Below are positions 1 through 64,000 of a stretch of 64,000 nt of DNA, one piece after another; within the stretch, counting starts at the first letter, position 1, and every line of letters starts with the position of its first letter. Where the stretch lies: positions 53,654-117,653 of the forward strand of contig JAKAJH010000004.1 in assembly GCA_021813905.1 (NCBI GenBank), in the 5' to 3' direction. The notes beneath the pieces are model-generated. The model worked only from the letters and a program-made list of their open reading frames with translations. It was not told the origin of the DNA and searched no databases. Position numbers and translations under genes: made by a program. Source of the stretch: Bacteroidota bacterium. GTDB taxonomy: Bacteria; Bacteroidota; Ignavibacteria; UBA10030.

Positions 1-900
1 TCCTTCACCCGCATCCTGTGCCCGACCGATTTTTCCGACGCCGCGGATTCCGCCATCCGGTACGCCGCATTCCTGAGCCAGCACGCGAAAGGCCATCTTC
101 GCCTTTTCCATGTGGACGAACATGAGAAGGAACCGCTGGGCCATTTCGCGCGGAGTGATGCGGACCGGGAGCGGCATGCCCGGGAGCTGAAGGACTTCAC
201 GGATGTCCGGTTCGCGGAAGTCGCGGCGCGTCTCGGACTTCCCGCCGACCGGACGTCGTTCCAGGTGCGCGGCGGAACTTCGTACCAGGAGATCATCCAC
301 GAAGCGGAAGAGAACCGATACTCCGTGGTGGTGATCGCCACCAAAGGACTCGGTCAATCGTCCCCTCACCTGCTCGGCCGGACCGTGGAGCGGGTGGTCC
401 GTCTGTGCCGCGCGCCGGTGATCACGCTTCGTCCCCCCGACGCGCTCGCACCGCTGAAGATCAGCACCATCCTGTGCCCGACCGATTTCTCCGAATACGC
501 AAACTACGCCCTTCCGTACGCGACCTCTCTCGCACGCCGGTACAAAGCGAAGATCATTTTGATCCATACGACCGATCTGATGGTCCAGCATCCGGAACTC
601 CTGCTGGACAAGTTTCCCGATCTCACCGATTACGACGAACAAAGCGGCACCGTTCCCGTCGAACGGCTCGTCGGTCGGGATGTGGAACCGGAGAACACGA
701 TCGTCCGCATCGCGGAGGAATACGGCGCGGACCTGATCGTGATGGGAACCCACGGTGCCCGGGGCATGCGCCGGGTGCAGATCGGCAATACGACGGAGGA
801 AGTCGTCCGCCGCACAGATATCCCCGTCCTCACCATCACCCATCCGATCCATAAGACCATCTTCCCGAAGCGCTTCGTGCACGAATACGACGATCCGTGA
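1..900 (+). CDS. Universal stress protein with tandem UspA domains; 5' end lies outside the window (frame 1 is open from base 1)
   Basis: Open frame from nt 1 (SFTRILCPTDFSDAADSAIRYAAF...). The repeated ILCPTDFSE...ADLIVMGTHG...VLTI blocks are typical Usp architecture. Confidence 0.7.
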   Translation, partial: SFTRILCPTDFSDAADSAIRYAAFLSQHAKGHLRLFHVDEHEKEPLGHFARSDADRERHARELKDFTDVRFAEVAARLGLPADRTSFQVRGGTSYQEIIHEAEENRYSVVVIATKGLGQSSPHLLGRTVERVVRLCRAPVITLRPPDALAPLKISTILCPTDFSEYANYALPYATSLARRYKAKIILIHTTDLMVQHPELLLDKFPDLTDYDEQSGTVPVERLVGRDVEPENTIVRIAEEYGADLIVMGTHGARGMRRVQIGNTTEEVVRRTDIPVLTITHPIHKTIFPKRFVHEYDDP

Positions 901-1037
901 CGCCGCGTTGGTATTTATGGGAAGCCTTCAGTATCTTTTCTCCGACGTGCATTTCGCGACTGACCTTGACCGGGAGGTAACCTCTGGAACCGAATACACT
1001 CGACCAACTCTGCATTAATACCATCCGCACGCTTTCC

Positions 1038-2978
1038 ATGGACGGCGTCCAGAAGGCGAAATCCGGACACCCCGGCATGCCGATGGGAGCCGCTCCCATG
1101 GCGTACGTTCTCTGGACCCGACACCTCCGCCACCATCCCGCTGCGCCCCGCTGGCAGAACCGCGACCGTTTCGTGCTCTCTGCGGGTCACGGGAGCATGC
1201 TGCTCTACAGCCTGCTTCACCTGACGGGGTACGGACTGACGCTCGACGACCTCAAGAGCTTTCGGCAGCTCCACAGCCGGACGCCCGGACATCCGGAATA
1301 CGGCCTCACGGCCGGCGTGGAGACGACCACCGGTCCGCTGGGACAAGGGTTCGGCACCGGCGTGGGCATCGCGATCGCCCAGAAGTACCTTGCCGCCCGC
1401 TACAATCGGCCCGCGCATGAGATCATCGATTACCGCGTCTACGGGATCGTCGGCGACGGGGATCTGATGGAGGGCATCTCGTCCGAAGCGGCCTCGCTGG
1501 CCGGTCATCTTCGCCTCGGCAACATCATCTATCTGTACGACGACAACCACATCAGCATCGACGGAAGCACGGACCTGTCGTTTACCGAGGATCGTCTCAA
1601 GCGCTTCGAGGCGTACGGGTGGCACGTGCAACAGGTGACGGACGGGAACGATCTCACTGCGATCGACGCCGCCATCGCGCATGCCGAGCAAGCCACCGAC
1701 CGTCCGTCGATCATCGCGGTGCGTACGCACATCGGCTTCGGCAGTCCGCACAAACAGGACACAGCCGAAGCGCACGGTTCCCCGCTGGGCGACGAGGAGA
1801 TCCGACTCACCAAGAAGAATCTGGGCTGGGATCCGGAGAAGCAGTTCTTCGTCCCCGACGAAGCCCTGGCACATTTTCGCCTCGCGCTGGACGCCGGGAC
1901 GAAGCGGGTCGCCGAATGGAAGAAACGCTTTGAAACGTACCGGAATGCCCATCCGGAGCTCGCCCGGGAACTCGAATCCGTCTGGAATGCGCAACCGGGA
2001 GAATCCTGGAAGCAGGCATTGCCGACGTTTACCGAACCGATGGCAACGCGCGAGGCTTCCGGCAAGGTCATTGCCGCGATCGCTCCGCATCTTCCCGCGC
2101 TCATCGGCGGATCGGCCGACCTGACGCCGTCCAACAACACACTTCCCAAAGGAACGGCGGACTTTGCCCCACCCTCCTACGCCGGCCGGTATCTCCGGTT
2201 CGGCGTACGCGAACACGCGATGGGAGCGATCCTCAACGGCATGGCGCTGACGGACGGCATGATCCCCTACGGCGGCACGTTCTTCACGTTCACCGATTAC
2301 ATGAAGCCTGCGATCCGTCTCGCCTGCCTCATGGGCGTGCGGCCGATTTACATCCTGACGCACGACAGCATCGGGCTGGGCGAGGATGGTCCGACGCATC
2401 AGCCGGTGGAGCATCTCGCGGCACTGCGCGCCATTCCCAACGTGACCGTGATCCGTCCGGCCGACGCCAACGAAACGGCCGTCGCCTGGCAAACCGCCAT
2501 CGAGCATCGGACGGGTCCGGTGGGCCTCATTCTCACGCGCCAGAAGCTCCCGATCATCGACCGAACACGGTACGCACCGGCGGACCTGCTGCGACGGGGC
2601 GCCTATGCGCTCGCCAGCAGTCCGAACGCGCCGGAACTCCTGCTGATCGCCACCGGCTCGGAAGTATCTCTCGCCATCGGCGCTTACGAGCAGCTGAGCG
2701 CGGACGGCGTTGCTGCCCGCGTGGTGAGCATGCCGTCGTGGGAGCTGTTCGAACGGCAGTCGGCGGAATACCGTGATGCGGTGCTTCCGCCCTCCGTCCG
2801 GAAGCGGCTGGTCATTGAAGCCGGCTCTCCGTTCGGATGGGAGCGGTATGCCGGTGACGGCGGACGGATCCTGGGGATCTCCCGCTTCGGTGTCTCCGCT
2901 CCGGCGGAGGACGCGTTCAAAGAATTCGGATTCACACCACAGTCCGTTCTGGCCGCCGCACGCGAGCTGCTCGGATAA
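1038..2978 (+). CDS. tkt: Transketolase
   Basis: [22 protein letters not shown] and [15 protein letters not shown] motifs; length about 646 aa. Conserved N-terminal residues continue in-frame upstream of the first ATG (see findings). Confidence 0.9.
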
Positions 2979-3008
2979 ATCTCTCACGCTCCGAACCCCC
3001 GTTCGCCT

Positions 3009-4415
3009 ATGACCTCGACTTCGCAAGAACATCTCACCCTGACGCCGGAATTCCGGCGTCAGCGGGTCATCAACTGGATGTCGCTTGGCGTGCTGTATGC
3101 GTTCTTCTACATGACACGCTACAATTACACCGCCGTCGCCCCGGTGCTGGCGGATATTCTCGGATGGCGCAACACGGAACTCGGCGTCTTCGAGACGATG
3201 ATGCCGCTGGTCTACGGGCTTTCCGTGGTGCTGAACGGGCCGTTTGCCGACCGGATCGGCGGCAAGCGCGCCTTTCTGTTCGGGGCCGTCGGCGTGGCGC
3301 TGATGAATCTGCTGTTCGGACTGGCGAGTTTCACGATCGTCTCGCCCGCAGTATGGGCAGGGACGGGACTCGCGCGGCACGTAGTCGTACCAGCGACGCT
3401 GTCGTCCGGGATGTCGGGCGGCATGCTGCTGACGATGATGGCGATCGTGTGGGGTATCAACGGGTACTTCCAGTCATTCGGTGCGCTGTCGATCGTCAAG
3501 GTGAATGCGCAGTGGTTCCACGTCCGCGAGCGCGGCACGTTTTCCGGAATCTTCGGCGTGCTGATCCGGATGGGGCTGCTGCTTGCGTTCCAGGGGGTAC
3601 CGCTGATCCTGCTCTTCTTCCCGTGGCAATACGCGTTCTGGATCCCCGGTGCGTTCGTCGTCGTGATGTTCCTCATCAACTACTTCTTCATGTACAATTC
3701 GCCGAAGGAGGCGGGTCTCGGCGAGTTCGACACGGGCGACGAGGTGGAAGATGACGAGAGCAAGCCGGCGTCCGTGGGATTCATCCTGCGCAAGGTGTTC
3801 GCGTCACGCGTCACCTGGATGATCGCGCTCGGCTCGATGATGATCGGCTTCGTGCGCCGCAGTGTGGTGGATGCATGGTGGCCGAAGTATTTTGTGGACT
3901 TCTACGGCGCGGACAAGTCCGGATTCGCGACGTATCTGCCGTACCTGATCGCCACCTGGGGCATTGCGCTGGCCGGTATCGCCGGCGGATTCGTGTTCGG
4001 CATTGCATCGGACCGCACCTTTGGCGGCCGACGGGCACCGGTGATCACGTTCGGATTCGTTGGAATGGCGGTGGTCCTGGCTCTCTTCGGGTTGTCGGAT
4101 ATGCTGGGATTTGGTCCCATCGCGGCCGCGTGCTGTCTCGTACTGCTCTCATTCTGCGTGAACGGCGCGCACGGGATGATCGGGGGCGCCGCGTCGATGG
4201 ATTTCGGCGGGAAGCGGGCGGCAGCGACCGCCGCCGGGATGTTCGACGGTATGCAGTACCTCGCGGGGGCGTTCGTGGGGATGGGCGTCGGCTACATCAC
4301 GACAAACTGGGGATGGGGTGCGTGGCACTGGGCACCGATCCCCTTCGCTCTCTTCGGCGCCTGGGTGATGTCCCGCTTGTGGAATGTAATGCCGCGCGGT
4401 CGATCCGCGCATTGA
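3009..4415 (+). CDS. MFS transporter, organophosphate:phosphate antiporter (GlpT/UhpC-like) family
   Basis: 12-TM-like hydrophobic profile; FYMTRYNYTAVAPV and WGINGYFQSFGALS..WFHVRERGTFSGI motifs resemble the OPA subfamily. Confidence 0.55.
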   Translation: MTSTSQEHLTLTPEFRRQRVINWMSLGVLYAFFYMTRYNYTAVAPVLADILGWRNTELGVFETMMPLVYGLSVVLNGPFADRIGGKRAFLFGAVGVALMNLLFGLASFTIVSPAVWAGTGLARHVVVPATLSSGMSGGMLLTMMAIVWGINGYFQSFGALSIVKVNAQWFHVRERGTFSGIFGVLIRMGLLLAFQGVPLILLFFPWQYAFWIPGAFVVVMFLINYFFMYNSPKEAGLGEFDTGDEVEDDESKPASVGFILRKVFASRVTWMIALGSMMIGFVRRSVVDAWWPKYFVDFYGADKSGFATYLPYLIATWGIALAGIAGGFVFGIASDRTFGGRRAPVITFGFVGMAVVLALFGLSDMLGFGPIAAACCLVLLSFCVNGAHGMIGGAASMDFGGKRAAATAAGMFDGMQYLAGAFVGMGVGYITTNWGWGAWHWAPIPFALFGAWVMSRLWNVMPRGRSAH

Positions 4416-4469
4416 AATGGATGTGGGGCGATTGGACGCTGTCCTCAACGGTATCAAACGGAGCGGGAG

Positions 4470-5015
4470 ATGATCAATCCATGGCATGATGTGAGCCCCG
4501 GCGAGCACGCACCGAAAGAATTTCAGACCATCATTGAGATCCCCTATGGGTCGAGCGTGAAGTACGAGCTCGACAAGAAGAGCGGCCTGATCAAGCTTGA
4601 CCGCGTGCTATATTCGGCGGTCTTCTATCCTGCGAATTACGGATTCATTCCGCAGACGCTGGCGGAAGATGACGATCCGCTCGACGTGCTGGTGTTCTGT
4701 CAGGAAGCGGTCGTGCCGCTGACGATCATCAACGCCCGTTGCATCGGGCTGATGACGATGATCGATTCCGGCAAGAAGGACCACAAGATCATCGCCGTGG
4801 CGATGGGGGACCCGACGTACAATTCCTATCGTGAAGCCACCGATATGCCGCCGCATCTGATGAACATGCTGCGCCGATTCTTCCAGGACTACAAGCAGCT
4901 GGAGGGCAAAGCGGTGGAGGTGGACGAGATCCAGCACGCGAACGACGCCTATCCCATCATCCAGACCGCACTGGAGCGCTACAGCCACCAGCGGCGGGCC
5001 GGGTTCAAGCACTGA
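4470..5015 (+). CDS. ppa: Inorganic pyrophosphatase (family I)
   Basis: EIPYGSSVKYELDK..DPLDVLV..DxGxxDxKIIAV signature; about 181 aa; GGGAG RBS upstream. Confidence 0.9.
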   Translation: MINPWHDVSPGEHAPKEFQTIIEIPYGSSVKYELDKKSGLIKLDRVLYSAVFYPANYGFIPQTLAEDDDPLDVLVFCQEAVVPLTIINARCIGLMTMIDSGKKDHKIIAVAMGDPTYNSYREATDMPPHLMNMLRRFFQDYKQLEGKAVEVDEIQHANDAYPIIQTALERYSHQRRAGFKH

Positions 5016-5041
5016 ACACCCGCGATCGCGCGGACAAAAGC

Positions 5042-5080
5042 ACAACAGGCGAGGAGATCCTCGCCTGTTGTCGTTTTCGG
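5042..5080. terminator. Intrinsic terminator hairpin between convergent ppa (+) and the P-loop gene (-)
   Basis: Perfect 13-bp stem ACAACAGGCGAGG / CCTCGCCTGTTGT with a 4-nt loop, followed by CGTTTTCGG. Confidence 0.6.
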
Positions 5081-5094
5081 GTACCGAATCGCTA

Positions 5095-5805
5095 CTACTT
5101 GCGGAGGGACCGGATCTTCTTCGTCACGCGCTCCAGTTCCTGACCGATGAGCGCCGGATCCAGGGTCTTCTCGGGTTCGTTTTCAAAGACCGCGTACGGA
5201 ATCTTAAAGCCCTTCACCTCGATGTAGTTCGGATTCTTCTTCTCCAGCGTTTCCCAGTCGTTCGTCTTGTAGTAGAACTCCATCTTCTCATCGGGAAGGG
5301 AGTGATACAGGATTGAATCCTCCTGGCCCTTTCGCGCGCGCCGACGGTTCTTGCGCACGGACTCTTCGTAGGACACGCGGATGTACATCAATGCCGCGTT
5401 CTTCAGCACGTCCTCATGCAGATAGCTCAGCGCCTCCGCGATGCCGTTGTCACCACCGCGGGCGAATTCAACGAGCACCGTCTTCCTGTCATGATAGTGC
5501 GGATCGCGCGCCACCTTCTTGCGGTACTCGAGGCTCATCCGCTCCATATACAGATTCCAGATGAAATGCTCACGGAACCAGTACTTCTCATCCGTCCAAA
5601 GACGCGGCTTGCCGTGCTTCGTCAGAATGTCGTCGATTTCGAACGTCTCCCACACATAGACGAAATCGTCCAGCTCTTCGAACTCGCCGATATGGAACCG
5701 TTTGAGGCGCTCGGCCGGATCCGCCTTCTTCAGGAAATCGATGACCTCCGACTTCCCCGCCGCCGGACGGCCGGTGATGATCAGGATCGGAAAATGTTCG
5801 CTCAT
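5095..5805 (-). CDS. P-loop NTPase / AAA_33-like putative kinase
   Basis: Walker A ILIITGRPAAGKSEV near the N-terminus. AAAGGAG RBS sits 23 nt after the stop of the upstream 5'-nucleotidase gene, so the two are operonic. Confidence 0.4.
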   Translation of the reverse strand: MSEHFPILIITGRPAAGKSEVIDFLKKADPAERLKRFHIGEFEELDDFVYVWETFEIDDILTKHGKPRLWTDEKYWFREHFIWNLYMERMSLEYRKKVARDPHYHDRKTVLVEFARGGDNGIAEALSYLHEDVLKNAALMYIRVSYEESVRKNRRRARKGQEDSILYHSLPDEKMEFYYKTNDWETLEKKNPNYIEVKGFKIPYAVFENEPEKTLDPALIGQELERVTKKIRSLRK

Positions 5806-5828
5806 GACTGCTCCTTTCAGGACGATAT

Positions 5829-7343
5829 CTACTCGTCGACCCGCCGGATCCGATGTTCGACCCGGGCGTCGATGGTCTGTTCGGTACGGATCTTCTGTTC
5901 CACCACTTCAAACAGAGTCAGACCGGTATCGGTCAGCAACGGCGCCTTCAGACCGAGATACCGGACCGATTCTCCCATCATATAGTCGTTGGCCGCGCCG
6001 AGGTACTCTTTCCGGTCATCAATCGGCTTTCCGTTGATTTCCAGCGTCGCAATCTCCACCCCGTCCGGCGTGGGTTTCCATTCGCAGCGAATGCCGGAGG
6101 TCTGCACGGACTCATCGTGCCGTGTGCCGTCGCCGAGCAGATGACGCACGATTGCACGAATCTGGGCTCCGGAGAGATGAAACGTCACGACCGTGTTGCG
6201 GAACGGAAGGACTTCGAAGAGCATCCGCCTGGTGATCGGGCCCGCAGGAACATCCGCGCGGATGCCCGCCGTATTCATGAACGCCACATCCGCGCCCGTT
6301 GCCTCCCGCTGCGCATCACTGACGAAGTCGCCGACATTCGACTCTCCTCTGCGGCGCGCCCATTCGGTCTTCAGCGTTCCGATCACTTTCGCGTAGGACT
6401 GATCAATAACGCCCTGGAGCGAGTCCGCCAGTGACGCGATCGGAGATTTCGGCCGGCTACCATCCACCCACAGTTGCTTCAAATAGCCGTCGTATTTCGT
6501 GATCCGGTGGTCCTCGACCGTCAGCGTGAGAATGCCGAGGTTCTCGCAATTCGAACCGGCCTGAACGATGACGACGCCATTGACAGAAAGCGGGTGTTTC
6601 AGACGCGTGTGGGAGTGACCCCCGACGATGAGATCGAGTCCGTGCACGCGCCGGGCGAGGATCGTGTCATCATCCACTCCTTCATGGGTCAGCGCGATCA
6701 CCAGGTCGGCCTTCTGATCCAGCGTGTCGATGATCGCCTGCAGCAAAGTCACGGCCGTGTCCAGCCGGATACCCGCGGTGCTGCGTTGACTCACCAGATT
6801 GTAGAAATCGCGTGACATCCATCCGACGATACCAATCCGAAGGCCGTTCTTCATGACGACGGTGTACGGGATGCAGGCGCCGAGCTCGCGCCCATCAGTG
6901 TCGTGCAGGTTCGCCGACACGACCGGAAAATGTGCAACGCGCGTCAGCGCTTCGAAATTGCGCTGCGAAATATCAAAATCATGATTCCCCGGTGTTCCGA
7001 CCTCGTAGCCAATCCGGTTCATGAACTCAAACAGCCATCCGCCCTGTGCGCCCCGGTAGTCCAGGTCCGTGATCGGATTTCCCGTCATCACGTCTCCCGC
7101 ATCGAGCAGCAGCGTGTTGGGATTGACGTGGCGGATGCTGTCCACCACCGCGTCGAGTTCCGCAAATCCACCGACCATCGGCCGCGGGGTTGTCCGGATC
7201 CAGAACGCCTCATGCGGCATGAAACTGGCATGCATGTCATTGGTATGGAGGATCGTCAGCGTCTTTGGCTGTCCCCACGCCGCCGCGTGGAGCGCGACCA
7301 GGCTGAAGACAGCGAACGCTCGGATGACTCGCCGGACCAGCAT
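5829..7343 (-). CDS. Bifunctional metallophosphatase / 5'-nucleotidase (UshA-like), secreted
   Basis: LTILHTNDMHA ... GNHDFD metallophosphatase motifs plus a C-terminal 5'-nucleotidase region. Signal peptide MLVRRVIRAFAVFSLVALHAAAWG. Start placed at the internal ATG that is preceded by GAGGAAG. Confidence 0.8.
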   Translation of the reverse strand: MLVRRVIRAFAVFSLVALHAAAWGQPKTLTILHTNDMHASFMPHEAFWIRTTPRPMVGGFAELDAVVDSIRHVNPNTLLLDAGDVMTGNPITDLDYRGAQGGWLFEFMNRIGYEVGTPGNHDFDISQRNFEALTRVAHFPVVSANLHDTDGRELGACIPYTVVMKNGLRIGIVGWMSRDFYNLVSQRSTAGIRLDTAVTLLQAIIDTLDQKADLVIALTHEGVDDDTILARRVHGLDLIVGGHSHTRLKHPLSVNGVVIVQAGSNCENLGILTLTVEDHRITKYDGYLKQLWVDGSRPKSPIASLADSLQGVIDQSYAKVIGTLKTEWARRRGESNVGDFVSDAQREATGADVAFMNTAGIRADVPAGPITRRMLFEVLPFRNTVVTFHLSGAQIRAIVRHLLGDGTRHDESVQTSGIRCEWKPTPDGVEIATLEINGKPIDDRKEYLGAANDYMMGESVRYLGLKAPLLTDTGLTLFEVVEQKIRTEQTIDARVEHRIRRVDE

Positions 7344-7472
7344 GAATATCTTCCTCAGTTTGTTGGATTTCATAAATAAGATACACAAATTTCATTGTGC
7401 CGGACAATGTTTTTCAGGATCAGACCAGCCTCCGGCGGCGATCGCATCTCTCCACTTCCGTTCGGTACGTAC

Positions 7473-9095
7473 ATGATTCGCAGATTCCTCCGCATTCTGC
7501 TCCTCAGCATTGTCGCCATCGCGTGGCTGCCGGCGCAATCCCATCCGCCGCGACTCGTTGTGTTCGTTTCCGTGGATCAGCTCAAAGGCAATGTCTTCGA
7601 TCGCTTTGACTCGCTGTTCACCGACGGCTTTCGAACGATGCGATCAGACGGCCTGCGATTCTCCCGCGCCACCCTCAACTACGCCCCCAGCGAGACCGGC
7701 CCGGGGCATGCGACCATGTCGACGGGGTGCTATCCGTGGAAACATGGCATTTGCTCCAATGACTGGATCAACACTGCGACAGAAAAGGAGATCTACTGCG
7801 TCGAGGATACAGCCGCCGAGGCACAGGAACCCGGCCACAGCATCGTCTCTCCCCGCAATCTGTTGCGGCCCGCGATCGGCGACTGGCTGAAGGCGGCTTC
7901 CCCCGCCTCGAAGGTCATCGCACTCTCCATCAAGGATCGGGCGGCAATTCTCATGGGCGGGCGGCACCCGGACCTCGCGCTGTGGTTCGACCATGATTCC
8001 GAGCACATGATCAGCAGCGACTATTATCCCGCGCCGCTTCCGGCCTGGGTCACGGCGTTCAACGCCTCGCGCTGGATGGATCATCACCTGCCGGAGGCAT
8101 GGACGCTCCTGCTCCCGGACTCTGTCTATCGTACCTTTGGTCCCGACGACATGCCCGGCGAGCGCCGGTGGGACACATGCCGGACATTCCCGCATCCGTT
8201 CATGCCGATCCAGCGGGTGGATCAGTGCATCATGAGTCCGTACGGCAACGCGATGCTGCTGGACCTCGCCCGTCAAGCTGTGGACGGCGAACGCCTGGGC
8301 CGGCGCGATACGACCGACCTCCTCTGCATCAGCCTCTCCTCAACGGACTACATCGGTCATGCTTTCGGCCCGGACAGCTGGGAGATGATCGATAACCTCG
8401 TTCGGCTGGACCGGCAGCTGGGTGACTTCCTCCGCTTTCTCACGTCACGTGTCGGACGGGAGCATTTACTGGTGGTGCTGACCGCCGATCACGGCGCGCT
8501 GCCTCTGCCGGAATACGCACAGGACATGCACACGATGCAGGCCCGCCGCATCTCCGCTGCGGACATCAACCGGCCAATTCTTGCCCTCGATAGTCTCCTG
8601 CGCGTGCGATATCACGCGACCGAGCACGTGATCCTCCAGAATGAATACGTGAACGAGCGCGTCGCCCGGAGTGCCGGCATCACACCCGAAGCGCTGGCGG
8701 AAGAAGTACGGACCGGACTGCTCCGCATCCCCGGCATTGCTGACGTGTATCTCCGCGCCGAACTCGAGTCCCGTTCAACAGACGGACGGCCCTTTCTTGA
8801 ACAGTATCGCCACGGCTTTGTCCCCGAGCGCGGCGGTGATTTCGTGATTCGCTTCTGCGAGGGTTGCCTCGTCACGAATGGCTCCACCGGCACCAGCCAC
8901 GGTTCGCCGTACTTCTACGACACGAACGTACCGATCCTCTTCTGGGGACCGCGGATGGCAGTGCACCGGGTGGATCGCGATGTGCATACCGTGGATATAG
9001 CACCGACGCTGGCCCGCATCATCGGCATCGCGCCACCGTCGGACATCGATGGTATTGCATTACCCGAAGTGCCGGCCCCGGCCGGAACGCAGTGA
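7473..9095 (+). CDS. Alkaline phosphatase-family protein (nucleotide pyrophosphatase/phosphodiesterase-type, PafA-like), secreted
   Basis: VFVSVDQLKG ... TGPGHATMSTGCYPWKHGI ... TADHGALP motifs of the type I phosphodiesterase/NPP fold. Signal peptide MIRRFLRILLLSIVAIAWLPAQS. Confidence 0.7.
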   Translation: MIRRFLRILLLSIVAIAWLPAQSHPPRLVVFVSVDQLKGNVFDRFDSLFTDGFRTMRSDGLRFSRATLNYAPSETGPGHATMSTGCYPWKHGICSNDWINTATEKEIYCVEDTAAEAQEPGHSIVSPRNLLRPAIGDWLKAASPASKVIALSIKDRAAILMGGRHPDLALWFDHDSEHMISSDYYPAPLPAWVTAFNASRWMDHHLPEAWTLLLPDSVYRTFGPDDMPGERRWDTCRTFPHPFMPIQRVDQCIMSPYGNAMLLDLARQAVDGERLGRRDTTDLLCISLSSTDYIGHAFGPDSWEMIDNLVRLDRQLGDFLRFLTSRVGREHLLVVLTADHGALPLPEYAQDMHTMQARRISAADINRPILALDSLLRVRYHATEHVILQNEYVNERVARSAGITPEALAEEVRTGLLRIPGIADVYLRAELESRSTDGRPFLEQYRHGFVPERGGDFVIRFCEGCLVTNGSTGTSHGSPYFYDTNVPILFWGPRMAVHRVDRDVHTVDIAPTLARIIGIAPPSDIDGIALPEVPAPAGTQ

Positions 9096-9124
9096 ATTTC
9101 ATCCACTAGCAGGAGGAAACCACC

Positions 9125-9544
9125 ATGAGACTGCTCAAGGATTTCCGGGATTTCGCCATGCGCGGGAACGTGCTGGATCTCGCCGTCGGTATCATCATCG
9201 GCGCGGCATTCGGCAAGATCGTCAGCTCGATGGTGAACGATGTCCTGATGCCGCCGATCGGCGTGCTGATGGGCGGAGTAGATTTCAGCGCGCTCGGTGT
9301 CACGATCAAGGAGGCGACGACCGCATCGCCGGCGGTCCTGCTCCGGTACGGGGTGTTCGTGAACAACGTGATCGATTTCACGATCGTGGCATTCGCTGTC
9401 TTCCTCCTGATCCAGGCCGTGAATCGTCTGCAGCGAAAGAAGGAAACGCCTGCGGCACCCACCACCGCGCCCTGCCCGCATTGTCTGATGAGCATCCCCA
9501 TCGGCGCCAAACGGTGCGGACACTGCACTGCGACGCTCAGCTGA
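9125..9544 (+). CDS. mscL: Large-conductance mechanosensitive channel MscL, with a C-terminal Cys4 zinc-ribbon-like tail
   Basis: [46 protein letters not shown] is a canonical MscL N-terminus/TM1. AGGAGGA RBS. C-terminus reads [18 protein letters not shown]. Confidence 0.85.
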
Positions 9545-9574
9545 GATGATCGAAACCGAACTCTGGAGACCATC

Positions 9575-10393
9575 ATGAAACGAGCAGTATTTCTGGTCCT
9601 GTCGATCACTTCCATGGCCGCCGCCCAAATCCCCGCCGACACGTCATACTGGAAGCACAGCCTCATGACCAGTCTCACGGTCACGCAGATCTCCTACACG
9701 GATTGGGCCCAGGGAGGCGAGAATGCTCTGTCCTGGACCGGCCGGCTCGAAGGAACATCCGCGTACGATCAGGGCCCGTATCTCTGGTCAAGCAGCTACA
9801 AGTTCGCCTACGGGACCACAAAGCTCGGCACGCAGAGCATGAGGAAGACGGATGACAACATCGATCTTTCTTCTTCGCTGACGTACCGCGTCGGCACATA
9901 CATCAATCCGTACGTATCCGTTGCCCTGAAGACGCAGTTTGCCAAAGGGTACACGTACGACCCGACCGGCGTGGGCACGGAGATCTCCAACTTCTTTGAT
10001 CCTGCGTTCCTGACGCAAAGCGCCGGCCTCGGCTACCAGCCGGTGCCGGAAGTCAAGGTACGACTCGGCGCCGCGGTGCGCGAGATCATCACGAACCAGT
10101 TCCGCCGATATGCAGACGGTGAGGCAACGAAGGTCGAGGGCGGTATGGAATCGGTCATCGAAGTCGATACGCGCGTGGTTGACAACATCGCCTTCCATTC
10201 CAAACTCAATCTGTTCTCGGCGTTCAAGACGTTCGATCAGGTCATCGTGCACAGCGACAACACGCTGGCGGCACAGATCAACAAGTATCTGTCGACCACT
10301 TTGAGCGTGCAGATCATCCAGGAGCGGCCGATCTCGCCGCGGACGCAGATCAAACAGATGATCGCGTTGATGGCCAGCTACGTACTCATTTGA
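9575..10393 (+). CDS. DUF3078-like outer-membrane beta-barrel protein
   Basis: Signal peptide MKRAVFLVLSITSMAAAQ; YTDWAQGGENALSWTG motif; alternating beta-strand pattern. Confidence 0.5.
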   Translation: MKRAVFLVLSITSMAAAQIPADTSYWKHSLMTSLTVTQISYTDWAQGGENALSWTGRLEGTSAYDQGPYLWSSSYKFAYGTTKLGTQSMRKTDDNIDLSSSLTYRVGTYINPYVSVALKTQFAKGYTYDPTGVGTEISNFFDPAFLTQSAGLGYQPVPEVKVRLGAAVREIITNQFRRYADGEATKVEGGMESVIEVDTRVVDNIAFHSKLNLFSAFKTFDQVIVHSDNTLAAQINKYLSTTLSVQIIQERPISPRTQIKQMIALMASYVLI

Positions 10394-10576
10394 GTGCGCC
10401 GCGTCACGCTGTTGATGTGACGGATGAGGCACCGTTGCGTGTTTCGACGGAGAGGGTGACCCGCGGGCCGTTGCCTCCGCGGGCATCATCCCCTATATTG
10501 ACAGGGCATGTTCACTTCCGAATTCCTTATGAATCCGTACGAATTCTATTCACCACGGTATCCCGCAGGAGAACCC

Positions 10577-12463
10577 ATGCGTCCGTTTGCCGGTCTCGCG
10601 CTTTCGCTTCTCGGTCTCGCACTCACTCCCCGTATCGACGTACTTGCCCAGGAGCGCGACCGAAGCCGCATCCCTGAAGAGTACAAGTGGAATCTGGCAG
10701 ATGTGTATCCGTCGGAAGCGGCCTGGCGGACGGCAAAGGAGGCGCTCGTCGCGAAGATCCCGGACGTGGACCCGTATCGCGGCACGCTGGCCTCCTCCGC
10801 GGATCAGCTCCGGGCCTGTCTGGACCTCACCACGGAGATGGGTAAGGAGTTCGCCCGTCTGTACAGCTACGCGAGCATGACGCTGGACCAGGACACCCGG
10901 GTCTCCACGGCGCTCGGCATGCAACAGGAGATGAGCAAGCTCGGCGCGGACCTGGGAGCCCGCACATCCTTCATCGAGCCGGAGATCCTCAAGGCGGATT
11001 CCGCGCGTATCTTCGGATTCGTGAACGCCGACAAGCGGCTGGAAGTCTACCGGCATTACCTCGACGATATTCTCCGACGCCGGGCACATACGGGGACCGA
11101 GGGCGAGGAGAAGATCATCGCGGACGCGAGTCTGATGGCTGATGCGCCGGAGAACATCCACAGCATCTTTGCGAACGCCGAGTTCCCGTATCCCGAGGTG
11201 ACCCTCAGCGACGGCAAGACGGTGCGGCTCGATCAGGCAGGCTACAGCCTCTATCGGGCTGTTCCCAATCGGGCCGACCGGGAAAAAGTATTCGCGGCAT
11301 TCTTCGACGCGCTCAATCAGTACCGCCGGACGTACGGCACCCAATTGAACGCCGAAGTGAAGAAGAACCTCTTCTACACCCGCGCCCGGAACTACGACAC
11401 GCCCCTCCACGCGGCGCTGGATGCGAACAACATTCCCGTTCAGGTCTATCACAGTCTCATTGAAAACGTCGACCGGAACCTCTCGACCTTCCACCGGTAC
11501 CTGGACCTCCGTCGCCGCATCCTGGGCGTCGACACGCTTCACTACTACGATCTCTACGCCCCGCTGCTCAAGGAGGCCGATCTCTCCTACACGTTCGACG
11601 AAGCCAAGCAGCAGGTGCTCGGGGCGGTCCAGCCGCTGGGCGCCGACTATGTGCGAACCGTGGAAGAGGCATTTACCCACCGGTGGATCGACGTTTATCC
11701 GACGGAAGGGAAGCGCTCCGGCGCCTACTCGAATGGCTCCGCCTACGACGTGCATCCGTACATCCTTCTTAATTACAACGGAAAGTTCGACGATGTGAGC
11801 ACGCTGGCGCACGAGCTGGGCCACACGATGCACAGCTACTACTCCAACAAGAACCAGCCGTATGCCACCTCGCAATACGCCATCTTCGTCGCGGAAGTCG
11901 CATCGACTTTCAACGAGGCGCTGCTGATGGATTATGTCCTCAAGAACATCCACGACGACAACATCCGGCTGTCACTGCTCGGCAACTACCTGGAAAACAT
12001 CAAGGGAACGGTGTTCCGACAGACCCAGTTCGCGGAGTTTGAACTCCGGATCCACGAAAAGGCCCAGCAGGGCGAGGCCCTGACCGGAGACGTTCTGAAC
12101 GATCTCTATATGCAGATCACGAAGAAGTACTACGGCCACGACCGGCACGTGTGCATTGTGGACGATGAGATCAAGTCGGAATGGATGTTCATTCCCCATT
12201 TCTACTACGACTTCTACGTGTATCAGTACGCCACCGCCTTCACCGCGTCCGCTGCATTGTCCGAGCGCGTCCTCGCGGGTGACGAACAGACCCGCAGCCG
12301 CTATATGACCTTCCTCTCATCCGGAGGTTCGGACTATCCCATCGCGTTGCTGAAAGACGCCGGCGTCGACATGACCACCTCCGCCCCCTTCGAGCTGACG
12401 ATGAAGAAGATGAACCGCGTGATGGATGAGATCGAGAAGATCCTCGACCGGACGAAAAAGTAG
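10577..12463 (+). CDS. M3-family oligoendopeptidase F (PepF-like), with signal peptide
   Basis: HELGHTMHSYYS zinc motif in an about 630-aa protein. N-terminal MRPFAGLALSLLGLALTP signal. Confidence 0.8.
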   Translation: MRPFAGLALSLLGLALTPRIDVLAQERDRSRIPEEYKWNLADVYPSEAAWRTAKEALVAKIPDVDPYRGTLASSADQLRACLDLTTEMGKEFARLYSYASMTLDQDTRVSTALGMQQEMSKLGADLGARTSFIEPEILKADSARIFGFVNADKRLEVYRHYLDDILRRRAHTGTEGEEKIIADASLMADAPENIHSIFANAEFPYPEVTLSDGKTVRLDQAGYSLYRAVPNRADREKVFAAFFDALNQYRRTYGTQLNAEVKKNLFYTRARNYDTPLHAALDANNIPVQVYHSLIENVDRNLSTFHRYLDLRRRILGVDTLHYYDLYAPLLKEADLSYTFDEAKQQVLGAVQPLGADYVRTVEEAFTHRWIDVYPTEGKRSGAYSNGSAYDVHPYILLNYNGKFDDVSTLAHELGHTMHSYYSNKNQPYATSQYAIFVAEVASTFNEALLMDYVLKNIHDDNIRLSLLGNYLENIKGTVFRQTQFAEFELRIHEKAQQGEALTGDVLNDLYMQITKKYYGHDRHVCIVDDEIKSEWMFIPHFYYDFYVYQYATAFTASAALSERVLAGDEQTRSRYMTFLSSGGSDYPIALLKDAGVDMTTSAPFELTMKKMNRVMDEIEKILDRTKK

Positions 12464-12517
12464 CCGCGTGAACGGACAAGGGCGCCCACAGCGGAGATTG
12501 CATCGCGCGTACGAATC

Positions 12518-13432
12518 GTGGCAGCAGTGATCATCCCATATGCCGGCTGGCAAAAATGCCTTCGGCTCAGCAATCCAGCCATCGACCTGGTCATCACGAC
12601 GGAAGTCGGTCCTCGCATTATCCGATTCGGATTGACCGGCGGACCGAACGAGTTCGCCGAATACCCCGACCAAGTCGGCACGAGCGGGGATGCGGCGTAT
12701 CATTCGTACGGCGGTCACCGTCTCTGGGTCGCGCCGGAAGAGAACGGCCGCACGAACCATCCCGATAATCTTCCGGTCGGATGGAAAATTGAGGAGGATG
12801 GCGAGATGGTGCTTCTCGCCCCGGTCGAAAAAGGAACGCAATTGCAGAAGCAACTGCGTGTGCAACTCGATCCAGTGAAGCCTCACGTTACCGTCATCCA
12901 CCGGATCACCAATCGCGGGAAGGCGGATGCGGTGCTGGCCCCTTGGGCGGTCACCGTTATGGCCCCGGGCGGACGGGCGATCATCCCGCAGGAGCCGTTC
13001 GTCGCGCACAGCAAACGTGTGCTGCCGGTGCGGCCGGTGGTGCTGTGGGGGTACACGCGGATGAAGGATCTGCGGTGGACGTGGGGAGACCGCTTCATTC
13101 AGCTCCGGCAGGATGCCGCCGGAGACGGTCCGCAAAAGATGGGGGCGCTGGTCACCGCGGGGTGGGCAGCGTACGCGAACGGCGACCGGATCTTCCTGAA
13201 GCGATTCGACTGCACGCCCGGTGCGTCGTACCCTGATTTCGGCTGCAACCTGGAGATCTTCACCAATCACCGCATGCTGGAAGTCGAGAGTCTCGGACCC
13301 GTGACGACGCTTTCGCCCGGCAAATCCGTGACCCATCGGGAAGATTGGTACCTCTTCTCCGGGATCCAATTGGGCGGCTCGGAAGACGCTCTTGCGAGTG
13401 CGCTGGCGACGATCCTCAGCCGGATTTCCTGA
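12518..13432 (+). CDS. Hypothetical protein (possibly a mutarotase-like fold)
   Basis: Long ORF with coding-like GC3 and no recognisable catalytic motif. Confidence 0.3.
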   Translation: MAAVIIPYAGWQKCLRLSNPAIDLVITTEVGPRIIRFGLTGGPNEFAEYPDQVGTSGDAAYHSYGGHRLWVAPEENGRTNHPDNLPVGWKIEEDGEMVLLAPVEKGTQLQKQLRVQLDPVKPHVTVIHRITNRGKADAVLAPWAVTVMAPGGRAIIPQEPFVAHSKRVLPVRPVVLWGYTRMKDLRWTWGDRFIQLRQDAAGDGPQKMGALVTAGWAAYANGDRIFLKRFDCTPGASYPDFGCNLEIFTNHRMLEVESLGPVTTLSPGKSVTHREDWYLFSGIQLGGSEDALASALATILSRIS

Positions 13433-13694
13433 ATACTACTCTCCCCCCTTCTCGTCCCACGCCCGATCCCAGCATGTGTCCCGGCGTCCGCTTCGGCCGA
13501 CGGAAATGCATCAGGAAAGGATTTCCGGAAACTGCCCCCCCCGGACGGTGCGAGGCACCTTAGGTGCGTGGCACGTTCAGGTGCTGAATATGCTGCAAAC
13601 GCAGCGTTTCTCCGATTCGCTGCCCGGACCGCCATTCACCGATCCCGTTCCACGGTTCGCCGAACAAGCCGCAACTCCGGCGAATTTCCTCGGT

Positions 13695-14099
13695 ATGTTG
13701 GAGGTGGACATCATCACTGACGGAGGACGCATGGATCGAGAACGTCGTCGCCTCTACTGGCACCTGGGTGTCGGTATCTTCCTGGTTGTCATCGGCACCC
13801 TGATGCTGCTTGACCGCTTCAATATCATCTATGTCGGATCGGTCTGGCATTTCTGGCCGGTGATCCTGCTCGCGGTCGGGTTGGCCCGCCTGGCAGACGC
13901 GCAGGAACGGCACGAGTACCGAAGCGCTTTCTTCTGGCTCTTCTTCGGCAGCTGGTTCCTCGCGAGCGAGCTGCACCTGTTCGGGCTTTCTTACCACAAT
14001 TCATGGCCGCTGCTGCTCATCGGCTGGGGCGTCAGCATTCTGATGCGCACCGGTCCGGAGAAACAGCATCATTCCGAGGAGACTGCCCATGGAAACTAA
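13695..14099 (+). CDS. LiaF-like multi-TM membrane protein (start uncertain: 13695 or 13731)
   Basis: Four hydrophobic segments (GVGIFLVVIGTLMLL, WHFWPVILLAVGLARL, FFWLFFGSWFLAS, SWPLLLIGWGVSIL). Overlaps the next gene by 11 nt. Confidence 0.35.
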   Translation: MLEVDIITDGGRMDRERRRLYWHLGVGIFLVVIGTLMLLDRFNIIYVGSVWHFWPVILLAVGLARLADAQERHEYRSAFFWLFFGSWFLASELHLFGLSYHNSWPLLLIGWGVSILMRTGPEKQHHSEETAHGN

Positions 14100-14787
14100 C
14101 GCGCGCTGGCACCTGCCCCGCCTGATCATCGGCTTCGGCATCGTTCTGATCGGTCTTCTGTTCCTGCTCAACAACCTCGACATCGTTGACGCGCATCAGT
14201 ACCTCCGGTTCTGGCCGGCCATCCTGATGCTTCTGGGCGTCGCCTACCTGATCCGGCCTGGCTCAGCCGGAGCGCGGGTGTGGGGAGCCGTCCTGCTCTT
14301 CGCCGGAACGGGCCTGCTTCTCGACCATATGGAGTACATTCATTTTCGTCTGTGGGATTTCTGGCCGGTCATTCTCGTCATTGCCGGCGGCAGCATCGTC
14401 CTGCAGGCTTACCGGTACCGGAACCGGCCATCGGCCGCTGCGGAAGCGTCGGATGATTCCACGATCACTGGTACCGCCGTGATGTCGGGCTTCAAGCGCG
14501 CGTCAAACGCCCAGGATTTCCGGGGCGGGCAACTCACCGCCGTCATGGGCGGCATCGAGCTGGATCTGCGGCGCGCATCAATGAAGTCCGGCGAGGCCGT
14601 CATCGACATCTTCACGATGTGGGGCGGCATCGAAATGCGCATCCCGGAAGACTGGACCCTGGTCAACCGGATGACGCCGTTCATGGGAGGAGTGGAGGAC
14701 GCCACCGTACCGCCGTCCACCGCCACGGGCAAACGCCTGGTACTCACCGGCACAGCCATCATGGGCGGTGTCGAAGTCAGGAACTGA
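14089..14787 (+). CDS. LiaF-like protein (N-terminal TM segments + C-terminal DUF2154-like beta domain)
   Basis: Membrane N-terminus, then a GGIELDLRRA...MWGGIEMRIPEDW...IMGGVEV repetitive C-terminus typical of LiaF/YvqF. Stop lies 4 nt before the kinase start. Confidence 0.45.
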   Translation: METNARWHLPRLIIGFGIVLIGLLFLLNNLDIVDAHQYLRFWPAILMLLGVAYLIRPGSAGARVWGAVLLFAGTGLLLDHMEYIHFRLWDFWPVILVIAGGSIVLQAYRYRNRPSAAAEASDDSTITGTAVMSGFKRASNAQDFRGGQLTAVMGGIELDLRRASMKSGEAVIDIFTMWGGIEMRIPEDWTLVNRMTPFMGGVEDATVPPSTATGKRLVLTGTAIMGGVEVRN

Positions 14788-14790
14788 CGG

Positions 14791-15852
14791 ATGCATCCCC
14801 TTCTGACCGGCCGCGGGACCATCGCGCTTTACGTCGCGGCCTGGCTCGTGATCGCGGCTCTGATCGCCGCGCTCCTGATCATCCCCGGGACGTTCGGGTG
14901 GAGCGCGGCAGCGATGCTCGTCCTGCCGATGGCCATCGTGTATGCGTTCATGTGCCTCTCATCGTACTACCTCTGCCGCGCATTTCCGCTCCTGAGCACG
15001 AACGTGCTCAAGGTTTTCATCGTCTTGCTGGTTGCCGCCGTGGCCACCAGCGCGGTCTGGGTGCTCGCCGGCAGCGCATGGGCAATGGCGCTCGGTTCGC
15101 TGTTCAACGATGCACAGTTCTGGGAACGTTATCGGCTTCAGTATCCTCTCCTCTTTGGAATCGGTGTCGTCCTCTCCCTGCTCGTTGCCGCCGTGCACTA
15201 CGTCATCATCGCATTCGAGCAGGCTCGTGCCGCCGAACGGCGCGCGTACGAACTTCGACTGCTTGCGCAGGGTGCTGAACTCAAGCTCCTTCGCGCTCAG
15301 ATCGACCCCCATTTCCTCTTCAACAGCCTCAATTCCGTCGCGGCGCTGATCTCGTCCGATCCGGACGGAGCGCGAACCATGAGTGTTCGACTCGCCGGCT
15401 TCCTGCGCGAAAGTCTCCGCCTCGGGGCACAGGAATTCATCGCCGTCCGCGAGGAACTCGCCCTCGCGCGTGATTTTCTGCGAATCGAACAGGTCCGCTT
15501 CGGCAAGCGATTGCAGGTGGAAGAGTCCGTCACGCCCGACGCTGAGACGGTCATCATTCCTTCCCTGCTCCTTCAGCCCCTGGTGGAGAATGCGGTCACG
15601 CACGGCATCGCTCATCTTGTCGACGGCGGAACGATCCGCATCGCGGCCCGTCGCACCGCCGCCCGTCTGATCGTCGAGGTCTGGAATCCCTGCGATGCCG
15701 ATCGCCCCCGAAGCAAAGGGCCCGGCATCGGCCTTCAGAACGTCCGCTACCGGCTCTCCACGCTTTATGGCAGCGACGGATCTCTGGAGGTTGAGGAAAC
15801 GAATCGCTATTTTCGGGTGATCGTGAGTCTTCCCTCAACCGCCGAACGCTGA
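14791..15852 (+). CDS. Sensor histidine kinase, 4TM + His_kinase (LytS/YehU-type) + HATPase
   Basis: QIDPHFLFNSLNSVAALI (His_kinase/PF06580-like) and LVENAVTHGI...GIGLQNV ATPase motifs, with 4 N-terminal TM helices. Confidence 0.8.
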   Translation: MHPLLTGRGTIALYVAAWLVIAALIAALLIIPGTFGWSAAAMLVLPMAIVYAFMCLSSYYLCRAFPLLSTNVLKVFIVLLVAAVATSAVWVLAGSAWAMALGSLFNDAQFWERYRLQYPLLFGIGVVLSLLVAAVHYVIIAFEQARAAERRAYELRLLAQGAELKLLRAQIDPHFLFNSLNSVAALISSDPDGARTMSVRLAGFLRESLRLGAQEFIAVREELALARDFLRIEQVRFGKRLQVEESVTPDAETVIIPSLLLQPLVENAVTHGIAHLVDGGTIRIAARRTAARLIVEVWNPCDADRPRSKGPGIGLQNVRYRLSTLYGSDGSLEVEETNRYFRVIVSLPSTAER

Positions 15853-16611
15853 ATGCCTTCCGACCGCCGATCCGCTCCGTTGCGCGCCGTCATCGTGGAT
15901 GACGAGACTCCGGCCCGGCAGCTCCTTCGCGAGTATCTTGGCGACTTTCCCGGCATCGATCTGGTGGGAGAATGCGCGAACGGATTCGAGGCGGTGAAGC
16001 TCCTCCCTGAACTGAAGCCGGACCTGCTCTTTCTCGACATTCAGATGCCGAAGCTCACCGGCTTCGAAGTGCTGGAACTGATCGAGCCGCCGCCGGCGGT
16101 CATCTTCGCCACCGCGTACGACCAGTTCGCGCTCAAGGCCTTCGAGATCCACGCCGTGGACTATCTGCTGAAGCCGTTCAGCAAGGAGCGTCTCGCGGAA
16201 GCGGTGGATCGGGCCCGCGAACGCCTCCATCATCACCGAAAGTTGCCTGTCGCCTCCCTCGCCACGGAGGCGCGCGGCACGGGGACACCGCTCGAGAGAG
16301 TGCTGATCAAGGAGGGCTCCCGGGTCCACGTTATTCCGGTCGATCGGATCGACTACATCGAGGCGGAAGACGACTACGTGTCCATCCATGCCGACGGCAA
16401 GAAGCATCTGAAGCAGCAGCGTCTGACGGAGCTGGAAGGCCTGCTCGATTCGCAGCGCTTTGTCCGCGTTCATCGCTCGTTTATCATCAACATCGACCGG
16501 ATCGCGCGGATCGAGCTGTACGCAAAGGACAGCCGTGTGGCAATCCTGAAGGACGGCAGACAGCTCCAGATCAGCCGTTCCGGATACGAGAAGTTGAAAG
16601 ATCGTCTCTGA
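15853..16611 (+). CDS. LytTR-family response regulator
   Basis: REC domain (VIVDDE...LLFLDIQMP...YLLKP) plus a C-terminal LytTR domain (VHRSFIINIDRI). ATG directly abuts the kinase stop. Confidence 0.85.
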   Translation: MPSDRRSAPLRAVIVDDETPARQLLREYLGDFPGIDLVGECANGFEAVKLLPELKPDLLFLDIQMPKLTGFEVLELIEPPPAVIFATAYDQFALKAFEIHAVDYLLKPFSKERLAEAVDRARERLHHHRKLPVASLATEARGTGTPLERVLIKEGSRVHVIPVDRIDYIEAEDDYVSIHADGKKHLKQQRLTELEGLLDSQRFVRVHRSFIINIDRIARIELYAKDSRVAILKDGRQLQISRSGYEKLKDRL

Positions 16612-16648
16612 GTTGGACACACACAAATCGCCGATGGGAGGACAGATC

Positions 16649-17128
16649 ATGAAATCTCTCACGGAATGGATCGGAGCCGCGTTGCTGATGCCGGCCATGA
16701 GCGTTCCCCTGGCAGCCCAGCAGCCGCACGAAGCGATGGCACTGATGCGAGAGGACAGCCTGTTTGACGCAGCGACTGCCGCGCACGGAATCGAAGGATG
16801 GGTGGCCTCATTCGCGCCGAACGGTTCCATGCTCTCCGACACCACGGCGCCGACCACCGGCACGGCGGCCATCCGCGATGCAATGGCGGGATTCTTCGCC
16901 GACTCCAGCGCATCCCTGCGGTGGAAGCCGACGTCAGGCGGCATGCTCCTTGCCGGGAAGGTCGGCTATACGATCGGCACCTATGAGCGGCGTCGCCGGA
17001 ATTCCGCCGGTGTACTGATGCGGGCCACCGGCCGCTACACAACTGTCTGGATGAAGCAGCCCGACCACTCCTGGAAGATCATCCTCGACACCGGCGCGGC
17101 GGATGGACCGCCCGAAGAAGTGAGGTAG
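16649..17128 (+). CDS. Secreted SnoaL/DUF4440-like (NTF2 fold) protein
   Basis: Signal peptide MKSLTEWIGAALLMPAMSVPLAAQ; about 135-aa mature domain with a W..F..GY.T pattern. Confidence 0.4.
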   Translation: MKSLTEWIGAALLMPAMSVPLAAQQPHEAMALMREDSLFDAATAAHGIEGWVASFAPNGSMLSDTTAPTTGTAAIRDAMAGFFADSSASLRWKPTSGGMLLAGKVGYTIGTYERRRRNSAGVLMRATGRYTTVWMKQPDHSWKIILDTGAADGPPEEVR

Positions 17129-17136
17129 GCTCAGCG

Positions 17137-18594
17137 ATGGACACACATCACCAGCACGCCGGAGACATGGATCCGGAAGAATTCCGACGACTGGGCAAAC
17201 AGGTCGTCGATTGGATCGCCGACTATCTGAACGACGCCTCGAAGTATCCGGTGCTCTCGCGGGTCAAACCGGGCGATATCCGCGCCCAGCTTCCCGCCGT
17301 TCCGCCGACGCAGGCAGAGCCGATGCAGAACGTCCTCACGGACTTTGAGCGCGTGGTTCTGCCCGGGATCACGCACTGGAATCACCCCGGCTTCTTCGCC
17401 TACTTCGCGATCACCGGCTCCGCGCCCGGCATTCTGGGCGAGATGCTGGCATCGGCGCTGAACGTGAACGGGATGCTCTGGCGCACGTCCCCGGCGGTCA
17501 CCGAACTGGAAGAAGTAGTGCTCGACTGGCTCCGCCAGATGCTCGGTCTGCCCGGCTCGTTCAAAGGCGTCATCACCGACACCGCCTCGGTCTCATCGCT
17601 GGTTGCGCTCGCCGCGGCACGCGAGTCCATCCAACGGACCATCCGTGAGGAGGGACTCGCCGGACGTACGGATCTGCCGCGTCTCCGGATGTACTGCTCC
17701 GATCAGACTCACTCGTCCATCGAGAAGGCAGCGATCGTGCTGGGAATCGGACAGCAAGGCGTGCGGAAGATCCCGAGCGATCATGCGTTTCGTATGCGGG
17801 CCGACCTGCTCGAGAGTGCAATTCGTGAGGATCGGAAGAACGGCTGGCTTCCGTTCTGTGTGACAGCCACGGTCGGCACGACCTCAACCACCAGCATCGA
17901 TCCGGTACGGGCCATCGCGGAGATCTGCCGGCGCGAGGCATTATGGCTTCACGTCGACGGCGCATACGGCGGCGTCGCCGGGATCGTGCCCGAGCTGCGG
18001 TCGGCTCTTGACGGCTGCGAACTCGCAGATTCATTCGTCGTCAATCCGCACAAGTGGCTGTTCACGCCCATCGACTGCAGCTGCCTCTACACCCGTCATG
18101 TCGATGTTCTGACCCAGGCGTTCAGTCTCGTCCCGGAGTATCTTCGCACCGCCGAACAGGGCGTGACGAACTACATGGACTGGGGTGTTCAACTCGGGCG
18201 GCGCTTCCGATCGCTGAAGCTGTGGTTCGTCATCCGGTCGTTCGGGGTGGAGGGACTCGCGGAGCGGATCCGAAACCACTGTCGCCTTGCCGCCGATCTC
18301 GCAGCACGTGTCGACCGGGAACCGGGCTTTGAACGGCTCGCCCCTGTGCCCTTCAGCGTGGTCTGCTTCCGCTGTCATCCGGCCGGCATAGACGATGAGG
18401 CCGCGCTGGAGACGCTGAACACCCGCATCCTGAACGCCGTGAACGAGTCCGGCGACGTGTTCCTCTCCCACACCAAACTGAACGGGCGCTATGCGATCCG
18501 GATCGCCATCGGCAATCTGCGCTCGCGGCAGGAACATATCGACCGCGCGTGGGACCTGATCCGACATCACGCCCGCGCGCTGGAGCCTCATTGA
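17137..18594 (+). CDS. Group II pyridoxal-phosphate-dependent decarboxylase (aromatic-L-amino-acid/tyrosine decarboxylase-like)
   Basis: FFAYF..SAPGILGEMLA, SCLYTRH, VVNPHKWLFTPIDCSCLY motifs, with the PLP-lysine in NPHKW. Confidence 0.85.
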   Translation: MDTHHQHAGDMDPEEFRRLGKQVVDWIADYLNDASKYPVLSRVKPGDIRAQLPAVPPTQAEPMQNVLTDFERVVLPGITHWNHPGFFAYFAITGSAPGILGEMLASALNVNGMLWRTSPAVTELEEVVLDWLRQMLGLPGSFKGVITDTASVSSLVALAAARESIQRTIREEGLAGRTDLPRLRMYCSDQTHSSIEKAAIVLGIGQQGVRKIPSDHAFRMRADLLESAIREDRKNGWLPFCVTATVGTTSTTSIDPVRAIAEICRREALWLHVDGAYGGVAGIVPELRSALDGCELADSFVVNPHKWLFTPIDCSCLYTRHVDVLTQAFSLVPEYLRTAEQGVTNYMDWGVQLGRRFRSLKLWFVIRSFGVEGLAERIRNHCRLAADLAARVDREPGFERLAPVPFSVVCFRCHPAGIDDEAALETLNTRILNAVNESGDVFLSHTKLNGRYAIRIAIGNLRSRQEHIDRAWDLIRHHARALEPH

Positions 18595-18618
18595 TCGCAC
18601 CACGATCCGAAGTCACTG

Positions 18619-18831
18619 ATGAAGATTGATCCCGCAATTCAAGTCTGTGCTTCGTGCCGCCGGCCGGCGGCCGATGTGCCGCTGATCCCTCTGGCGTACC
18701 AGTCGGCCTCCTACTGGATCTGCCCCCAATGTCTTCCAGTGCTGATCCACGCGCCGCAGAAACTCGTCGGGAAGCTGCCGAACGCCGAGCGGCTGGGGTC
18801 GGTGCCGAAGGACGGCTACGCGCACCACTGA
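18619..18831 (+). CDS. Small Cys-rich (CxxC ... CPQC) hypothetical protein
   Basis: 70-codon ORF with high GC3 lying 25 nt after the decarboxylase stop; CASCRR..x24..CPQC zinc-ribbon-like spacing. Confidence 0.25.
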   Translation: MKIDPAIQVCASCRRPAADVPLIPLAYQSASYWICPQCLPVLIHAPQKLVGKLPNAERLGSVPKDGYAHH

Positions 18832-18966
18832 TGGCGCGGCCGCACCGTATTGCGGCTGAAGACTCCATCCGATAGATTGTGTCATTCGGAACGCTGTCCT
18901 GATGCCCGAACCCTGATCGGCACGGCCGGTGCGGTGCCGGCGGCATTCCCCTGGAAAGGTGTTCTC

Positions 18967-20640
18967 ATGAAACTCGTGCTTCTCGCGCCCATGCTCCTTC
19001 CCTTCCTGACCATCGCCTGCGCGCCCAACGACACGGAAGACCGTGTCCGCGCATTCATCGCGCATCATCAGTCTGTCGTGGAGCCGAAGCTCCGCGCCAT
19101 GAATCTGGCGTCATGGAACGCCAGTGCGACCGGCGAGAAGCGGTACTATGACGAGCAGGCGGCGCTGGAAATGGATGTGCGACGGATCTACGCAAGCAAG
19201 GATGAATTTACGCAACTCGCCCGCTGGAAGGCTTCCGGCTCGGTGCAGGATTCGCTCCTGATGCGGCAGCTGACCATACTGTACAACTCGTATCTCGCGA
19301 GCCAGATGGACACGGCTCTGATGCAGCGGATCGTGGACCAGAGCGCCGCAATCGCCGAGCGGTTCAATACGTTCCGACCCGTACTGCACGGCCGCGAAGT
19401 CAGTGACAATGAGATCGACGATGTGCTCCGCACGGAACGCGATCCGGCGAAGCGCCGCGCCGCCTGGGAAGCCAGCAAGGAGGTCGGCGCCGCTGTGGCA
19501 CCGATGATCGTCGAGCTGGTGAAGCTGCGGAACAAAGCCGCGCGGGGGTTGGGATTCGACAACTACTATGTGATGTCGCTGACCGTCGCCGAGCAGGACG
19601 AGCGCGACATCATGGCCCTGTTCGACGAGTTGGACTCCCTGACGGAGGAGCCATATCGGATGGTGAAAGCCGGCATCGACGCCCAGCTGGCGCGCCGTTA
19701 TGGCATCACACCGGCGGCTATGCGTCCGTGGCACTATCAGGACCGCTTCTTTCAGGAAGCGCCTCAAGTCGGCGTTGTCACTGTGGACGCTTACTTCCGC
19801 GGCCGGAAGGTGGACCAGCTGGCGCGCAGCTTCTACGGGGGCATCGGGCTTCCCGTCGATGACATCCTGAAGAACAGCGACCTGGAAGGACGCCGCGGCA
19901 AGTACCAGCACGCCTTTGAGACCGACATCGATCGCAACGGCGATATCCGTGTAATGCTGAGCATTCAGGACAATCAGTACTGGATGGGGGCGATGCTCCA
20001 TGAGCTGGGACACGGCGTCTTCTCGAAGTACATCCGGCGTGATCTCCCCTTCTTCCTCCGCACCGAATCGCACGCATTCGTCACCGAGGCAATCGCGGAA
20101 CTGATGGAGCGCCAGGCGGACAACGCCGATTGGCTGGCGGAGACCGTCAACCTGCGGGGCGCGGAGAAAGAGCGGGTGCGTACCGTCAGTGAAGAGAATC
20201 TGCGGCTCCGGCAGCTCATCTTCAGCCGCTGGTCACAGGTCATGGTCCGGTTCGAACGCACACTCTACAAGAATCCCGACCAGGACCTGAATACGCTCTG
20301 GTGGGATCTGGTGGAAAAGTACCAGCTCGTCCATCGTCCGGAGCAACGGAATGCGCCCGACTGGGCCGCCAAGATCCATCTCGCGCAGGTGCCCGTTTAC
20401 TATCACAACTATCAGCTCGGCGAACTGGCGGCCTCGCAGATCAATCATGTCCTGGCAAGCGATGTTTTACGAACGACGAGCATTCACCCGTCGTACGCGC
20501 GTCATCCCGAGGTCGGCGCGTACCTGAAGGACCGGCTGTTCGCGCCCGGCGCCAGCCTTCGCTGGGATGAACTGATGCGTGAGGCCACCGGCGAGCCGTT
20601 GACGGCAAAGTACTTCGCCCTGGAGTTCGTCGGCCGCTGA
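18967..20640 (+). CDS. M2-family (angiotensin-converting-enzyme-like) zinc peptidyl-dipeptidase, lipoprotein
   Basis: HELGH-x..-RDLP-x..-TEAIAE parallels the ACE HEMGH...KDLP...HEAIGD zinc site. Signal peptide + lipobox MKLVLLAPMLLPFLTIAC. Confidence 0.55.
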   Translation: MKLVLLAPMLLPFLTIACAPNDTEDRVRAFIAHHQSVVEPKLRAMNLASWNASATGEKRYYDEQAALEMDVRRIYASKDEFTQLARWKASGSVQDSLLMRQLTILYNSYLASQMDTALMQRIVDQSAAIAERFNTFRPVLHGREVSDNEIDDVLRTERDPAKRRAAWEASKEVGAAVAPMIVELVKLRNKAARGLGFDNYYVMSLTVAEQDERDIMALFDELDSLTEEPYRMVKAGIDAQLARRYGITPAAMRPWHYQDRFFQEAPQVGVVTVDAYFRGRKVDQLARSFYGGIGLPVDDILKNSDLEGRRGKYQHAFETDIDRNGDIRVMLSIQDNQYWMGAMLHELGHGVFSKYIRRDLPFFLRTESHAFVTEAIAELMERQADNADWLAETVNLRGAEKERVRTVSEENLRLRQLIFSRWSQVMVRFERTLYKNPDQDLNTLWWDLVEKYQLVHRPEQRNAPDWAAKIHLAQVPVYYHNYQLGELAASQINHVLASDVLRTTSIHPSYARHPEVGAYLKDRLFAPGASLRWDELMREATGEPLTAKYFALEFVGR

Positions 20641-20656
20641 TCCCCGCGAGCGCCCT

Positions 20657-21214
20657 GTGGAACAGCCGGAAGCATTCGAAGCGCGCCAGCAAATTCTCAC
20701 CGGGCTTCACGCCGGTGAATCGCTCCTCTGGAGCGGTCAACCGCCGACCGGGCTGCTCTTCCGACCCGGTGACTTCTTCATGGTCCCGTTCAGCCTCTTC
20801 TGGGGCGGCTTCGCATTCTTCTGGGAATACATGGCCATTCGTGGCGGCGCTCCGCTCGTCTTCTGCCTCTTCGGCCTGCCGTTCGTACTCATCGGCTTGT
20901 ATCTCATCATCGGTCGATTCTTCATCGACGCACGGATGCGTGACACCACGATCTACGCGATCACCAGCGAGCGCATCCTGGTGGAGACCGGACTGTTCAG
21001 CCGCCGAACGATCTCCGTCAGGCTCCGGGACGTTGGTCCGGTCACGCTGACCGAGCGTGCCGACGGTCGTGGGACGATCTCGTTCGCATCCGGCGTGCCG
21101 CTCTCCGGGCGACGTTCCGCGGCAGCCGGGATTACGTTCGAGCTCATCGAGCAGGCACGAAACGTTCACCAGATCTTTGAATCCGCACAGTCCCGTCATC
21201 GCGCAATATCCTGA
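20657..21214 (+). CDS. Membrane-anchored bacterial PH-domain (bPH_2/YdbS-like) protein, GTG start
   Basis: Two TM helices, then IYAITSERILVETGLFSRRTISVRL. Confidence 0.45.
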   Translation: MEQPEAFEARQQILTGLHAGESLLWSGQPPTGLLFRPGDFFMVPFSLFWGGFAFFWEYMAIRGGAPLVFCLFGLPFVLIGLYLIIGRFFIDARMRDTTIYAITSERILVETGLFSRRTISVRLRDVGPVTLTERADGRGTISFASGVPLSGRRSAAAGITFELIEQARNVHQIFESAQSRHRAIS

Positions 21215-21222
21215 GACTTCCT

Positions 21223-22011
21223 ATGACACCCAATACACCGGCGTCTGACCGGAACCCCGTTCTTCTTTCCGCCATGCACTGGAAAGAAGTGAAAGACCGG
21301 GAATTCGATCTGGTTGTGCTCCCGTGGGGCGCGACGGAACCACACAACCTGCATTTGCCCTTCGGCACCGACATTATCGAGTCCGAGGTGATCGCCGAAC
21401 GGTCGGCGCGCTATGCCGCCGATCGCGGAACGCGCATCGCCGTTCTCCCGACCATTCCGTACGGTGTCAACACCGGTCAGATGGACCTCCGGCTGACGAT
21501 CTCCGTGAATCCCAGCACGCAGCTTTCAATCCTCCGCGACATCGTCGAGTCACTGTCCGGTCAGGGGATCCGGCGGTTGGTGATCCTGAACAGTCACGGC
21601 GGAAATGATTTTCGGCCGGCGATCCGCGAGCTGAAGCCGCGCTTTCCCCGGATGTTTCTCGGCCTCATCAACTGGTACCAAATGCTGGATCAGCGGCGGT
21701 ACTTCACCGCGCGGGACGATCACGCCGGAGAGATGGAAACGAGCATTTTGCTCGCGGTGGCACCGTCGCTCGTCCTTCCGCTGAACGAAGCCGGGGAAGG
21801 GACGGAGCGGCCCTTCCGCCTGAAGGCCCTGCGGGAGCGCTGGCTCTGGACGCCGCGTGCCTGGTCCCGGGCAACGGAGGACACGGGCGTCGGGAATCCG
21901 AAGAACGCGCGGGCAGAGAACGGCGAGCGATTTCTCGCCGATCTCACCGCCGCGATCGGTGACGCGTTCGTCGAGCTCGCCGCCGCCGATCCCGAAGAAC
22001 TCTACGAGTGA
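21223..22011 (+). CDS. Creatininase-family amidohydrolase
   Basis: LPWGATEPHNLHLPFGTD...LNSHGGN...EMETS motifs. Confidence 0.75.
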   Translation: MTPNTPASDRNPVLLSAMHWKEVKDREFDLVVLPWGATEPHNLHLPFGTDIIESEVIAERSARYAADRGTRIAVLPTIPYGVNTGQMDLRLTISVNPSTQLSILRDIVESLSGQGIRRLVILNSHGGNDFRPAIRELKPRFPRMFLGLINWYQMLDQRRYFTARDDHAGEMETSILLAVAPSLVLPLNEAGEGTERPFRLKALRERWLWTPRAWSRATEDTGVGNPKNARAENGERFLADLTAAIGDAFVELAAADPEELYE

Positions 22012-22017
22012 ACATCC

Positions 22018-22395
22018 ATGACCGGACTCGGCAATATCCTGTGGTTTATCCTGGGCGGAGGCGTTCTGATTTCCGCGATCTATCTCATCGGCGGGCTGCT
22101 GCTGTGCTGCACGATCGTGGGCATCCCGTTCGGCATTCAGTGCATCAAGCTCGCCGCCCTGGGGGTGGCTCCGTTCGGCGCGGAGATCGTTTCGGCGGAG
22201 CGCGGGAGCGGCTGCCTGTCGGTGGCCATGAATCTGCTCTGGATCCTCGTCGGCGGCTTCTGGCTGACGATCGTGCATCTCGTGTTCGGATTGTTGTGTG
22301 CAATCACGATCATCGGCATTCCGTTCGCGCGTCAGCACGTGAAACTCGCCTCGCTGGCTCTCGCCCCGTTTGGGCGGAAAATTCAGTATCTTTGA
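22018..22395 (+). CDS. yccF: YccF-family inner-membrane protein (DUF307)
   Basis: Duplicated GIPFG...KLA..APFG motif in a 125-aa hydrophobic protein. Confidence 0.7.
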   Translation: MTGLGNILWFILGGGVLISAIYLIGGLLLCCTIVGIPFGIQCIKLAALGVAPFGAEIVSAERGSGCLSVAMNLLWILVGGFWLTIVHLVFGLLCAITIIGIPFARQHVKLASLALAPFGRKIQYL

Positions 22396-22444
22396 GTAAT
22401 CGATATTCCTCCACGCACATTTGAGTACGATATCCGGAGTCTGC

Positions 22445-23464
22445 ATGGCAACGAAGACCATCCTCGTGACCGGCGCCAACGGCGAGATCGGCCACGGCCT
22501 GATCGAGCACCTCGCGGAACAGGGAGGCGTCCATATCATCGCCATGGACCTCGTTCCCATCGACAAGTCGGTCCGCACCCGTTGTCACCGCACCGTCACC
22601 GGCGACATCCTTGACACATCGCTCCTGGAGAGTCTCTCCACCGAACACGACTTCGACACTATCTTTCATCTGGCGGCTCTTCTCTCCACGCGCGCTGAGC
22701 GGCAGCCCACGCTGGCCCATCGCGTGAATGTGGACGGGACGCTGAACCTGCTGGAGATCGCCGTGACCCAGTCCCGATTGCAGGGACGCGAGATCAAGTT
22801 CATCTATCCCAGCTCCATCGCGGTCTACGGCCTTCCGACGCTCGCCGCCAAGCATGCGGCCGGTCGCGTGCAGGAGGACCGGCATCTCGAGCCGCGTACC
22901 ATGTACGGCATCAACAAGCTGTACACGGAGCAGCTCGGCCGGTACTACGCCAATTTCTACCGACAGCTTGACGCAGAGATATCAAAGGGGTTTGTGGATT
23001 TTCGCGGTGTCCGCTTCCCGGGACTGATCTCGGCGACGACGCTGCCGACCGGCGGAACCAGCGATTTCGCGCCGGAGATGCTTCACGCGGCGGCACAGAA
23101 CAAACCGTACGCGTGCTTCGCCCGGGAGGATGCGCGCATCCCCTTCATGGCAATGCCGGACGGAATCACCGCCCTGCTGAGACTGCGCGAAGCACCGCGG
23201 GCCCGTCTGACCCGTCACGTTTACAACGTCGGCGCATTCAATCCCTCGGCGGGCGAGATCCTGAACCTCATCCGAAGATCCTTCCCCGCCGCCAATGTCC
23301 GGTTCGAGCCCGATACCAAGCGCCAGGCCATTATCGACAGCTGGCCGGAGGATGTGGACGATTCGGCGGCCCGGACAGATTGGGGCTGGTCGCCTGCCTA
23401 CGACCAGGAACGGGCGTTTGCGGAATACCTCGTTCCGGCCGTGCGCGAACGCTATCACCGGTAG
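22445..23464 (+). CDS. NAD-dependent epimerase/dehydratase (extended SDR; L-threonine 3-dehydrogenase-like)
   Basis: ILVTGANGEIGHGL Rossmann motif, YGINKLYTEQL (YxxxK). Confidence 0.75.
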   Translation: MATKTILVTGANGEIGHGLIEHLAEQGGVHIIAMDLVPIDKSVRTRCHRTVTGDILDTSLLESLSTEHDFDTIFHLAALLSTRAERQPTLAHRVNVDGTLNLLEIAVTQSRLQGREIKFIYPSSIAVYGLPTLAAKHAAGRVQEDRHLEPRTMYGINKLYTEQLGRYYANFYRQLDAEISKGFVDFRGVRFPGLISATTLPTGGTSDFAPEMLHAAAQNKPYACFAREDARIPFMAMPDGITALLRLREAPRARLTRHVYNVGAFNPSAGEILNLIRRSFPAANVRFEPDTKRQAIIDSWPEDVDDSAARTDWGWSPAYDQERAFAEYLVPAVRERYHR

Positions 23465-23596
23465 GGAGTGGCATTTCAGTCATCCGTTGATTTAATTGAT
23501 TCATGCTGAAACTCGAAGCCCTCGCTGTGCGGGGGCTTCCGTGTGTCTCGCGGTGTGCTGTGCGAAATACCTGAATACTGAAGAAAGGAAGCATCC

Positions 23597-24754
23597 ATGC
23601 GTATCGGAATTCTTACCGGGGGCGGCGACGTTCCCGGCCTGAACTCCTGCATCAAGGCCGCCTCGATGCGGGCGATCGATGAAGGACACGAAATGGTAGG
23701 CATCCGCCGGGGTTGGGCGGGCCTGCTGCACTATAACCCGGACGATCCGTCCACGCACGAAGACCTCATCACCCCCCTGACCAAGAAGACCGTGCGAACG
23801 ATTGATCGCACCGGCGGCACGTTCCTGCACACGTCCCGGACGAACCCCGGTCGCGTCCGTCCCAAGGACATGCCGGATTTCCTCAAGGGGAAGTTCGAGC
23901 ACCCCAATGGAACGGACCCCGCAGATTGCACGCCGCATGTGCTCCGCGTGCTGGACCAGCTGAAACTGGACGGCGTCCTGACCATCGGCGGCGACGATAC
24001 GCTCAGTTACGCGGTGCGCCTGCACAAGGAAAACTTTCCGGTCGTCTGCATTCCGAAGACGATGGATAACGACGTGCATGGCACCGACTACTGTATCGGA
24101 TTCTCGACTGCGGTCACGCGGAGCGTTGACTTCATCCACTCGCTGCGGACGCCGACCGGATCCCACGAGCGCATCGCCGTGGTGGAGCTGTTCGGCCGGT
24201 ACTCCGGTGAAACGTCCCTTATCTCCGCATACCTGGCGGGCGTCGATCGCGCCATCATCTCCGAAGTCGATTTCGACGTTGACAAGCTCGTGCGCCTCAT
24301 CGTCGAGGATCGAAAGAGCAATCCGAGCCAGTACGCAATCCTGACCGTGTCCGAGGGCGCGAAACCGCTGGGCGGCGATATGTTCCTGACCGGCGAGGCC
24401 GACGCGTACGGACATAAGAAGCTCGGCGGGATCGGTGAGTACATCAGCCACGAGATCGAGAAGCGATCCGGCGTGGGGACGGTCTTCCAGCAATTGGGCT
24501 ATCTGATGCGCAGCGGTGCCCCGGATGCACTGGACCGCATGGTGTCGACGACCTACGGCTATCTCGCAATGGATCTGATGCTCCAGAAGCGCTCCGGCCG
24601 GATGGTGGCGCTGCGCGACGGCAAGTACACCACCGTCTCCGCCAACACCATCACGGAAGGAAAGAAGCGGGTGGACGTGGACGAGCTGTACGACTTGGAG
24701 CTCTACCGGCCGAAGGTCTCCCATCTGCTCGGCAAGCCGATGTTCCTGTACTAG
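23597..24754 (+). CDS. pfp: Pyrophosphate-dependent 6-phosphofructokinase
   Basis: [16 protein letters not shown]; GGDD (not GGDG) and PKTMDND (Lys, not Gly) are the signatures that separate PPi-PFK from ATP-PFK. Confidence 0.8.
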
Positions 24755-24774
24755 CCGGCTGCGCCGTACGAATC

Positions 24775-25449
24775 ATGACTCCCCTCTCCGGAGGGGAGTC
24801 GCTGTTTTCGGAGGTTCCCATCGGCACGAAGCTCTGTCCTAAGATCATCCTCGAAGGCACGCGGCTCACGCGCAAGACGGAGCTGGCCTTCCTCCTTAAC
24901 GAACATCCCCGCATCGTCGGTCCCCGCAAGTACCGTTACCATTCGCCGCTCATCTCCGCCGAATGGTGCGCGTTCACGAACTTCCCCTGGGGCCGCGGTC
25001 CCATCAACTACAATCCCGAAGAAGAAGCGCAGGCGATGGAGACCTACGCCACCTGGATGCAGCTATTCGAGCTCCAGCGCTACTATTCGTGGATCATCGA
25101 CCGGTTTCATCTTTCGACGCGCGCGTTCCAGTTGCAGCACCGCGGGCATGATGTGGAATTCGGTTGGCTGGAGGAGCGGCTCCTGGCGGTGGGATTCCAC
25201 CTGGTCTTTCTGCACCGATCGCCGGACAGCTTTGAGCGCGCCCGTGCGCAGCGCCTTCCCGTGTCCGGAAAACCGTCGCAGTACGACGATCTCTCCGTAT
25301 TCGTGCGCGAGCAGGAAGTGATGCGCCGGCTCGCCCGGGAGTCCCGCCTGCCGCTGCTCGAGATCGACATCTCGAACGACGATCTGGCCGGCGCTGCCGG
25401 TCGGATCGCCGACTGGATGGAACAGACCGGGGGGCTGTGGGCGAAGTAG
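24775..25449 (+). CDS. Hypothetical protein with a degenerate P-loop-like N-terminus
   Basis: KIILEGTRLTRKTELAF resembles a Walker-A position but lacks the Gly-rich loop. Confidence 0.3.
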   Translation: MTPLSGGESLFSEVPIGTKLCPKIILEGTRLTRKTELAFLLNEHPRIVGPRKYRYHSPLISAEWCAFTNFPWGRGPINYNPEEEAQAMETYATWMQLFELQRYYSWIIDRFHLSTRAFQLQHRGHDVEFGWLEERLLAVGFHLVFLHRSPDSFERARAQRLPVSGKPSQYDDLSVFVREQEVMRRLARESRLPLLEIDISNDDLAGAAGRIADWMEQTGGLWAK

Positions 25450-25534
25450 CCCGTCGGTCGCATCCGGCGGCGTCCCTCCGGTTGCATCAGTCCGGTTCAT
25501 TCCGCACATTGTGCCGAACTGCAGGAGGAACCCG

Positions 25535-26017
25535 ATGAAAAGGACCTGGAAGACCGTGGGACTGGGAACACTCGCCGCGCTGATCGTGATCCAGTTTGTC
25601 CGTCCGGGACGCACCAATCCCCCCTTCGATTCTGCGCTTTCGCTCGATTCGTCCGGCACCGTGCCGCCGGCGGTGCTGGCCAAACTGCGGGCATCCTGCT
25701 ACGATTGCCATTCGAACGAGACACGCTGGCCGTGGTACAGCGCCATCACGCCGGTAAATTTTCTGATCGCGAGCGACGTCAACGGCGGCCGCCGGCATAT
25801 GAATTTCTCCGAATGGCGACTCATGAAGCCGGAACGCATGCAGTCCCGTCTCGGCAACATCTCTGACGAAGTCTCGAGCCGCGAAATGCCGCTGCCGATC
25901 TATCTTCTCATGCACCGCGACGCACACCTCAGCGATGCGGATGTCAAACTCATCAGCGACTGGGCGGACGCGCGACAGGACAGCATGGCGGTACTCACGG
26001 GAGCGGGAGGAAACTGA
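25535..26017 (+). CDS. Haem-binding-domain protein (CxxCH), membrane-anchored
   Basis: N-terminal TM, then ASCYDCHSNETRWPWYS, typical of the PF14376-like haem-binding domain. Confidence 0.5.
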   Translation: MKRTWKTVGLGTLAALIVIQFVRPGRTNPPFDSALSLDSSGTVPPAVLAKLRASCYDCHSNETRWPWYSAITPVNFLIASDVNGGRRHMNFSEWRLMKPERMQSRLGNISDEVSSREMPLPIYLLMHRDAHLSDADVKLISDWADARQDSMAVLTGAGGN

Positions 26018-26047
26018 TCTCCGCAGCGACTCTCCCGGCTGAAACGG

Positions 26048-26073
26048 CAACGCCATCCCTCGGGATGGCGTTG
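26048..26073. terminator. Hairpin between convergent genes
   Basis: AACGCCATCCC-TCG-GGGATGGCGTT perfect 11-bp stem. Confidence 0.4.
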
Positions 26074-26102
26074 GTGTGTACGCTTGGCCGGACGGAAGTG
26101 CC

Positions 26103-26897
26103 CTACTCGACCTGTGGCGGCTCCCACCCGTCGCGGCTCCATGACTCCAGCTCGACAACCACGCTGCCGATCAGCACTTTCATTTCCGCCCGGATGGGCA
26201 CCGCTGCACGGTCGTCGCTGAACCAGCCCCGGTAATCCCCCGTCAGACCGAAGATGCCTTTCACATCGAGGCGGCCGGTCAGTTCGACCGTGCGGATCGG
26301 TCGGGGACAGGCATCGACTGAAACGTCCTCGCGGTTGCGGGCGGCGGTGCCGATCGTCATGCCGACGCGGCCGTAAGACACCGTCGGCACGGTAAACGCC
26401 TGCGGCACCTGCACAATCCGACGGGCGAAGAACACCAGCGAGATCCCGTCCTGCACATCACCCGAGGGAAGCGGAAGGGTGTCGCACTGCCGGATCGATC
26501 CCCGGGGACCGGACGGAAACGCGCACTCAAACTCTTCCATCCGCACTGCCCGCCGGTCCTGTTCGTACTCGTACTCCGTCCCGACCCAGACATTGCCGTC
26601 CTGCTCATACGACCGGAACGAAAGAGTCTTGCCGAGCGAATCAAACTCAGTTTCCGCACGAAAATGCAGACGCACGAACGGAATCCCTGCTTTCGAATCG
26701 ATGGCGGCCGTGACACGCCGTAGTCCTGTACTGTCCGGATTCGACGAGAGTTGTGTGACCAGGCGGATCCTGCCGATCGTCAATCCCGCCCAGGAAACAC
26801 GGTACGTCAGCCGTTCTTCCACCACACCAGCGCTGTCAGGTGCGAGAGCGGGAAGTTCCGCCAGCGTCAACACCGCGAGGATGGAAACGAGGAACAT
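26103..26897 (-). CDS. DUF3108-like secreted protein
   Basis: Signal peptide, then YRVSWAGLTIGRIRL motif. Confidence 0.45.
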   Translation of the reverse strand: MFLVSILAVLTLAELPALAPDSAGVVEERLTYRVSWAGLTIGRIRLVTQLSSNPDSTGLRRVTAAIDSKAGIPFVRLHFRAETEFDSLGKTLSFRSYEQDGNVWVGTEYEYEQDRRAVRMEEFECAFPSGPRGSIRQCDTLPLPSGDVQDGISLVFFARRIVQVPQAFTVPTVSYGRVGMTIGTAARNREDVSVDACPRPIRTVELTGRLDVKGIFGLTGDYRGWFSDDRAAVPIRAEMKVLIGSVVVELESWSRDGWEPPQVE

Positions 26898-26900
26898 GCG

Positions 26901-28016
26901 TCACCCGAAAAGCAGCGATTCAACGTACCGGCCGATGGCCGGCGAAGAGGTCAGACCCGGCGAATCGATACCCACGAGATTAACCAATCCCGTAAGACCT
27001 CGTGACCGTTCGTGCACGATGATGAAATCGCGAAGCGGTCCCCCTTTTTGCTGAAGCTTCGGCCGGACCCCGCTCATGTCGGGCACGATATCGCCGTCGC
27101 TGATCGTCGGCAGAATGCGCCGGATGGACGCCGAAAAGGCGGGGCGCTTGCCCTCGTCAACACGAAAGTCGGGAGACCGGTCGGGAAGGTATTCCACATC
27201 CGGACCGAATTTGAGACGACCGCCCAGGTCCAGCAGCGCGTGAACCCCGAGCCCTTCGTCTGTCGGCACCGGGTACACGAGCCGCGTGACGAGTCCGGCC
27301 TTGGACGGTACAATGGCAAAATACGAGCCTTTCACATAGTGCAGGCGGTAGCCCGCCTCATCCACATCGATGCCTGCCAGCGCCGCGATCGTATCCGATT
27401 CCAGTCCCGCCGCGTTGATGACGATCTCCGCTTCGAAAGCCGAGTGCGTGCCCTGCTCGTCGAGGTGCAGCCGGTATCCGCCGGAGACGCGCTCGATCCC
27501 CACGACCCGGCACCGCGTCTGGACCATGCCGCCCCGTTCCGCGATCGTACGGTGGAAATGATCCATGAGCGCGTGCACGCTGATGATCCCGGTCGTTGGA
27601 GAGAACAGCGATCCGAAAGTGTTGATGTTCGGCTCCAGGGCGAGCGTGGCGGTCCGGTCGAGGCGTTCGAGATGCACCCCGTTCCGCTCCGCATTCGCCG
27701 CGATCGCATCAAGTTTATCCGTGTCGTCCGGGACCGAGGCGCTGATGATTTTTGTCAGTTGGCGATGAGGGATATCATTCGCCTTGCAGATGGCATAGAG
27801 CTCTTCCCGTCCCTCCACACACAGGCGCGCCCGCAGGGAGCCCGGCGGATAGTAGATGCCCGCGTGGATGACTTCGCTGTTTCGGCTCGAAGTCTCCATG
27901 CCGTACTGCTCGTTCTTCTCCAGAACCACGAGCTGGGGATGATCCTCGGCAAGCCGTGCGCCGATGGCCAGGCCAACGACTCCCCCACCGATCACCGCAA
28001 TCTCAAGATCAGCCAT
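26901..28016 (-). CDS. lhgO: L-2-hydroxyglutarate oxidase / FAD-dependent oxidoreductase
   Basis: IAVIGGGVVGLAIG...NSEVIHAGIYYPPGSLRARLC, very close to LhgO. Confidence 0.7.
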   Translation of the reverse strand: MADLEIAVIGGGVVGLAIGARLAEDHPQLVVLEKNEQYGMETSSRNSEVIHAGIYYPPGSLRARLCVEGREELYAICKANDIPHRQLTKIISASVPDDTDKLDAIAANAERNGVHLERLDRTATLALEPNINTFGSLFSPTTGIISVHALMDHFHRTIAERGGMVQTRCRVVGIERVSGGYRLHLDEQGTHSAFEAEIVINAAGLESDTIAALAGIDVDEAGYRLHYVKGSYFAIVPSKAGLVTRLVYPVPTDEGLGVHALLDLGGRLKFGPDVEYLPDRSPDFRVDEGKRPAFSASIRRILPTISDGDIVPDMSGVRPKLQQKGGPLRDFIIVHERSRGLTGLVNLVGIDSPGLTSSPAIGRYVESLLFG

Positions 28017-28084
28017 TCAAAGCTCCCGACAAAGAAATGCCCGCGTAAGATAGCACAACTTTGCAAGAAACTGCAACGATCCGC

Positions 28085-28115
28085 TTGAACGCCGGCTTCC
28101 CGTTGCGTATTTTTG
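28085..28115 (+). promoter_or_regulatory. Bacteroidetes-type sigma-A promoter (TTG ... TAnnTTTG) upstream of thx
   Basis: TTG at 28085-87 and TATTTTTG at 28108-15, 20-nt spacer, about 45 nt before the ATG. Confidence 0.35.
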
Positions 28116-28159
28116 AAAGAAGTACTCTGTACACCATTTCAACCGGGAGCAAGGAAACC

Positions 28160-28288
28160 ATGGGAAAAGGCGATCGTCGCAGCAAGAAGGGCAAGATCTT
28201 CCGCGGAACGTTCGGCAAGAAGCGCCGTCCAAAAGTGCATCAGACCAAGGCGGTCCGACGGAAGTCCGCGCCGCAGAACCCGGCCTGA
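28160..28288 (+). CDS. 30S ribosomal protein Thx (bTHX)
   Basis: MGKGDRRSKKGKIFRGTFGKKRRPK matches the Thx signature GKGDRRTRRGKIWRGTYGK; AAGGAA RBS. Confidence 0.7.
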   Translation: MGKGDRRSKKGKIFRGTFGKKRRPKVHQTKAVRRKSAPQNPA

Positions 28289-28337
28289 GGCGTCATCGGG
28301 CAACCGAACGCCCCCGGTCCGCATTGAGGAGTCCTCC

Positions 28338-28826
28338 GTGCGAGACTCATTACAGCACGATGTTCGTTTTCTGGTGCACCTTCTTCGGGAAGGATACGAC
28401 CGGAAGGCATGGCACGGTCCGAACCTGAAGGGCGCACTGCGTGGGCTGACGGTTGAACAGGCATCCTGGCGTCCCGCCCCGGGACGCCACAATATCTGGG
28501 AGATCGCGGTGCACGCGGCGTACTGGAAGTATGCCGTGCGGCGTCGCATCACCGGCGAGAAACGCGGATCATTCCCGATCAAAGGGAGCAACTGGTTCAA
28601 GCGACCAATGGTCATCACGCGCGAATCGTGGCGGGAAGATCTGGCGCTGCTGGACAGCACCCACCGCTCTCTCCTCGACGTCGTGTCCCGCATCCACCCC
28701 GCGGTGCTCGACAGAAGACCGCGCAACAGCACCGTCACCACGCGGATGATAATCGCGGGCATCGCCGCCCACGACATCTATCACGCCGGGCAGATCCAGC
28801 TCCTCAAACGGCTCATGGAGCAGTGA
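28338..28826 (+). CDS. DinB/DinB_2-family metal-dependent hydrolase-like protein (GTG start)
   Basis: WRPAPGRHNIWEIAVHAAYW ... AAHDIYHAGQIQLLKR four-helix DinB pattern. GAGGAG sits 7 nt before the GTG; no in-frame ATG follows the thx stop. Confidence 0.6.
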   Translation: MRDSLQHDVRFLVHLLREGYDRKAWHGPNLKGALRGLTVEQASWRPAPGRHNIWEIAVHAAYWKYAVRRRITGEKRGSFPIKGSNWFKRPMVITRESWREDLALLDSTHRSLLDVVSRIHPAVLDRRPRNSTVTTRMIIAGIAAHDIYHAGQIQLLKRLMEQ

Positions 28827-28832
28827 CCCCGC

Positions 28833-29216
28833 GTGCACGCCTACCACGCAACCACGGAGGGCATTCGCATCACCGTTCGTCCGATCTACCTGGACGGCCA
28901 GTCCGACGCCCTCGCGCACAAGTTCGTCTTCGCGTATTTCATCCGGATCGACAATCAGACGCAGCAGCAGGTGCAGCTCCTGCGGAGACATTGGTTCATT
29001 AACCACGGGGGCGGGAAGACGGAAGAAGTGGAGGGCGAGGGAGTTGTCGGCAAACAGCCGGTAATCACCCCGGACGGATCGCACGAGTACAACAGTTTCT
29101 GCATCCTCGAGACCATGGAAGGATCGATGCGGGGCACTTACCTGATGCAGCGCGCCGACGGATCGACGTTCGAGGTGGTCATTCCGCCCTTTCACCTGCG
29201 CGCCGCGGCAAATTGA
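28833..29216 (+). CDS. apaG: ApaG (DUF525) protein
   Basis: FVFAYFIRIDNQTQQQVQLLRRHWFI...GEGVVGKQPVI matches the ApaG core. Confidence 0.75.
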   Translation: MHAYHATTEGIRITVRPIYLDGQSDALAHKFVFAYFIRIDNQTQQQVQLLRRHWFINHGGGKTEEVEGEGVVGKQPVITPDGSHEYNSFCILETMEGSMRGTYLMQRADGSTFEVVIPPFHLRAAAN

Positions 29217-29275
29217 GCGCCGCTACACAGACTCGTCGGTTCCCGCCAAAGATCATCATTCATCCGGAGCTTCTG

Positions 29276-30826
29276 ATGCGCACCACCCTTGCCATGCTGA
29301 GTCTCTTTATCTCAACCGTCGCTGCTCAGGAACCCGCCTTCGTCCGGAACGTCGATCCGTACGTCGCCCGCGTCATGCAGACTTTTGAGGTGCCGGGCAT
29401 TGCCCTGGCTATCGTCAAGGATGGAAGGGTGATTGTGGCGAAGGGCTATGGAGTGCGCACAGTCGGGCAGTCCGCACCGGTCGATGCGCGCACGATCTTC
29501 TGCATCGCGTCGAATACGAAGGCATTCACCGCCACGGCCATCGGTCTGCTGGTGGAGGAAGGAAAGCTCCAGTGGGACGCACCGGTCACGCGCTACCTGC
29601 CGTCGTTCGCTCTCTCCGATCCGTACGTCACGCATGAGATCACTCTCCGGGACCTGTTGGTGCATCGAAGCGGACTTGGGCTGGGCGCCGGAGATCTCCT
29701 CTGGTGGCCGGGAGCGACCTATACCAGAAAAGAGATCGTCCAGCGATTGCGTTTCATCCCGCTTGCCACGAGCTTCCGCAGCACGTACGCGTACGACAAT
29801 GTGCTCTACCTGGTCGCCGGCGAAGTGATCGAGGCCGTCAGCGGAATGCCGTGGGAGGATTTCATCCGGACCCGCATCCTGGATCCCGTGGGCATGACGC
29901 ACACCACGCTCGTGAATCAGTACCTTTCGACCGAGGACCGCGCCACGACGCACGCCAGCGTGGACGGGCACGTGCGGATCGTCAGTCCCGACACCGGCAC
30001 GGCCATGAATCCGGCCGGCGGGATCTATGCCTGCGCCGAGGATATGGCGAAATGGATGATCACCCAACTGGATTCCGGTCAGACTCCCGCGGGCAAACGT
30101 CTCTTCTCACCCCGGACGACGAAGCAACTCTGGTCGATGGTCACCCCGATTCCGATCGGGAATCCGGCACCCGGCCTGGAAGCGGTGCAGCCCGATTTTG
30201 TGGGCTACGCGCTCGGGTTTTCTGTTCGCGACTACCGAGGCTACAAGATGGTCAGCCACACCGGCGGAATGCCGGGATTCGTCTCGCGTGTCACGATGAT
30301 CCCCGAGCTTGGTCTCGGCATCACCGTACTCACGAACCAGGAGTCGGGCGCGGCATTCAATACGCTGACGAACGCGATTCTGGATGCGTACATGCCCGGG
30401 CCGCGCATTGACTGGCTGGCGGTCTCCACCGCACTGAATGCCCGCAGCGATTCACTGAACCGCGCAGCCGTCTCATCCGCCGCGGCAGCACGGGATTCCC
30501 TCTCCCATCCGTCGCTTCCGCTCGCGAAATACGCCGGCACGTACCGCGACGCCTGGTACGGCGACATCCGCATCGCGTACGCGGACGGAAGGCTGTCAAT
30601 CGCCTTCAGCCGCACGCCCCTTCTGTCCGGCGAACTGCAGCACTGGCAATACGACACATTCATTGCCCGCTGGAAGGACCGCGAATTGCGCGCCGACGCG
30701 TACGTGACCTTCGCGCTGAATCCCGACGGCTCCGTCGATCGCATCCGCATGCAGGCCGCCTCGCCGGAGACAGATTTCAGTTTCGATTTCCAGGACCTGT
30801 TGCTGAAACCGGTCGCCGCACCATAG
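29276..30826 (+). CDS. Serine hydrolase (class C beta-lactamase/PBP-like) with a C-terminal beta-sandwich domain
   Basis: Signal peptide; FCIASNTKAF (SxxK), YDN...; about 517 aa. Confidence 0.75.
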   Translation: MRTTLAMLSLFISTVAAQEPAFVRNVDPYVARVMQTFEVPGIALAIVKDGRVIVAKGYGVRTVGQSAPVDARTIFCIASNTKAFTATAIGLLVEEGKLQWDAPVTRYLPSFALSDPYVTHEITLRDLLVHRSGLGLGAGDLLWWPGATYTRKEIVQRLRFIPLATSFRSTYAYDNVLYLVAGEVIEAVSGMPWEDFIRTRILDPVGMTHTTLVNQYLSTEDRATTHASVDGHVRIVSPDTGTAMNPAGGIYACAEDMAKWMITQLDSGQTPAGKRLFSPRTTKQLWSMVTPIPIGNPAPGLEAVQPDFVGYALGFSVRDYRGYKMVSHTGGMPGFVSRVTMIPELGLGITVLTNQESGAAFNTLTNAILDAYMPGPRIDWLAVSTALNARSDSLNRAAVSSAAAARDSLSHPSLPLAKYAGTYRDAWYGDIRIAYADGRLSIAFSRTPLLSGELQHWQYDTFIARWKDRELRADAYVTFALNPDGSVDRIRMQAASPETDFSFDFQDLLLKPVAAP

Positions 30827-30970
30827 GCACTGCAGTGCGCTCTCCGGAGGAAGAGAAGAAGAAATGAGGGAACGGAACGTCGCCGTGCACATCGACACGG
30901 GAAGATCCCGCGAGAGAACGAGCGCCTGTCATTGCCAGTGAGAATCGCGAAAGAGACCTGGGGAGAAAAC

Positions 30971-30996
30971 GCTGCTCCGCCGCCCGGGGGAGCAGC
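30971..30996 (-). terminator. Hairpin + U-tract terminating the TRAP operon
   Basis: GCTGCTCC / GGAGCAGC stem followed, on the minus strand, by GTTTTCTCCC; 30 nt after the dctM stop. Confidence 0.45.
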
Positions 30997-31025
30997 GGAG
31001 CCTTTACATCACTTCACGCGTTGTA

Positions 31026-32306
31026 CTACTGCACCCCCACCGCCTGCACGAGGAACAAACTGATCTCCGGCACGTAGGTGATCAGCGCGAGCGCCGCCAA
31101 CTCCAGGACAATGAACAGCAGCACTGAGCGCGTCACCTCCAGCATCGGCTTGCCGAAGCGCAAACTGGACAGGAACAGGTTCAGACCCACCGGCGGCGTC
31201 AGGTAGCCGATCTCCAGATTCGTCAGAAAGATGATGCCCAAATGCACCGGGTTCACGTGGAACGCCTGGGCGATGGGCAGGATCAGGGGCACCACCACGA
31301 AGCACGCCGAGAAGATGTCCATCATCATTCCGACGATGATGAGGAATCCGTTCAGGATCAGCAGGAATGTCACCTGATTGGAGACATGCGCCTGAACGAA
31401 CTCGAACAGTCGCTGGGGCACCTGCGCATCAACGAGATAGTTGGTAAGACCCAGGGCAACGCCGAGGATCGCCAGGATCGCCCCGACCAGCAGCATGCTC
31501 TCGCGCATCACCCGCGGCACGTCCGTGAAGATCTTCAGGTCGCGGTGGATGAGCACTTCGATCACGAACACGTAGAACGCCGTCACCGCAGCTGCCTCGG
31601 TCGCCGTGATGATCCCGCCGTAGATCCCCCAGACGATGATCACGGGCAGCGGGATCTCCCACGCCGCTTCGCGCACCGCCTCCCGAATATTCTTCAGCTC
31701 AAACCGGATCCGCGGAACCCGTGCCGCGATTCCCACCCGGACGCTGTAGATCGCAAGGATAAGCACGAGCACCACGCCGGGCACAATGCCCGCCACGAAC
31801 AGCTGGTCGATGCTGACACCGGACACCAGCCCGTACACGATGATCGGCAGACTCGGCGGGAACAGCAGCCCGATGCTTCCGGACGCTGTCACGAGACCGA
31901 GCGAGAACCGCTCCGGATACGACTCCTTCAGCAGCATCGGCAGCAACAATCCCCCCAGCGCCACAATCGTCACGCCGGACGCGCCGGTGAACGCCGTGAA
32001 GAATGCGCAGACGGCCAGCACCACGATCGCCAGCCCTCCCGGGACCCAGCCGAACAGCGCCTGCGCAAGCCGAACCAGCCGCTGCGGCGCCTTGCTCTCG
32101 GCCAGCACATAACCGGCGAAGGTGAACAGCGGAATGGCGATCAGCGGCGGTGAATCGGCGATGCGGTACAGCTCAATGATCACCGCCGAAGTATCGATCT
32201 GCGAGGAGGAGAACAGATACAGCGCCAGCGCCCCGATGATGGTAAACAGCGGGGCACCCATGATGGCCAGCACCACCACGCCGGCGACAACGAGCCAGAG
32301 ACTCAT
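31026..32306 (-). CDS. dctM: TRAP transporter large permease
   Basis: 426-aa polytopic protein with typical DctM motifs. Confidence 0.85.
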   Translation of the reverse strand: MSLWLVVAGVVVLAIMGAPLFTIIGALALYLFSSSQIDTSAVIIELYRIADSPPLIAIPLFTFAGYVLAESKAPQRLVRLAQALFGWVPGGLAIVVLAVCAFFTAFTGASGVTIVALGGLLLPMLLKESYPERFSLGLVTASGSIGLLFPPSLPIIVYGLVSGVSIDQLFVAGIVPGVVLVLILAIYSVRVGIAARVPRIRFELKNIREAVREAAWEIPLPVIIVWGIYGGIITATEAAAVTAFYVFVIEVLIHRDLKIFTDVPRVMRESMLLVGAILAILGVALGLTNYLVDAQVPQRLFEFVQAHVSNQVTFLLILNGFLIIVGMMMDIFSACFVVVPLILPIAQAFHVNPVHLGIIFLTNLEIGYLTPPVGLNLFLSSLRFGKPMLEVTRSVLLFIVLELAALALITYVPEISLFLVQAVGVQ

Positions 32307-32806
32307 GCGGGATCCGCCTTTCCCGCCATCTCCGTGCCCCGGAGGACGGCGCGAATCAGAAAGTGGATCGCCAGCAGCGCAAAGCCGACGGGAATGATGA
32401 TCTCGGCATACAGCGACGGGATCTCGCCGAAGACCATGTGCTTGTCCTCGATCTCGAACCCGACGAACGTCAGCGCGGCACGGAACAGCAGGTACGAGAT
32501 GACCGCCGCGAACAGATTGGTGATCATGTGCAGCGCAGACTGAACACGCTTCGGCAGGAACCGCGTGATCGCGTCAATGTTGATGTGCCGTTCCTGACTG
32601 GCCGCCAGCGCCGCGCCGAAGAAGCCGATCCACAGCACCATGTGCCGCAGCAGCACATCCCCCCACACGAATCCTCCGGAGAAGAGGTTCCGCAGGACAA
32701 CTTGCGCAAATCCCAGCAACAGCATCACCAGCAGGAAGAGGACCGCCGCAAAACCCTCGATCCGTACCAGGCCCCGGTCCAGACTCTTGAGCAGGTTCAT
32801 TGTCAC
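32303..32806 (-). CDS. dctQ: TRAP transporter small permease
   Basis: 167 aa, 4 TM; overlaps dctM and dctP stop/starts by 4 nt. Confidence 0.7.
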   Translation of the reverse strand: MTMNLLKSLDRGLVRIEGFAAVLFLLVMLLLGFAQVVLRNLFSGGFVWGDVLLRHMVLWIGFFGAALAASQERHINIDAITRFLPKRVQSALHMITNLFAAVISYLLFRAALTFVGFEIEDKHMVFGEIPSLYAEIIIPVGFALLAIHFLIRAVLRGTEMAGKADPA

Positions 32807-33801
32807 TTGCCCTGCTGCTTCCGGAAGTCATCCACGGCTTTCTCCACGCGCTTCATGAAATCCTCATCGTATAACCGTCCCACCAGCATCTTCCGCGCGC
32901 GAATACCGGCATCGACATATTCCTGAACTTCTTTCGCATTGGTTTCCGTGAAGGTAATGCCGCGCTTCTTCAGCTCCTTCAAGGCCGTCGCGTTATCTTT
33001 CCGGCCGAAGTCCGTCAGCTTCTTCATGTACTGGTGACCGTTCCGGATCAGGATGTCCTGCAGATCTTTCGGCAGACTGTCGAAGTATCGCTTGGAGACG
33101 AGCACGGCGCCCGACGAGCATGTAAGCGGAAAATCCACCATGTACTTCGCCTGCGTGTACCATTGCAGCGCGATGCAGGCATACGGCGTCGTGTAGAATG
33201 CGTTCACCAGACCCGTCTGCAGCGACGTGCGCACGTTATCAATAGAGAGCGGGATCGGCTTGAGGTCCAGCGCCTGGAACGCCGTCTCCGCCACCGGATC
33301 GCCTTCCCACACCCACATCTTCAGCGACCGGATGTCTGCGGGCGTCCGGATCTGTGATTGACTGAAGACGTACACGAACCCCACTTCAGCCCAGCCCAGC
33401 AGCACGTATCCGCCCGCGTCGAACGCCTGCTGAAATTCCTGATCGAATACCTTGTACAGATTGTCCGCTTCTGCGCTCGTGCGGATCAGGAACGGCGTGT
33501 CGAGGATCCGGACCTTCGGCGCGATCTCGCCGAGCCCCACGCCGGTGAATCCTGCCGCCTGCAGCTGGTTGATCGCGATCTTGCGGATCACGGTCTTTTC
33601 GTCTCCCTGCGTCATGCTCGGATACATCCGGAAACCAAGCCGCCCGCCGCTTTCTTTCCGCACCGCGGCGTCATACTCTTTCATCACATTCATCCATGTG
33701 CTGCCTTCCGGCGCGATGGAAGCAAATTTGATCGTATACTGCTGCGCAAAAGCGCTCGCTGCCGAAAAGGCCAGAAGCGCGACAACGGCCAGTCGTTTCA
33801 C
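32803..33801 (-). CDS. dctP: TRAP transporter substrate-binding protein
   Basis: Signal peptide + DctP-type periplasmic binding protein. Confidence 0.8.
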   Translation of the reverse strand: MKRLAVVALLAFSAASAFAQQYTIKFASIAPEGSTWMNVMKEYDAAVRKESGGRLGFRMYPSMTQGDEKTVIRKIAINQLQAAGFTGVGLGEIAPKVRILDTPFLIRTSAEADNLYKVFDQEFQQAFDAGGYVLLGWAEVGFVYVFSQSQIRTPADIRSLKMWVWEGDPVAETAFQALDLKPIPLSIDNVRTSLQTGLVNAFYTTPYACIALQWYTQAKYMVDFPLTCSSGAVLVSKRYFDSLPKDLQDILIRNGHQYMKKLTDFGRKDNATALKELKKRGITFTETNAKEVQEYVDAGIRARKMLVGRLYDEDFMKRVEKAVDDFRKQQGK

Positions 33802-33860
33802 GTCAACTCCATGATTGTAAGAATGGTCGATTCAATGAGTTTCCCGGGCGCGACCGGAGG

Positions 33861-34721
33861 TTAGAAGAGGTCATCGGCCTGGGCAAGCAGACGGCGCGCT
33901 TTTTCCTTGGCAACCGCATTCGCCAGACGCGCTTCAGGAAGCACGTCGATGTCCGCGTCCAGCACCTGATTCAGCAGAGACTCGAAGAGCGTCCGGTCTT
34001 GAATCTGCACGGCGTAGGCACGCGCCTCGTACAACTGGGTCATCAGGAATTTTCCCCCGTTGATCGCAAGAGACTTTTCAAAATACTCCCGGGACCGCTC
34101 CGGATTTCCTCCGAGACCTTTCGGCGTCGTTCCCTCGATGGTGCCGAGAAACAGGTACGCCCCTCCGTAATAATAGGAGGGATCGAGCTCGGCGACGCGC
34201 TCGATCATCGCCCGAACCTTTGCAAGGTCGGCCAGCGCCGCCACGTCGGTCCGCGTGATGTTGATGTAACTCCCCCAGCTGAATGCGGTCCAGAAGAGCG
34301 CCGGCACGTCATCTTTCGTGAGCGATCGCAGGGATTCGCGAAACGCCGCATCATCCTTGTCCAGAGCCAAACGGAATGCATCGTTTTGCTGAAGCACCTG
34401 CAGACCGTACTCTTTTCCCCGCAGGTAGAACACGCGGGCCCGTTCCACACTGTCGTCCTCACAGAAGGCAAGCGCGTACGCATTGTACCCCTGCGACGCG
34501 AACAGAAGGAACTGCTTGTTTCCCGGGTCGCTCTTGATAAGGGCTTCCAGGAGCTTCAGATTGCTGCCGAGCGCTTCGTGAGCCAGCTGGATGTCGGATT
34601 CCTCATTGAACGCCTTGAATCCGTTATCCATGATGCCGCCCATGGAACGGATCGCAATCGTCTGAATGCATCCCTGGGCGCCGAATGCCAGGAGCAGCAG
34701 GGCAAGAATATGTCGTTTCAT
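33861..34721 (-). CDS. TatT-like TPR lipoprotein associated with the TRAP transporter
   Basis: Lipobox LLLLAFGAQGC; helical TPR-like repeats; sits immediately upstream of dctPQM. Confidence 0.5.
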   Translation of the reverse strand: MKRHILALLLLAFGAQGCIQTIAIRSMGGIMDNGFKAFNEESDIQLAHEALGSNLKLLEALIKSDPGNKQFLLFASQGYNAYALAFCEDDSVERARVFYLRGKEYGLQVLQQNDAFRLALDKDDAAFRESLRSLTKDDVPALFWTAFSWGSYINITRTDVAALADLAKVRAMIERVAELDPSYYYGGAYLFLGTIEGTTPKGLGGNPERSREYFEKSLAINGGKFLMTQLYEARAYAVQIQDRTLFESLLNQVLDADIDVLPEARLANAVAKEKARRLLAQADDLF

Positions 34722-34987
34722 GTCCGGGGGACTCCGCTCTGATCGTCGGGACGGCGGCCGGAACGTGCCGGAATGCCGTAGGGGAAAATATAGCCAATTT
34801 TTCCGCACCCATCAATTGATCCGTTCCCGAATGCCGTACCTTGCATGTCATCGCGGATTCGCTACATTGAATGAGGCACCCTCGATCCCCCCCCGTTCTC
34901 TTCTCCCCTCTTCCAGGGCGCGCATTTCCTCATGGCCCCGACGCACGTCGGGACGCGGTTCAAGTCACAAGATCGGGAGCATCCCCG

Positions 34988-36472
34988 ATGAACGTGCTGC
35001 TCGTAAATCCCCTGGTGCCGGACACGTTCTGGAGTTTCAAGCACGCTGTTCGGTTCGTTTCAAAGAAGACCACCTTCCCACCGCTCGGCCTCCTGACGGT
35101 GGCGGCAATGTTGCCCTCCGACTGGTCGCTTCGACTCTGCGACCTCAATGTTCGGCACCTGTCGGACCGTGAGATCCGGTGGGCGGATATGGTCTTCGTG
35201 ACCGGCATGTCGATCCAGGAGACATCGGTCCGCGAAATCATCGCGCGATGCCGGTCACTCCGCCGGCCGATGGTCGCCGGAGGGCCGCTCTTCACCGCCC
35301 GGTCGGAGGAATTCCCCGACGTGGACCATCTGGTCCTGAACGAAGCGGAGCTCACCCTGCCGGCGTTTTTGGACGATCTTCGGTCCGGTCATCCGGCGCG
35401 CGTGTATCGTTCCGACGCCTGGGCGGATGTAACCGCCACTCCCGTTCCTCTGTGGCGTCTCATCGATCAGCGCCGGTACTCGAACATGAACATTCAGTAC
35501 TCGCGCGGTTGTCCCTACGACTGCGAGTTCTGCGACATCACCGTCCTCTACGGTCGCGTTCCCCGGACAAAGACCAGGGACCAGTTGCTGCGGGAATTCG
35601 ATGCGCTCTACGAAAGCGGGTGGCGGGGGGATGTGTTTCTCGTTGACGACAACTTCATCGGAAACCGGCGGAAACTGAAGTCGGAGATCCTGCCGGCCCT
35701 GATCGAATGGCGCCAACGCCGCAGGGATCCCTTCTCGCTGAACACCGAGGCATCCATCAACCTGGCGGACGACGAAGAGCTGATGAACCTGATGGTGCGC
35801 GCGGGATTCTCCGTCGTGTTCGTGGGGATCGAGTCACCGCACGAGAAGAGTCTTGAGGAATGCCGGAAGATGCCGAATCGCGGGCGCGATCTCGCCGGAT
35901 CCGTCCGCGTCCTTCAGGATCACGGTCTTCAGGTCCAGGGCGGATTCATCGTGGGATTTGACAGTGATCCCGTCTCGATCTTTGAACGCCTGATCGCGTT
36001 CATTCAGGAGACCGGTATCGTCACAGCCATGGTGGGGCTCCTGAATGCTCCCATCGGATCCCGTCTCCATCAGCGTCTGGTGAAGGAAGGCCGGTTGCTC
36101 ACGGCGATGTCGGGCGACAACACCGACTTCTCGATGAACTTTCTTCCCCGCATGAACCTCGAGACACTCGTCAGCGGCTACCGGTCCGTTCTCCAGACGA
36201 TCTACGCGCCGAAGCAGTACTACGCGCGGGTGCGTTCCTTCCTTCGGAGGTACAATCCGCCGGCGACTTTCCGTATCCGCATCCGGCGCGTCCATCTGCA
36301 GGCACTCGTGAAGTCCGCGGTCATTTTGGGAATCTTCGGTAAGGAGCGGTGGGAGTACTGGAAGCTCTTCTTCTGGTCCCTCTTCCGCCGCCCGCGCCTC
36401 TTCCCGATGGCGATCACGTTCTCCATCTACGGATTCCATTTCCGCCGCGTGGTCGAACACTTTGCGGGCTAG
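34988..36472 (+). CDS. B12-binding-domain radical SAM protein (DUF4070-type C-terminus)
   Basis: N-terminal cobalamin-binding fold; YSRGCPYDCEFCDIT CxxxCxxC cluster. Confidence 0.8.
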   Translation: MNVLLVNPLVPDTFWSFKHAVRFVSKKTTFPPLGLLTVAAMLPSDWSLRLCDLNVRHLSDREIRWADMVFVTGMSIQETSVREIIARCRSLRRPMVAGGPLFTARSEEFPDVDHLVLNEAELTLPAFLDDLRSGHPARVYRSDAWADVTATPVPLWRLIDQRRYSNMNIQYSRGCPYDCEFCDITVLYGRVPRTKTRDQLLREFDALYESGWRGDVFLVDDNFIGNRRKLKSEILPALIEWRQRRRDPFSLNTEASINLADDEELMNLMVRAGFSVVFVGIESPHEKSLEECRKMPNRGRDLAGSVRVLQDHGLQVQGGFIVGFDSDPVSIFERLIAFIQETGIVTAMVGLLNAPIGSRLHQRLVKEGRLLTAMSGDNTDFSMNFLPRMNLETLVSGYRSVLQTIYAPKQYYARVRSFLRRYNPPATFRIRIRRVHLQALVKSAVILGIFGKERWEYWKLFFWSLFRRPRLFPMAITFSIYGFHFRRVVEHFAG

Positions 36473-36593
36473 ACGCCGTCCGAGACGCATCGGTCGGAAT
36501 CATCCGTGGGTCGGCGGAGCCAGTTCCGCGTACCGATCCGACGCGGATGTCGAATCCCCTCGGCACCCGCCGGCGGTTCCGCACACGATTCCA

Positions 36594-36710
36594 TCAACGC
36601 AGCAGGAACACGCGTGACACAACGGCCAGGATGAGCGCCAGAGCCGCCAGTGAGATGAGAGCGATCACCATGCGGCGGCGGTGCTGCAGATTCTGAGGGG
36701 GAGTGTTCAT
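36594..36710 (-). CDS. 38-aa single-TM micro-protein (candidate)
   Basis: MNTPPQNLQHRRRMVIALISLAALALILAVVSRVFLLR. GGGAGG RBS 5 nt upstream, high GC3. Lies in an otherwise empty 725-bp gap. Confidence 0.25.
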   Translation of the reverse strand: MNTPPQNLQHRRRMVIALISLAALALILAVVSRVFLLR

Positions 36711-37197
36711 CGGAGCCTCCCGGCAATCAGCGCCGGAGAACAGAGCGCGTGTGCTGACGGGCGTTGACCTGCGCGTTGTGTATCAGCGACTCACAAACGC
36801 CGCACAGAAGGATCGCGTACCGCGACCCGCCGACACACCGTTGGATCTTCCACACCCATGGCACGATTTGACGACATCGCGGGCAACGGTGCGGGCGGTG
36901 TTCCACCCGGACATCGATTCCCGATGGCATTGTCCCCCGGATCCGTCCGGCATCCCGTCGCACCATCCTCGCTCGTCTCCGCGTCGTGTTTCTTCTTGGC
37001 AGCACGGTACACAACGGAACCCATCCGTTCATCCGAATTCCGATAAGCGGCGAATCCCGTCGTCCGGCGGCAAACCGACCGGCAGCACCCACCCGCAGAC
37101 ACTCCATCCGACCAGCCGCTCGTCGAGTCCTGCTGCCGCTTGGCCGGGAGGTCTTTACTCTTGCGCAAGAAAGCGTCACATTGCTGCCGGAACGGCA

Positions 37198-38286
37198 ATG
37201 AGACGATTGCGCGACATTCTGCGGGGCGACTTTCGCACGCTCGGATTCTGGCATTTTCAGATCACCGGGTGGCTGCTGTTGTACGCAGGCGACATCGTCC
37301 TGATCATTGCCCGCGGGCGATCCCTGTCCGAGGGATTGACCGAGGCCTGCGAAACGCCGGTCGCCTTCCTTCTTTCCCTGGGACTGCGCCGGATTTACAC
37401 GCGCCTGGACTACAAGAGGCTCTCCGTGGTATCCCTGATCGCCTATCTCACCGTCTGGTCGCTGATCATTACGGGGGTCTGGTACGTGTTGATCGCCGCG
37501 ATCTGGTACTTCGCGATGAGCGCACGCATCGGCCTGGCGATGTTCGATCCCGGCTATGTGTTCCGGTGGCTGAATTATCTCGCACCGCTCTGGTTCTCCT
37601 GGAGCGCGCTCTACTTCGGGATCAAGTACTGGCGGGATTGGATCGACGAGAAGGAGCGCGCCCGCATCGCCACCGCTCTCGCGCAGAAGGCCCAGCTTCA
37701 GATGCTGCGGTACCAGCTCAATCCGCATTTCCTGTTCAACGCGCTCAATTCGCTCCGCGCGCTCATCGACGAGGACAAACGCCTCGCCAAAGGGATGATC
37801 ACGGAACTATCTGAATTTCTGCGCTACTCCCTCGTTTCCCGGCGCGCCACGAGCGTCCCGCTGCGCGACGAGCTCGACGCCATCCGGCACTACCTGGCCA
37901 TCGAGAAGAAACGGTTCGAAGACAAGCTCCAGGTATCGTTCGCCGTTGATCCGAAAGCCGAGGATGTTCCGGTCCTCAGCTTCCTCATTCATCCGCTTGT
38001 GGAGAACGCGGTCAAGTACGGCATGAAGACTTCCCCGATGCCGTTGCGGCTGAAATTGGAAGCGTCCGTCAATGACGGGGGATTGACGGTGGATGTGTGG
38101 AATTCGGGCCGGTGGCTCGACGAGAGCGATGCGGCGAAGCCCGGGGCCGGAACCGGTACGGGCCTCGAGAACACACGGGCCCGATTGGCCAACGCGTATC
38201 CCGGACGACACCATGTGGACGTGATCACCGAAGGCAATGCTGTTCACGTCCGGCTCCGCATCGACGAGATCCTGACCGAGGCGTGA
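37198..38286 (+). CDS. Sensor histidine kinase, 4TM + His_kinase + HATPase (paralog A)
   Basis: LNPHFLFNALNSLRALI, LVENAVKYG, GTGLEN. The upstream in-frame region 36703-37197 is low-complexity and probably non-coding. Confidence 0.75.
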   Translation: MRRLRDILRGDFRTLGFWHFQITGWLLLYAGDIVLIIARGRSLSEGLTEACETPVAFLLSLGLRRIYTRLDYKRLSVVSLIAYLTVWSLIITGVWYVLIAAIWYFAMSARIGLAMFDPGYVFRWLNYLAPLWFSWSALYFGIKYWRDWIDEKERARIATALAQKAQLQMLRYQLNPHFLFNALNSLRALIDEDKRLAKGMITELSEFLRYSLVSRRATSVPLRDELDAIRHYLAIEKKRFEDKLQVSFAVDPKAEDVPVLSFLIHPLVENAVKYGMKTSPMPLRLKLEASVNDGGLTVDVWNSGRWLDESDAAKPGAGTGTGLENTRARLANAYPGRHHVDVITEGNAVHVRLRIDEILTEA

Positions 38287-38289
38287 CGC

Positions 38290-39456
38290 ATGCGAGTACG
38301 TCTGACTCATCTTCGGGACTGGAGCTTCTGGCACTACCAGATTGCCGGGTGGCTGGTGTTTTGCGCCGGCAACCTTGCCGTCAATCTTCACGCGATGGGA
38401 TGGAATTCACGCGTCGTCGCCAGCCTTTGCCTTCAGGTGGTCGCGGCCGTCTCCCTCACACTCGGCCTGCGGCGTTACTATCGCCGGTTGCCGCATCGCG
38501 AGCTCGCACTGCCGGGCATCGTGTTCCGCATCGTGTTCTGTTCGTTCCTCGCGACGGTGGTGCTGCACGCGGCATTTCTCGGCATCGAGACGCTCTTCTT
38601 CGGAGCGAAATTCCTCGCGAAGGCCACTGCACATATCGCCTTCACGCTGCAGTGGATCGCGATCCTGTTCCCGGTGATGGTGGGCTGGAGCGCACTGTAT
38701 TTCGGCATCAAGTTCTATCGGGAATGGACCACCGAGCGCATCCGCGTTGAACAGGCCACCGAAGCGGCTCAGCGTGCCCAGTTACAGGCGCTTCGGTACC
38801 AGTTGAATCCGCATTTCCTGTTCAACACGCTGAACTCCGTGCGCGCCCTCGTGGACGAAGACAGCCGCCTGGCCAAGCAGATGGTCACCGAACTGGCGGA
38901 GTTCCTCCGCTATTCCCTGGTCAGCCGGAACAAGACCGAGCTCACGCTCAACGACGAACTGAATGCGATCCGACTGTATCTTTCCATCGAGCAGCGACGT
39001 TATGAGGACAAGCTCTCGGTGGCGTTCGACGTCGATCCCGATGCCGGCGACGTGCCGATGCCGAGCTTTCTGATCCATCCCATCGTCCAGAATGCCGTCA
39101 AGCACGGCCTCCGGACGAGCCCGATGCCGCTCCAGATCCGGATATCTGCGCACCGGACCGACACCAGGCTTCGGATCGAGGTCGCCAATTCGGGTTCGTG
39201 GATCGAGCCCGTGGAGGAAGAGCAGGACGCCGAGCTGGAGTTCGGTGCGGGACTCGAAAATGTTCGGGCCCGGTTGCAGGAAACATATTCCGGGCAACAT
39301 CACTTCGCGACGGAAGAACAGGACGGATTCGTCCACGCGGTTCTGGAAATACCGTTGCCGACGGGATCTCCGGGAGAAGCCGCTCCGGCGGTGACCTCCG
39401 GCCTGCTGTCGGGCTGGAACCGTCGACGCGCGCATCCGGAAAAGGTACCTTCATGA
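38290..39456 (+). CDS. Sensor histidine kinase, 4TM + His_kinase + HATPase (paralog B)
   Basis: Same motifs as paralog A; the two proteins are collinear. Start is 3 nt after the stop of paralog A. Confidence 0.8.
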   Translation: MRVRLTHLRDWSFWHYQIAGWLVFCAGNLAVNLHAMGWNSRVVASLCLQVVAAVSLTLGLRRYYRRLPHRELALPGIVFRIVFCSFLATVVLHAAFLGIETLFFGAKFLAKATAHIAFTLQWIAILFPVMVGWSALYFGIKFYREWTTERIRVEQATEAAQRAQLQALRYQLNPHFLFNTLNSVRALVDEDSRLAKQMVTELAEFLRYSLVSRNKTELTLNDELNAIRLYLSIEQRRYEDKLSVAFDVDPDAGDVPMPSFLIHPIVQNAVKHGLRTSPMPLQIRISAHRTDTRLRIEVANSGSWIEPVEEEQDAELEFGAGLENVRARLQETYSGQHHFATEEQDGFVHAVLEIPLPTGSPGEAAPAVTSGLLSGWNRRRAHPEKVPS

Positions 39457-40178
39457 AGAAGAAGCTTCGGGCTCTGATCGTAGACGACGAACGGCTCGCA
39501 CGCAAGGATCTGCGCACGCTGCTGATGGACGTGCCGACCGTCGAGGTCGCCGGTGAAGCGGACAGTGTTTCGTCTGCGGTCGCCATGATCGCGGAGATCG
39601 ACCCCGATCTGATCTTTCTGGACATCCAGATGCCGGGAGAATCGGGATTCGATCTGCTCGAGAGGACGGATCTTCGTGCCCGCGTTATCTTCGTGACGGC
39701 ATTTGACGAATACGCCATCCGCGCGTTTGAAGTCGATGCGGTGGACTATCTGCTGAAACCGGTCAGTCCGCAGCGGCTGGCGGCGGCCATTGAGCGGCTC
39801 GACCGGAAGACCGCCCCGCCGAACGGCAGCCGCCGCACGCTCTCCTTCGAGGATACGCTGTTCCTCTCCATCAATAATCACCTGAAATTCGTAAAGGTCA
39901 GCACGATCCAGTGCATCCAAGCCGCGGCGGATTATTCGGAGATCATGCTGTCTGACGGAAAGCGCGGTCTGGTTCAAAAATCGATGGCGGAGTGGGAGCA
40001 GCGGCTTCCCGCCGCACAGTTCTGCCGCATCCACCGCTCGACGATCATCAATCTGCAGGCCGTCGGCCGCGTGGAAGAGTGGTTCGGGGATTCGTATCAC
40101 GTCTATCTGGCGGGCGTGGAATCCCCGCTGGTCATGAGCCGCCGCTACGCCGTCCGGCTCAAAGAACGCCTCAGCTGA
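39453..40178 (+). CDS. LytTR-family response regulator 1
   Basis: LIVDDERLAR...LIFLDIQMP...YLLKP...IHRSTIINL; the ATGA overlaps the HK-B stop. Confidence 0.85.
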   Translation: MKKKLRALIVDDERLARKDLRTLLMDVPTVEVAGEADSVSSAVAMIAEIDPDLIFLDIQMPGESGFDLLERTDLRARVIFVTAFDEYAIRAFEVDAVDYLLKPVSPQRLAAAIERLDRKTAPPNGSRRTLSFEDTLFLSINNHLKFVKVSTIQCIQAAADYSEIMLSDGKRGLVQKSMAEWEQRLPAAQFCRIHRSTIINLQAVGRVEEWFGDSYHVYLAGVESPLVMSRRYAVRLKERLS

Positions 40179-40246
40179 ATTTGGGCCGTTGTTCCGCAGT
40201 AACTTCCCGCCACGGGATTTCGTATGCCGGAAGTAGTCCACAACCC

Positions 40247-41044
40247 ATGACGTCGTCCTCCCACCATCTGCGCATTCTCATCGCTGACGACGAGCGATTG
40301 GCCCGCACGAGCCTGCGCCGCGCGATCGACGAGCTCTCGGATGTTTCCGTCGTATCGGAATGCGACAGCGGACGCGAGGCCGAGCAGGCCATCCGCACAC
40401 TCCAGCCAGACGTTGCGTTTCTTGACGTGGATATGCCCGATCGGAACGGTCTCGACGTGGTCCGCGGCCTCGGTCCGGAACACGCCACCAAGATCATCTT
40501 CGTCACCGCGTATGAGGAGTATGCCCTGGAGGCGTTCCAGGTCCATGCGTTCGATTATGTGCTCAAACCGATCGATGGCGATCGTGTTCGACTTGCCGCG
40601 GAGCGTGCCCGCGAGCAGATTGTGCTCGAGAAGCACGGGGACGGACACGCTGTGCCCGACCCGGAGCTCTCGACGGTCCGGAGCGACGCCACGCAGTTGC
40701 ATCCCCGTTATCTCGACCGTCTCACCGTCCAGGCCGGCGAACGACTCACACTGGTCGATGTTGCGGATGTGGATTGGGTGGAAGCGTGGGGAGACTATGT
40801 GCGCATCCATTTGCACGGCCGGACGTTCACGATCCGCGAGAAGATCAGCGATCTCGAACGCCAGCTCGATCCCGGACGGTTTGCCCGCGTACACCGCTCT
40901 ACCATCGTACAGATTGCGCGGATCAAGGACCTGGTCCCGCTACTGCACGGCGACTATGAACTGACCCTCGCCGATAACACGCTGCTGCGTCTCAGCCGCA
41001 CGTATCGGCACCGCCTTTCCGAGCTGCTTCAGCATCATCTGTAA
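40247..41044 (+). CDS. LytTR-family response regulator 2 (orphan)
   Basis: ILIADDERLAR...AFLDVDMP...YVLKP...VHRSTIVQI. Confidence 0.85.
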   Translation: MTSSSHHLRILIADDERLARTSLRRAIDELSDVSVVSECDSGREAEQAIRTLQPDVAFLDVDMPDRNGLDVVRGLGPEHATKIIFVTAYEEYALEAFQVHAFDYVLKPIDGDRVRLAAERAREQIVLEKHGDGHAVPDPELSTVRSDATQLHPRYLDRLTVQAGERLTLVDVADVDWVEAWGDYVRIHLHGRTFTIREKISDLERQLDPGRFARVHRSTIVQIARIKDLVPLLHGDYELTLADNTLLRLSRTYRHRLSELLQHHL

Positions 41045-41211
41045 TCCACCGTTTCGCCTCCGCAGACCGTATTCGCTTCGTGTCCGTCCGCTCTGACCGT
41101 CCGCCGGACCGGCTCATCGTATTCCTGCAACCTTCCATCCCCCGGGCGCGTCTTTCGGGATAGAGACACCGGGAACCAATCATCACTCACTACTCGGTAC
41201 AGGAGGTCGCA

Positions 41212-41682
41212 ATGAAGACTCTGATGCTGTTCATGGTGCTCGCGGTGACTGTCGCCGCCGCGCAGCCGGCCGGATCCTCCGAGTCGGTGCTCCCCCCCAA
41301 CGTCAACAAAGCCATTGTGGAAGAGAACCTGCTGATCGGGCTTGCGTCGGGCAATCTCGGATTGCAGCGCAGCGCGGCGCTGATGCTCGGCAAGATCAGG
41401 TCCGACCGGGCAGTGATTCCCCTCATGGCCGTTCTCCACAACAGCGACCAGGAAAGCCTGCGGATCGCCGCGGCCTACGCCCTCTGTCGCATCGGTGACG
41501 CTCGCGGGACATTCGCCGTCCGCCGGGCTGTCAAGTTCGACGAATGCTGCCGGGTTCAGAATACCTGTGCCTGGTATTACGAAACCATGGTCAGCCCCGG
41601 CACGTTTGCCTTCGTCGGTATCAACACCGCGCCGGTGGACATCGCCGCCATTGCCGAACCGATCCTGGAAGCCGCTCCCTGA
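41212..41682 (+). CDS. Secreted HEAT-repeat (PBS-lyase-like) protein
   Basis: Signal peptide MKTLMLFMVLAVTVAAAQ; repeated LGxxxxxRAVxPLxxxL HEAT_2-like units. Confidence 0.55.
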   Translation: MKTLMLFMVLAVTVAAAQPAGSSESVLPPNVNKAIVEENLLIGLASGNLGLQRSAALMLGKIRSDRAVIPLMAVLHNSDQESLRIAAAYALCRIGDARGTFAVRRAVKFDECCRVQNTCAWYYETMVSPGTFAFVGINTAPVDIAAIAEPILEAAP

Positions 41683-41799
41683 CGAGACCCGATGCCTGCG
41701 CCGCGGCGGCATCGCAGCGCAGGTGCGAAACTCCTGGTCCTGCGTCACGATTTGCGAACATCGCGGCCGCCTACGGGCGGCCGCGGCATATCCGGCACA

Positions 41800-42531
41800 A
41801 TGATGACACCAACTCCGATTCTCCATGCCGTGATCGTCGACGACGAGCGGCTCGCGCGGGCAAGTCTTCGGTCCCTGCTGGCGGATCACCCGGATGTCGC
41901 GGTCGTCGGAGAAGCCGACACGGTTCGCAGCGCCCGGCGGCTGATTCTCGATCACCGGCCGGACGTCGCGTTCCTTGACATCTGCCTGGCGGGAGAAAGC
42001 AGCTTCGACGCTATGACAGAACTGTCTGCGTCGGTCCGGGTTGTGTTCGTCACGGGATACGCGGAATACGCGACCCGGGCGTTTCGCGTCGGCGCCATCG
42101 ACTACCTGCTGAAGCCCGTCGATCCGGCGCACCTGACAGAGGCCCTGGACCGCATCCGGCGACTTGTGGGGCGCGAGCCGGAAGACCCGCCACTGGACGC
42201 CGAGGATACGATCTTTCTGCGTTTGGGTGGGCGGTACCAGTTCGTGCGCGTGCGGGCCATCCGGTGCATCACGGCAGACGGTCCATACTCCCGAGTCGCG
42301 ATGGACGACGGACGCAAAGGGATCGCTTCGCCAGCGCTGAAGGAATGGGAAGAACGGCTGCCGGGCCGGCTGTTTGTACGAGTGCACCGCTCCGCGCTCG
42401 TCAACCTGGAGCACGTGGACCGCGTCGAGCCGAACGGCGATCACTCGTACTTGCTGCACATGAAGGGCGGCTGTGAGCCGTTGCCCATGAGTCACCGGTG
42501 CTTCACGCGGATCCGGACGCTGATGGGATGA
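41800..42531 (+). CDS. LytTR-family response regulator 3 (orphan)
   Basis: VIVDDERLAR...AFLDICLAGESS...YLLKP...VHRSALVNL. Confidence 0.8.
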   Translation: MMTPTPILHAVIVDDERLARASLRSLLADHPDVAVVGEADTVRSARRLILDHRPDVAFLDICLAGESSFDAMTELSASVRVVFVTGYAEYATRAFRVGAIDYLLKPVDPAHLTEALDRIRRLVGREPEDPPLDAEDTIFLRLGGRYQFVRVRAIRCITADGPYSRVAMDDGRKGIASPALKEWEERLPGRLFVRVHRSALVNLEHVDRVEPNGDHSYLLHMKGGCEPLPMSHRCFTRIRTLMG

Positions 42532-42557
42532 TCGTGCCGGTTATCCGCACTTCCGGA

Positions 42558-42776
42558 CGTTCGTACGACAAACGACCACGTTCATTCAAAACCGTTCGGC
42601 CGGACCGCCCTCCGGTCGTATCTTAAACCATCAGCAGGGTGCGGTCCTGAATGAACGAGGATGCTCTGCTGCCAAACTTGACGCGTCTCTCACAGGTCAC
42701 CTCCTTCTCCCCTGTTCCGCGTCAAGCGAGATTCACCGGCAGCAGAGATCCTCGTTTCGTTCCCGATTCGTTCCCG
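42558..42776 (+). promoter_or_regulatory. Cluster of (A/C)CGTTC direct repeats in the susC upstream/leader region (candidate LytTR-regulator sites)
   Basis: CGTTC at 42558, 42579, 42594, 42758 and 42769 (the last two within the tandem TTCGTTCCCG-N1-TTCGTTCCCG); spacings of 21, 15 and 11 nt. Confidence 0.25.
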
Positions 42777-42818
42777 GCTCGCATCGCCGATCGCTCACTC
42801 ACTACAGGAGGCCTGACC

Positions 42819-45713
42819 GTGAAAAGACCAACCATGTTCTCGCTGCTGCTGTGCGCATTGCTCTGCGCACATTGCATTCTGGTTGCGCAGACGACGGTCC
42901 ACGGCCGGGTCACGGACGCCAGATCCGGCGCCGGACTGCCCGGCGTGGCCGTGCACATACAATCGCTGGGTGTTGGCACGTACACCAACGCCGACGGGGA
43001 GTATGAATTCGTCGTCCCGGCTGAGAAGGTTCGTCGGGACGCCGTGATCCTCACCGCGAAGCTGATGGGGTATAAAGAGAAGACCCAGCGGATCATTCTC
43101 ACGGCGGGTCCGATTTCAGCAGACTTCGCGCTCCTGGAGGATGTCTTCCAGAGCGACGAGGTCGTCGTAACCGGCATTGCCTCAAAGACAGAGAAGTCCG
43201 TTGCGGAGGTTGCCGTCGCCCGCATCGACGCGGCCGGACTTCAGGATCTGAGCGCGTACGCCGGCGTCAACCAGCTCGTGGACGGGAAGATCCCCGGCGT
43301 TCAAATGACGACGGCGTCCGGGAACATCGGATCCGGATGGCGGTTCTTCGTCCGCGGCGGTGGCGGACTGAACGGGAACGGCCAACCTGTCATTTACGTC
43401 GATGGCACGCGTATCGAAAACGACGAGGTCGGCTCGACCTGGGGCGTGGGCGGACAGGCGATCAGCACACTCGCCAATCTGAACACGAACGACATCGAGA
43501 AGATCGAATTCCTGAAAGGGCCGGCGGCGGCGTCAATGTACGGCGCGAACGGTTCCAACGGGGTCATGCTGATCACCACGAAAGCCGGCGCACTCGCACA
43601 GACTCCCGGCGGCATGAACGTAAACTACAACTTCACATATGGCTGGAACGAACAGCTGACGCCGTACAGCAAGGATGAGTACCTCAACGCCGACACGGCC
43701 AATGCCATGTTCCGCAAGGGACTCATCCGCGCTCACTATCTGAGCCTGGCCGGCGGAAACAACACGCTGCGCTATTTCACGTCGTTTGAAAGCCGGCGTG
43801 AAGACGGCCACTTTCCCCTCACGTGGGGAGACCGGAATACCGTCCGCCTGAACCTGACGGCAGTGCCGGCACAGAATGTCTCGGTGAAACTCAATGCAGG
43901 GTACGCGAAGAACCGCATGAATGTCCCCAATCAGGATAACTCCGCCTGGGGTATTCTCGGCAACACGCTGCTCGTCGCGAATCCGTGGTTCTTCGTCCCG
44001 AAGAATGATATCACCCGACTGGTGGATGTGGTTGACGGTACGCAGTTCATCGGCGGTGCGGCGATGACGTACTCACCGGTGGCCGATCTCGAGCTGAAAG
44101 GCGGCGTCGGGATCGACAACAGCACATGGCGGCAGGACGACATTGCGCCGTTCGGCGGCCAGTTCGGCAGCGTGACACGCGGAGCCACGAACATCTACGA
44201 CCGTCTGAACCGGCAGATCACATATGATTTCGGCGCCGCGTATGCCTGGTCGCCGTTCGACAATCTGTCGATCCGCTCCATCGCCGGCGGTCAGTTCTTC
44301 GACCGACGCTTCAACAGCATCGAGGTGAACGCCGAGGAATATTCGACGCCGCTGATCACGGATCTCGGATCGGCCGGAAAGATCACGGGATACGGCGAGA
44401 CGTTCCGGAACACGCGGGACGGCGGTCTCTACACGGAACACTCGGCCGGATATCTCGATCAGTACTTCCTGACGCTCGGCGTACGGCAGGACTTCGCCAG
44501 CGTCATCGGCAAGTCGGCGCCGTCGATCGTCTATCCGAAGGCAAGCGCCGCATGGAGGCTGGACAGGTACGAGTTCTTCCCGTCCGACGTTGTCCAACTG
44601 CTCAAATTGCGCGCCGCATACGGCGAGAGCGGTGTGCTGCCCCGGCTTCTCGACGGTGCCAGCGTCTACTATACCGCCCTCGTCTCGGCGTACGGGGCGG
44701 GGGGTGTCCCGACCGTGTGGGGCAATCCCGCCATCAAGCCGGAACGCGTGCGCGAAGTGGAAGCGGGCATCGACGCCGAGGTCGCCAACGCGGTCTCACT
44801 CGAATTCACAGGCTACACCCAGAAGGCGACCAACTCCATCGTGGATATGCCGGTGGCGCCGTCGCTGGGACTCTCCACGACCCGGCCGTTCAACATCGGC
44901 GAAGTGGACCTCTGGGGATTCGAGTCGATGGTGCAGGTGACACCGCTGCGCTCGGACGACTACGACCTGCGCATCGGTCTTATCTGGAACTTCCAGCGGA
45001 ACGAGGTGAAGAGCATCGGCGGTCGGGGTGCCATCACCTCCGACAATAATGTGATCATGGAAGGCAAGCCGAAATATGAGTTCCTGGCGTACACCTCCAC
45101 GGCGGCGTTCGATTCCGCCGGCGTGTATGCGGGTGCCGTGCCGTCCGCAGACAAAGTCGATCTCGGCAATCCGATCCCGAAGTACACCGGATCGGTCACG
45201 GTCGACTTCCGCTTCCTGAAGAACTTCACGTTCTACGCGTTCGGGGAGTGTGGACTCGATATGAAGCGGTTCAACTATACGCGCCAGTTCTCGATGCTGA
45301 TGGGCGGCAACGCCGAGCGCATCCGGATGCGTGCGCAGCTCGGCTTCGCACCGTCGTCCTCGGTGACACCGCTGACGCCGGGCACGCCCGAGTATCGCGC
45401 CGTGGCGGAGAAGTACGGCCGCCTGAATCCCAACTTCGACGGGAATTTCATCGAAGACGCCGACTACTTCGTCATTCGTGAGGTAAGCCTGAGCTACAAC
45501 TTTCGCGATGCGCTCAACGCCCTCAGCCCGTTCTCGGTACTCAAAGGACTGACGGTGGGTGTGTCCGTGCGGAACTTGTGGCGCACGACGAAGTACTCCG
45601 GGGTCGACGTGGAAACAAACTACGCCGGAAGCCGGACCGTGACAGTGGGAGAGGAATTCCTGACACTTGAAACCCCGCGGACCTGGAATTTCTGGGTCAA
45701 AATGGGACTGTAA
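42819..45713 (+). CDS. SusC/RagA-family TonB-dependent outer-membrane transporter
   Basis: GTG start preceded by AGGAGG; signal peptide; carboxypeptidase-regulatory-like N domain (TTVHGRVTDARSGAGLPGV); TonB-box region; 22-strand barrel length; C-terminal ...NFWVKMGL. Confidence 0.85.
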   Translation: MKRPTMFSLLLCALLCAHCILVAQTTVHGRVTDARSGAGLPGVAVHIQSLGVGTYTNADGEYEFVVPAEKVRRDAVILTAKLMGYKEKTQRIILTAGPISADFALLEDVFQSDEVVVTGIASKTEKSVAEVAVARIDAAGLQDLSAYAGVNQLVDGKIPGVQMTTASGNIGSGWRFFVRGGGGLNGNGQPVIYVDGTRIENDEVGSTWGVGGQAISTLANLNTNDIEKIEFLKGPAAASMYGANGSNGVMLITTKAGALAQTPGGMNVNYNFTYGWNEQLTPYSKDEYLNADTANAMFRKGLIRAHYLSLAGGNNTLRYFTSFESRREDGHFPLTWGDRNTVRLNLTAVPAQNVSVKLNAGYAKNRMNVPNQDNSAWGILGNTLLVANPWFFVPKNDITRLVDVVDGTQFIGGAAMTYSPVADLELKGGVGIDNSTWRQDDIAPFGGQFGSVTRGATNIYDRLNRQITYDFGAAYAWSPFDNLSIRSIAGGQFFDRRFNSIEVNAEEYSTPLITDLGSAGKITGYGETFRNTRDGGLYTEHSAGYLDQYFLTLGVRQDFASVIGKSAPSIVYPKASAAWRLDRYEFFPSDVVQLLKLRAAYGESGVLPRLLDGASVYYTALVSAYGAGGVPTVWGNPAIKPERVREVEAGIDAEVANAVSLEFTGYTQKATNSIVDMPVAPSLGLSTTRPFNIGEVDLWGFESMVQVTPLRSDDYDLRIGLIWNFQRNEVKSIGGRGAITSDNNVIMEGKPKYEFLAYTSTAAFDSAGVYAGAVPSADKVDLGNPIPKYTGSVTVDFRFLKNFTFYAFGECGLDMKRFNYTRQFSMLMGGNAERIRMRAQLGFAPSSSVTPLTPGTPEYRAVAEKYGRLNPNFDGNFIEDADYFVIREVSLSYNFRDALNALSPFSVLKGLTVGVSVRNLWRTTKYSGVDVETNYAGSRTVTVGEEFLTLETPRTWNFWVKMGL

Positions 45714-45727
45714 GGAGGCGACCGACT

Positions 45728-46945
45728 ATGAAAACGACTCTCAAATATCTTGTGGCGTTCCCGCTCCTGGCGCTGTTCCTGTCGGCATGCGAAAGTTTCA
45801 TCAACGATGTGGAACCGCTCAAGGATTATGCCGCGAACGACAAGCTGAACTCGGAAGAGCACATGGACTTCCTGATCGTCGGCGTACAATCGCAGTTCGC
45901 GGACGCCTCGAGCCAGGTGGCCGGCCTGTCGGATCTGCTCTCCGATCAGCTGATCTTCACCAACATGATGCCCCTGGCAACGTATCCGCAATATGCGGAG
46001 ATCGAGCCCGGGCAAATTCTGCTGGACAATAACAGCGTCGCCGCCGTGTTTCAGTCCGTCTGCCGCCTGCGCCGGGTTGCCGATGACCTCGTGCAGCGTA
46101 CCGGGGACATCGCCTTCAGCGACACGGCGAAGCGGCACCAGGCGTATGCGGTCGGATATCTGTACGGGGGACTGGCACGCTACTATCTCGCCACGTCGTT
46201 CGGAATCAACCCGACCTCGCCGGGCGGCGTGATCGACGGCGGTCCGTTCATCGCCCAGTCAGACCTTCTCGACGACGCGGTCGCGCATTTCGAAGCTGCC
46301 GTTGCGCATCAGTTCAGCCTGACGGAACAACGGATCACCAACTCCCTCATCGCGCGCGCGTATCTGGCGAAGAAGGACTATGCCCATGCCGCGACGTTTG
46401 CCGCACAAGGCATGCTGCAGGGCGAGGATCCGTTCGTGTGTCTTTATAACGACGTCTCGCAGAACTTCTACTACACCGACGCCGGTTACGGGCGCCAACA
46501 GATGGGCGTGGCGGACCGGTTCGCGGCCTACATCGCCGCCGATCCGGCGGAAGCCGTCCGCATACCGCTCGACTCTCTGATCGGGCGGGACGGCGGAACC
46601 TATTACTTCCAGGTGAAGTACCCGCTCGCCGGGAGCAGCTTCCCGATCATGACCTGGCAGGAGAACAGCCTGATGTCGGCAGAGTGCGCCCTTCGGGGAT
46701 CGGGTGCGGGCGATGCGCTCGCGTTGGTCAACGACGTGCGCGGCTCTCACGGCCTCAGCAGTCTCAGTTCGGTCGATCTTGCCGGCCTCATGGTCGAGCG
46801 GGACAAGGAGCTGTTCTGCCAAGGCGACCGACTGATGGATGAGAATCGCGGTGCCGTGCCGTGGCATCTGGGAACCGGCGACTGGCACGTCCTTCCGATT
46901 CCACGCGCGGAACGGGATGCAAATCCCAACCTGCCGCCCTTGTGA
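45728..46945 (+). CDS. SusD/RagB-family lipoprotein
   Basis: Lipobox LALFLSAC; 14 nt after susC; helical/TPR-like. At 405 aa it is shorter than typical SusD proteins. Confidence 0.6.
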   Translation: MKTTLKYLVAFPLLALFLSACESFINDVEPLKDYAANDKLNSEEHMDFLIVGVQSQFADASSQVAGLSDLLSDQLIFTNMMPLATYPQYAEIEPGQILLDNNSVAAVFQSVCRLRRVADDLVQRTGDIAFSDTAKRHQAYAVGYLYGGLARYYLATSFGINPTSPGGVIDGGPFIAQSDLLDDAVAHFEAAVAHQFSLTEQRITNSLIARAYLAKKDYAHAATFAAQGMLQGEDPFVCLYNDVSQNFYYTDAGYGRQQMGVADRFAAYIAADPAEAVRIPLDSLIGRDGGTYYFQVKYPLAGSSFPIMTWQENSLMSAECALRGSGAGDALALVNDVRGSHGLSSLSSVDLAGLMVERDKELFCQGDRLMDENRGAVPWHLGTGDWHVLPIPRAERDANPNLPPL

Positions 46946-46982
46946 TCAACGCACGATGACGCTGTCCCGTACGGCGAACTCA

Positions 46983-47011
46983 GGCCCCGCACCCGCGGGG
47001 CCTTTTTGTTT
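46983..47011 (+). terminator. Rho-independent terminator after susD
   Basis: GGCCCCGC-ACCC-GCGGGGCC followed by TTTTTGTTT. Confidence 0.7.
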
Positions 47012-47086
47012 GAGAACCGCCGCCGTCTCTTCAATTGACTGTCTGGCAATATTCATCTACCATCCGTGGGGTAGAACCCGCACCGT

Positions 47087-47773
47087 ATGCGAATCCTCGT
47101 CGTCGAAGATGAACAGAAAGTCGCCCGTTTCCTCAAGCGCGGCCTTGAGGCGGAAGGCTACCGCGTCGAGACCGCAGCCGACGGAAAGTCAGGCGAGACG
47201 CTCGCGCGTTCGAACACATTCGATCTCGCCATCCTGGACGTCGTGCTCCCCCGCAAGAACGGTTTCGAAATCCTTCGCGATCTCCGGAATGAAGGCCACA
47301 AGCTGCCCGTGCTGATGCTCACCGCCCGCAGCGCCACGGAAGACATCGTCAGCGGCCTGGACCTCGGCGCCGACGACTACCTGACAAAACCCTTCGCCTT
47401 CGATGAACTCCTGGCCCGGATCCGACTTCTGCTCCGCCGGCAGGTACAGTCCCGCACGCGTCTGACCGTGGGGGATCTGGTGCTGGACACGATCAGCCAC
47501 GAGGCGGTGCGCGGCGGAAAGAAGATCGAGTTGACGAGCCGCGAGTACAAGATGCTCGAGATCTTCATGCGCAATCCCGGGAAGCTCCTGAGCCGTGCGG
47601 ATCTTGCCCGGGAGGTGTGGGGATACGACTTTGACCCCGGCACCAACGTGGTCGACGTGTATGTCAATCACCTTCGCAAGAAGGTTGATCAGGGGTTCGA
47701 AATCAGACTGCTGCAGACAGCGCGCGGCAAGGGATACTTCATCACCGACCGATCGCCCGCCTCCCTCTTATGA
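47087..47773 (+). CDS. OmpR-family response regulator
   Basis: MRILVVEDE ... winged-helix C-terminus (LTSREYKMLEIFMRNPGKLLSR). Confidence 0.85.
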   Translation: MRILVVEDEQKVARFLKRGLEAEGYRVETAADGKSGETLARSNTFDLAILDVVLPRKNGFEILRDLRNEGHKLPVLMLTARSATEDIVSGLDLGADDYLTKPFAFDELLARIRLLLRRQVQSRTRLTVGDLVLDTISHEAVRGGKKIELTSREYKMLEIFMRNPGKLLSRADLAREVWGYDFDPGTNVVDVYVNHLRKKVDQGFEIRLLQTARGKGYFITDRSPASLL

Positions 47774-49278
47774 CCTTTCTTCACTCCATCCGCTGGCGGC
47801 TCACGCTGTGGTACGCTGTCGTCTTCGGTGTGACGATCATCGGAGCCGGCATCACCGCCTACTTCATCACACGGTCGACGATGTTGGACAACCTGGATCG
47901 TTCGCTGCGGAACGAGGTCAAATGGGTCAATGAATTCATCGAGCCGCGCGCCAAGCGCATCCCGCTCAAACGGGCCGCGTTGCGCGAGCTGGAGGAACTG
48001 AAGCGCTCCGCCGCTGCCCAGACCGATGAGAGCGACCAGGCGTCCGACGTCTCCGACGAGGAACGCGCCGCCAGCGACGAGATGTGGGAACAGATCTACC
48101 AGCACACCCTCCTCAGCCCCCGGCGCCATTTCATTCAGATCCTCGACCGGAACGGGGACCTGCTGTACCGGTCCCAGAGTCTCCGGGGATACGCCATCCG
48201 CTATGACGACATTCCGTACCAATGGATCAACGTCGTGTCAACGCAGCTCGAAGACGGCGAGGATATTCGCCTGGCTCTGATGCAGAACAACTACGTCAAG
48301 ATATTCGTCGCCTATCCCCTTGAACCGGTACACGAGGTGCTCGACAGTGTCTTTACGAACGTCCTGCTGATCGTCCCCATCGCCCTGCTGATCTCCATTG
48401 TCGGCGGCTGGTTCCTGGCGCACAAATCACTGAAGCCCGTCGATAATCTGACCCGAGCGGCCCGGGAGATCACGGCACGGAATCTGAACCGACGCCTGCC
48501 GGCACTCCGCGGAGACGATGAGCTGGGCCGGCTGACGGAACAGTTCAACGACATGATCGGCCGGCTGCAGGCTTCGTTTGAGCAGGTCCAGGAGTTCTCC
48601 GCGGACGCTTCGCACGAACTCCGCACACCGCTGACCATCATGCGAGGGGAGATCGAGGTTGCGCTGCGGAACGCGCGCCTGTCGCGCAGCACGCGGGAAA
48701 TCTTTGAGAGCGTGCATCACGAGATCATCCGGATGTCCTCCATCGTCGAAAGTCTGCTGATCCTGACCAAGGCCGAGACGGGACGTCAGGCGTTCACGTT
48801 TTCCGCCATCGCCCTCGACGAGCTGGTGCGGCAGATCGCCGAGGATGCGCGCGTCCTCGCCGAACCGAAGCACATCCGCGTCAAGGAAGAGCGGATGGAC
48901 CACGTCATGGTCGCAGCGGACGGCGCCCGTCTGCGTCAGCTCCTCCTGACGCTCGTGGACAATGCCGTCAAGTTCACGCCGGCGCGGGGCACAGTGACGC
49001 TGTCCGTTGTCCACGCCGGATCGACCGCGCACATTCGCGTGAAGGACACCGGCATCGGAATTCCCCGCAAGGATCAGGAGCGGATCTTCGAACGATTCTA
49101 TCGCGTCGTGCGTGACGATGATTCCGGGGGGACAGTGCCGGAGGGAAGCGGACTCGGCCTGTCGATCGCCCGGTGGATCGCCGAAGCACATAACGGTACG
49201 ATCTCCGTCGAAAGCCGTGAGCGACGCGGAAGCATGTTCACAGTCTCCCTGCCGCTTTCTCCCCCGTTGAAGGGCTGA
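47770..49278 (+). CDS. Sensor histidine kinase (TM-periplasmic-TM-HAMP-HisKA-HATPase)
   Basis: SHELRTPLT H-box, N/G1/G2 boxes; 4-nt overlap with the regulator. Confidence 0.8.
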   Translation: MTFLHSIRWRLTLWYAVVFGVTIIGAGITAYFITRSTMLDNLDRSLRNEVKWVNEFIEPRAKRIPLKRAALRELEELKRSAAAQTDESDQASDVSDEERAASDEMWEQIYQHTLLSPRRHFIQILDRNGDLLYRSQSLRGYAIRYDDIPYQWINVVSTQLEDGEDIRLALMQNNYVKIFVAYPLEPVHEVLDSVFTNVLLIVPIALLISIVGGWFLAHKSLKPVDNLTRAAREITARNLNRRLPALRGDDELGRLTEQFNDMIGRLQASFEQVQEFSADASHELRTPLTIMRGEIEVALRNARLSRSTREIFESVHHEIIRMSSIVESLLILTKAETGRQAFTFSAIALDELVRQIAEDARVLAEPKHIRVKEERMDHVMVAADGARLRQLLLTLVDNAVKFTPARGTVTLSVVHAGSTAHIRVKDTGIGIPRKDQERIFERFYRVVRDDDSGGTVPEGSGLGLSIARWIAEAHNGTISVESRERRGSMFTVSLPLSPPLKG

Positions 49279-49362
49279 CCCGCGATTCCTTGATTTTCCC
49301 TCAACTTTTCGGTATGTACGGAACGATGTCCATCCAATCCGTACAATCCGAGTAGCATTCCC

Positions 49363-50124
49363 GTGCAACCGTCACCTGCGCCAAAGCCATCCGGACGTCA
49401 CAAGACGTACTTTTTTTCCGATGCCCACCTCGGGCTCGGCTCGCGAGAAGAAGACCGCCAGAAGGAACAGCGGATCATCCAGTTCCTGGATTACGTCAAA
49501 CGAGATGCGGAGCAACTCTTCATTGTCGGCGATCTGTTCGACTATTGGTTCGAGTATCGCACCGTGGTGCCGAAGGGCTATTTTCGGCTGCTCGCGAAGC
49601 TGGCCGAGCTGACCGACCGCGGCATCCGGATCACCTATGTCGTGGGCAATCACGATTTCTGGCTGAAGGACTACTTCCACGAAGAGCTGGGAATGGACAT
49701 CCAGCGGGATCCTATCGAACGGGAGATCCGCGGACGGAAATTCTACATCCATCACGGCGACGGACTGCTCAAGGCGGACCGGGGATACCGGCTGCTCAAG
49801 CGCGTTCTCCGGAACCGCGTCTGCGTTGCCCTGTTCTCCTTCCTTCATCCCGATCTGACCGGGCGGATCGCCCGCTGGTCATCCCGCAAGAGCCGGCAGT
49901 ATACCAGCAACCGCCGCTACGAAGGGAACGACATGCAGGAGTTTGCGGCGAAGAAGCTGCGCGAAGGGTTCGATTATGTGGTCATGGGCCACAACCATGC
50001 GGCACAATTCCGGCGGATCGGCCGGGGATTCTACGTCAACCTTGGCGACTGGATCTTCGAGAACGGATTCGCCGTCTTTGACGGTCATCGCCTGGAACTG
50101 CGCCGCTGGAAGCCGTCGCGCTGA
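49363..50124 (+). CDS. UDP-2,3-diacylglucosamine diphosphatase-like metallophosphoesterase (LpxH family)
   Basis: FFSDAHLG...VGDLFDYWFEY...GNHDFW...HHGDG motifs. Confidence 0.6.
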   Translation: MQPSPAPKPSGRHKTYFFSDAHLGLGSREEDRQKEQRIIQFLDYVKRDAEQLFIVGDLFDYWFEYRTVVPKGYFRLLAKLAELTDRGIRITYVVGNHDFWLKDYFHEELGMDIQRDPIEREIRGRKFYIHHGDGLLKADRGYRLLKRVLRNRVCVALFSFLHPDLTGRIARWSSRKSRQYTSNRRYEGNDMQEFAAKKLREGFDYVVMGHNHAAQFRRIGRGFYVNLGDWIFENGFAVFDGHRLELRRWKPSR

Positions 50125-50153
50125 CCGTTCGCAGGCGAACGCCCTGAGGACGC

Positions 50154-52466
50154 ATGGCTGAACAGAAGTACAGTTCGGAGGATATGGAGCGGTATTTCAA
50201 CGATCCGGAATACCGCCGCACCCGCATGCAACATCCCAAACGGCTGTTCAGCAAATACCGCCTGTTCCTGTACGGGGGAATCTTTGTCGCCGTCGTGCTC
50301 GCTTCGTGGTATGCGGTATACGTCATCAACGGTTTGCCGCCCCTCGAGAAACTGGAAAATCCCAAGACCGAACTGGCGACAAAGATCTACTCCAGCGACG
50401 GCGTGGTGCTGGATCAGCTCTTCTATAAGAACCGCACTCGCGTCCCGCTGGATAAGCTCCCTCCCAATCTGATCAAAGGCCTGATCGCCACCGAGGACAA
50501 GGATTTCTACTCCCACTGGGGCGTGAATCTTCCACGCTTCATCCGCCAGATGATCATCAACGTGGTCACATTCCGGGCCGCCGGTGCCAGCACGATCACA
50601 CAGCAGCTGGCGCGAAATCTCTACAAGCTGCAGGGCCGGCACGAATCGATGTTCGATAAGATTACGCGAAAGATCCGCGAGTTCTTCACGGCCGTTCAGA
50701 TCGAGCGCAACTTCACCAAGAACGAGATCCTCGAGCTCTACCTGAATGTGGCCTATTTCGGCCGCCAGGCGTACGGCATCGAATCTGCCGCGCAGACGTA
50801 TTTCGGCACACCCGCCGCGGAGCTCACCGTCCCCGAGTACACTCTGCTGATCGGCATGCTCAAGGGGCCGGGCTATTTCGATCCGATCAACCATCCCGAT
50901 CGGGCCTTTGCACGACGCGACGTCGTCCTCGACCAGATGATTCAGGAAGGACTGCTTACGCCACAGACCGCCGCCGTTGTCCGAGCGGACTCGCTCGAAT
51001 TTCACACGGTCGAATCGGAGTACCGCAGCGGCATCGCCCCGCATTTCGTGGAATGGGTGCGCCAGCAGCTGCTGAAGAAAGAAGAGAAGTACGGATTCGA
51101 CATTTACGCCGACGGCTTGCAGGTCTATACCACGCTGGACAGCCGGATGCAGCGGTACGCGAATCAGGCCGTGGAAGAACATCTGAAGGAGTTCCAGACC
51201 AACTTCGACGCGACATGGGACTGGAACAAGGCCCCCGATATTCTGAAGGACAACGTTGAAAAGGCGATCCGCGAGAATGAGATGTACCGCAAGGCGCGCA
51301 ACGCGGGCATGCGGGACAGCATCGTCCGTGCTCTCCAGTCGAATGCGGCGTTCGTCGACTCCGTCAAGACGGCGGCGCAGACCATCGAGGTGGGATTCGT
51401 GGTCATCGATCCGCACAACGGTCACATCATGGCAATGGTGGGCGGACGGAATTTCCGGACGTTCAAGTACGGATTGAATCACGTTACGCAGATCCGGCGG
51501 CAGCCGGGATCCGCCTTCAAGCCCTTCGTTTACACGGTGGCCCTGGACAACGGATACCCGCCGTGCTTCGAGCTGCAGAATCAACCCGTGACCATCCCGA
51601 TGCCCGACGGAACACGGTGGACTCCGGAGAACTTCGACCGATCGGTCGGGGGCAAGTTCACACTGCGCGAGGCCGTCAAGCAATCGATCAACCTCGTCAC
51701 GGTGCGTGCCATCCTGGAGATCGCCCCGGCCAAACAGGTCGCCGAGTATGCGCACCGCATGGGCATCAAATCGCCCATCCCTGCATTCCCGTCTATCGCG
51801 CTCGGTACGGCTATCGTGTCGCCGCTGGAGCTGGTTTCGGCCTACGGCGTCTATCCCAACGAAGGCGTGCTGGTGTCTCCACTGGGTATTCTTCGTATTG
51901 AGGATAAGGATGGTAATGTGATCGAAACGGACTCGCCGGAGAAGAAGGAAGTCCTCAGCCGGGAAACAGCGTATCTGATGACAGACCTGCTCGAGGGAGT
52001 GGTCAACGGCGGGACGGCGACGCGCGGTGTGCGCTCGTACTACAACGGTCCGTGCGCCGGGAAGACCGGCACCACCAACGACTACGCGGACGCCTGGTTC
52101 GTGGGCTTCACGCCCCAGTTGACAGCGGGTGCGTGGGTCGGCTTCGACGATAACCGCATCAAGTTCGGCAGCGCCGACGGCCAGGGCGGCCGTGCCGCGG
52201 CGCCGATCTTCGGGCGATTCATGCAACGCACGTATGAAGATCCCTCCATCGGTCTGCCGCTGGAGTATTTCAATCAGCCGGACGGCATCGTGACCGACAC
52301 GATCTGCGCCGACACGAAGATGAAGGCGCGGGAATTCTGCCCCGTCAAGACGACGGAGATCATCAACGCCAAGTATCCCCTCCCCCTCTGCAACAAGCAC
52401 ACCAGTCCGTACTGGAATGAAGGTACGGACGATGACGCCCGCCGGAAGAGCAAGATCAACTGGTAG
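50154..52466 (+). CDS. mrcA: Class A penicillin-binding protein 1A (glycosyltransferase + transpeptidase)
   Basis: GT51 motifs (EDKDFYSHWGV, TITQQLARN), SAFKPF (SxxK), KTGTTND. Confidence 0.9.
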   Translation: MAEQKYSSEDMERYFNDPEYRRTRMQHPKRLFSKYRLFLYGGIFVAVVLASWYAVYVINGLPPLEKLENPKTELATKIYSSDGVVLDQLFYKNRTRVPLDKLPPNLIKGLIATEDKDFYSHWGVNLPRFIRQMIINVVTFRAAGASTITQQLARNLYKLQGRHESMFDKITRKIREFFTAVQIERNFTKNEILELYLNVAYFGRQAYGIESAAQTYFGTPAAELTVPEYTLLIGMLKGPGYFDPINHPDRAFARRDVVLDQMIQEGLLTPQTAAVVRADSLEFHTVESEYRSGIAPHFVEWVRQQLLKKEEKYGFDIYADGLQVYTTLDSRMQRYANQAVEEHLKEFQTNFDATWDWNKAPDILKDNVEKAIRENEMYRKARNAGMRDSIVRALQSNAAFVDSVKTAAQTIEVGFVVIDPHNGHIMAMVGGRNFRTFKYGLNHVTQIRRQPGSAFKPFVYTVALDNGYPPCFELQNQPVTIPMPDGTRWTPENFDRSVGGKFTLREAVKQSINLVTVRAILEIAPAKQVAEYAHRMGIKSPIPAFPSIALGTAIVSPLELVSAYGVYPNEGVLVSPLGILRIEDKDGNVIETDSPEKKEVLSRETAYLMTDLLEGVVNGGTATRGVRSYYNGPCAGKTGTTNDYADAWFVGFTPQLTAGAWVGFDDNRIKFGSADGQGGRAAAPIFGRFMQRTYEDPSIGLPLEYFNQPDGIVTDTICADTKMKAREFCPVKTTEIINAKYPLPLCNKHTSPYWNEGTDDDARRKSKINW

Positions 52467-52481
52467 CAGCGCGTACAGGCC

Positions 52482-52521
52482 AACGTCCGCCCCCCGTCTG
52501 AACAGACAGGAAGCGGACGTT
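52482..52521. terminator. Nested hairpin between convergent PBP1A and GHL10 genes
   Basis: AACGTCCGC ... GCGGACGTT outer stem with an inner GTCTG-AACA-GACAG palindrome. Confidence 0.35.
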
Positions 52522-52549
52522 CTGCTTCAATCGCCTTCCCCCGCGATCC

Positions 52550-54940
52550 CTATTTCAGAAGCATCATCTTCTTTACCATCCGGGTCGGACCGGAGGTCAG
52601 CACGTAGAAGTACGTGCCGCTCGGGAGCCGATCGGCTTCGAAGACGATGCTGTACGTACCCATGGGCACCACGTCTTCGATCAGCGTGGCCACCTCGCGA
52701 CCGAGCAGATCGTACACTTTGAGCGTTGTCATTCCGGACTGCGCAACGCTGAACGCGATCGTCGTCGTCGGATTGAACGGATTCGGATAGTTCTGCGCGA
52801 GCAGATACTCCATCGGTACGGTGCCGTCGCCGGACGTCACCGAGACGATCGAGGTCGTTCGGAATCGGGCTTCGACGGACAGATCGCTTTCGCCGGCGCT
52901 GTTGGTTGCCGTCACGGTCCACGAGTGATTCTTCAGCGCCTGGAGCGTTGTCTGACAGACTAGCGTCGTATCGGTGACGACCGTATCGATCACGACAACC
53001 CCGGGGAGGGACGCGATATTCAGCACACGGATGTGATACGACGTCGCCGGACATTTCCGCCAGACGAAGGTCGGCTTGAGCGGCACATTCGTGATGCCGA
53101 CGGGACTCACCAGAGCCGGCGGCAATGGCCAGCCCGTGTGGAAACTCGCCGGCGACGCATACGGACTCGCCGATCCCTGATTTCCCGCGGCGACCCGCCA
53201 GTAATACGTTGTCTGCGCCTGCAGTCCCGCCGTCAGCGCCGTTGTGTCCGCCGTCTGGAGAGAGGCCACCAGCGCACCGGCGCCGAAATCCGGAGCCGAC
53301 GCGAGTTCCAGGCGATATACCATCGCGCCCGTCGATGACTGCCAGGTCAGGGCTCCTCCACGCGCGAAATTCTGTTCCCCTTCCGCCGGCGTGGCAAGCA
53401 TGGGCGCCTGGACCGCGGCCGAGATGGGAACAACATTGCTCAGTCCGCTTTCGTTGTTGTTTCGATCAAACGCGGAAACGGCGTAGTAGTACTGGACATT
53501 CGCGCTGTCGATGCGCGCCGGAGGGATCCGGGATGTCACCCCCGTCAACGCCAGCATGTTCACCGGATGATCGGCATCGGACGGTAGGACAGATGATTGG
53601 GTAAACCGATACACCACGTACCGTCTGATCGAATCACCGTCTCCGGAAGGTGCCGGAGCGTTCCATGTCAGCTGGTAATTTCCGTCCATCCCCGGCCCGG
53701 ACACTGCCAGGTTGGAGGGGGCCTGAGGACGCGTCGTATCCTTCCATCCCATGACGGGAATGATCGACGGGCTGCGGAAGGACGTCGTGCTCAGTGTGCT
53801 CGCGAACGATCCGGTGACGCTGCCCGCCCGGAACAGGATACAGCCGCTTGCCCCCGACGAGTTGCGATTGAAATCGATCTGGGCGCCGATCGTCGAGATC
53901 CCCAGGGGAGCATAGTTGCCAGTGTACAGTTGCCGGCCGGCCGACGTTGCCTGCCCGACCCACCACGGCTGCAGCAGCGCGTAATCCTGGCCACCGCCGA
54001 ATCCCCAGTACAACTGCGGCGTGATGTAGTCAATGTATTTCCCGCTGATCCACGCAACCGCATCACAGTAGATGGTGCTGTACGCATCCATGCCGGCAAT
54101 CCCCTGTGGCACGCCGTTCTTCCAGATGCCGAACGGACTCATCCCCACCTTCACCACCGGACGGATCGCCTGCACACTGTCGTAAATCTGATGGATGAGC
54201 AGATTCACGTTGTCCCGGCGCCACGGTGCAAGACTGTCCGGGAAGGCAAATCCACGCGGATATTGGTGGAACGTCGACGTATCCTCCTTCGTAAAGCCGT
54301 GTTCCGGGTACGGATAGAAGTAGTCGTCCATATGGACGCCATCCACATCGTAACGCCGCACGACGTCCGCAATAACCTTGGCGACGAAATCCCGGACTTC
54401 CTGCAAGCCGGGATTCAGGAATTTGTATCCGTCCGGACATGTCAGCACCCACTCCGGATGCAGCTTTGTCACATGGTTCGCCGCGGTCGGATACGTGTCG
54501 GTCTCCCGATAGGCCCGATAGGGATTGAACCACGCGTGGATCTCCATCCCTCGCGTGTGCGCCTCTGTCACCGCAAAGGTGAGGGGATCATAGCCGTCGC
54601 CGGGTGCTGTTCCCTGCGTGCCGGTCAGCCAGTACGACCACGGCTCATACGGCGAATTGTAGAACGCATCGCACTCCGGACGCACCTGGAAGATGACCGC
54701 GTTGACTCCGGACGCGGCGAGATTATCCAGGATCGCTGTCAGTTGCGATCGCTGCGTGGCCGGACTGAGACCGCGGGATGATGGCCAGTCCAGGTTGGTC
54801 ACAGTCGCGATCCAGGCTCCGCGGAACTCCCGTTTGGGAACCGACGAAGCGGCAAGCACGCTCGGGCTCTGCGCGGAAAGTCCTGACACAACAGCGGTCA
54901 GTAGAACGACAAGAAGATGGATCCGGAATCGAAGAGACAT
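52550..54940 (-). CDS. GHL10 (DUF187, family-10 glycosyl-hydrolase-like) protein with Fn3-like domains and a T9SS C-terminal sorting domain
   Basis: Signal peptide; [17 protein letters not shown]...[26 protein letters not shown]-barrel core; C-terminal ...[21 protein letters not shown]. Confidence 0.7.
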   Translation of the reverse strand: MSLRFRIHLLVVLLTAVVSGLSAQSPSVLAASSVPKREFRGAWIATVTNLDWPSSRGLSPATQRSQLTAILDNLAASGVNAVIFQVRPECDAFYNSPYEPWSYWLTGTQGTAPGDGYDPLTFAVTEAHTRGMEIHAWFNPYRAYRETDTYPTAANHVTKLHPEWVLTCPDGYKFLNPGLQEVRDFVAKVIADVVRRYDVDGVHMDDYFYPYPEHGFTKEDTSTFHQYPRGFAFPDSLAPWRRDNVNLLIHQIYDSVQAIRPVVKVGMSPFGIWKNGVPQGIAGMDAYSTIYCDAVAWISGKYIDYITPQLYWGFGGGQDYALLQPWWVGQATSAGRQLYTGNYAPLGISTIGAQIDFNRNSSGASGCILFRAGSVTGSFASTLSTTSFRSPSIIPVMGWKDTTRPQAPSNLAVSGPGMDGNYQLTWNAPAPSGDGDSIRRYVVYRFTQSSVLPSDADHPVNMLALTGVTSRIPPARIDSANVQYYYAVSAFDRNNNESGLSNVVPISAAVQAPMLATPAEGEQNFARGGALTWQSSTGAMVYRLELASAPDFGAGALVASLQTADTTALTAGLQAQTTYYWRVAAGNQGSASPYASPASFHTGWPLPPALVSPVGITNVPLKPTFVWRKCPATSYHIRVLNIASLPGVVVIDTVVTDTTLVCQTTLQALKNHSWTVTATNSAGESDLSVEARFRTTSIVSVTSGDGTVPMEYLLAQNYPNPFNPTTTIAFSVAQSGMTTLKVYDLLGREVATLIEDVVPMGTYSIVFEADRLPSGTYFYVLTSGPTRMVKKMMLLK

Positions 54941-55089
54941 GGTGATTTCTTTCCGAGATGGCTCATGAACGGAATCCACGCCGACACGGTGGCCCGCGAT
55001 GCGATCGACGGTCCGGTACAGCGGTGGCGAGAAGGCGTATCGATCGCCGGCGGTCGGGCTCCCGGAGAAGGAACCCGGCCGTCAACGGG

Positions 55090-57510
55090 CTACTTCAGGA
55101 GAAGCATCTTCTTGACGATCCGCGTCGGCCCGGAGGTCAGGACGTAGAAATAGGTCCCGCTCGGCAGATCCGACGCCAGGAACGACACCGCATAGGATCC
55201 CGGTCCCCGAACATCGTCGATCAGCACCTGTACCTCGCGGCCGAGGACGTCATAGATCCGGAGAGTCGTCCGCGCCGTCTGCGGGAGACCGAACTCTATC
55301 GTCGTTGCGGGGTTGAACGGATTTGGATAGTTCTGTTTCAGAACGAAATCCGTCGGCACCGTGGCCTCGTCAGCCACGACGGTCACTGTTGCCGTGCGGA
55401 ACCGGAAGATCGCCGACCACAGGCCCGGCGCTACCGTGTTCACTCCCTGCACGCGCCAGTAGTAAATCGTGTAGCTCTCCAGCCCGCTGACGCTGACGGT
55501 CGTATCGGCGATTGCCGTGGTGTCCAGCACGAGAGTGGCAAATGTCGAGCTCTTGCTGATCTGGATCCGGTACGTTTGCGCCGCCTGTGCAGGACTCCAG
55601 GCCAGGGTCGGGTTCAGAGACACGTTGGCCGTGGGATTCACCGGCGACACCAGCACGGGCGTTGCCGGACGGGCGCTGGCAAACGTCCATGCCGCGGCGT
55701 ACGGACCATACCCGGCCGGATTCACCGCACCGACGCGCCAGTAGTACGGAATCTGTCCCGTCAACGACGGGACCACGATGAACGTATCGGTGACGGCCGT
55801 GTTCACGACCAGCGATGTTTGGAACGTCGAGTCCGTCGCCACCTGCACCTGATACCAGGAGGTCAGCGGAGCGGAATTCCATCGCAGGACGACCGAATCG
55901 GCGGCATCGGCAGAGCCGGACAGCGGGCCGGCCAGAACCGGCGCGACCGGTGTCGTCACCTGTGACACATTGGACATGGTGCTTTCGTTCTGGCCCCGGT
56001 CGAGCGCAGTCACCACAAAATACACTCCACCGCCGGTGCCGACCGAGCTTGGGACACTGGACGGACCCGGTTCCACCGCGACGATATTCTCAGCGCTGGC
56101 CAATTCCGTCGGTGCAACCGAGCCGTGGTCAAACCGGTACACCACGTAGCGGAACGCAGAGTCGCCGTCCACCCCTGGTGTGGGGGGATCCCACCGCAGC
56201 GCCGCGTTGCCTGTTCCGGCGATCTGCTCGAAGCGAAGATTCTGAGGGGCGTTCGGGGGGATACTGTCTTTCCACGGCATCGGAGGAATGAGTGCGATGG
56301 TGCGGTAGAAATTTGCGCGCAGGGAGTCCGCAAATCCTTTCGGATTATCGATCAGGCCGTTTCCTGCACGGAAGAACACGCTGCCTTCGGTCCCCGCAAC
56401 TGACCGGTCGGCCCGAATCTGGTTTGGGAGCTCACTCGCAGACCAGTTCTGACCGTCCGTGATGTGGTACGGCGCGTGACCGGGATAGAGATGACGCCCC
56501 GCGGTACGGGCCTGGTCCGCCCACCACGGCATCAGGGTCAGATAATCCTGACTCCCGCCGATCTTCCAGTACAGCTGCGGTGTCAGATAGTCGATGTACC
56601 CGTTCTTGAGCCAGGTGACTCCGTCGGAGTACAGAACATCATACGACGAAAGTCCCGTGATCCCTGCCGGCACACCGCTTTTCCAGATGCCGAACGGACT
56701 GATCCCGAACTTGACGTACGGCTTCACCGCCAGGATACTGTCGTGCACGGCCTTCACCAGAAGGTTGACGTTATCCCGGCGCCACCCCGCCCGATCTTCC
56801 ACGGCGAAACCCCGACGGTACTTGATCCAGCTGGAATCATCCTGGGTGGTGATGCCCTCATACAGATAGAAGTAATCGTCCCAGTGAACGCCGTCGATGT
56901 CGTACCGTCGCACAACATCCGTGATCACGTTAGTCACGTAGTCGCGGACCGCGGGGTTCCCCGGATCAAGGATCTGGATGCCGCCGGTCGAGTTGCTGAA
57001 ATAGAGGACCCAGTCAGGATGCGTTTGAGAAACATGGGTCGCTGCTTTCGGATAGCTCGCAGCGCCGGACACCGTCTTCACGCAGCGGTACGGATTGAAC
57101 CAGGCGTGCAATTCCATGCCGCGCCGATGCGCCTGTTCGACCGCGAACTGGAGAGGATCATAGTACGGACTCGGAGGCACTCCCTGTGCCCCGGTCAGCC
57201 AGTACGACCACGGTTCGTACGGCGAATTGTAGAGTGCGTCGCATTCGGTCCGCACCTGGAAGATGACGACGTTGATGCCCATGCTCTTCAGCTTGTCGAG
57301 CATCGTGTTCAATTGAAGTTGCTGGAGCACGGCATCGCCGCCGCGGGTGGTCGGCCAATCAAGATTGGTCACGGTAGCGATCCAGGCCGCGCGAAACTCG
57401 CGTTTGGGATTCGTGGAAGCGGTGGAAGCGCGGAATTCCTGGGCGGAACCGACGCTGAATGTGACCGCGATCCAAGCGAGGAGAAGACCACGGCGTATCA
57501 ATATGGCCAT
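55090..57510 (-). CDS. GHL10-family protein with Fn3-like domains and T9SS C-terminal domain (tandem paralog)
   Basis: [17 protein letters not shown]...[23 protein letters not shown]; C-terminal ...[21 protein letters not shown]. Confidence 0.7.
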
Positions 57511-57647
57511 GAGAACAATTCCAAAGTCGGTGAGTAAAGGAACCGGGTGATCGGTCGGGACGGTCCTCCGTGCCTCCCCCCGAGGACGCCCCTGTCAAGG
57601 TAGGAAACGCTCGCCAAAAATCCAACGGCGGAGCGCCGTCGGCACGG

Positions 57648-58751
57648 TCACTGTGACGCCGGTGACAGCAGCTCGCGAAGCGCCGTCCGTACGAGCCGGA
57701 GATCGACATCCGGCACGACGCGCGTCGCTCCCACGCCCACAGGGAGAACGAACCGATTGCGCGCGCCGGCGCGCTTCTTGTCATGTCCCATCGCCGCCAG
57801 GATTTCCGCCGGCCGCAGCGACCCGATGTGCGCGTGGATGGGAACACGTCGGATCAGCGCATCGATGCGCTCACCGTCGTTGCCGCTGAGCAGCCCCAGA
57901 GCGCGGGCAATCGCCGACTCCGCACGCATACCGAGAAGGACGGCCTCCCCATGACGAAGAAGCCGGTACCGCCCGGCTGCCTCCAGCGCATGCCCGATCG
58001 TATGACCGAAGTTCAGCACGATCCGTTCTCCGCGCTCGCATTCGTCCGATGAAACCAGTGACGCTTTGATCCCTGCGCAAACGGCCTGGGCACGCGCCAC
58101 TGCATCCTCACCCAGATTCAGCAGATCTTCCAGCCCCGCCTCCAGAACGCGGAAGAAGACTTCGTCACGGATCACCGCGTACTTGATCACCTCACCGATG
58201 CCGCTGATGAGCTCACGCCGCGGAAGCGTGCGCAGATATGCGGCGTCCGCCCAGACGAACCGCGGCTGGTGGAACGCGCCGATCATGTTCTTCCCGAGCG
58301 GATGATTCACGCCGGTCTTGCCGCCGATCGAGCTGTCCACCTGCGCCAGCAGTGTGGTCGGGACCTGCACCACCGGAATGCCCCGCTGATACGTCGCGGC
58401 AACAAATCCCGCAAGATCCCCCACCACCCCTCCGCCGAAGGCGATCACGCCCGAAGTGCGGCCGATGCCACCGCGCAGGAGGGACGTGTAGATCGCATCG
58501 GCCCGGCGCAGGCTTTTCTGCCGTTCGCCCGGAGGAAGGACAATCGTCATCGGACGGAAACCCGAGCGGCGAAGCGTCTGCAGGAGCGGGGAAAGGTGAT
58601 ACGCCGCCACGGTTCGGTCGGTGATGACGGCGACCGGATCGTTAAGACCGTGCAACCGGCATGTCGCGCCGAAGTCGGCGATCAGGCCGGTTCCCGCGTA
58701 GATGGGGTAGGACCGCTCTCCCAGTTGAACGATGGTTGAGGGTGTCGGCAT
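57648..58751 (-). CDS. aroB: 3-dehydroquinate synthase
   Basis: GGGVVGDLAGFVAATYQRGIPVVQVPTTLLAQVDSSIGGKTGVN. Confidence 0.85.
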   Translation of the reverse strand: MPTPSTIVQLGERSYPIYAGTGLIADFGATCRLHGLNDPVAVITDRTVAAYHLSPLLQTLRRSGFRPMTIVLPPGERQKSLRRADAIYTSLLRGGIGRTSGVIAFGGGVVGDLAGFVAATYQRGIPVVQVPTTLLAQVDSSIGGKTGVNHPLGKNMIGAFHQPRFVWADAAYLRTLPRRELISGIGEVIKYAVIRDEVFFRVLEAGLEDLLNLGEDAVARAQAVCAGIKASLVSSDECERGERIVLNFGHTIGHALEAAGRYRLLRHGEAVLLGMRAESAIARALGLLSGNDGERIDALIRRVPIHAHIGSLRPAEILAAMGHDKKRAGARNRFVLPVGVGATRVVPDVDLRLVRTALRELLSPASQ

Positions 58752-58754
58752 GGC

Positions 58755-59318
58755 TCAGAGCATGGGGCGGATGCGGCGGACGATTTCGTCCACGGTGATA
58801 CCGACACGTTTCTTGTCGGCAGGGATGATGACGTCGGCCCGGGCGTAGAAAGGCTCGCGGCGAGAGAGAAGCTCCGTGATCCGATCCTCCAGAATCCCCG
58901 GCGGCAGCATTTCCCCTTCCTCATCCTTCAACATGGGGCGATCGGAGCGATGCCGTACGCGCTGGATGATCTCTTCCGGCGACAGCTGGAGGTACACGAT
59001 GATCCCGTGCTTCCGGATGAACGAGAAGTTTTCCTCGTTCGCAATCGTGCCGCCGCCGAGTGAAATCACCATGTGATCGTGATCAGCGACCTGCTCGAGC
59101 ACCGTCCGCTCGATCTCGCGAAAGCGCTCTTCGCCATCGGTCGTGAAGATCTCCACGATCCGTTTTTCCGCGTTGCGCTCGATAAGCTTGTCGATGTCGG
59201 CGAATTCGTACCCGAGCGTGTTCGCCAGGATCGGGCCGATCGTGCTCTTCCCGCTTCCCATGAATCCGGTCAGAAAGATCAGCGACTGATGCGCGTCCGT
59301 GGATCGTACCTGGGTCAT
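58755..59318 (-). CDS. aroK: Shikimate kinase
   Basis: IFLTGFMGSGKSTIG, DxD, LSPEEI motifs. Confidence 0.85.
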   Translation of the reverse strand: MTQVRSTDAHQSLIFLTGFMGSGKSTIGPILANTLGYEFADIDKLIERNAEKRIVEIFTTDGEERFREIERTVLEQVADHDHMVISLGGGTIANEENFSFIRKHGIIVYLQLSPEEIIQRVRHRSDRPMLKDEEGEMLPPGILEDRITELLSRREPFYARADVIIPADKKRVGITVDEIVRRIRPML

Positions 59319-59325
59319 GGTGTGT

Positions 59326-60063
59326 TCATCGGATCCGGAGGAGAACTCCGAGACTGAAGTTCATGCCGTCGACGACCACTTTCGACGCGATCGGGGCGGA
59401 CGAGAGCGTCCGCGTCCTGGAACCGACGGGAATGGATGTCTGATCGAACGAATTCTCCGTCCGGATTTCCGGATCGCGGAACCGGAGCGCCCCCTGCATG
59501 GCGATCGATGACGTCAGACGGTATTCCATGCCGATCCCGACATGAATGCCGAAGCCGACCGGCGTGTTGAGCGTCTTCGTCCCGACCGTACCCACCGTCA
59601 GCTCACGGACGCCGATATAGGCACCGATGCCGCCGCCCATCGTCATTCGCACCACGTCTGAACCGAGCGGAATGTACGCGTACGCGCCCAGCTCGATCGG
59701 GATGAAGCGAACTCCTTCCTGCACCGGAAGCAGCCGCACCGAATCGACGAAAGCAATCGGGCGAATCTGATCATGCATCGTGGCATTGTACTCGGACGAC
59801 ACGGCAAGATAGAACTGCTCCTCCGCGAGCATCAGGCGAAACTCGGCGCCGGCTCCGAGCAGCGTATTGTAGCTGTCATACTGCGAACGGGCGTCAGCGG
59901 TCGGTGCGTCCGGGGAGAGATAGAGCTTCGACGTGGTCGTGACGGTACCGCGGAGGAGCACCGCCAGTCGCCCGTCGGACAGCTGGGCCCGGAGCTTCGG
60001 CGCTCCGGCCGTCAGCAGCACGAACGGCAATCCGATCAGGATGGTTCGACGGAGGATGTGCAT
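59326..60063 (-). CDS. Outer-membrane beta-barrel protein
   Basis: Signal peptide, alternating-hydrophobic strands, C-terminal ...LLRIR (aromatic/basic terminus). Confidence 0.4.
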   Translation of the reverse strand: MHILRRTILIGLPFVLLTAGAPKLRAQLSDGRLAVLLRGTVTTTSKLYLSPDAPTADARSQYDSYNTLLGAGAEFRLMLAEEQFYLAVSSEYNATMHDQIRPIAFVDSVRLLPVQEGVRFIPIELGAYAYIPLGSDVVRMTMGGGIGAYIGVRELTVGTVGTKTLNTPVGFGIHVGIGMEYRLTSSIAMQGALRFRDPEIRTENSFDQTSIPVGSRTRTLSSAPIASKVVVDGMNFSLGVLLRIR

Positions 60064-60111
60064 GGAAAAAAAAGGCGCACCGCAGTGCGCCTTCCTGGAA
60101 CCCGGTGCTGA

Positions 60112-62220
60112 TCACCGGTAGAATTTGTCGCGGTGGTCGACGATGTCCGCTTTCTCACGGAGCTGATTCTGCCACTCGGTCAGGAGTCGGCTGCGTTTGT
60201 CCTGCAGGATCTGATTGCGGATCCCTTCCTTCTCGATGGCAAACTGGCTGGAGTCCAGCGTGCTCCGCGAGAGCAGCTTCAGAATATAGTATCCGCGCAA
60301 TCCTTCGAACGGCTGGGAAATCTCGCCCGGCTTCATCGCCATGGCCGTGCCGATGAACTTCAGATCGCGCCCGATGCCGGACGGCGCATCCGCCGGCTTG
60401 AACGGCCCGGTCGTCTGCACCATGGCATACGGATTCGATCGCGCGGCAGCGGCAAGATCGGCGGAGGGCGTCAGCGATTTCGCGAACTCCTCGGCCATCT
60501 TCCTCACCACATCCATCTTCTTCTGCCGGAGCGCCATGGTCTGCAGAATACCTTTCACTTCTTCGAACGGACGCAATCCTTCCTCACGGACACCGGAGAC
60601 CATGAACACGGCCACGCCGCCGGTCACAGCCATCGGATTGCTGATCGCTCCTTCCTTGTTCGCGAACGCATACGTGTTGACCGATTCATTGTATCCGATT
60701 CCCGGGACCATCCCGCCTTTCGTGAATTCCGGCGTCTCTCGTACCTGATACTTGCTCAGTTCGGCCGACTTATCGAAGCCCTCATCCTTGGCGAGATAAC
60801 TGAAGTCTTCCGCCTGCTTGTAGGCAAGATCGGTGGTCTGAGCGCTCGCCTTCACTTTCATCGTCAGACTGGCGATCTTCACTTCGCGGCGGTCGCGTCC
60901 GGTGACCTTGAGAATATGCCATCCGAATTGTGTGCGGATCGGTCCGACGATTTCTCCGACGCGCGCTTTGAACGCCGCATCTTCGAATGGCTTCACCCAG
61001 CGGCCGCGTCCGTTCCAGCCCAGATCGCCGCCCTGCATCGCTGAGCCATAGTCCTGGCTGTTCTGCCGCGCAAGTGTCGCAAAATCCGCACCGTTCCGCG
61101 CCTCCCGGGCCAGATCCCTGGCTTTCTGGATTGCTTTCACGCTGTCAGGACCCGACACGGCATTGATCAGAATATGACTGACACGAATGAAATCATTCTT
61201 CCCTTCGCGGGAGTCAAGAACCTTGATCAGATGAATTCCGTCGGCGTCCCTGATCGGGCCGACAATTTCGCCTTTTTTCGCCGCAAATACGGCACTTTCC
61301 TTTGCCGGGCTCAGTTCGCTGCGGTTGAAATACGCCTCCGTCACCGGCACATCCGAATACGTCTTGGCCAGTTCAACGAAATCCACACTCCCTGAAACGG
61401 CCTGCTCACGGAGCTTCGCCATTTCCTGTTCGACCTGGCTGCTGTCATCGGCCGAAGCCGCAAGGCTGAAGGTAACATACTTGAGCTTGCGGGACGCTTT
61501 CGCCTTGAAGTCCTCCGGATGACTGTCGTACTGACGGCGCAGATCGTCGTCGGTCACCGTGACCGCGGAATCCGACACAAGCCGGTTGGCATCAAACAGC
61601 GCATACTCCGCGTCCAACGTCAGGGTCCGGTCGGTGAAGACATCCCATGCTTCGTCGTCCGTCACGCGCACTGTGGCCATCAGGAGGCTCTGCAGCTTCC
61701 GCCGTTTTTGATCCTCGCGGATGGCATCTTCCACCTGCAGCCACGCCGTCCGATTCTGCGGATCCATCATCGCGCGCTCGTAGGCATCCCGGCGGAACGT
61801 CCCGGTGGAATCGCGGAACTGGGCCACCAGGAAATCGGGAGGGTTGGGACCGCGGACGATGTCGACGACTTCCTGGTCGGTCACCGTGATCCCGAGCCGT
61901 TTGATCTCCTGGTCGATCAGCATGTCGCTGACCAGCTGGTTCCAGACCTGGGAGCGGATCTGGCGGTCAGTTTCGTCATCCACGTCCGCGCCGGACTGTT
62001 TCTTCTGATTTTCTTCAGCACGGCGCACGAGGTCGGAGAATTCCCTGTAGTCAATCTCCTGCCCGTTCACGCTGCCGATAATCTCCATATTGCCCTGGGA
62101 CCGGCCCTTCCGGCCGCTCAGATCAAGGCCCCAGTCGAAGACGATCATGATAATGAAGAGCACGGCCAGAACGGCGAAGAGCTTGGCCATGTTGTTGCGG
62201 ATGTCGGTCATTAACGCCAT
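60112..62220 (-). CDS. PpiD/SurA-like periplasmic chaperone / peptidyl-prolyl isomerase
   Basis: N-terminal TM anchor, SurA_N-like region, PpiC-type rotamase motifs; about 700 aa. Confidence 0.65.
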   Translation of the reverse strand: MALMTDIRNNMAKLFAVLAVLFIIMIVFDWGLDLSGRKGRSQGNMEIIGSVNGQEIDYREFSDLVRRAEENQKKQSGADVDDETDRQIRSQVWNQLVSDMLIDQEIKRLGITVTDQEVVDIVRGPNPPDFLVAQFRDSTGTFRRDAYERAMMDPQNRTAWLQVEDAIREDQKRRKLQSLLMATVRVTDDEAWDVFTDRTLTLDAEYALFDANRLVSDSAVTVTDDDLRRQYDSHPEDFKAKASRKLKYVTFSLAASADDSSQVEQEMAKLREQAVSGSVDFVELAKTYSDVPVTEAYFNRSELSPAKESAVFAAKKGEIVGPIRDADGIHLIKVLDSREGKNDFIRVSHILINAVSGPDSVKAIQKARDLAREARNGADFATLARQNSQDYGSAMQGGDLGWNGRGRWVKPFEDAAFKARVGEIVGPIRTQFGWHILKVTGRDRREVKIASLTMKVKASAQTTDLAYKQAEDFSYLAKDEGFDKSAELSKYQVRETPEFTKGGMVPGIGYNESVNTYAFANKEGAISNPMAVTGGVAVFMVSGVREEGLRPFEEVKGILQTMALRQKKMDVVRKMAEEFAKSLTPSADLAAAARSNPYAMVQTTGPFKPADAPSGIGRDLKFIGTAMAMKPGEISQPFEGLRGYYILKLLSRSTLDSSQFAIEKEGIRNQILQDKRSRLLTEWQNQLREKADIVDHRDKFYR

Positions 62221-62458
62221 GGTGAGAACAACTCCTGCGTACTCGCGGTCGAGGGAATCGTGCGAAACATCGTGACGGTCAATATACCCCGCAAACGCTT
62301 GAAATGCAACGACTTTGTTGTTGACTTTCCCGCGACATTGGGTTATATTTTTCGTTGAAAATTTTGCAGATGCAGTGACGACCCCGTAAGCGCGAACGTT
62401 CTGCTTCGCGCTTTTCTTTCTGTCCCTTATCCTGTGTCAACGTTGGGAGAGTCTTGTT

Positions 62459-64000
62459 GTGAGAAATCAACTGACCCGCATCATCCTGATTCTTGCGGCC
62501 GTCGTACTCTCGATTGTGTTCCTCTGGCCCACCTACCAGGACTACAACTACCGTCGCCAACTCAACGCCCTCCATGGCCAGGATAGCGTGGCCTTCCTGG
62601 AGCAGCATCAGGACGACATCCTGAACGCCAAACTCAAGCGTATTAAGCTCGGCCTTGATCTCCAGGGCGGTATGCGCGTGGTGTTGGAGGTCAATATCCT
62701 CCAGTTCCTCGACGACTTCGCCAAAAATAAGGACGACAACTTCAACGCGATCATAAAGGAAGTCCGTGCAGAGACGTCCACGGGTGACGCATCCGTGATC
62801 CCCCTCTTTGTGAAGAAGTTCCAGGAGCGGGGGATCCGGCTGAGCCGCTACTACGGCAGCATTCGCGATGACGATGCGAAAATCGCCACCATGCTTCAGG
62901 ATGAAGCCGATAAAGCCGTCGACCGGGCTGTCGAAATCGTCCGCAATCGCGTCGATCAATACCACGTTTCCGAGCCGAATATCCAGAAGCAGGGAGGCCG
63001 CCGCATCATCGTGGAACTCCCCGGCGTGAAGGATGAGAACGAAGTTCGGCAGCTGCTGCAGGGCACGGCAAAACTCGAGTTCCGTCTTCTCAAGGACCCG
63101 CAGATCACGTACCGGGTCATGGAGACCATCGACAAGTACCTGACGGGCAATCTGGAGCCTGACACCGGCGCGGTCAAGAGGGAGCAGAAGAAAGAGGAAG
63201 TGCAGAAGCCGAAGGATGCCCTGTCCGAGTTGACCGGCGGCGCCGCTCCGGAAGCCACGGATACCACATCCGAGGCGAAGGTCCAGCGGGAACATCCGTT
63301 CTTCTTCTACGTCCGCCCCGACCAGCACGGCTCCGGAGACGGTTACGTCGACGCCAAAGATAAGGACCGCGTCGAACGGCTGCTCGCACGCCCTGAAGTC
63401 CAGAAGCTCCTGCCGCCCGATTTCGCCTTCGTGTGGTCGGCAAAGGCCCAGCAGTTCGGGGACGGCATCAAGCGGTACATCCTGTACGCGGTCCGCGCGG
63501 TGCCGGAACTGACCGGCGGTGTCGTCGTCAACGCACAGGCGAGCATCGATCCCGAGGATAACCGGCCCATCGTCAACATGGAAATGAACAACGAGGGCTC
63601 CCGCGAGTGGGCGCGCATCACCGGCGCCAACATCAACAAGCGGATTGCCATCATGCTCGACAACGCTGTGTACTCGGCGCCCGTGGTGCAGACGAAGATC
63701 ACCGGCGGCCGGTCGCGCATCACCGGCAGCGATACTCCCAACGAGGCACGGCTGCTTGAGATCGTGCTGAAAGCCGGCGCCCTTCCCGCACCGGTTTCGA
63801 TTATTGAACAGCGCTCCGTCGGACCGTCGCTTGGCGAGGACTCCATCCGCTCCGGCCTGTCGTCCACGCTGCTGGCGTTCATCATGACGGTACTGTTCAT
63901 GGTTGTGTACTACAACAGCGCGGGCGCTGTGGCGGATTTTGCGCTGCTCTTCAACATTCTGTTCATTCTGGGCGTCATGGCCGGCTTCCAGGCCACCCTC
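62459..64000 (+). CDS. secD: Protein translocase subunit SecD (5' part; runs off the window end), GTG start
   Basis: LGLDLQGGMRVVLEV, RIIVELPGVKDENEVRQLLQGTAKLEFRL, GPSLGEDSIRSGL. GGGAGA RBS 8 nt before the GTG; open frame to nt 64000. Confidence 0.85.
   Translation, partial: MRNQLTRIILILAAVVLSIVFLWPTYQDYNYRRQLNALHGQDSVAFLEQHQDDILNAKLKRIKLGLDLQGGMRVVLEVNILQFLDDFAKNKDDNFNAIIKEVRAETSTGDASVIPLFVKKFQERGIRLSRYYGSIRDDDAKIATMLQDEADKAVDRAVEIVRNRVDQYHVSEPNIQKQGGRRIIVELPGVKDENEVRQLLQGTAKLEFRLLKDPQITYRVMETIDKYLTGNLEPDTGAVKREQKKEEVQKPKDALSELTGGAAPEATDTTSEAKVQREHPFFFYVRPDQHGSGDGYVDAKDKDRVERLLARPEVQKLLPPDFAFVWSAKAQQFGDGIKRYILYAVRAVPELTGGVVVNAQASIDPEDNRPIVNMEMNNEGSREWARITGANINKRIAIMLDNAVYSAPVVQTKITGGRSRITGSDTPNEARLLEIVLKAGALPAPVSIIEQRSVGPSLGEDSIRSGLSSTLLAFIMTVLFMVVYYNSAGAVADFALLFNILFILGVMAGFQATL

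Follow-up and report, generated by a model that had tools for sequence, protein, structure and literature searches.

The question raised by this locus is whether two LiaF-like genes, encoded directly before a histidine kinase (HK) and a LytTR-type response regulator (RR), belong with them to one signaling circuit, and what such a circuit would respond to. In Gram-positive bacteria, LiaFSR and VraTSR serve as the reference for how antibiotics acting on the cell envelope are sensed. The reading that we prefer, to which we assign a probability of roughly 0.55, is that the locus would be a self-contained, positively autoregulated four-component cassette, namely a Lia/Vra-like intramembrane envelope-stress circuit built on a LytS/LytTR chassis. 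We infer the envelope-stress-like function of the cassette from homology. The window referred to below is the whole 64,000-nt stretch of DNA that was analyzed.

The genes, here called A, B, HK, and RR, are a genuine, closely packed four-gene operon (Table 1). Direct reading of the open reading frames and junctions bore out the earlier note, which had described a module of two LiaF-like genes, a histidine kinase, and a LytTR regulator. As had been claimed, A and B overlap by 11 nt (B ATG at 14089; A TAA stop at 14097-14099), and HK and RR meet in the sequence TGAATG (HK stop, 15850-15852; RR ATG, 15853). B and HK also abut (B stop TGA, 14785-14787; HK ATG, 14791), but the gap was 3 nt (cgg) and not 4 nt. 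Similarly, the distance from the RR stop (16609-16611) to the ATG of the next open reading frame (16649) was 37 nt and not 38 nt. Two observations support the proposal of a single transcript, in which A, B, HK, and RR would be translationally coupled behind one predicted promoter: the overlaps are conserved, and so is a single promoter in front of A. The start of gene A had been placed at ATG 13695. This ATG falls within the conserved −10 hexamer; therefore, gene A probably starts at ATG 13731, which is preceded by a Shine-Dalgarno sequence, GGAGG, at 13722-13726, and at whose Met the alignment of the homologues begins.

Table 1. Coordinates of the features of the cassette and of related genes in the window (positions counted from its first nucleotide)
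Feature	Position	Strand	Description	Size and basis
Gene A	13731-14099	+	LiaI-like, four TM helices	122 aa, Pfam
Gene B	14089-14787	+	LiaF-like, four TM helices + DUF2154/Toastrack	232 aa, Pfam
HK	14791-15852	+	four TM helices + PF06580 kinase domain	353 aa, Pfam + hydropathy
RR	15853-16611	+	REC + LytTR domains	252 aa, Pfam
DUF4440 (NTF2-like) gene	16649-17128	+	secreted protein; adjoins cassette	Pfam
Predicted LytTR-regulator binding site	13629..13665	+	two direct repeats, CCGCCATTCACCGA and CCACGGTTCGCCGA	
Predicted activator-dependent promoter	13670..13699	+	weak −35-like CGCAAC 13670-13675, 18-nt spacer, −10 TATGTT 13694-13699	
Further PF06580 kinases in the window	36703-38286; 38290-39456			
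Further REC-LytTR regulators in the window	within 39198-40178; 39992-41044; 41692-42531			

Next, the identity of the two membrane proteins was analyzed. The Pfam models of the LiaF-type TM region, LiaF-TM (PF22570) and LiaI-LiaF-like_TM1 (PF18917), have a gathering cut-off (GA) of 27 bits, and both products matched them above GA. The product of gene A scored 62 bits (8e-17) and 64 bits (1e-17), respectively; it consists of the LiaI-LiaF-TM domain alone, which fits the LiaI-type anchor feature. B scored 60.5 and 72.1 bits, together with 27.8 bits for LiaF-like_C/DUF2154 (PF09922), slightly under the GA of 29. All three models were matched by 33 of the 33 sampled B-family members, with PF09922 at E<=1e-3 in each and 1.5e-10 at best. 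The AlphaFold2 model of B (mean pLDDT 77.8) showed four long TM helices and a C-terminal domain of five beta-hairpins, and its best PDB match in Foldseek was the Toastrack exemplar 4QRK (probability 1.0, 122 columns). These results upheld the LiaF/DUF2154 homology proposed earlier and support the assignment of B to the LiaF type, its four TM helices being followed by a predicted cytoplasmic DUF2154/Toastrack beta domain at residues ~125-231. The architecture of B is common to more than 1000 homologues, and the family comprises at least 515 clusters at 50% identity (E<=1e-30) and is present in at least 549 species genomes. As a LiaF equivalog, B was rejected by NCBIfam LiaF_C_term (NF040535; 20.1 bits against a cut-off of 57). 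Its position below the NF040535 and PF09922 cut-offs was counted against the preferred reading.

HK matched His_kinase (PF06580, 81 bits) and HATPase_c, and no other kinase family was matched. Hydropathy placed its TM helices at residues 13-31, 38-56, 75-93, and 124-142, with short loops of ~5 and ~30 residues. No Pfam match indicating a separate sensor domain was found N-terminal to residue 162, and neither was a LytS-type multi-TM receptor (5TM/7TM) plus GAF module found in HK, which showed only four hydrophobic helices. RR matched Response_reg (81 bits) and LytTR (89 bits). The catalytic residues of kinase and receiver are intact and invariant: the His of DPHFLFN, the N-box, and the G-box were kept in 76 HK orthologues, whereas the acidic pair DD, the phospho-acceptor Asp of LDIQMP, Thr, and Lys were kept in 73 RR orthologues. 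The closest named family to RR was BtsR, at 182 bits under a cut-off of 246; RR was rejected as an equivalog of BtsR on this score and as one of LytR at 133 against 375 bits.

Conservation was assessed in 80 species-level genomes carrying the B homologues that were the closest of at least 549 matches. The order B-HK-RR on one strand was found in 74 of the 75 assessable loci, and overlaps or 2-3-nt gaps recurred at the cassette junctions, the gap between B and HK being 2-3 nt in many loci. Since order and tight spacing recur to this extent, the arrangement is far beyond chance, as judged from the aligned loci. The genomes include Ignavibacteria-like lineages, Bacteroidota, Acidobacteriota, Oxalobacteraceae, and others. 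Thus, the linkage of LiaF-like genes with a His_kinase/LytTR pair is conserved in several phyla, and the co-occurrence with LytTR systems that the earlier note had raised recurs among them. More remote members of the B family showed the same linkage in independent precomputed Pfam annotations; linkage beyond the 80 closest loci was sampled through these annotations only, and we counted that against the preferred reading. An A-like gene lay upstream of B in 71 of the 80 loci; none was detected in the other nine, which was likewise counted against it, as was one orphan B homologue (L047) that stands without kinase or regulator. There was no conserved fifth gene, as no further family recurs within 6 kb in the 80 loci. 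A PspA/LiaH-like effector linked to the cassette was not found among the recurrent genes of the same regions; its absence also weighed against the preferred reading and bears on the role of A.

A conserved cis element upstream of A is a new result. The cores of its two direct repeats, TTCACCGA (13635-13642) and TTCGCCGA (13656-13663), are spaced by 21 bp, and the column consensus of the aligned sites is CCnCCaTTCRCCGA, with TTCRCCGA as the core. TTCRCCGA-N13-TTCRCCGA has a single perfect match within the 64-kb window. At one mismatch or less, 44 sites were found in 43 of the 80 loci; each of them immediately precedes the cassette, and no site lay elsewhere on either strand in the 913,746 bp of related loci. 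In 43 aligned promoters from several phyla, the register of the repeats to the weak −35 and to a GTATnnT −10 was fixed, with no indels. A motif-first scan of metagenomes gave 120 loci, 42 of which had an A/B-like gene starting 90-240 nt downstream; all 42 cassette-linked sites had TAnnnT at offset 59 or 60. A generic sigma-70 scan did not pick up the predicted gene-A promoter. Regulators of the LytTR type control their own expression and occupy two direct repeats that adjoin the promoter on its upstream side (PMC6193735; PMC4227749). Repeats spaced by 21 bp and abutting a weak −35 are the classic layout for a LytTR dimer. The element predicts positive autoregulation by RR.

According to the preferred reading, HK would sense nothing through a periplasmic domain and would instead be an intramembrane sensor in complex with B, which A probably joins through the paralogous TM domains of A and B. 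In the unstressed cell, B would keep the kinase off or in a phosphatase state, and a membrane or envelope perturbation would lift this block. The freed kinase would phosphorylate RR, which would dimerize on the two repeats and activate the operon's own promoter. Since the operon transcript encodes A and B as well, positive feedback would raise the amount of inhibitor too, so that the response would be self-limiting. Both the stimulus and the direction in which B would act on the kinase are here borrowed from Firmicutes systems. LiaF and VraT accompany LiaSR and VraSR as co-encoded accessory regulators, and the Toastrack domain is predicted to be intracellular (PMC11237479). Like the cassette, LiaFSR (liaIH-GFSR, Bacillus subtilis) and VraTSR (Staphylococcus aureus) have, immediately upstream of the kinase and regulator genes, the gene of a LiaF-type protein that joins a four-TM LiaI-LiaF-TM domain to a C-terminal DUF2154/Toastrack domain; their kinase has no sensor domain outside the cell, a small four-TM protein of the LiaI kind is encoded first in the operon, and a regulator-dependent promoter before this first gene gives self-induction, as is predicted for the cassette. 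In contrast, their kinase carries HAMP and HisKA_3 where that of the cassette is a PF06580 His_kinase of the LytS type, their regulator has a NarL/GerE helix-turn-helix where the cassette has a LytTR output domain, and the hosts of the cassette (Ignavibacteria-like, Bacteroidota, Acidobacteriota, Oxalobacteraceae) are diderm. The cassette is also without the linked LiaH/PspA or LiaG gene of LiaFSR. That the Firmicutes model kinase (HisKA_3) and regulator (NarL-type) are of other families was counted against the preferred reading.

Alternatively, the locus might be a hybrid between a two-component system and an LRS (LytTR regulatory system), which we consider unlikely. Here, the Toastrack domain of B would dock and sequester the LytTR regulator at the membrane, and not the kinase, with phosphorylation as a second control layer. 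The LRS of Streptococcus mutans (HdrRM, BrsRM) likewise join a LytTR regulator to a membrane partner with DUF2154 or DUF3021 (PMC6193735), and B carries DUF2154. There, the LytTR regulator HdrR is inhibited by HdrM, a membrane protein that contains DUF2154, and the regulator so controlled positively autoregulates through two direct repeats that adjoin the −35 of its own operon on the upstream side (PMC6193735); the promoter layout of the cassette matches this, and its positive autoregulation is predicted. A 2024 survey also lists LytTR beside LiaI-LiaF-TM+Toastrack proteins in Firmicutes and proposes Toastrack as a docking platform for transcription factors (PMC11237479). Thus, the Toastrack/LytTR pairing is found in two types of system that otherwise differ. 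However, the LRS have no kinase, their regulators have no receiver, and the regulator gene stands first in a two-gene operon, whereas the cassette has both kinase and receiver, intact and conserved, as a full phosphorelay pair with two LiaF-TM proteins and in reversed gene order. Moreover, the 3 nt between B and the kinase gene (2-3 nt in many loci) are a better fit to the B-kinase complex of the preferred reading.

We also give little credence to the possibility that A and B are the output of the circuit, in which the kinase would detect its own signal through its four TM helices, for example a small extracellular ligand or one soluble in the membrane, and the regulator would mainly induce A and B as membrane-protective or -organizing proteins like LiaI. 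A and B do come first behind the sole conserved regulator site, with no other target within 6 kb in the 80 loci, and LiaI is an induced effector-side protein of the lia operon (PMC11237479). Direct ligand binding within the membrane domain is also described for LytS-type kinases, BtsS among them (PMC10653868). LytSR, BtsSR/YehUT, and YpdAB share with the cassette a PF06580 plus HATPase_c kinase and a REC plus LytTR regulator. However, their kinases have the multi-TM LytS-type receptor and GAF and sense ligands directly (e.g., pyruvate; PMC10653868), whereas HK is without the 5TM/7TM receptor and GAF domains of BtsS and LytS and has loops of just ~5 and ~30 residues. These systems also have no LiaF-like partner and activate transporter genes, not their own operon. 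Furthermore, the characterized LiaF-type proteins, LiaF and VraT, regulate the adjacent kinase and are not effectors (PMC11237479), and B stands right before the kinase almost without exception, which suggests an assembly of defined stoichiometry.

Incidental adjacency, whereby LiaF-like genes would stand beside one of the abundant LytS/LytTR pairs by chance, is hardly credible: such pairs are indeed common in the window, which has two further PF06580 kinases and three further LytTR regulators, none of them with a LiaF-like partner, but order and spacing are kept in 74 of 75 assessable loci of distant phyla with otherwise unrelated flanks, and one conserved promoter is common to all four genes, which already contradicts it. 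The kinase/regulator architecture had been said to recur twice more in the window; the extra genes are indeed present, but they form one cluster and not two pairs, and no LiaF-like partner was found for any of them in the window.

AgrCA/ComDE were compared for the promoter spacer, which is 18 nt in the cassette; they differ in kinase family and in having a peptide pheromone and processing genes, which are absent at the cassette. A similar arrangement is mentioned just in passing by the 2024 domain survey, in which Table S4 of Ravi et al. gives 'LiaI-LiaF-TM+Toastrack -> HISKIN -> REC+wHTH' at Ignavibacterium album IALB_0443 and Saccharophagus degradans Sde_3902 (PMC11237479). As in the cassette, a LiaF-like protein is followed by kinase and regulator outside Firmicutes, and Ignavibacteriae are a lineage rich in the cassette. 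Nevertheless, by the table entry, on which alone this comparison was made, the regulator is REC+wHTH and not LytTR, and neither a small A gene nor promoter repeats are mentioned (PMC11237479).

The cassette shows the LiaF accessory design grafted onto another kinase family and another DNA-binding domain, in diderm bacteria of soil and freshwater. A large family with this grafted design argues that the LiaF membrane plus Toastrack module is portable and not LiaS-specific. The cassette also ties the LiaF-type module to the DUF2154-LytTR pairing of the streptococcal LRS, and the deeply conserved predicted binding site offers a ready reporter and a route to regulon prediction. The predictions are open to direct test, since the cassette is present in cultivated strains of Massilia, Duganella, and Undibacterium, such as Massilia niastensis DSM 21313, Duganella levis CY42W, and Undibacterium sp. 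WLX3042.

RR may have further targets elsewhere in the genome, ABC/MacB-type efflux genes being weakly indicated. The repeats with an in-register −10 were found on metagenome contigs upstream of two ABC ATPases, a MacB-like permease, an HlyD adaptor, and two methyltransferases. These candidates are on single contigs not tied to a cassette-carrying genome, and this was counted against the preferred reading. ABC efflux genes also follow the cassette in several Acidobacteriota loci, 17 nt past RR in one of them (L070). A TetR gene separates the cassette from efflux genes in Acidobacteriota, an observation that was counted in the same way. Only tentatively do we suggest that the cassette could be a distinct, horizontally mobile four-component sensor class, combining LiaF-type control of an intramembrane kinase with LRS Toastrack-LytTR sequestration, two logics so far described only separately, and having a regulon centered on ABC/MacB-type efflux. 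If true, such a class would keep a fixed promoter architecture across at least four or five diderm phyla and would be a Gram-negative counterpart of the Lia/Vra/Bce antibiotic-sensing modules, and LiaF-like proteins would be portable regulators that can plug into unrelated kinase families.

The product of the gene that adjoins the cassette matched DUF4440 (34.5 bits; GA 25.2; 3e-08) and has a signal-peptide-like N-terminus. The earlier note had counted this NTF2-like gene within the module. A DUF4440 homologue was downstream of the cassette in just three of the 80 loci (L003, L007, and L008); hence, on this comparison, the gene is lineage-specific synteny outside the module. No terminator-like site was found between RR and this gene, GGAGG stands at 16638-16642 ahead of its ATG, and it is possibly co-transcribed with the cassette in this locus.

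Direct reading of the sequence showed four + strand ORFs arranged head to tail, namely gene A (LiaI-like), gene B (LiaF-like), a PF06580 kinase and a REC-LytTR regulator. Because the ORFs, junctions and Pfam domains agree, the observation made in the earlier note was confirmed save for minor coordinate errors. The 11-nt overlap of A and B was seen (ATG of B at 14089, TAA of A at 14097-14099), as was the TGAATG junction at which the regulator starts (15853). The gap between B and the kinase is tight as described, but measures 3 nt (TGA 14785-14787, ATG 14791) rather than 4 nt; similarly, the regulator is followed after a short gap by the next gene, at 37 nt (16611 to ATG 16649) rather than 38 nt. 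The LiaF-like_C/DUF2154 domain of B scored 27.8 bits in Pfam, slightly below the cut-off of 29. In the kinase, short loops join four hydrophobic helices (13-31, 38-56, 75-93 and 124-142), and neither Pfam nor hydropathy revealed a recognisable sensor domain in it. A PLP-dependent decarboxylase begins 8 nt past the stop of the fifth, DUF4440 gene.

Features of the cassette, its predicted promoter and the second signalling cluster (34871-45713)
Feature	Position	Strand	Content or basis
Repeat core TTCACCGA	13635-13642	+	predicted regulator site
Repeat core TTCGCCGA	13656-13663	+	predicted regulator site
-35-like CGCAAC	13670-13675	+	promoter consensus
-10 TATGTT	13694-13699	+	promoter consensus; 18-nt spacer from -35-like
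Gene A	ATG 13731 to TAA 14097-14099	+	Pfam: LiaF-TM and LiaI-LiaF-like_TM1 only
Gene B	ATG 14089 to TGA 14785-14787	+	membrane domain of A plus LiaF-like_C/DUF2154
Kinase	ATG 14791 to 15852	+	Pfam: His_kinase PF06580, HATPase_c
Regulator	15853 to 16611	+	Pfam: Response_reg, LytTR
Fifth gene	from ATG 16649	+	Pfam: DUF4440 (NTF2-like fold); signal-peptide-like N-terminus; GGAGG precedes ATG
B12-binding radical SAM/DUF4070 protein	34871-36472		second cluster
PF06580 kinase, 527 aa, long N-terminal region	36703-38286		second cluster; tblastn, Pfam
PF06580 kinase	38290-39456		second cluster; tblastn, Pfam
Three REC-LytTR regulators	within 39198-40178, 39992-41044, 41692-42531		tblastn, Pfam
HEAT-repeat protein	41212-41682		second cluster
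TonB-dependent receptor	42651-45713		second cluster

Next, we analyzed B as a LiaF-type protein. B has over 1000 homologues of full length (about 230 aa) with the identical three Pfam domains. When 1.84 billion representatives were searched exhaustively with phmmer, the family comprised 515 clusters (50% identity) at E<=1e-30, a number that rose to 3222 at E<=1e-10. The LiaF/DUF2154 homology proposed earlier held, as PF09922 was matched by 33/33 sampled family members (best E-value 1.5e-10) and the closest PDB fold was 4QRK. The AlphaFold2 model of B, built from the homologue alignment (mean pLDDT 77.8), showed four long helices and, C-terminal to them, a domain with five beta-hairpins; its match to 4QRK had a probability of 1.0 over 122 aligned columns. 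A PDB sequence search with the family profile gave zero matches at E<=1, so that the fold search alone was informative. Ravi et al. 2024 (PMC11237479) take 4QRK as the exemplar of Toastrack, a fold common to DUF2154, DUF4097 and DUF2807. By the positive-inside rule, both termini of B, and hence its Toastrack domain, would be cytoplasmic, which matches the placement in PMC11237479. As an orthologue of LiaF proper, B was rejected, scoring 20 bits against NCBIfam LiaF_C_term (cut-off 57). GenBank labels the homologues 'DUF5668 domain-containing protein', and no mention of the DUF5668 name was found in the literature searched.

We then profile-scanned one genome per species, obtaining at least 549 loci with a B relative, of which the best 80, the nearest relatives, were taken with 6-kb flanks. 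Assigned by record title, these comprised Ignavibacteria-like (20/80), unclassified Bacteroidota (14/80), Chitinophagales (4/80), Chlorobi-labelled (2/80), Acidobacteriota (14/80), Oxalobacteraceae/Burkholderiales including cultured Undibacterium, Massilia, Duganella, Pseudoduganella and Rugamonas (20/80) and other lineages (6/80). In tblastn with the window proteins, 74 of these best 80 loci kept the gene order B-kinase-regulator on one strand, and the module is cut by a contig end in 5 further ones. Of the 80 loci, 71 have a separate A-like gene in front of B, and A/B overlaps of 8-14 nt and B-kinase gaps of 2-3 nt recur across loci. Independent precomputed Pfam annotation showed unchanged neighbours for two more distant family members, P0252 (36% identity) and the 300-aa P0274. 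The cassette is real and conserved. The sole clear exception to the linkage was an orphan full-length B homologue (L047 5947-6663; PF09922 33 bits), which adjoins a Sortilin/BNR-repeat protein and near which no kinase, regulator or A gene was found. In an Ignavibacteriota MAG (L038 8158-9890), an insertion of ~1.7 kb separates kinase and regulator in an otherwise normal cassette.

All-against-all ORF clustering of the 80 loci detected no conserved fifth gene or local target within 6 kb. The DUF4440 gene, named alongside the module in the earlier note, follows the cassette in just 3/80 loci and does not belong to it; the decarboxylase follows in 5/80 and the upstream M3 peptidase is found in ~16/80. 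These genes are confined to the closest Ignavibacteria-like/Bacteroidota MAGs, and therefore reflect lineage synteny, not module membership. The window flanks (10508-13432 and 17137-20640), encoding an M3 oligoendopeptidase, a DUF4380 protein, the PLP-dependent decarboxylase and an M2/M3-type peptidase, share synteny, at 57-78% protein identity, with MAGs of Ignavibacteria-like and Bacteroidota lineages (L001-L009 among them), the strongest pointer to the lineage from which the window comes. One Acidobacteriota MAG (L059 8529-11834) has a defence-type TIR-nSTAND NTPase of 1101 aa directly 3' of its cassette, probably an unrelated neighbourhood.

Upstream alignment revealed two direct repeats 5' of A with TTCRCCGA cores (extended, CCnCCaTTCRCCGA) spaced by exactly 21 bp; this conserved promoter with repeats is new in this analysis. 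TTCRCCGA-N13-TTCRCCGA has a single perfect match in the 64-kb window. Across both strands of the 80 loci (913,746 bp), 44 sites with <=1 mismatch occurred in 43/80 loci; without exception they lie immediately 5' of the cassette, on its coding strand. Most other loci showed variants that are still recognisable, with cores such as CCGG or CCTA. An ungapped stack of 43 promoters read repeat, N, repeat, AAaa..g.aAC (a weak -35) and GTATnnT at a fixed offset. Given the position of the -10 hexamer, the ATG at 13695, previously taken as the start of A, sits within it. The start should instead be ATG 13731, from which homologues align and which has GGAGG 4 nt upstream. A comparable layout is known for AgrA at P2/P3, where two direct repeats abut the sub-optimal promoter of a self-activated operon (PMC4227749), and likewise for the self-activating operons of the LytTR regulatory systems (LRS) of Streptococcus mutans (PMC6193735). 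A generic sigma-70/terminator scan gave counts not above shuffled sequence and missed the actual promoter. Rfam had zero matches over 12400-19000, and folding of the upstream intergenic RNA indicated no leader structure upstream of A (z = -0.5). Three consecutive repeats at 21-bp period (TTCACTGA / TTCACCGA / TTCACCGA) were observed at L079 5425-5474, and three or more in both L079 and Oxalobacteraceae loci (L050, L057, L077), a hint that the regulator binds in higher-order form in Betaproteobacteria.

Another intergenic repeat, a 15-nt direct repeat that is also an imperfect inverted repeat (GGTGCGAGGCACCTT / GGTGCGTGGCACGTT, 13541-13581, 16-nt spacing), is separated by about 55 nt (13582-13634) from the predicted regulator site downstream of it; its second copy is similar to the -24 box of sigma-54 promoters (TGGCAC). 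As a regulator site or sigma-54 -24/-12 box, GGTGCGAGGCACC / GGTGCGTGGCACG (13547-13577) was dropped because its GG-GC spacing is out of register by one base and the closest related loci lack the repeat.

The kinase/regulator architecture had also been said to recur twice more in the window. Two further kinases and three regulators do exist, but in one single cluster at 36.7-42.5 kb. No LiaF-like gene or TTCRCCGA repeat site was found in the second cluster (34871-45713).

The kinase His (DPHFLFN), N-box and G-box, and the receiver DD pair, phospho-acceptor Asp, Thr and Lys, are conserved across ~75 orthologues; therefore, the phosphorelay is presumably functional. Taken from alignments and domain assignments, the cassette has one promoter with a paired predicted LytTR-type site and four coupled genes, encoding an intramembrane-type kinase with B as LiaF-type and A as LiaI-type membrane proteins. 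By analogy with LiaFSR/VraTSR, B, possibly with A via their paralogous four-TM domains, would complex with the kinase in the membrane and set the balance between its kinase and phosphatase activities. Perturbation of the envelope or membrane would free the kinase, the phosphorylated regulator would dimerise on the repeats and induce the operon, and co-induced B would make the loop self-limiting. We give this Lia/Vra-like mechanism as a whole a probability of roughly 0.55. Though alike in the proposed working, LiaFSR/VraTSR differ in two defining features, as the kinase here is not HisKA_3 and the regulator not NarL-type. A model motivated by HdrM/HdrR, with sequestration of the LytTR regulator by the Toastrack domain, appears unlikely; the cassette has the DUF2154-LytTR pairing and promoter layout in common with LRS (HdrRM, BrsRM), but also contains a kinase and a receiver. 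Somewhat more doubtful still is a model with A and B as outputs and a kinase that senses by itself. Chance adjacency of the cassette genes is excluded.

With LytSR/BtsSR/YpdAB, the cassette has the catalytic and DNA-binding families in common, but it has no receptor or GAF domains and its regulator falls under the BtsR and LytR cut-offs. A LytTR protein can accompany LiaI-LiaF-TM+Toastrack in Firmicutes (Ravi et al. 2024, PMC11237479), and that survey partly anticipates the cassette. The PF06580/LytTR pairing, small A gene, family breadth and autoregulatory site are not described there. It labels the regulators at two loci, Ignavibacterium album IALB_0443 and Saccharophagus degradans Sde_3902, as 'REC+wHTH'; both loci may be members of this family with a mislabelled output domain. 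The cassette overturns nothing. It does show the LiaF-type accessory module to be portable between kinase families and links the logic of Lia systems with that of LRS; its promoter is sharply defined and cultured hosts are available for testing.

Public metagenome contigs were further scanned for TTCRCCGA-N10-CCRTTCRCCGAA, giving at least 120 loci. Among the 120 matches listed, 42 had an A/B-like gene starting 90-240 nt downstream, usually followed by kinase and regulator, and TAnnnT stood at offset 59 or 60 in 42/42 of these. Many of the other 78 listed matches lay within coding regions of recurrent protein families; 16 of the 78 had an in-register -10, versus roughly 2-3 expected by chance (an estimate). 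Behind these 16, among the matches listed, lie genes that encode, among others, divergent A-like proteins, short LiaF-TM proteins and two ABC ATPases, as well as a MacB_PCD+FtsX permease, an HlyD adaptor and two SAM methyltransferases. In several Acidobacteriota loci a TetR-HlyD-ABC ATPase-OEP set follows the cassette, and in L070 an ABC ATPase and ABC-2 permease begin 17 nt past the regulator; the motif was absent directly upstream of ABC ATPase genes near the cassette in the Acidobacteriota loci. The evidence for ABC-type efflux as part of the output is thus suggestive but not conclusive, as the metagenome contigs cannot be tied to cassette-bearing genomes. In four contig loci (L118, L129, L134, L138), a double repeat (TTCACCGACTCATTTTGCCCATTCACCGAAAAA) in an AT-rich context without an in-register -10 precedes a Dps/ferritin-like gene and then a LytTR response regulator ~32% identical to that of the window, which may be a related regulator of the same DNA specificity in a different module. 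Repeat pairs, likewise without an in-register -10, were observed 5' of secreted DUF2807 (Toastrack-type) proteins (L125, L168) and of a secreted Lumazine_bd_2 protein of the NTF2-like clan (L182), the latter a single observation that parallels the DUF4440 gene behind the window cassette.

Follow-up and report, generated by a model that had tools for sequence, protein, structure and literature searches.

Within the window (the whole stretch of DNA that was analysed, 64,000 nt in length), a plus-strand gene coding for a B12-binding radical SAM/DUF4070 enzyme of 494 aa (34988-36472) is separated by 725 bp (36473-37197) from a set of two-component signalling genes on the same strand. The assignment of this enzyme by the sequence-only reading was confirmed by matches to PF02310 (1.3e-10), PF04055 (1.2e-12) and PF13282, i.e. 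DUF4070 (3.6e-40), while NCBIfam returned only sub-threshold matches, to families of the B12-radical SAM methyltransferase type. The signalling genes include two tandem paralogous histidine kinases of the LytS type (37198-38286 and 38290-39456; Pfam His_kinase PF06580 and a weak HATPase_c), sharing 47% identity with each other, three LytTR response regulators (39453-40178, 40247-41044 and 41800-42531, from the public gene calls, with Pfam Response_reg+LytTR) and a signal-peptide HEAT_2 protein (41212-41682; Pfam HEAT_2). The domain pairs of LytS/LytTR two-component systems (PF06580 with HATPase_c, Response_reg with LytTR) are thus present in the neighbouring operon. The first kinase is 362 aa long from 37198, as is a homologue with 90% identity, and its homologues measure 355-370 aa over a coverage of 95-100%.

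The public gene calls of the contig leave no gap larger than 36473-37197 (approximately 726 nt, versus mostly 3-270 nt elsewhere). The in-frame upstream extension of the kinase (36703-37197) scores negatively by codon scoring (-0.20 per codon) and has flat GC1/GC2/GC3 values, so the gap contains no credible long ORF, as had been proposed. It had also been described as gene-free apart from a 38-aa ORF, a description that no longer holds, since a second conserved small gene was found on the minus strand (36727-36966). The 725 bp very probably hold two conserved small genes in the opposite orientation, for the most part unannotated, and the truly non-coding remainder amounts to 121 nt (36473-36593) and 231 nt (36967-37197), which are ordinary sizes for convergent and divergent intergenic DNA, respectively. 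The first of these pieces, the convergent region between the stop codon of the radical SAM gene and that of the 38-aa ORF, shows no coding signal and no terminator-like site, and is poorly alignable to the related locus L092, where its counterpart is 82 nt long. Within the window the gap sequence is single-copy, and the fetched loci contain no nucleotide match to it, which rules out a repeat or mobile-element origin. A decayed HEAT_2 gene was also considered, because relatives carry HEAT_2 and approximately 260 nt 5' of the kinase, and was rejected, as tblastn gave only noise. Across the gap, the other assemblies of the contig have the identical sequence, and no population SNPs were found there.

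The 38-aa ORF (36594-36710, minus strand; MNTPPQNLQHRRRMVIALISLAALALILAVVSRVFLLR) was recovered as first noted, with its ATG at 36710-36708 and its stop codon at 36594-36596. The Shine-Dalgarno sequence GGGAGG lies, as read from the sequence, on the minus strand at 36716-36721, 5 nt 5' of the ATG, inside the 16-nt spacer that follows the stop codon of the second small gene. The coding-like GC3 also stood up to analysis (0.76, with a codon score of 0.32 per codon that matches real genes of the window), and the ORF is already called as a gene in the NCBI and Logan copies of the contig. The product is a small membrane protein, in agreement with the earlier suggestion: a single hydrophobic helix (residues 14-32, mean Kyte-Doolittle value of 2.86) is preceded by a basic N-terminus and an RRR motif, and the amino-acid sequence is conserved in L092. 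Indeed, the conservation check that had been called for revealed a 38-aa ORF in the same place in that relative (1953-2069), with 27 of the 38 residues identical, no indel and a dN/dS of 0.19. Positional counterparts of 37-56 aa are found in L085, L089, L098, L104, L122, L124, L132, L137 and L141; these ORFs encode a single helix and start approximately 0-75 nt past the stop codon of the second small gene (the L132 counterpart overlaps it), often behind a GGGGGA sequence, which in relatives lies directly 3' of that stop codon. Database searches retrieved the query itself together with one spurious repeat match among 1.84 billion representatives, and the query alone in a 5.8-billion cluster search, whereas Pfam and NCBIfam gave nothing beyond noise; a direct homologue search fails for a query so short and hydrophobic. 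A micro-protein HMM built from the metagenome sequences does not detect the window micro-protein either, so that the latter is equated with the metagenome micro-proteins by position and architecture and not by statistics.

The second small gene, the first cistron of the pair, codes for a zinc-ribbon protein of 79 aa (ATG at 36966) or 67 aa (ATG at 36930), the start being ambiguous between the two; the 67-aa form begins MPSGIDVRVEHRPHRCPRCRQIVPWVWKIQRCVGGSRYAILLCGVCESLIHNAQ. It lies 16 nt upstream of the micro-protein gene, is absent from the public annotation of the contig and was skipped by standard gene callers in most of the public copies examined. Its ortholog in L092 (2086-2325) likewise encodes 79 aa, with no indel and an identity of 53% overall and 73% in the core. 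An HMM built from metagenome members only ranked this ORF 1st of the 1275 ORFs of the window (E=4.9e-4). In an alignment of 21 members, four Cys (C16, C19, C43 and C46) and two Trp are invariant, and the AF2 model (pLDDT 79) is all-beta, with four strands. The two CxxC knuckles, the four Cys and the beta hairpin of a zinc-ribbon fold are all found in the modelled protein, and zinc binding is predicted. The protein resembles in this respect generic ribbons (Elf1/TFIIS/TFIIB-type and the Pfam zinc-ribbon DUFs), with two CxxC knuckles and a beta hairpin between them, and matches zf_UBZ, DUF2039, Zn_Ribbon_TF and Elf1 weakly, but unlike them it has an invariant W-x-W past the first knuckle and a spacing to the second that is constant at 15 residues. 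Among the Pfam and NCBIfam models, none reached its curated threshold for this family: the best E-values per member against generic zinc-finger models ranged from 6e-5 to 1e-3, the window protein obtained at best 14.4 bits versus a cut-off of 24.5 bits, and a sequence profile search of the PDB gave a best E of 0.042. It is a cytoplasmic four-cysteine protein of 67-79 aa from an undescribed family.

A survey of this family was carried out on JGI metagenome contigs with a back-translated degenerate DNA pattern (C-x2-C-x3-[IV]-x-W-[AV]-W-x-[IV]-x13-C-x2-C) and yielded 45 loci, 35 of which encode a clearly homologous protein of 59-87 aa, representing approximately 30 distinct sequences; a first metagenome scan, which used over-specific patterns from a two-sequence alignment, had given 0 confirmed matches. 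More uncalled copies were reached in L085, L089 and L141 by starting from the kinases (E=3e-22 for L141). These sequences define an uncatalogued zinc-ribbon family, marked by the motif C-x2-C-x3-[IV]-x-W-[AV]-W ... C-x2-C and by its fixed partner in the genome. Indeed, wherever at least approximately 650 nt of upstream sequence is present, the zinc-ribbon gene is divergent from a gene for a signal-peptide HEAT_2 protein, with the exception of L118 and of the L106/L110 lineage, at an intergenic distance of approximately 210-650 nt (mostly 270-470 nt). The HEAT_2 gene is directly opposite in most relatives; it is followed by the HK-HK-LytTR genes in a subset of the loci, and in the window and L141 the zinc-ribbon gene diverges directly from the first kinase gene (HK1). 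The family is widespread, and its fixed neighbour is the HEAT_2/kinase operon. A tandem kinase pair followed by a LytTR regulator is also encoded in L085, L089, L098, L104, L122 and L141. The micro-protein ORF is present in all zinc-ribbon loci in which the kinases are visible (10/10) and missing from all of the approximately 9 loci that have at least 2.3 kb of upstream sequence and no kinase; the micro-protein cistron is confined to loci with the tandem kinases. In a crude NJ tree, the zinc-ribbon genes accompanied by a micro-protein form one clade plus the long branch of the window and L092, and the co-occurrence of micro-protein and kinases may stem from one or two evolutionary events. Sampling from the kinase side showed that the small-gene pair is absent from the kinase operons of L139/L140 and of the P0030 contig; these kinases can thus occur without it.

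The zinc-ribbon gene and the kinase operon share a divergent control region of 231 nt (36967-37197) without coding signal, in which no sigma-70-like promoter was found. This region contains three AlgR-type LytTR-like 9-mers identified by box count (36969-36977, 37025-37033 and 37116-37124, plus strand), the last of which reads CCGCTCGTC; the box is low in information, and all three copies are oriented toward the kinase. The consensus site of AlgR, a member of the LytTR family, has been defined experimentally as CCGTTCGTC (PMC4787818), and the boxes of the control region resemble it, a likeness to the AlgZ/AlgR system. The sequence CCG[CT]TCGTC (at most one mismatch) occurs 7.2 times per kb in kinase-linked divergent regions versus 1.07 in kinase-free ones and 1.3 in the background, figures that concern a short motif and related loci: of the eight kinase-linked regions, five can be aligned with one another and hence do not count as independent. 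Furthermore, comparison with L092 showed that the block GTTCATCCGAATTCCGAT is kept in the control region, and that a degenerate copy of a 22-bp near-palindrome of L092 is located at 37028-37049.

Selection on the window's own genes was evaluated with one informative relative, L092, whose radical SAM enzyme is 87% identical, and the dN/dS values rest on this single comparison. The alignment is gapless over the 373 nt that cover both ORFs and the spacer, which measures 16 nt in both loci. The differences at the three codon positions are 9/3/19 for the micro-protein gene (p=0.0018) and 23/24/45 for the zinc-ribbon gene (p=0.0065; dN/dS 0.20), and the third-position excess reaches p=5e-5 when both genes are pooled; dN/dS is higher (0.60-8.7) in the shifted frames of the same strand and in two out of three antisense ones. 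Both small ORFs are under purifying selection. These data bear on the reading in which both would be chance ORFs in GC-rich non-coding DNA and the gap a long 5' UTR or promoter of the kinase operon. Many open frames are indeed expected in GC-rich DNA, the L092 region also has two plus-strand frames without stops, and the zinc-ribbon ORF, skipped by most gene callers, has a poor, non-coding-like codon score (-0.08 per codon). However, dN/dS is close to 0.2 in exactly these frames, no indel occurs in 373 nt at a dS of approximately 1, the start, the stop and the spacer are all conserved, and the approximately 30 distinct zinc-ribbon homologues keep the invariant Cys and Trp, so that chance is already contradicted by the comparative data and extremely improbable.

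A similarly minute probability is given to the micro-protein being a RiPP-like substrate or partner peptide of the adjacent radical SAM enzyme, a partnership that the sequence-only reading had put forward. As in pairs of RiPP precursor and radical SAM maturase, a small ORF adjoins a radical SAM gene, at a distance of 121 nt in the window and also in L092, and no substrate is known for enzymes of the DUF4070 class. Precursor and maturase genes are normally co-oriented, whereas these two are convergent, and the pairing lacks conservation: in 80 loci with homologues of the enzyme (56-69% identity), neither the micro-protein ORF nor the kinase nor TatT lies nearby, the radical SAM gene is found in 0/35 of the other zinc-ribbon loci tested, and L093, whose enzyme is 77% identical, keeps TRAP-TatT-radical SAM and has lost the whole small-gene/kinase block. 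As the neighbourhood is not conserved in the 80 genomes, synteny anchored on this enzyme is uninformative for the gap itself. In addition, no SPASM/twitch or RRE domain was matched by Pfam, the NCBIfam models for RiPP radical SAM proteins stayed far under their cut-off on the window enzyme, and the peptide is a transmembrane helix without leader or core features. The partnership is already contradicted by synteny; the enzyme is a neighbour of the micro-protein gene by position only, an adjacency confined to the window/L092 lineage, and a tempting but wrong lead is thereby removed.

It had also been suggested that the peptide is toxin-like and that the gap may encode a regulatory RNA, which together would make a type I-like hydrophobic toxin, or membrane-damaging peptide, accompanied by its antisense or regulatory RNA. 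Toxins of the Hok/TisB/Ldr type are similarly small, with a single hydrophobic helix and basic flanks, and the micro-protein shares with such peptides (Hok, TisB, Ldr, Ibs) its length of 38 aa, its hydrophobic helix, its basic flanks and its poor annotation, being an orphan in protein databases. Size makes a toxin possible and nothing specific speaks in its favour. Unlike type I toxin genes, the micro-protein gene is not stand-alone but comes second, after a 16-nt spacer, in a conserved operon, keeps a syntenic chromosomal position at a signalling locus across lineages under purifying selection, and is not multicopy in the window. Neither Rfam (E up to 10 on the gap, and on the whole window) nor the PADLOC defence models returned a match, no sign of an antisense RNA emerged, and the suggested structure check found no unusual fold in the leftover intergenic pieces (z-scores of -0.56 and +0.44 within 36473-36593, and of -1.32 and -2.0). 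These results do not support a regulatory RNA in the gap. A toxin with its RNA is accordingly regarded as very unlikely.

The explanation that we consider best overall, and probable, is that 36594-36966 forms a two-gene small-protein module of the two-component locus; with greater confidence, the small genes likely go with the two-component/HEAT locus rather than the radical SAM gene. The module would be a minus-strand bicistronic operon, divergent from the HK-HK-LytTR (+ HEAT_2) operon that starts at 37198, and its two products may be made together through translational coupling and serve the sensor system as an accessory unit associated with the membrane. The micro-protein could hold the zinc-ribbon protein to the membrane or touch the transmembrane domains of the kinases, in the manner of MgrB on PhoQ, and the operon's own LytTR regulator might read the shared 231-nt control region with its AlgR-type boxes, resulting in feedback. 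Such a specific membrane-accessory feedback mechanism is put forward tentatively. Still more tentative is the generalisation that a zinc-ribbon protein and a micro-protein of approximately 40 aa might constitute an undescribed accessory class for tandem LytS-type kinases, in which the micro-protein would connect a cytoplasmic zinc-ribbon effector with the membrane domains of the kinases and perhaps also with the periplasmic HEAT_2 protein, under feedback by the system's own LytTR regulator.

Somewhat less probable, and in our opinion rather unlikely, is that the zinc-ribbon protein acts as a small transcription factor on the divergent HEAT_2/kinase operon, and the micro-protein its membrane tether or sequestering partner (anti-sigma-like or HdrM/BrsM-like) and not a direct modulator of the kinases. 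The divergent pairing with one operon is fixed across the family, a classic layout of regulator and target, a near-palindrome is conserved approximately 100 nt 5' of the zinc-ribbon gene in the window and L092, and the C-terminal tail is basic in many members; some loci of the family have neither kinases nor micro-protein, from which a core role independent of both would follow. However, no recognisable DNA-binding domain is present in the zinc-ribbon protein, and its Pfam matches are generic zinc-finger noise under threshold.

For an accessory module of the sensor system, the closest comparison is with small regulators of membrane kinases. MgrB (47 aa) is regulated by PhoP and inhibits PhoQ (PMC2789325). 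Like MgrB, SafA and MzrA, the micro-protein is very small, single-pass and genetically linked to a system with a membrane histidine kinase, and like that of MgrB its expression may be driven by a promoter region with sites for the family of its own response regulator, as expected for feedback. Unlike these three proteins, it shows no sequence similarity to them in Pfam, NCBIfam or the protein collections, and unlike MgrB it is co-operonic with a zinc-ribbon protein, stands beside LytS-type kinases (PF06580) instead of PhoQ, and lacks the conserved periplasmic cysteines. The micro-protein is thereby nominated as a candidate accessory of LytS/LytTR signalling, a family with poorly understood inputs. 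Furthermore, apparently empty intergenic DNA that holds two conserved small genes is a concrete example of a small-protein blind spot in metagenome annotation. The locus shares with AlgZ/AlgR, BtsS/BtsR and YpdA/YpdB the PF06580 kinases and the Response_reg+LytTR regulators, and differs from them in the tandem paralogous pair of kinases; to our knowledge, no accessory zinc-ribbon, micro-protein or HEAT_2 component has been described for these systems. In relatives, a Glt_symporter transporter gene lies directly 3' of the regulator, which recalls BtsSR and YpdAB, two systems that control transporters.

The interval 36473-37197 is bordered by a gene for a B12-binding/Radical_SAM/DUF4070 protein (34988-36472, +, from domain matches), hereafter rSAM, and by the first of two tandem LytS-type histidine kinase genes (+ strand). 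The true start of this kinase is placed at 37198 because its homologues, 355-370 aa long, span 95-100% of its 362 residues; a 90%-identical relative also has 362 aa. Since the in-frame extension upstream of this start, back to 36703, looks non-coding (codon score; flat GC1/2/3), the gap holds no credible long ORF, as the sequence-only reading had stated. It is the biggest hole that public gene calling leaves in this contig, and is the same in both copies of identical sequence (ENA ERZ27237587 k141_611540; NCBI GCA_027400455.1 DAHYWQ010000084). Its description as gene-free was not borne out: in addition to the 38-aa micro-ORF noticed earlier (36594-36710, -), a second conserved minus-strand ORF of 79 codons with two CxxC pairs, here called the zinc-ribbon gene, lies just upstream (36727-36966). 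The gap is predicted to be a bicistronic small-protein operon of a locus encoding a HEAT_2 protein, LytS-type kinases and LytTR regulators. The pair is new and uncatalogued, although its general kind is familiar.

The micro-ORF has a GGGAGG site and, as previously noted, coding-like GC3 (0.76), with gene-like codon usage (0.32 per codon). Direct protein searches with the micro-protein returned only the micro-ORF itself. However, a metagenome contig with an 87%-identical rSAM (L092) has a minus-strand ORF of 38 aa among its gene calls at the equivalent position (MDTSPPDLQHRRRMVIALVLLAAMALLLAVVTRVLLLT), 27/38 residues identical to the window's, with substitutions by codon position of 9/3/19 and a dN/dS of 0.19; the conservation sought in relatives was thus found, and the micro-ORF is in all probability a real gene. 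Whole-gap alignment with L092 also revealed the zinc-ribbon ORF (L092 2086-2325), and both ORFs with their 16-nt spacer align gaplessly across 373 nt. Values for the zinc-ribbon gene are 23/24/45 and dN/dS 0.20, compared with 51/36/208 and 0.077 (dS ~1.06) for rSAM as control, and the third-position excess of the two small genes combined gives p=5e-5. Same-strand shifted frames of both genes have dN/dS-type ratios >1; one antisense frame per gene stays low (0.23 for the micro-ORF, 0.45 for the zinc-ribbon gene), the remaining ones ranging from 0.60 to 8.7. Plus-strand frames are open across this region in L092, which is the usual antisense shadow of GC-rich DNA. The zinc-ribbon ORF, which is short and Arg- and Cys-rich, went undetected with the crude codon score (-0.08 per codon). 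Two starts are candidates: ATG 36966, aligned with the L092 ATG and with GGAG 8 nt upstream, and ATG 36930, which fits the family N-terminus but has its GGGGGA just 2 nt upstream. The gene is absent from public gene calls in L001-L003, L092, L085 and L141; in L141, a 61-aa plus-strand ORF (4285-4470) is called, overlapping the micro-ORF and the zinc-ribbon 3' end on the opposite strand.

The zinc-ribbon protein belongs to a family. tblastn found weak homologues in kinase-fetched loci (L089/L090), an uncalled copy was recognised by eye in L085, and a scan of JGI metagenome contigs with back-translated C-x2-C-x3-[IV]-x-W-[AV]-W-x-[IV]-x13-C-x2-C gave 45 loci. In 35 of these the product is clearly a related protein, 59-87 aa in length, the remainder being Cys-rich junk. 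Cys and Trp spacing is identical in all copies, with the consensus M[NS]S[RQ]VEK.K.[ED]L.C.[RH]C.[KR]RI.WAW[VLM]I.Y.S[FY]....[LF]VY[VL]CS[EQ]CG.VIKV.N, then a variable tail. A profile built from metagenome members only ranked the window ORF best among 1275 stop-to-stop window ORFs (E=4.9e-4); in a crude tree, the window and L092 proteins form a divergent branch. No Pfam, NCBIfam or PADLOC model matched at threshold, with only generic zinc-finger similarity, and a PDB sequence profile search gave nothing significant (best E 0.042).

With each locus oriented on the zinc-ribbon gene, a HEAT_2 gene (~150 aa, signal peptide) lies on the opposite strand wherever at least ~650 nt upstream are visible, except in L118 and the L106/L110 lineage, across an intergenic region of ~210-650 nt, in most cases 270-470 nt. 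One group has, behind HEAT_2, two kinases and a LytTR regulator that are orthologues of those in the window (46-60% identity for the kinases, 66-68% for the regulator), often with Glt_symporter and polysaccharide deacetylase genes downstream. The facing operon in L085, L090, L096, L116 and L126 comprises, in this order, HEAT_2, optionally the kinase-kinase-LytTR set, a sodium/glutamate symporter (PF03616) and a polysaccharide deacetylase; in kinase-free loci, an orphan receiver-only protein gene is convergent to the zinc-ribbon gene. In L141 and the window, the zinc-ribbon gene faces the first kinase directly, and the window HEAT_2 gene (41212-41682, +) sits within the kinase operon. This unusually regulator-rich cluster (37198-42531, +) encodes the two LytS-type kinases, paralogues with 47% identity, as well as three response regulators of the LytTR type and the signal-peptide HEAT_2 protein, with a TonB-dependent receptor downstream (42651-45713).

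In 10/10 loci showing kinases (window, L085, L089, L098, L104, L111, L122, L130, L132, L141), the zinc-ribbon gene is followed by an ORF of 37-56 aa with a single hydrophobic helix; this ORF is also present on L092, L120, L124 and L137, contigs too short to reveal kinases. Its start lies ~0-75 nt past the stop codon of the zinc-ribbon gene, with an overlap in L132, and often directly behind GGGGGA. About nine kinase-free loci with 2.3 kb or more of upstream sequence have no such ORF. Among kinase operons reached through the kinases, two are without the pair. Window and metagenome micro-proteins resemble each other in length, position and topology and have a loose A-[VL]-x-[SCT] motif in common; a profile comparison did not link them statistically. 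As the zinc-ribbon genes accompanied by a micro-ORF fall, on the crude tree, into one clade and the window branch, the micro-protein/kinase co-occurrence may be a single historical event.

The tight coupling of the cistrons suggests that the two proteins act together. That the micro-protein is confined to loci with kinases, along with the regulator-like boxes, suggests that it could be a membrane accessory of the kinase system, controlled by feedback; functionally, the closest parallel is MgrB acting on PhoQ (PMC2789325). In a close rival reading, the zinc-ribbon protein would regulate the divergent operon, with the micro-protein tethering it. The partnership with rSAM proposed earlier fared worse: among the loci compared, rSAM adjoins the pair only in the window and L092. 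In L093 (rSAM 77% identical; ENA ERZ27247960 k141_5884350), TRAP-TatT-rSAM is kept and the entire micro/zinc-ribbon/kinase block appears to have been deleted, 7349-8114 holding only decayed LytTR regulator and HEAT_2 fragments (a 110-aa ORF fusing a receiver N-terminus to a LytTR C-terminus; a HEAT_2 tail, ..CAWYYET). More distant rSAM/DUF4070 homologues (L004-L083, 56-69% identity) come from Bacteroidota, Ignavibacteriota, Nitrospirota, Chloroflexota, Firmicutes, Planctomycetota and one Woesearchaeota MAG, and none of these loci has the window's flanking genes (LytS-type kinase, TatT, small ORFs) nearby.

The regulatory RNA suggested for the gap was likewise not recovered. The non-coding DNA left amounts to 121 nt (convergent) and 231 nt (divergent); an Rfam search of the gap was negative up to E = 10, and across the whole window (1-64000) no family, tRNAs and riboswitches included, attained its gathering score; fold z-scores of the remaining pieces are -0.56, +0.44, -1.32 and -2.0. 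Overall, four readings are either contradicted or find no support: a partner of rSAM, a type I toxin, a regulatory RNA and chance ORFs. The sequence-only reading holds in part, both as observation and as interpretation. No sigma-70-like promoter was found in the gap region, and the sole terminator-like site lies within rSAM.

Three 9-mers of the divergent region match CCG[CT]TCGTC with at most one mismatch (36969-36977, 37025-37033, 37116-37124); CCGTTCGTC is the defined site of AlgR, a LytTR-family regulator (PMC4787818). The density of such 9-mers is 7.2 per kb in divergent regions linked to kinases, versus 1.07 in kinase-free ones and 1.3 in flanking DNA, and in an alignable subgroup they lie in conserved blocks facing each transcription unit. 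As the motif is short and the loci related, these LytTR-like boxes are only suggestive of regulator sites. 9-mers matching the AlgR site CCGTTCGTC/CCGCTCGTC (window; L098, L104, L122, L132 intergenic regions) are ~6-fold enriched in kinase-linked divergent regions, and one subgroup has two copies 42 bp apart. Window and L092 also share GTTCATCCGAATTCCGAT, which in L092 lies within a 22-bp near-palindrome (GTTCATCCGAATTCCGATGAAC, ~2379-2400, ~100 nt upstream of the zinc-ribbon gene) that may be an operator; at window 37028-37049 its left half is kept and its right half degenerate. Finally, an inverted repeat, GCGTCTG-N5-CAGACGC, is conserved immediately before the HEAT_2 start codon of L085, L104, L122, L132 and L137, and could form a hairpin in the 5' UTR or serve as an operator.

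Follow-up and report, generated by a model that had tools for sequence, protein, structure and literature searches.

The genes for two histidine kinases, three LytTR regulators, and a small secreted HEAT-repeat protein lie directly upstream of a SusC/SusD importer in an Ignavibacteria-like genome. All eight genes, each on the forward strand of the 64-kb stretch of DNA analyzed here (the window), were found at the coordinates given in the initial annotation, and the same genes were called independently on other contigs of this organism, both metagenome and MAG.

Genes of the block and its flank

The kinases HK1 (37198..38286; 362 aa) and HK2 (38290..39456; 388 aa) each combine a PF06580 His_kinase domain (94 and 90 bits, respectively) with a divergent HATPase_c domain slightly under the Pfam gathering cutoff. 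They had been described as collinear tandem duplicates, and the alignment agrees, with 47% identity over 347 residues and collinearity that includes the N-terminal membrane region, where approximately four transmembrane segments fit both the hydropathy and the alignment. A periplasmic domain is absent from both proteins. In this subfamily the G1 box is NSG, not DxG, and, given also the HATPase_c score, the kinase activity of HK1 and HK2 is only predicted. The HK1 stop codon (TGA, 38284-38286) precedes an HK2 ATG at 38290, and the reported ATGA overlap of the HK2 stop and the RR1 start is present at 39453-39456, so that RR1 (39453..40178) is translationally coupled to HK2. The REC and LytTR domains of RR1, RR2 (40247..41044), and RR3 (41800..42531) exceed the Pfam cutoffs in each case, and the best NCBIfam matches of these regulators, BtsR and LytR, are far under the equivalog cutoffs (153 vs 246 bits).

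The HEAT protein (41212..41682; 156 aa) belongs to a conserved family of ~146 aa and scores 28.3 for HEAT_2 against a cutoff of 27.7. Its N-terminus has a single hydrophobic segment ending in AAAQP, and its AF2 model (pLDDT 83) contains six helices that form three HEAT repeats. It is separated from RR3 by a GC-rich structured spacer (41683..41799, forward strand) with two hairpins and no U-tract (MFE -57.7 kcal/mol, z -2.0). SusC (42819..45713) is a SusC/RagA-type TonB-dependent transporter with a CarboxypepD_reg NTE, Plug, and barrel, and it passes the TIGR04057 SusC/RagA signature. Its start is most likely the GTG at 42819, which has AGGAGG in front and gives MKRPTMFSLLL; this position lies 288 nt past the RR3 stop, the gap noted initially. 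SusD (45728..46945) is a short (405 aa) lipoprotein with a lipoprotein-type N-terminus (Cys21) that falls below the Pfam and NCBIfam sequence models, and the structure of its AF2 model (pLDDT 88) matches exclusively SusD/RagB. The signature motif, fold, lipoprotein signal, and susC-then-susD order are those of RagAB/SusCD importers, from which the window pair differs in the short SusD (~400 aa) that escapes these models.

A predicted intrinsic terminator (46982..47013, forward strand) closes the susCD unit, and no terminator of comparable strength was found between HK1 and susD. Beyond it lie an OmpR-type regulator and a HAMP/HisKA kinase (47087-49278) that, being adjacent, on the same strand, and only 142 nt after susD, might be taken for the real regulators of susCD. 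However, the strong terminator and a promoter-like site belonging to the pair stand between it and susD, and the pair does not occur beside SusCD orthologues, near which there are only distant OmpR-like matches more than 5 kb off (L039, L093); we regard this assignment as very improbable. As in canonical regulation of polysaccharide utilization loci (PULs), a dedicated regulator gene sits immediately beside the susC-susD pair. In contrast to the canonical classes, HTCS, SusR, and ECF sigma/anti-sigma genes are absent nearby, SusC has no STN domain, and CAZymes are not adjacent, the two GHL10 genes lying ~5.6 kb downstream of susCD, all of which upholds the earlier view that the regulator arrangement departs from that of a classic PUL.

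Two conserved modules

Two conserved modules, each with its own evolutionary history, make up the block: an AlgZ/AlgR-like (LytS/LytTR-class) two-component system comprising HK1, HK2, RR1, and RR3 (module A) and a two-gene cassette of RR2 and the HEAT gene (module B). RR1 is orthologous (~50% identity) to SusCD-adjoining regulators of other Ignavibacteriota, and RR3 is its lineage-specific paralogue (46-47% identity), for which no close orthologue was found in other genomes. The divergent RR2 is 32-35% identical to either, and its orthologues (50-53% in the LytTR domain) are LytTR proteins encoded ahead of HEAT genes in other genomes. RR2-type regulators stand beside HEAT in five other loci, and RR1-type regulators stand beside SusC.

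Of 78 genomic loci with a member of this SusD family, five (L037, L040, L043, L045, and L096, from five other Ignavibacteriota genomes) have a PF06580 kinase and an RR1-type regulator divergent beside susC, the SusCD there being paralogous to the window pair. In three of them (L037, L040, and L045), a HEAT-like gene follows the regulator, giving the same set of five genes (kinase, RR1-type regulator, HEAT-like, SusC, and SusD) in a different layout. The exact order for which a synteny search had been suggested, kinase-kinase-regulator-regulator-HEAT-regulator-susCD, was seen only in the source organism when other genomes were searched. The closest relatives found of the kinase-RR1 pair (L097, L100) do not adjoin SusCD, and a single ancestral event may underlie all five supporting genomes. 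Members of the SusD family are conserved across Ignavibacteriota, KSB1, Calditrichota, and Rhodothermales, where their neighbors are mostly housekeeping genes. At the ~23 loci of the closest SusCD orthologues (50-54% identity), the neighboring genes are truA, an SDR gene, a MiaB-like gene, rpsA, and cmk, and neither regulators nor repeats were found there, which indicates that any regulatory link is lineage-specific.

The HEAT protein had been proposed as a periplasmic co-sensor, an accessory that would relay a periplasmic cue to the loop-less HK1 and HK2. In favor of such a role, these kinases have no periplasmic domain of their own, intramembrane-sensing kinases often require accessory proteins, and HEAT folds serve generally as scaffolds for protein binding; moreover, L037, L040, and L045 each have a HEAT-like gene after the kinase and regulator genes, and L012 has one beside such a pair. 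However, the gene ahead of HEAT orthologues mostly encodes a LytTR protein that has no kinase and often no receiver: the protein lacks a receiver in L011, L016, and L018, where no kinase lies within 10 kb, and its receiver is degenerate in L014. The occurrence of the cassette elsewhere without SusCD or kinases likewise makes a kinase co-sensor role for HEAT improbable. In every locus, a gap of 140-360 nt containing conserved blocks separates the regulator from the HEAT gene, with a terminator also intervening in L037-type loci, so that HEAT resembles a target gene under its own control. Taken together, we consider the co-sensor role unlikely. In the window, this gap (41045..41211, forward strand) shares conserved sequence blocks with the regions preceding HEAT genes in other genomes and is probably the HEAT promoter and regulatory region, from which RR2 would most likely control the HEAT gene.

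Direct repeats upstream of HK1 and susC

A 9-bp direct repeat with the consensus ACCGYTYAT and a period of 20-21 bp faces both the kinase operon and susC. Repeats of the form ACCG[CT]T[TC]AT, 20 bp apart, face the kinase operon in L037, L040, L043, L045, L096, L097, and L098, and a second pair faces susC in all five SusCD-linked loci; in L093, a perfect ACCGTTCAT-N12-ACCGTTCAG precedes by ~200 nt a susC belonging to the same family. The form of the repeats matches published LytTR sites: BrsR binds ACCACTTAT-12 bp-ACCGCTTAT (PMC6193735), and AlgR binds CCGTTCGTC-type 9-mers, often at several sites per promoter (PMC4064291), a consensus that the window boxes CCGTTCATC, ACGTTCGTA, and CCGTTCGGC match at 7-8 of 9 positions.

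We scanned the window with a matrix built solely from the L037, L040, L096, and L097 sites. Approximately 150-190 nt upstream of HK1, a cluster at 37004..37051 comprises a forward-strand direct pair, ACGGTACAC (37004) and TCCGTTCAT (37024), and a reverse-strand GCCGCTTAT (37043-37051), and is a candidate autoregulatory site. It includes the best single match of the window, at 37042 on the reverse strand, one of the top 10 (37024, forward), the pair ranked fifth among all pairs (37004/37024), and two of the four GATRARCGG occurrences in the window; the two strongest half-sites there are inverted, not direct. A second forward-strand pair upstream of HK1, GCCGCTCGT-N11-GCCGCTTGG (37115..37143), ranks ninth among the pairs with 20/21-bp spacing. 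Facing susC on its own strand is an array (42516..42600) of GACGCTGAT (42516), GCCGGTTAT (42536), GACGTTCGT (42556), and CACGTTCAT (42577), spaced 20/20/21 bp, plus ACCGTTCGG (42591). It holds the best triple repeat of the window (at 42536), the pairs ranked second and third, and the only instance in the window of three CGTTC within 45 nt, each repeat being degenerate (7-8/9 matches) and 220-300 nt from the start codon. Four of the top 10 pairs thus lie upstream of susC or HK1, vs a maximum of two (in 5 of 500) for column-permuted matrices, of which 14 placed their top triple in these regions; as the source genomes of the matrix are AT-rich and could favor AT-richer intergenic DNA, this control is a partial remedy.

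The proposed link between the LytTR system and susCD thus gains two independent in silico lines, the recurrence of the gene set and the repeat arrays upstream of HK1 and susC, and is weakened by the closest SusCD orthologues, which have neither regulators nor repeats. The adjacency could instead be due to chance, with the LytTR units regulating themselves, the HEAT gene, or distant targets, and susCD encoding a housekeeping importer that is constitutive or otherwise regulated. The mostly housekeeping, LytTR-free neighborhoods of SusCD orthologues would fit this, as would the LytTR-HEAT cassettes without SusCD, the extreme commonness of generic PF06580/LytTR pairs, which are almost never beside SusC, and another such system in the window, a fourth PF06580 kinase/LytTR pair at 14791-16611. 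However, chance does not readily account for the recurrence of the five-gene set in a second layout, or for the top-ranking repeat array of the window standing directly upstream of susC on the correct strand, and we view it as a doubtful explanation, albeit one with an appreciable chance of being right.

Known LytTR systems and a model for the block

PF06580 kinases are paired with LytTR regulators in BtsS/BtsR and YpdA/YpdB of E. coli and LytS/LytR of Firmicutes, and the two E. coli systems turn on nutrient transporter genes via direct repeats. Unlike BtsS, YpdA, and LytS, the window kinases have no 5TMR-LYT or GAF sensor parts, as Pfam finds just His_kinase and HATPase_c, and the target here would be in the outer membrane. 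Judged from its description, AlgZ (FimS)/AlgR of Pseudomonas aeruginosa resembles the window system, with four N-terminal TM helices (PMC4064291), no periplasmic domain, an atypical ATP-binding region, and a REC-LytTR regulator. It differs in belonging to another phylum and in serving alginate and pilus genes, whereas the window has a tandem-duplicated kinase, three regulators, and a SusCD outer-membrane importer as the putative target. The RR2-HEAT cassette recalls the LytTR Regulatory Systems of the HdrRM/BrsRM type (PMC6193735), in which a LytTR gene is followed by one whose small product has a hydrophobic segment at its N-terminus; both have a direct-repeat architecture, and the regulators of those systems are receiver-less, as are some RR2 orthologues. 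In contrast, the window RR2 has an intact receiver, a spacer replaces the tight operon, and, in place of a multi-pass membrane inhibitor, the partner gene encodes a HEAT-repeat protein that is secreted and has almost nothing in the cytoplasm. A full-text literature search found no paper on LytTR control of SusCD.

With modest confidence, we favor a composite block in which module A, through the repeat arrays, would activate both itself and SusCD, with module B captured within it. The gene content, the paralogy and orthology, the recurrence of the gene set, and the presence and enrichment of the repeats are observed; DNA binding, the direction of regulation, the phosphotransfer partners, the signal, and the substrate are inferred. 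The paralogous intramembrane-type kinases HK1 and HK2 would phosphorylate RR1, and probably also RR3, and the phosphorylated regulator would bind the ACCGYTYAT arrays, that upstream of HK1 mediating positive autoregulation and that upstream of susC activating the importer, a unit with its own terminator outside any CAZyme-containing PUL. The independently conserved RR2-HEAT cassette would have been captured inside this system. The sequence evidence thus suggests that one kinase-regulator lineage switches a SusCD importer on.

Two signalling modules in the LytTR block

The two tandem kinases of the block, HK1 (37198-38286, forward strand) and HK2 (38290-39456, forward strand), match the PF06580 His_kinase model at 94.3 and 90.2 bits against a cutoff of 25.2, are separated by 3 nt, and are 47% identical and collinear across 347 residues, the N-terminal membrane part included. 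Hydropathy and alignment place four hydrophobic segments (~4 TM) within residues 15-145 of both proteins and leave no periplasmic domain, and Pfam detected neither a 5TMR-LYT nor a GAF domain in HK1 or HK2. The LNPHFLFN motif carrying the phosphoacceptor histidine is invariant in the kinase alignment (A4), the N box is present as ENAVKYG, and the G2 box of HK1 is GTGTGL; the HATPase_c scores of the two kinases (24.7 and 26.1 bits) fall just below the cutoff of 26.4. Throughout this kinase subfamily, encompassing HK1, HK2, and the kinases of loci L037, L096, and L097 from other genomes and metagenomes, the G1 box has the form NSG(x)W instead of DxGxG, which, together with the sub-cutoff HATPase_c domain, recalls the atypical kinase AlgZ. 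Among the kinase relatives found in a metagenome sample, the closest (L097) likewise occurs as tandem kinases followed by an RR1-type gene. The initial annotation had envisaged aligning the kinases and regulators to date the duplication; every pairwise identity among the kinase paralogues of the block and L097 is 43-47% and a neighbour-joining tree clusters the paralogues by genome, a pattern that does not separate ancient from independent duplication. A further PF06580 kinase/LytTR pair, counted as the fourth, is encoded elsewhere in the window (kinase 14791-15852, LytTR regulator 15853-16611, forward strand), a sign that systems of this class abound in the genome.

The three regulators, RR1 (39453-40178), RR2 (40247-41044), and RR3 (41800-42531), are all on the forward strand and contain REC and LytTR domains that score above their cutoffs, with the RR1 start overlapping the HK2 stop as ATGA. 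Their receiver signature residues are intact, RR2 included, with DDE, the FLD Asp, the FVT Thr, and the KP Lys all invariant in alignment A1. None of the three reaches the equivalog cutoff of the NCBIfam BtsR model (153, 148, and 117 bits versus 246), and the NCBIfam search returned no AlgR-specific model. RR1 and RR3 are mutual paralogues (46% identity). No close orthologue of RR3 was found outside its own species, and none exceeds 52% identity; orthologues were set aside as a test of the RR3-susC link, the nearest two looked up (L177 and L178) being plain kinase-regulator pairs.

Between RR2 and RR3 lies the gene for a small secreted protein, HEAT (41212-41682, forward strand), with an N-terminal signal-like segment and a HEAT_2 match of 28.3 bits against a cutoff of 27.7. 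The confident core of its AF2 model consists of six helices forming three HEAT repeats, and its Foldseek matches are alphaRep and other HEAT-like repeat proteins (rmsd 1.5-2.0 Å over ~93 residues), too generic for a function to be read from the fold. HEAT belongs to a conserved family of ~146 aa whose genes are located directly 3' of a LytTR gene in L011, L014, L016, and L018 and adjoin a kinase-LytTR pair in L012, with no SusCD at any of these five loci; L017, which carries a more distant homologue, has no LytTR gene. Pairwise comparison places every HEAT-adjacent LytTR protein with RR2 (50-53% LytTR-domain identity). Because the regulators divide this cleanly, with RR2-type proteins beside HEAT and RR1 and RR3 paralogous to each other, RR2-HEAT is best read from these comparisons as an ancestral two-gene cassette, now lodged between RR1 and RR3. 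The genes listed in the initial annotation as an expanded LytTR block are thus all present, but they make up two modules rather than a single expansion.

The receiver has been lost from the RR2-type proteins of L011 (9385-9858), L016 (9346-9834), and L018 (9347-9667), and that of L014 (8960-9790) is degraded, its acidic pocket gone. Such loss and decay next to HEAT genes implies that the cassette can operate without phosphorylation. It also weighs against the initial proposal that HEAT is a periplasmic co-sensor for the kinases, a role that appears improbable given LytTR-HEAT cassettes with neither kinase nor receiver. A spacer always separates the LytTR and HEAT genes (140-360 nt; 167 nt in the window) and holds blocks conserved between genomes of widely differing G+C content, which suggests that HEAT has its own regulated promoter; RR2 would most likely control HEAT from this conserved spacer. 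Downstream of HEAT, the spacer preceding RR3 (41683-41799, forward strand) folds into a pair of long, GC-rich hairpins that lack a U-tract (-57.7 kcal/mol, z -2.0) and could be a transcript-processing or attenuation element. Genes for secreted M13 metallopeptidases (7232-9271, forward strand) lie directly beside the LytTR-HEAT cassettes of L016 and L018.

The SusC/SusD pair and its neighbourhood

The susC gene, on the forward strand, most likely starts at a GTG at 42819, 288 nt past RR3. Its product passes the SusC/RagA signature model TIGR04057 (52.7 versus 46.2), is marginally short of TIGR04056 (365.8 versus 368.25), and contains Plug, barrel, and CarbopepD_reg_2 domains, the last a carboxypeptidase-regulatory-like N-terminal extension. 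Starting 15 nt past the susC stop, susD encodes a SusD-like protein of 405 aa that scores below the PF07980 cutoff (20.1 versus 23.1) and has no NCBIfam match. Its AF2 model (pLDDT 88) retrieved exclusively SusD-superfamily/RagB structures as the top 50 Foldseek PDB matches (E to 1e-11, TM ~0.7), and its N-terminus (LLALFLSAC, Cys21) is of the lipoprotein type. Every gene listed in the initial annotation was therefore confirmed, together with the domains, the junctions, and the RR3-susC distance.

A strong intrinsic terminator (46982-47003, forward strand) ends the susCD unit. Beyond it are an OmpR/HAMP-kinase pair, a metallophosphoesterase, and PBP1A, while the upstream neighbours are the LytTR genes. 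Control of susCD by the downstream OmpR pair is highly improbable, as the terminator intervenes, the pair has a promoter-like site of its own, and it is not conserved with SusCD. As the initial annotation had recognized, this is not a classic polysaccharide utilization locus: CAZymes, HTCS, SusR, ECF/anti-sigma, and an STN domain are all absent at the locus. The nearest glycosidase-like genes are tandem GHL10 (PF02638) paralogues on the opposite strand, ~5.6 kb downstream of susD (52550-54979 and 55090-57510, reverse strand), encoding proteins of ~806-809 aa with fn3 and T9SS C-terminal sorting domains. Both HEAT and susC have, ahead of their start codons, an exact 10-mer, CACTCACTAC (41184-41193 and 42796-42805, forward strand), with ACAGGAGG/AGGAGG after it, and no further exact copy is present in the 64 kb. 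The 10-mer may represent a common leader or translation element of the two genes; as a sign of their co-regulation it was set aside, being real but without explanation.

Comparative and operator evidence for a link to susCD

The window has ~61% G+C, and its best protein matches are in Ignavibacteria, Melioribacter, and other Bacteroidota-group MAGs. Conservation of the full gene order, for which the initial annotation had proposed a search, was seen in the same organism only: the locus is found in identical form on MAG contigs (e.g., GCA_027400455.1), identical-protein lookups gave nothing beyond the same organism, and genome and metagenome scans yielded no second copy of the seven-gene order. 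The SusD-like family is widespread in Ignavibacteriota, KSB1, Calditrichota, and Rhodothermales, and 78 of its genomic loci were screened by tblastn and with HMMs made from the proteins of the window. At five of these (L037, L040, L043, L045, and L096), susC has as divergently oriented neighbours a PF06580 kinase and a regulator of the RR1 type (~50% identity to RR1), and at L037, L040, and L045 the regulator is followed by a terminator and then by a divergent member of the HEAT family. The recurrence of the same five gene kinds in a second layout argues for a functional link. The alternative, that the LytTR genes and susCD are adjacent by chance, is possible but the weaker account. It draws on the fact that orthologues of each part mostly occur apart: the ~23 loci with the closest SusCD orthologues (50-54% identity) lie among truA, an SDR gene, a MiaB-like radical-SAM gene, rpsA, and cmk with no regulator or CAZyme nearby, the generic PF06580/LytTR pairs examined showed no SusC linkage, and the kinase/RR1-type locus L097 adjoins an M16 peptidase instead of SusCD. 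Chance adjacency accounts less readily for the recurrence of the gene set and for the repeats upstream of susC and HK1 described below.

Secreted M16 metallopeptidases lie directly beside orthologous kinase-RR1-type pairs at L097 (5645-8455, reverse strand) and L100 (1687-4686, forward strand), the latter having one (truncated) kinase gene and an RR1-type regulator followed directly by the M16-like peptidase; the M16 and M13 neighbours could point to a connection with the use of proteins or peptides. The five linked loci also share a small ORF (~70-110 aa; 6465-7090 in L037) encoding a two-TM protein between the divergent kinase and susC, where the kinase-side repeat pair precedes it and the susC-side pair follows; the window has no counterpart of this ORF. 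Beside the linked SusCD of L037 (11333-20123) and L040 (11996-20993) is a putative peptidoglycan recycling or use cluster, encoding a beta-lactamase-family hydrolase, a MurQ-like SIS protein, a GNAT protein, a PD40 protein, a T9SS-tailed N-acetylmuramoyl-L-alanine amidase, and a NagB-like protein, which hints at muropeptide cargo for the paralogous importer of these loci.

At all five linked loci, the kinase operon is faced by 9-bp direct repeats, ACCG[CT]T[TC]AT, at a distance of 20 bp, and susC by a second pair in which one copy is strong and the other weak. A pair of the kinase-facing type is also present in L097, and that of L098 (TCCTTTTAT-20-ACCATTTAC) is more degenerate. The LytTR regulator BrsR binds ACCACTTAT-12 bp-ACCGCTTAT (PMC6193735), and the AlgR box is CCGTTCGTC (PMC4064291); judged by sequence, the repeats of the linked loci have this published LytTR operator architecture, with a core that matches the AlgR box. 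Both strands of the 64-kb window were scanned with a weight matrix built from the L037, L040, L096, and L097 sites only. The best single match is at 37042, with another top-10 match 18 nt away, both ~150 nt upstream of HK1. When the 20/21-bp direct-repeat architecture was imposed, the best triple repeat in the window was at 42536-42585, within a four- to five-box array (42516-42600) that faces susC and begins in the last 16 nt of RR3 (stop at 42531), and the repeat pairs ranked 2, 3, 5, and 9, each on the forward strand, were located 5' of susC or HK1. Among 500 column-permuted control matrices, 14 placed their top triple in either region, and none had more than 2 of its top 10 pairs there, a number reached by 5 matrices, compared to 4 observed. 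LytTR-type repeats, as predicted operators, are thus enriched upstream of HK1 and susC. The repeats are generally absent at SusCD orthologues without a neighbouring regulator, including those in the housekeeping context; 5 unlinked SusCD loci reached rank 3 or better versus ~2 expected, L093 alone convincingly. There (AP024675.1, a complete genome; 6781-6810), a perfect direct repeat, ACCGTTCAT-N12-ACCGTTCAG, lies ~200 nt upstream of a same-family susC that has a LigT-like gene and TonB as neighbours, LytTR genes being absent within 10 kb. The 725-nt gap upstream of HK1 also contains an ORF (36594-36710, reverse strand) for a 38-aa single-TM peptide (MNTPPQNLQHRRRMVIALISLAALALILAVVSRVFLLR) that was predicted as a gene on one contig from a metagenome, and the strongest LytTR half-site (37042, reverse strand) points its way. 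Rfam returned no structured RNAs in the window, and a sigma-70 promoter scan gave no informative signal within the block.

The regulatory link to susCD that the initial annotation had suggested therefore gains from the recurring gene set and the enriched repeats, but does not extend to the closest SusCD orthologues, which have neither regulator nor repeats. On balance, we lean slightly toward control of susCD by the LytTR system, for which we infer binding, phosphotransfer, signal, and substrate alike. HK1 and HK2 would act as intramembrane-type sensors that phosphorylate RR1 and probably RR3, and the phosphorylated regulators would bind both the arrays upstream of HK1, leading to positive autoregulation as in other LytTR systems, and those upstream of susC, activating the importer.

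Relation to characterized systems and implications

The closest characterized analogue is AlgZ(FimS)/AlgR, a likeness of features and domains rather than of compared sequences: both systems combine a four-TM kinase lacking a periplasmic domain and having an atypical ATP-binding region with a REC-LytTR regulator, and both the AlgR sites and the boxes in the window are of the CCGTTC type. AlgZ has four N-terminal TM helices in a sensor of ~150 residues without a periplasmic domain (PMC4064291). BtsSR, YpdAB, and LytSR share domain families and the theme of transporter induction with the block, although the block falls short of the BtsR equivalog threshold and lacks the 5TMR-LYT and GAF sensor domains of BtsSR. 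The RR2-HEAT cassette is only loosely similar to LytTR regulatory systems of the HdrRM type, in which a receiver-less regulator is co-transcribed with a transmembrane inhibitor, whereas RR2 has an intact receiver and HEAT has a cleavable-looking signal segment, a periplasmic HEAT domain, and a 167-nt spacer upstream.

Induction of a transporter by a two-component system is ordinary biology, and the finding is incremental rather than paradigm-changing, with every functional step proposed from computation. Nutrient uptake in the FCB group has SusCD importers as its signature machinery, and the known regulators of these importers (HTCS, SusR, and ECF/anti-sigma) come almost entirely from gut Bacteroides; full-text literature searches found no report tying LytTR regulators mechanistically to SusC/SusD. 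The present comparisons would add an operator that can be tested, a case from comparison for a non-canonical class of SusCD regulator, and a conserved LytTR-HEAT cassette. A broader reading, offered tentatively and with doubt, is that an AlgZ/AlgR-like LytTR system constitutes an unrecognized, dedicated class of SusCD regulator in Ignavibacteriota and some of the neighbouring FCB lineages, acting through ACCGYTYAT arrays, that the cargo is perhaps non-classical (peptidoglycan fragments in loci of the L037/L040 type, peptides judging from the M16 and M13 neighbours), and that LytTR plus a secreted HEAT protein is a new two-gene cassette for signalling in the envelope, the Gram-negative equivalent of LytTR regulatory systems. 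As a conserved cassette, LytTR-HEAT offers another small module that is new and testable. If LytTR systems do control SusCD in Ignavibacteriota, they would represent a new regulator class with a predicted operator sequence, so that regulons could be read from the genomes of uncultured lineages, and would provide a first handle on the abundant, uncharacterized 4-TM PF06580 kinases of these phyla.

Follow-up and report, generated by a model that had tools for sequence, protein, structure and literature searches.

A CGTTC cluster ahead of a susC-like gene may combine a candidate LytTR site with one strand of a conserved, predicted leader hairpin

The window, by which we mean the whole 64-kb stretch of DNA that was analysed, carries a susC-like gene and a weakly SusD-like partner gene directly behind a cluster of LytS/LytTR two-component genes. 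The order of the cluster was read from called genes on L001-L004. The genes of the locus and the terminator of the susC-susD unit are as follows:

36697-38286 and 38290-39456, + strand: two LytS-type kinases (profile matches, His_kinase hits)
39453-40178, + strand: LytTR response regulator, first of three (called gene)
40247-41044, + strand: LytTR response regulator, second of three (called gene)
41212-41682, + strand: HEAT-repeat protein
41800-42531, + strand: LytTR response regulator, third of three (Pfam Response_reg and LytTR)
42819-45713, + strand: SusC-like TonB-dependent receptor, 964 aa, start GTG 42819 (Pfam CarbopepD_reg_2, Plug and TonB_dep_Rec_b-barrel)
45728-46945, + strand: 405-aa susC partner with weak SusD similarity (Pfam SusD_RagB, E = 5.5e-4, below the curated cutoff)
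46982-47003, + strand: intrinsic terminator closing the susC-susD unit, a 9-bp stem with eight G-C pairs followed by TTTTTGTTTG
47087-47773, + strand: OmpR-type (OmpR/PhoB) regulator, downstream of susD
47770-49278, + strand: histidine kinase, following the OmpR-type regulator

The last LytTR regulator gene is separated from the susC-like gene by a spacer of 288 nt. A first-pass annotation, made from the sequence alone, had reported five CGTTC repeats here and had called the LytTR gene beside them an orphan; two LytS-type kinases and two further LytTR genes lie immediately upstream on the same strand, so that description was mistaken.

Six assemblies of the window's lineage carry the locus with an identical spacer in a single orientation, which speaks against an invertible promoter or variation in repeat number. 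A protein search with SusC found no sequence between the query's own 90% cluster and relatives at 55% identity, which came from Ignavibacteria, and a search for susC relatives in a collection of genome contigs found none. Since the protein search was empty in that range, the only informative relative is L005 (GCA_037932095.1), a diverged genome whose SusC belongs to the same 90% protein cluster, whose genes are ~83% identical in nucleotide sequence and which retains the LytTR regulator, susC and the OmpR-type regulator with its kinase. Nothing else in the protein collection exceeds 52% identity to the LytTR regulator of the window, the named top hits being regulators of Acidobacteriota and Gemmatimonadota, and with homologues this distant a comparative regulon test was impossible. 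The Ignavibacteria relatives were compared at three loci (L007, L009 and L010; ~5800-10200 in each), and each orthologous susC examined is followed by a SusD-like partner of 402-404 aa. Upstream of these orthologues lies a pseudouridine synthase gene (PseudoU_synth_1), and downstream are genes for a radical-SAM UPF0004 protein, an S1-domain protein and cytidylate kinase. In Ignavibacteria the pair therefore sits among housekeeping genes, in a conserved synteny that points to a core outer-membrane transporter and away from a locus dedicated to a glycan.

The public gene calls (P0001 and P0123) start SusC at ATG 42651 and give a product of 1020 aa, with 56 extra residues running across the leader hairpin described below. 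We place the start at GTG 42819, seven nt after an AGGAGG, because a 1-nt deletion in L005 breaks the frame of the ATG 42651 extension, the gene caller starts the L005 gene at the GTG, and the orthologue N-termini (MKRP.../MRKP...) begin at the position matching GTG 42819. The deposited 1020-aa product accordingly holds 56 residues translated from leader RNA, and the public call is corrected here. The annotation's description of some repeats as lying within the leader of susC holds only with the start moved to the GTG; with the ATG start it does not. With this start, the features of the spacer are:

42557-42566, + strand: CGTTC copy 1, candidate LytTR half-site ACGTTCGTAC
42578-42587, + strand: CGTTC copy 2, candidate LytTR half-site ACGTTCATTC, 21 nt after copy 1
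42593-42597, + strand: CGTTC copy 3
42619-42624, + strand: TATCTT, a possible -10 element
42637-42775, + strand: long interrupted RNA hairpin of the susC leader (nested inverted repeats; fold), with stems 42637-44/42768-75, 42649-53/42758-62, 42655-62/42748-55, 42664-73/42738-47, 42677-85/42718-26 and 42692-96/42711-15
42697-42710, + strand: apical loop UCACCUCCUUCUCC, 14 nt, with the anti-Shine-Dalgarno-like CACCUCCUU (fold; invariant in L005)
42756-42776, + strand: tandem TTCGTTCCCG-A-TTCGTTCCCG, CGTTC copies 4 and 5, forming the 3' strand of two basal stems
42795-42805, + strand: TCACTCACTAC box, an 11-mer directly 5' of the susC Shine-Dalgarno
42799-42822, + strand: small hairpin holding AGGAGG (42806-42811) and the GTG start (42819), predicted in both species

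On the + strand CGTTC begins at 42558, 42579, 42593, 42758 and 42769, with start-to-start gaps of 21 nt (copies 1-2), 14 nt (copies 2-3) and 11 nt (copies 4-5). Four of these positions and the tandem agree with the first-pass annotation, which had the third copy one nucleotide off, at 42594, and hence gave the spacings as 21/15/11. Its statement that the cluster is far denser than expected does not stand, since the pentamer is common and clusters easily by chance. The window has 143 CGTTC on its + strand and 165 on its - strand, roughly double what mononucleotide composition predicts; when 143 sites were placed at random, a cluster of five in 220 nt arose in 16% of trials, and 120 of the 1942 strand-specific pentamers in the window form at least one such cluster. 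Counted on both strands, the density of CGTTC is 5.8/kb in intergenic and 4.8/kb in coding DNA, and 4.25/kb in intergenic DNA once the susC spacer region is removed. The motif is thus about as frequent between genes as within them, the outcome that the annotation itself had named as telling against its proposal. The repeats fare no better when taken singly, as neither the 10-mer tandem nor the 21-nt-phased 6-mer is rare: exact 10-mer repeats at offsets of 9-25 nt number three in the window (42756, 38516 and 48363) against a composition-based estimate of ~1.5, and exact 6-mer repeats at offset 21 number 49, or 0.22 per 288 nt. The 10-mer repeats at 38516 and 48363 have offsets of 12 and 21, and both lie within histidine-kinase genes. 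Another cluster of five CGTTC in 220 nt, at ~21081-21258, is largely within predicted coding sequence, which shows that five copies can gather in this genome with no regulatory meaning.

Comparison with L005 separates the copies. L005 keeps copy 2, reads CGCTC at copy 1, has lost copy 3 (where it reads CCGGTGTG), and reads CATTC at copy 4 and CGCGC at copy 5, and the tandem repeat is gone. Over the 7-kb alignment, conservation is lowest (63-65% identity) in the 90 nt that hold copies 1-3; copy 3 is probably a chance occurrence, judging from its loss within this stretch. Strong conservation starts at ~42614, TCGTATCTT being invariant, and the most conserved stretch of the whole alignment is the hairpin core at 42651-42740, with 95-97% identity as against ~83% in the genes. 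No other copy of the spacer was found in the 64-kb window, which argues against a mobile or repeated element.

The leader hairpin (~140 nt) has a minimum free energy of -56.9 kcal/mol (z = -6.57), and none of 200 shuffled sequences was equally stable. Its segments 42649-73 and 42738-62 make up a nearly perfect predicted duplex of ~24 bp. A consensus of the two sequences over 42625-42830, which includes the ribosome-binding-site hairpin, comprises 55 pairs, none of them broken. Six of the 55 carry one-sided substitutions, and all six remain paired on the + strand through G·U or A-U; by our own reading of the core, where four pairs are substituted, one of the four would remain paired in RNA of the - strand. 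The stems show no double compensatory change between the two sequences compared. CGTTC copies 4 and 5 belong to this structure. In copy 4, CGUUC (42758-62) pairs with GAAUG (42649-53), and the CAUUC of L005 turns a U·G pair into U-A; in copy 5, UCGU (42768-71) and CCC (42773-75) pair with GCGG (42641-44) and GGG (42637-39), and UCGCGCCC of L005 still pairs. At the tandem as a whole L005 reads TTTCATTCTTCA-TCGCGCCCGG, so that the repeat is lost and the pairing kept. Selection therefore appears, from this comparison, to preserve the pairing of the hairpin and not the CGTTC words. The structure itself is a prediction drawn from folding in silico and from conservation. Since the three Ignavibacteria susC loci have neither a LytTR or other regulator gene as neighbour nor a long hairpin upstream, the LytTR neighbour and the long hairpin are both lineage-specific.

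Other identities for the element were considered. Rfam 15, searched at gathering thresholds over the whole window, gave no match, and the only Rfam hit at E <= 10, a snoRNA match on the - strand, was spurious (16.8 bits against a 37-bit cutoff). A 22-mer of the leader loop, searched in collections of genome contigs and metagenome contigs, had no matches. A small + strand ORF from ATG 42651 has its frame broken in L005, with most substitutions changing the amino acid, and a - strand ORF of 20 aa behind AAGGAGG loses its stop there. By this comparison the leader element is not coding, as small ORFs on either strand are preserved neither in length nor in frame.

The top of the hairpin, 32 nt, is invariant between the window and L005, and its apical loop holds the only exact copy of CACCTCCTT in the window. 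The loop region (42686-42717) is predicted to form a duplex of -22 kcal/mol with the ribosome-binding site (42795-42830), in which its partner is AGGAGG-CC-UGACC; a duplex this stable was equalled by 0.2% of shuffled loops and by 3.2% of genomic 32-mers, and it would need two small stems to be opened. The susC Shine-Dalgarno and start codon have a predicted hairpin of their own, which pairs UCAC with GUGA and CAGG with CCUG; it is predicted for both species, a single pair changing from C-G to U-G. GUG and part of AGGAGG are thus paired, in silico, within a conserved hairpin, the arrangement of a sequestered Shine-Dalgarno. Strong Shine-Dalgarno sites are rare in this genome: 13 of 159 GGAGG words in the 64 kb stand ahead of the start of an ORF of >=80 aa, and three of these belong to the HEAT-repeat gene, susC and susD. 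Because CACCUCCUU in the loop would pair with the AGGAGG of susC, and the Shine-Dalgarno and GUG are predicted to sit in their own small hairpin, the most likely role of the leader in this model is control of translation initiation or mRNA stability of the susC-susD pair.

The TCACTCACTAC box has two exact copies in the 64 kb (41183-41193 and 42795-42805), and each lies just 5' of a strong AGGAGG, that of the HEAT-repeat gene and that of susC. L005 retains only CACTCA, and in the Ignavibacteria orthologue L007 the corresponding position reads ACTCACAATCAGAGGG. The box may, from its position, be a shared translation-initiation or regulatory element.

Leaders that sequester the Shine-Dalgarno are familiar from RNA thermometers (ROSE, fourU) and from the expression platforms of riboswitches. 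The susC leader resembles them in that a predicted hairpin encloses the Shine-Dalgarno and start codon, and a conserved CCUCC loop upstream can pair with the Shine-Dalgarno. It differs in the placing of this anti-Shine-Dalgarno, which is carried by the apical loop of a long hairpin ~100 nt upstream and would form a pseudoknot on pairing, and in having no Rfam match. In Bacteroides-type systems, susC/susD pairs are controlled by hybrid two-component systems, by SusR or by ECF sigma/anti-sigma pairs. The present locus is similar in that a susC-susD pair has a dedicated regulator gene beside it, but here the neighbour is LytS/LytTR, the SusC has no STN-type N-terminal signalling domain and the Ignavibacteria orthologues have no regulator. 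A full-text literature search returned no report of LytTR regulators controlling susC.

Copies 1 and 2 differ from the others in geometry. Sites of LytTR regulators consist of two imperfect repeats, direct or inverted, each 9-11 nt long and set 11-13 nt apart (PMC4847170; PMC4064291). In the window, ACGTTCGTAC-N11-ACGTTCATTC forms imperfect 10-nt direct repeats that match at 8/10 positions, with an 11-nt spacer and a 21-nt period; in L005, ACGCTCGTAC-N11-GCGTTCGTGC keeps the same phase with a repeat match of 7/10, and its copy 1 half-site is 9/10 identical to that of the window. Repeat length and spacer thus fall within the LytTR range in both species, whereas the 14- and 11-nt start-to-start spacings of the other copies do not. 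Between window and L005 the half-sites are identical at 16/20 positions and the spacer at 3/11 (Fisher p = 0.007), and copies 1-2 are the top-scoring repeat of 20-22-nt phase in the 93-nt upstream block of both species, a score equalled in 0.8% of column-shuffled alignments; this footprint and column-shuffle test was picked after the data had been seen and covers the single comparison with L005. The arrangement is shared with described LytTR operators (AgrA P2/P3, the ComE boxes and the YpdB site GGCATTTCAT-N11-GGCATTTCAT), which likewise have two imperfect 10-nt direct repeats at 11-nt spacing, and the candidate stands upstream of a gene that adjoins LytS/LytTR two-component genes. It is unlike them in sequence, bearing no relation to the motifs of AgrA or YpdB; it takes in just two of the five copies, and it does not recur in the window. 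The exact form CGTTC-N16-CGTTC occurs once, at copies 1-2, and a search of the 64 kb with the consensus CGYTCRTNC returned 22 hits, with no other phased pair; the recurrence at other promoters that a regulon would show, for instance through autoregulation, is therefore absent from the window. The likeness it drew to the AlgR box of Pseudomonas aeruginosa, CCGTTCGTC, is also slight. The best match, ACGTTCGTA, shares the central CGTTCGT and agrees at 7/9 positions, and its two mismatches put it beyond the one-mismatch variants of known AlgR sites; the 7-mer is common in this genome, with at least seven copies in the window, five of them outside the susC spacer and the other regions listed as intergenic. 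AlgR sites need not be phased direct repeats (PMC4064291).

On this evidence copies 1-2 may be a LytTR-type operator. One of the three adjacent LytTR response regulators would then bind them as a dimer and would activate a promoter with a weak -35 element, for which TATCTT at 42619-24, adjoining the onset of conservation with L005, could serve as the -10; promoter, binding and direction of control are all parts of the model. LytTR sites lie immediately upstream of the -35 region of the promoter they govern; were this hexamer the -10 of such a non-consensus promoter, the half-sites would centre, by our estimate, near -49 and -70. TATCTT also occurs in three other regions listed as intergenic. 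A scan for the sigma-70 consensus over 41000-47200 gave a single hit, ahead of the OmpR-type gene, and none in the susC spacer, and the Bacteroidetes-type TAnnTTTG motif was absent from the regions listed as intergenic. An ECF-type reading of the tandem repeat, GGAAC-N16-CGTC on its - strand, was set aside, since by eye it has no -10 partner.

Taken together, we favour a composite reading, in which the spacer holds an ordinary promoter and a leader, copies 1-2 are a candidate LytTR operator, copy 3 is chance, and copies 4-5 are the 3' strand of the hairpin; a neighbouring LytTR regulator would activate transcription, and the leader would then act post-transcriptionally, by sequestering the Shine-Dalgarno or as a stability determinant. 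The five copies would be no single regulatory array and would not belong to one system. We consider this reading evenly balanced between being right and wrong as a whole. A more specific version is offered tentatively and is, in our judgement, doubtful. In it, a cis-regulatory leader RNA (~140 nt) particular to this lineage, its anti-Shine-Dalgarno apical loop invariant, would control translation or stability of a SusC/SusD-like pair that in Ignavibacteria lies among housekeeping genes and that here has been placed behind a LytS/LytTR cluster, with a 21-nt-phased LytTR operator upstream.

The alternative that survives best removes DNA-level function from the words altogether: no CGTTC copy binds a protein, copies 1-2 included, and the function of the spacer lies in the leader hairpin and an unrecognised promoter. 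Nothing in the cluster statistics is out of the ordinary, copies 1-3 belong to the stretch with the lowest conservation, the copy 1-2 site is unrepeated in the window, and the half-sites (16/20 identical) do not differ significantly in identity from the remainder of the upstream block (45/73; p = 0.18), all of which fits such an account. What it leaves to coincidence is that a 21-nt-phased repeat was kept in both lineages although its spacer was replaced, to an extent seen in 0.8% of column shuffles, that the geometry of copies 1-2 fits LytTR sites and that three LytTR genes adjoin them. We regard pure chance as somewhat unlikely, though it deserves serious weight.

The hairpin might instead be an attenuator, ending transcription with the help of the U-rich CGUUC tail, with the copy 2 region (42576-42594) acting as anti-terminator by pairing with 42642-42660. 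The two segments do form a 19-nt inverted repeat, 84% complementary, whose duplex in the window (-32.9 kcal/mol) is equalled by 0.9% of shuffles, and the stem is followed by a moderately U-rich tail (UUUCGUUCCCGAUUCGUUCC in the window, UUUCAUUCUUCAU in L005). However, the corresponding upstream pairing in L005 matches that of shuffled sequences (42%), and the anti-terminator was not adopted on account of this difference. In addition, the terminator scan made no call at the hairpin, which is far larger than typical terminators, has a loop of well over 8 nt and is followed in the window by 4 U in the first 8 nt by our count; it thus does not show the combination of G+C-rich stem, short loop and U tract that marks an intrinsic terminator. 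Attenuation is improbable.

The view of the first-pass annotation, that all five copies bind the neighbouring LytTR regulator, could point to five same-strand copies in 219 nt beside LytTR genes and to the 7/9 match to the AlgR core, but L005 has lost four of the five as CGTTC, keeping copy 2, while retaining the regulator and susC; the 14- and 11-nt spacings misfit, RNA pairing explains copies 4-5 better and the pentamer is common, so that its idea of LytTR direct repeats holds for the geometry of copies 1-2 and fails for copies 3, 4 and 5, and the five-site array is very improbable. Regulators of the OmpR/PhoB family bind tandem direct repeats with a period of ~10-11 nt, and the tandem TTCGTTCCCG, an exact 10-mer with an 11-nt period and the sole repeat at offset 11 in the window, could conceivably be a site for the OmpR-type regulator (47087-47773) that follows the operon together with its kinase; we think this highly unlikely, as L005 keeps regulator and kinase but not the repeat, no similar motif is seen by eye ahead of the regulator's own gene, and downstream of the repeat, which sits between hairpin and Shine-Dalgarno, no promoter can be recognised.

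The CGTTC cluster as first reported matters little, being within chance and mostly unconserved. Two things of modest use are left: the single candidate LytTR operator, in a phylum-level group for which we found no described LytTR site, and the structured leader, undescribed and strongly conserved, that precedes a SusC/SusD-like pair in a genome with few strong Shine-Dalgarno sites. Should this leader prove regulatory, it would exemplify post-transcriptional control of a transporter of the SusC type outside the Bacteroidia.

Two further observations concern the LytS/LytTR genes of the window. A second LytS/LytTR pair lies at 14788-15852 and 15853-16611 (region 13332-16611), preceded by two LiaF-like membrane proteins, and brings the LytTR regulators in the window to four in all. 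Divergent from the first LytS-type kinase of the susC locus, on the - strand at 36594-36710, is an ORF of 38 aa (MNTPPQNLQHRRRMVIALISLAALALILAVVSRVFLLR) with one hydrophobic helix and a GGGAGG 6 nt ahead of its ATG; this ORF may encode a small membrane protein with a link to the two-component genes.
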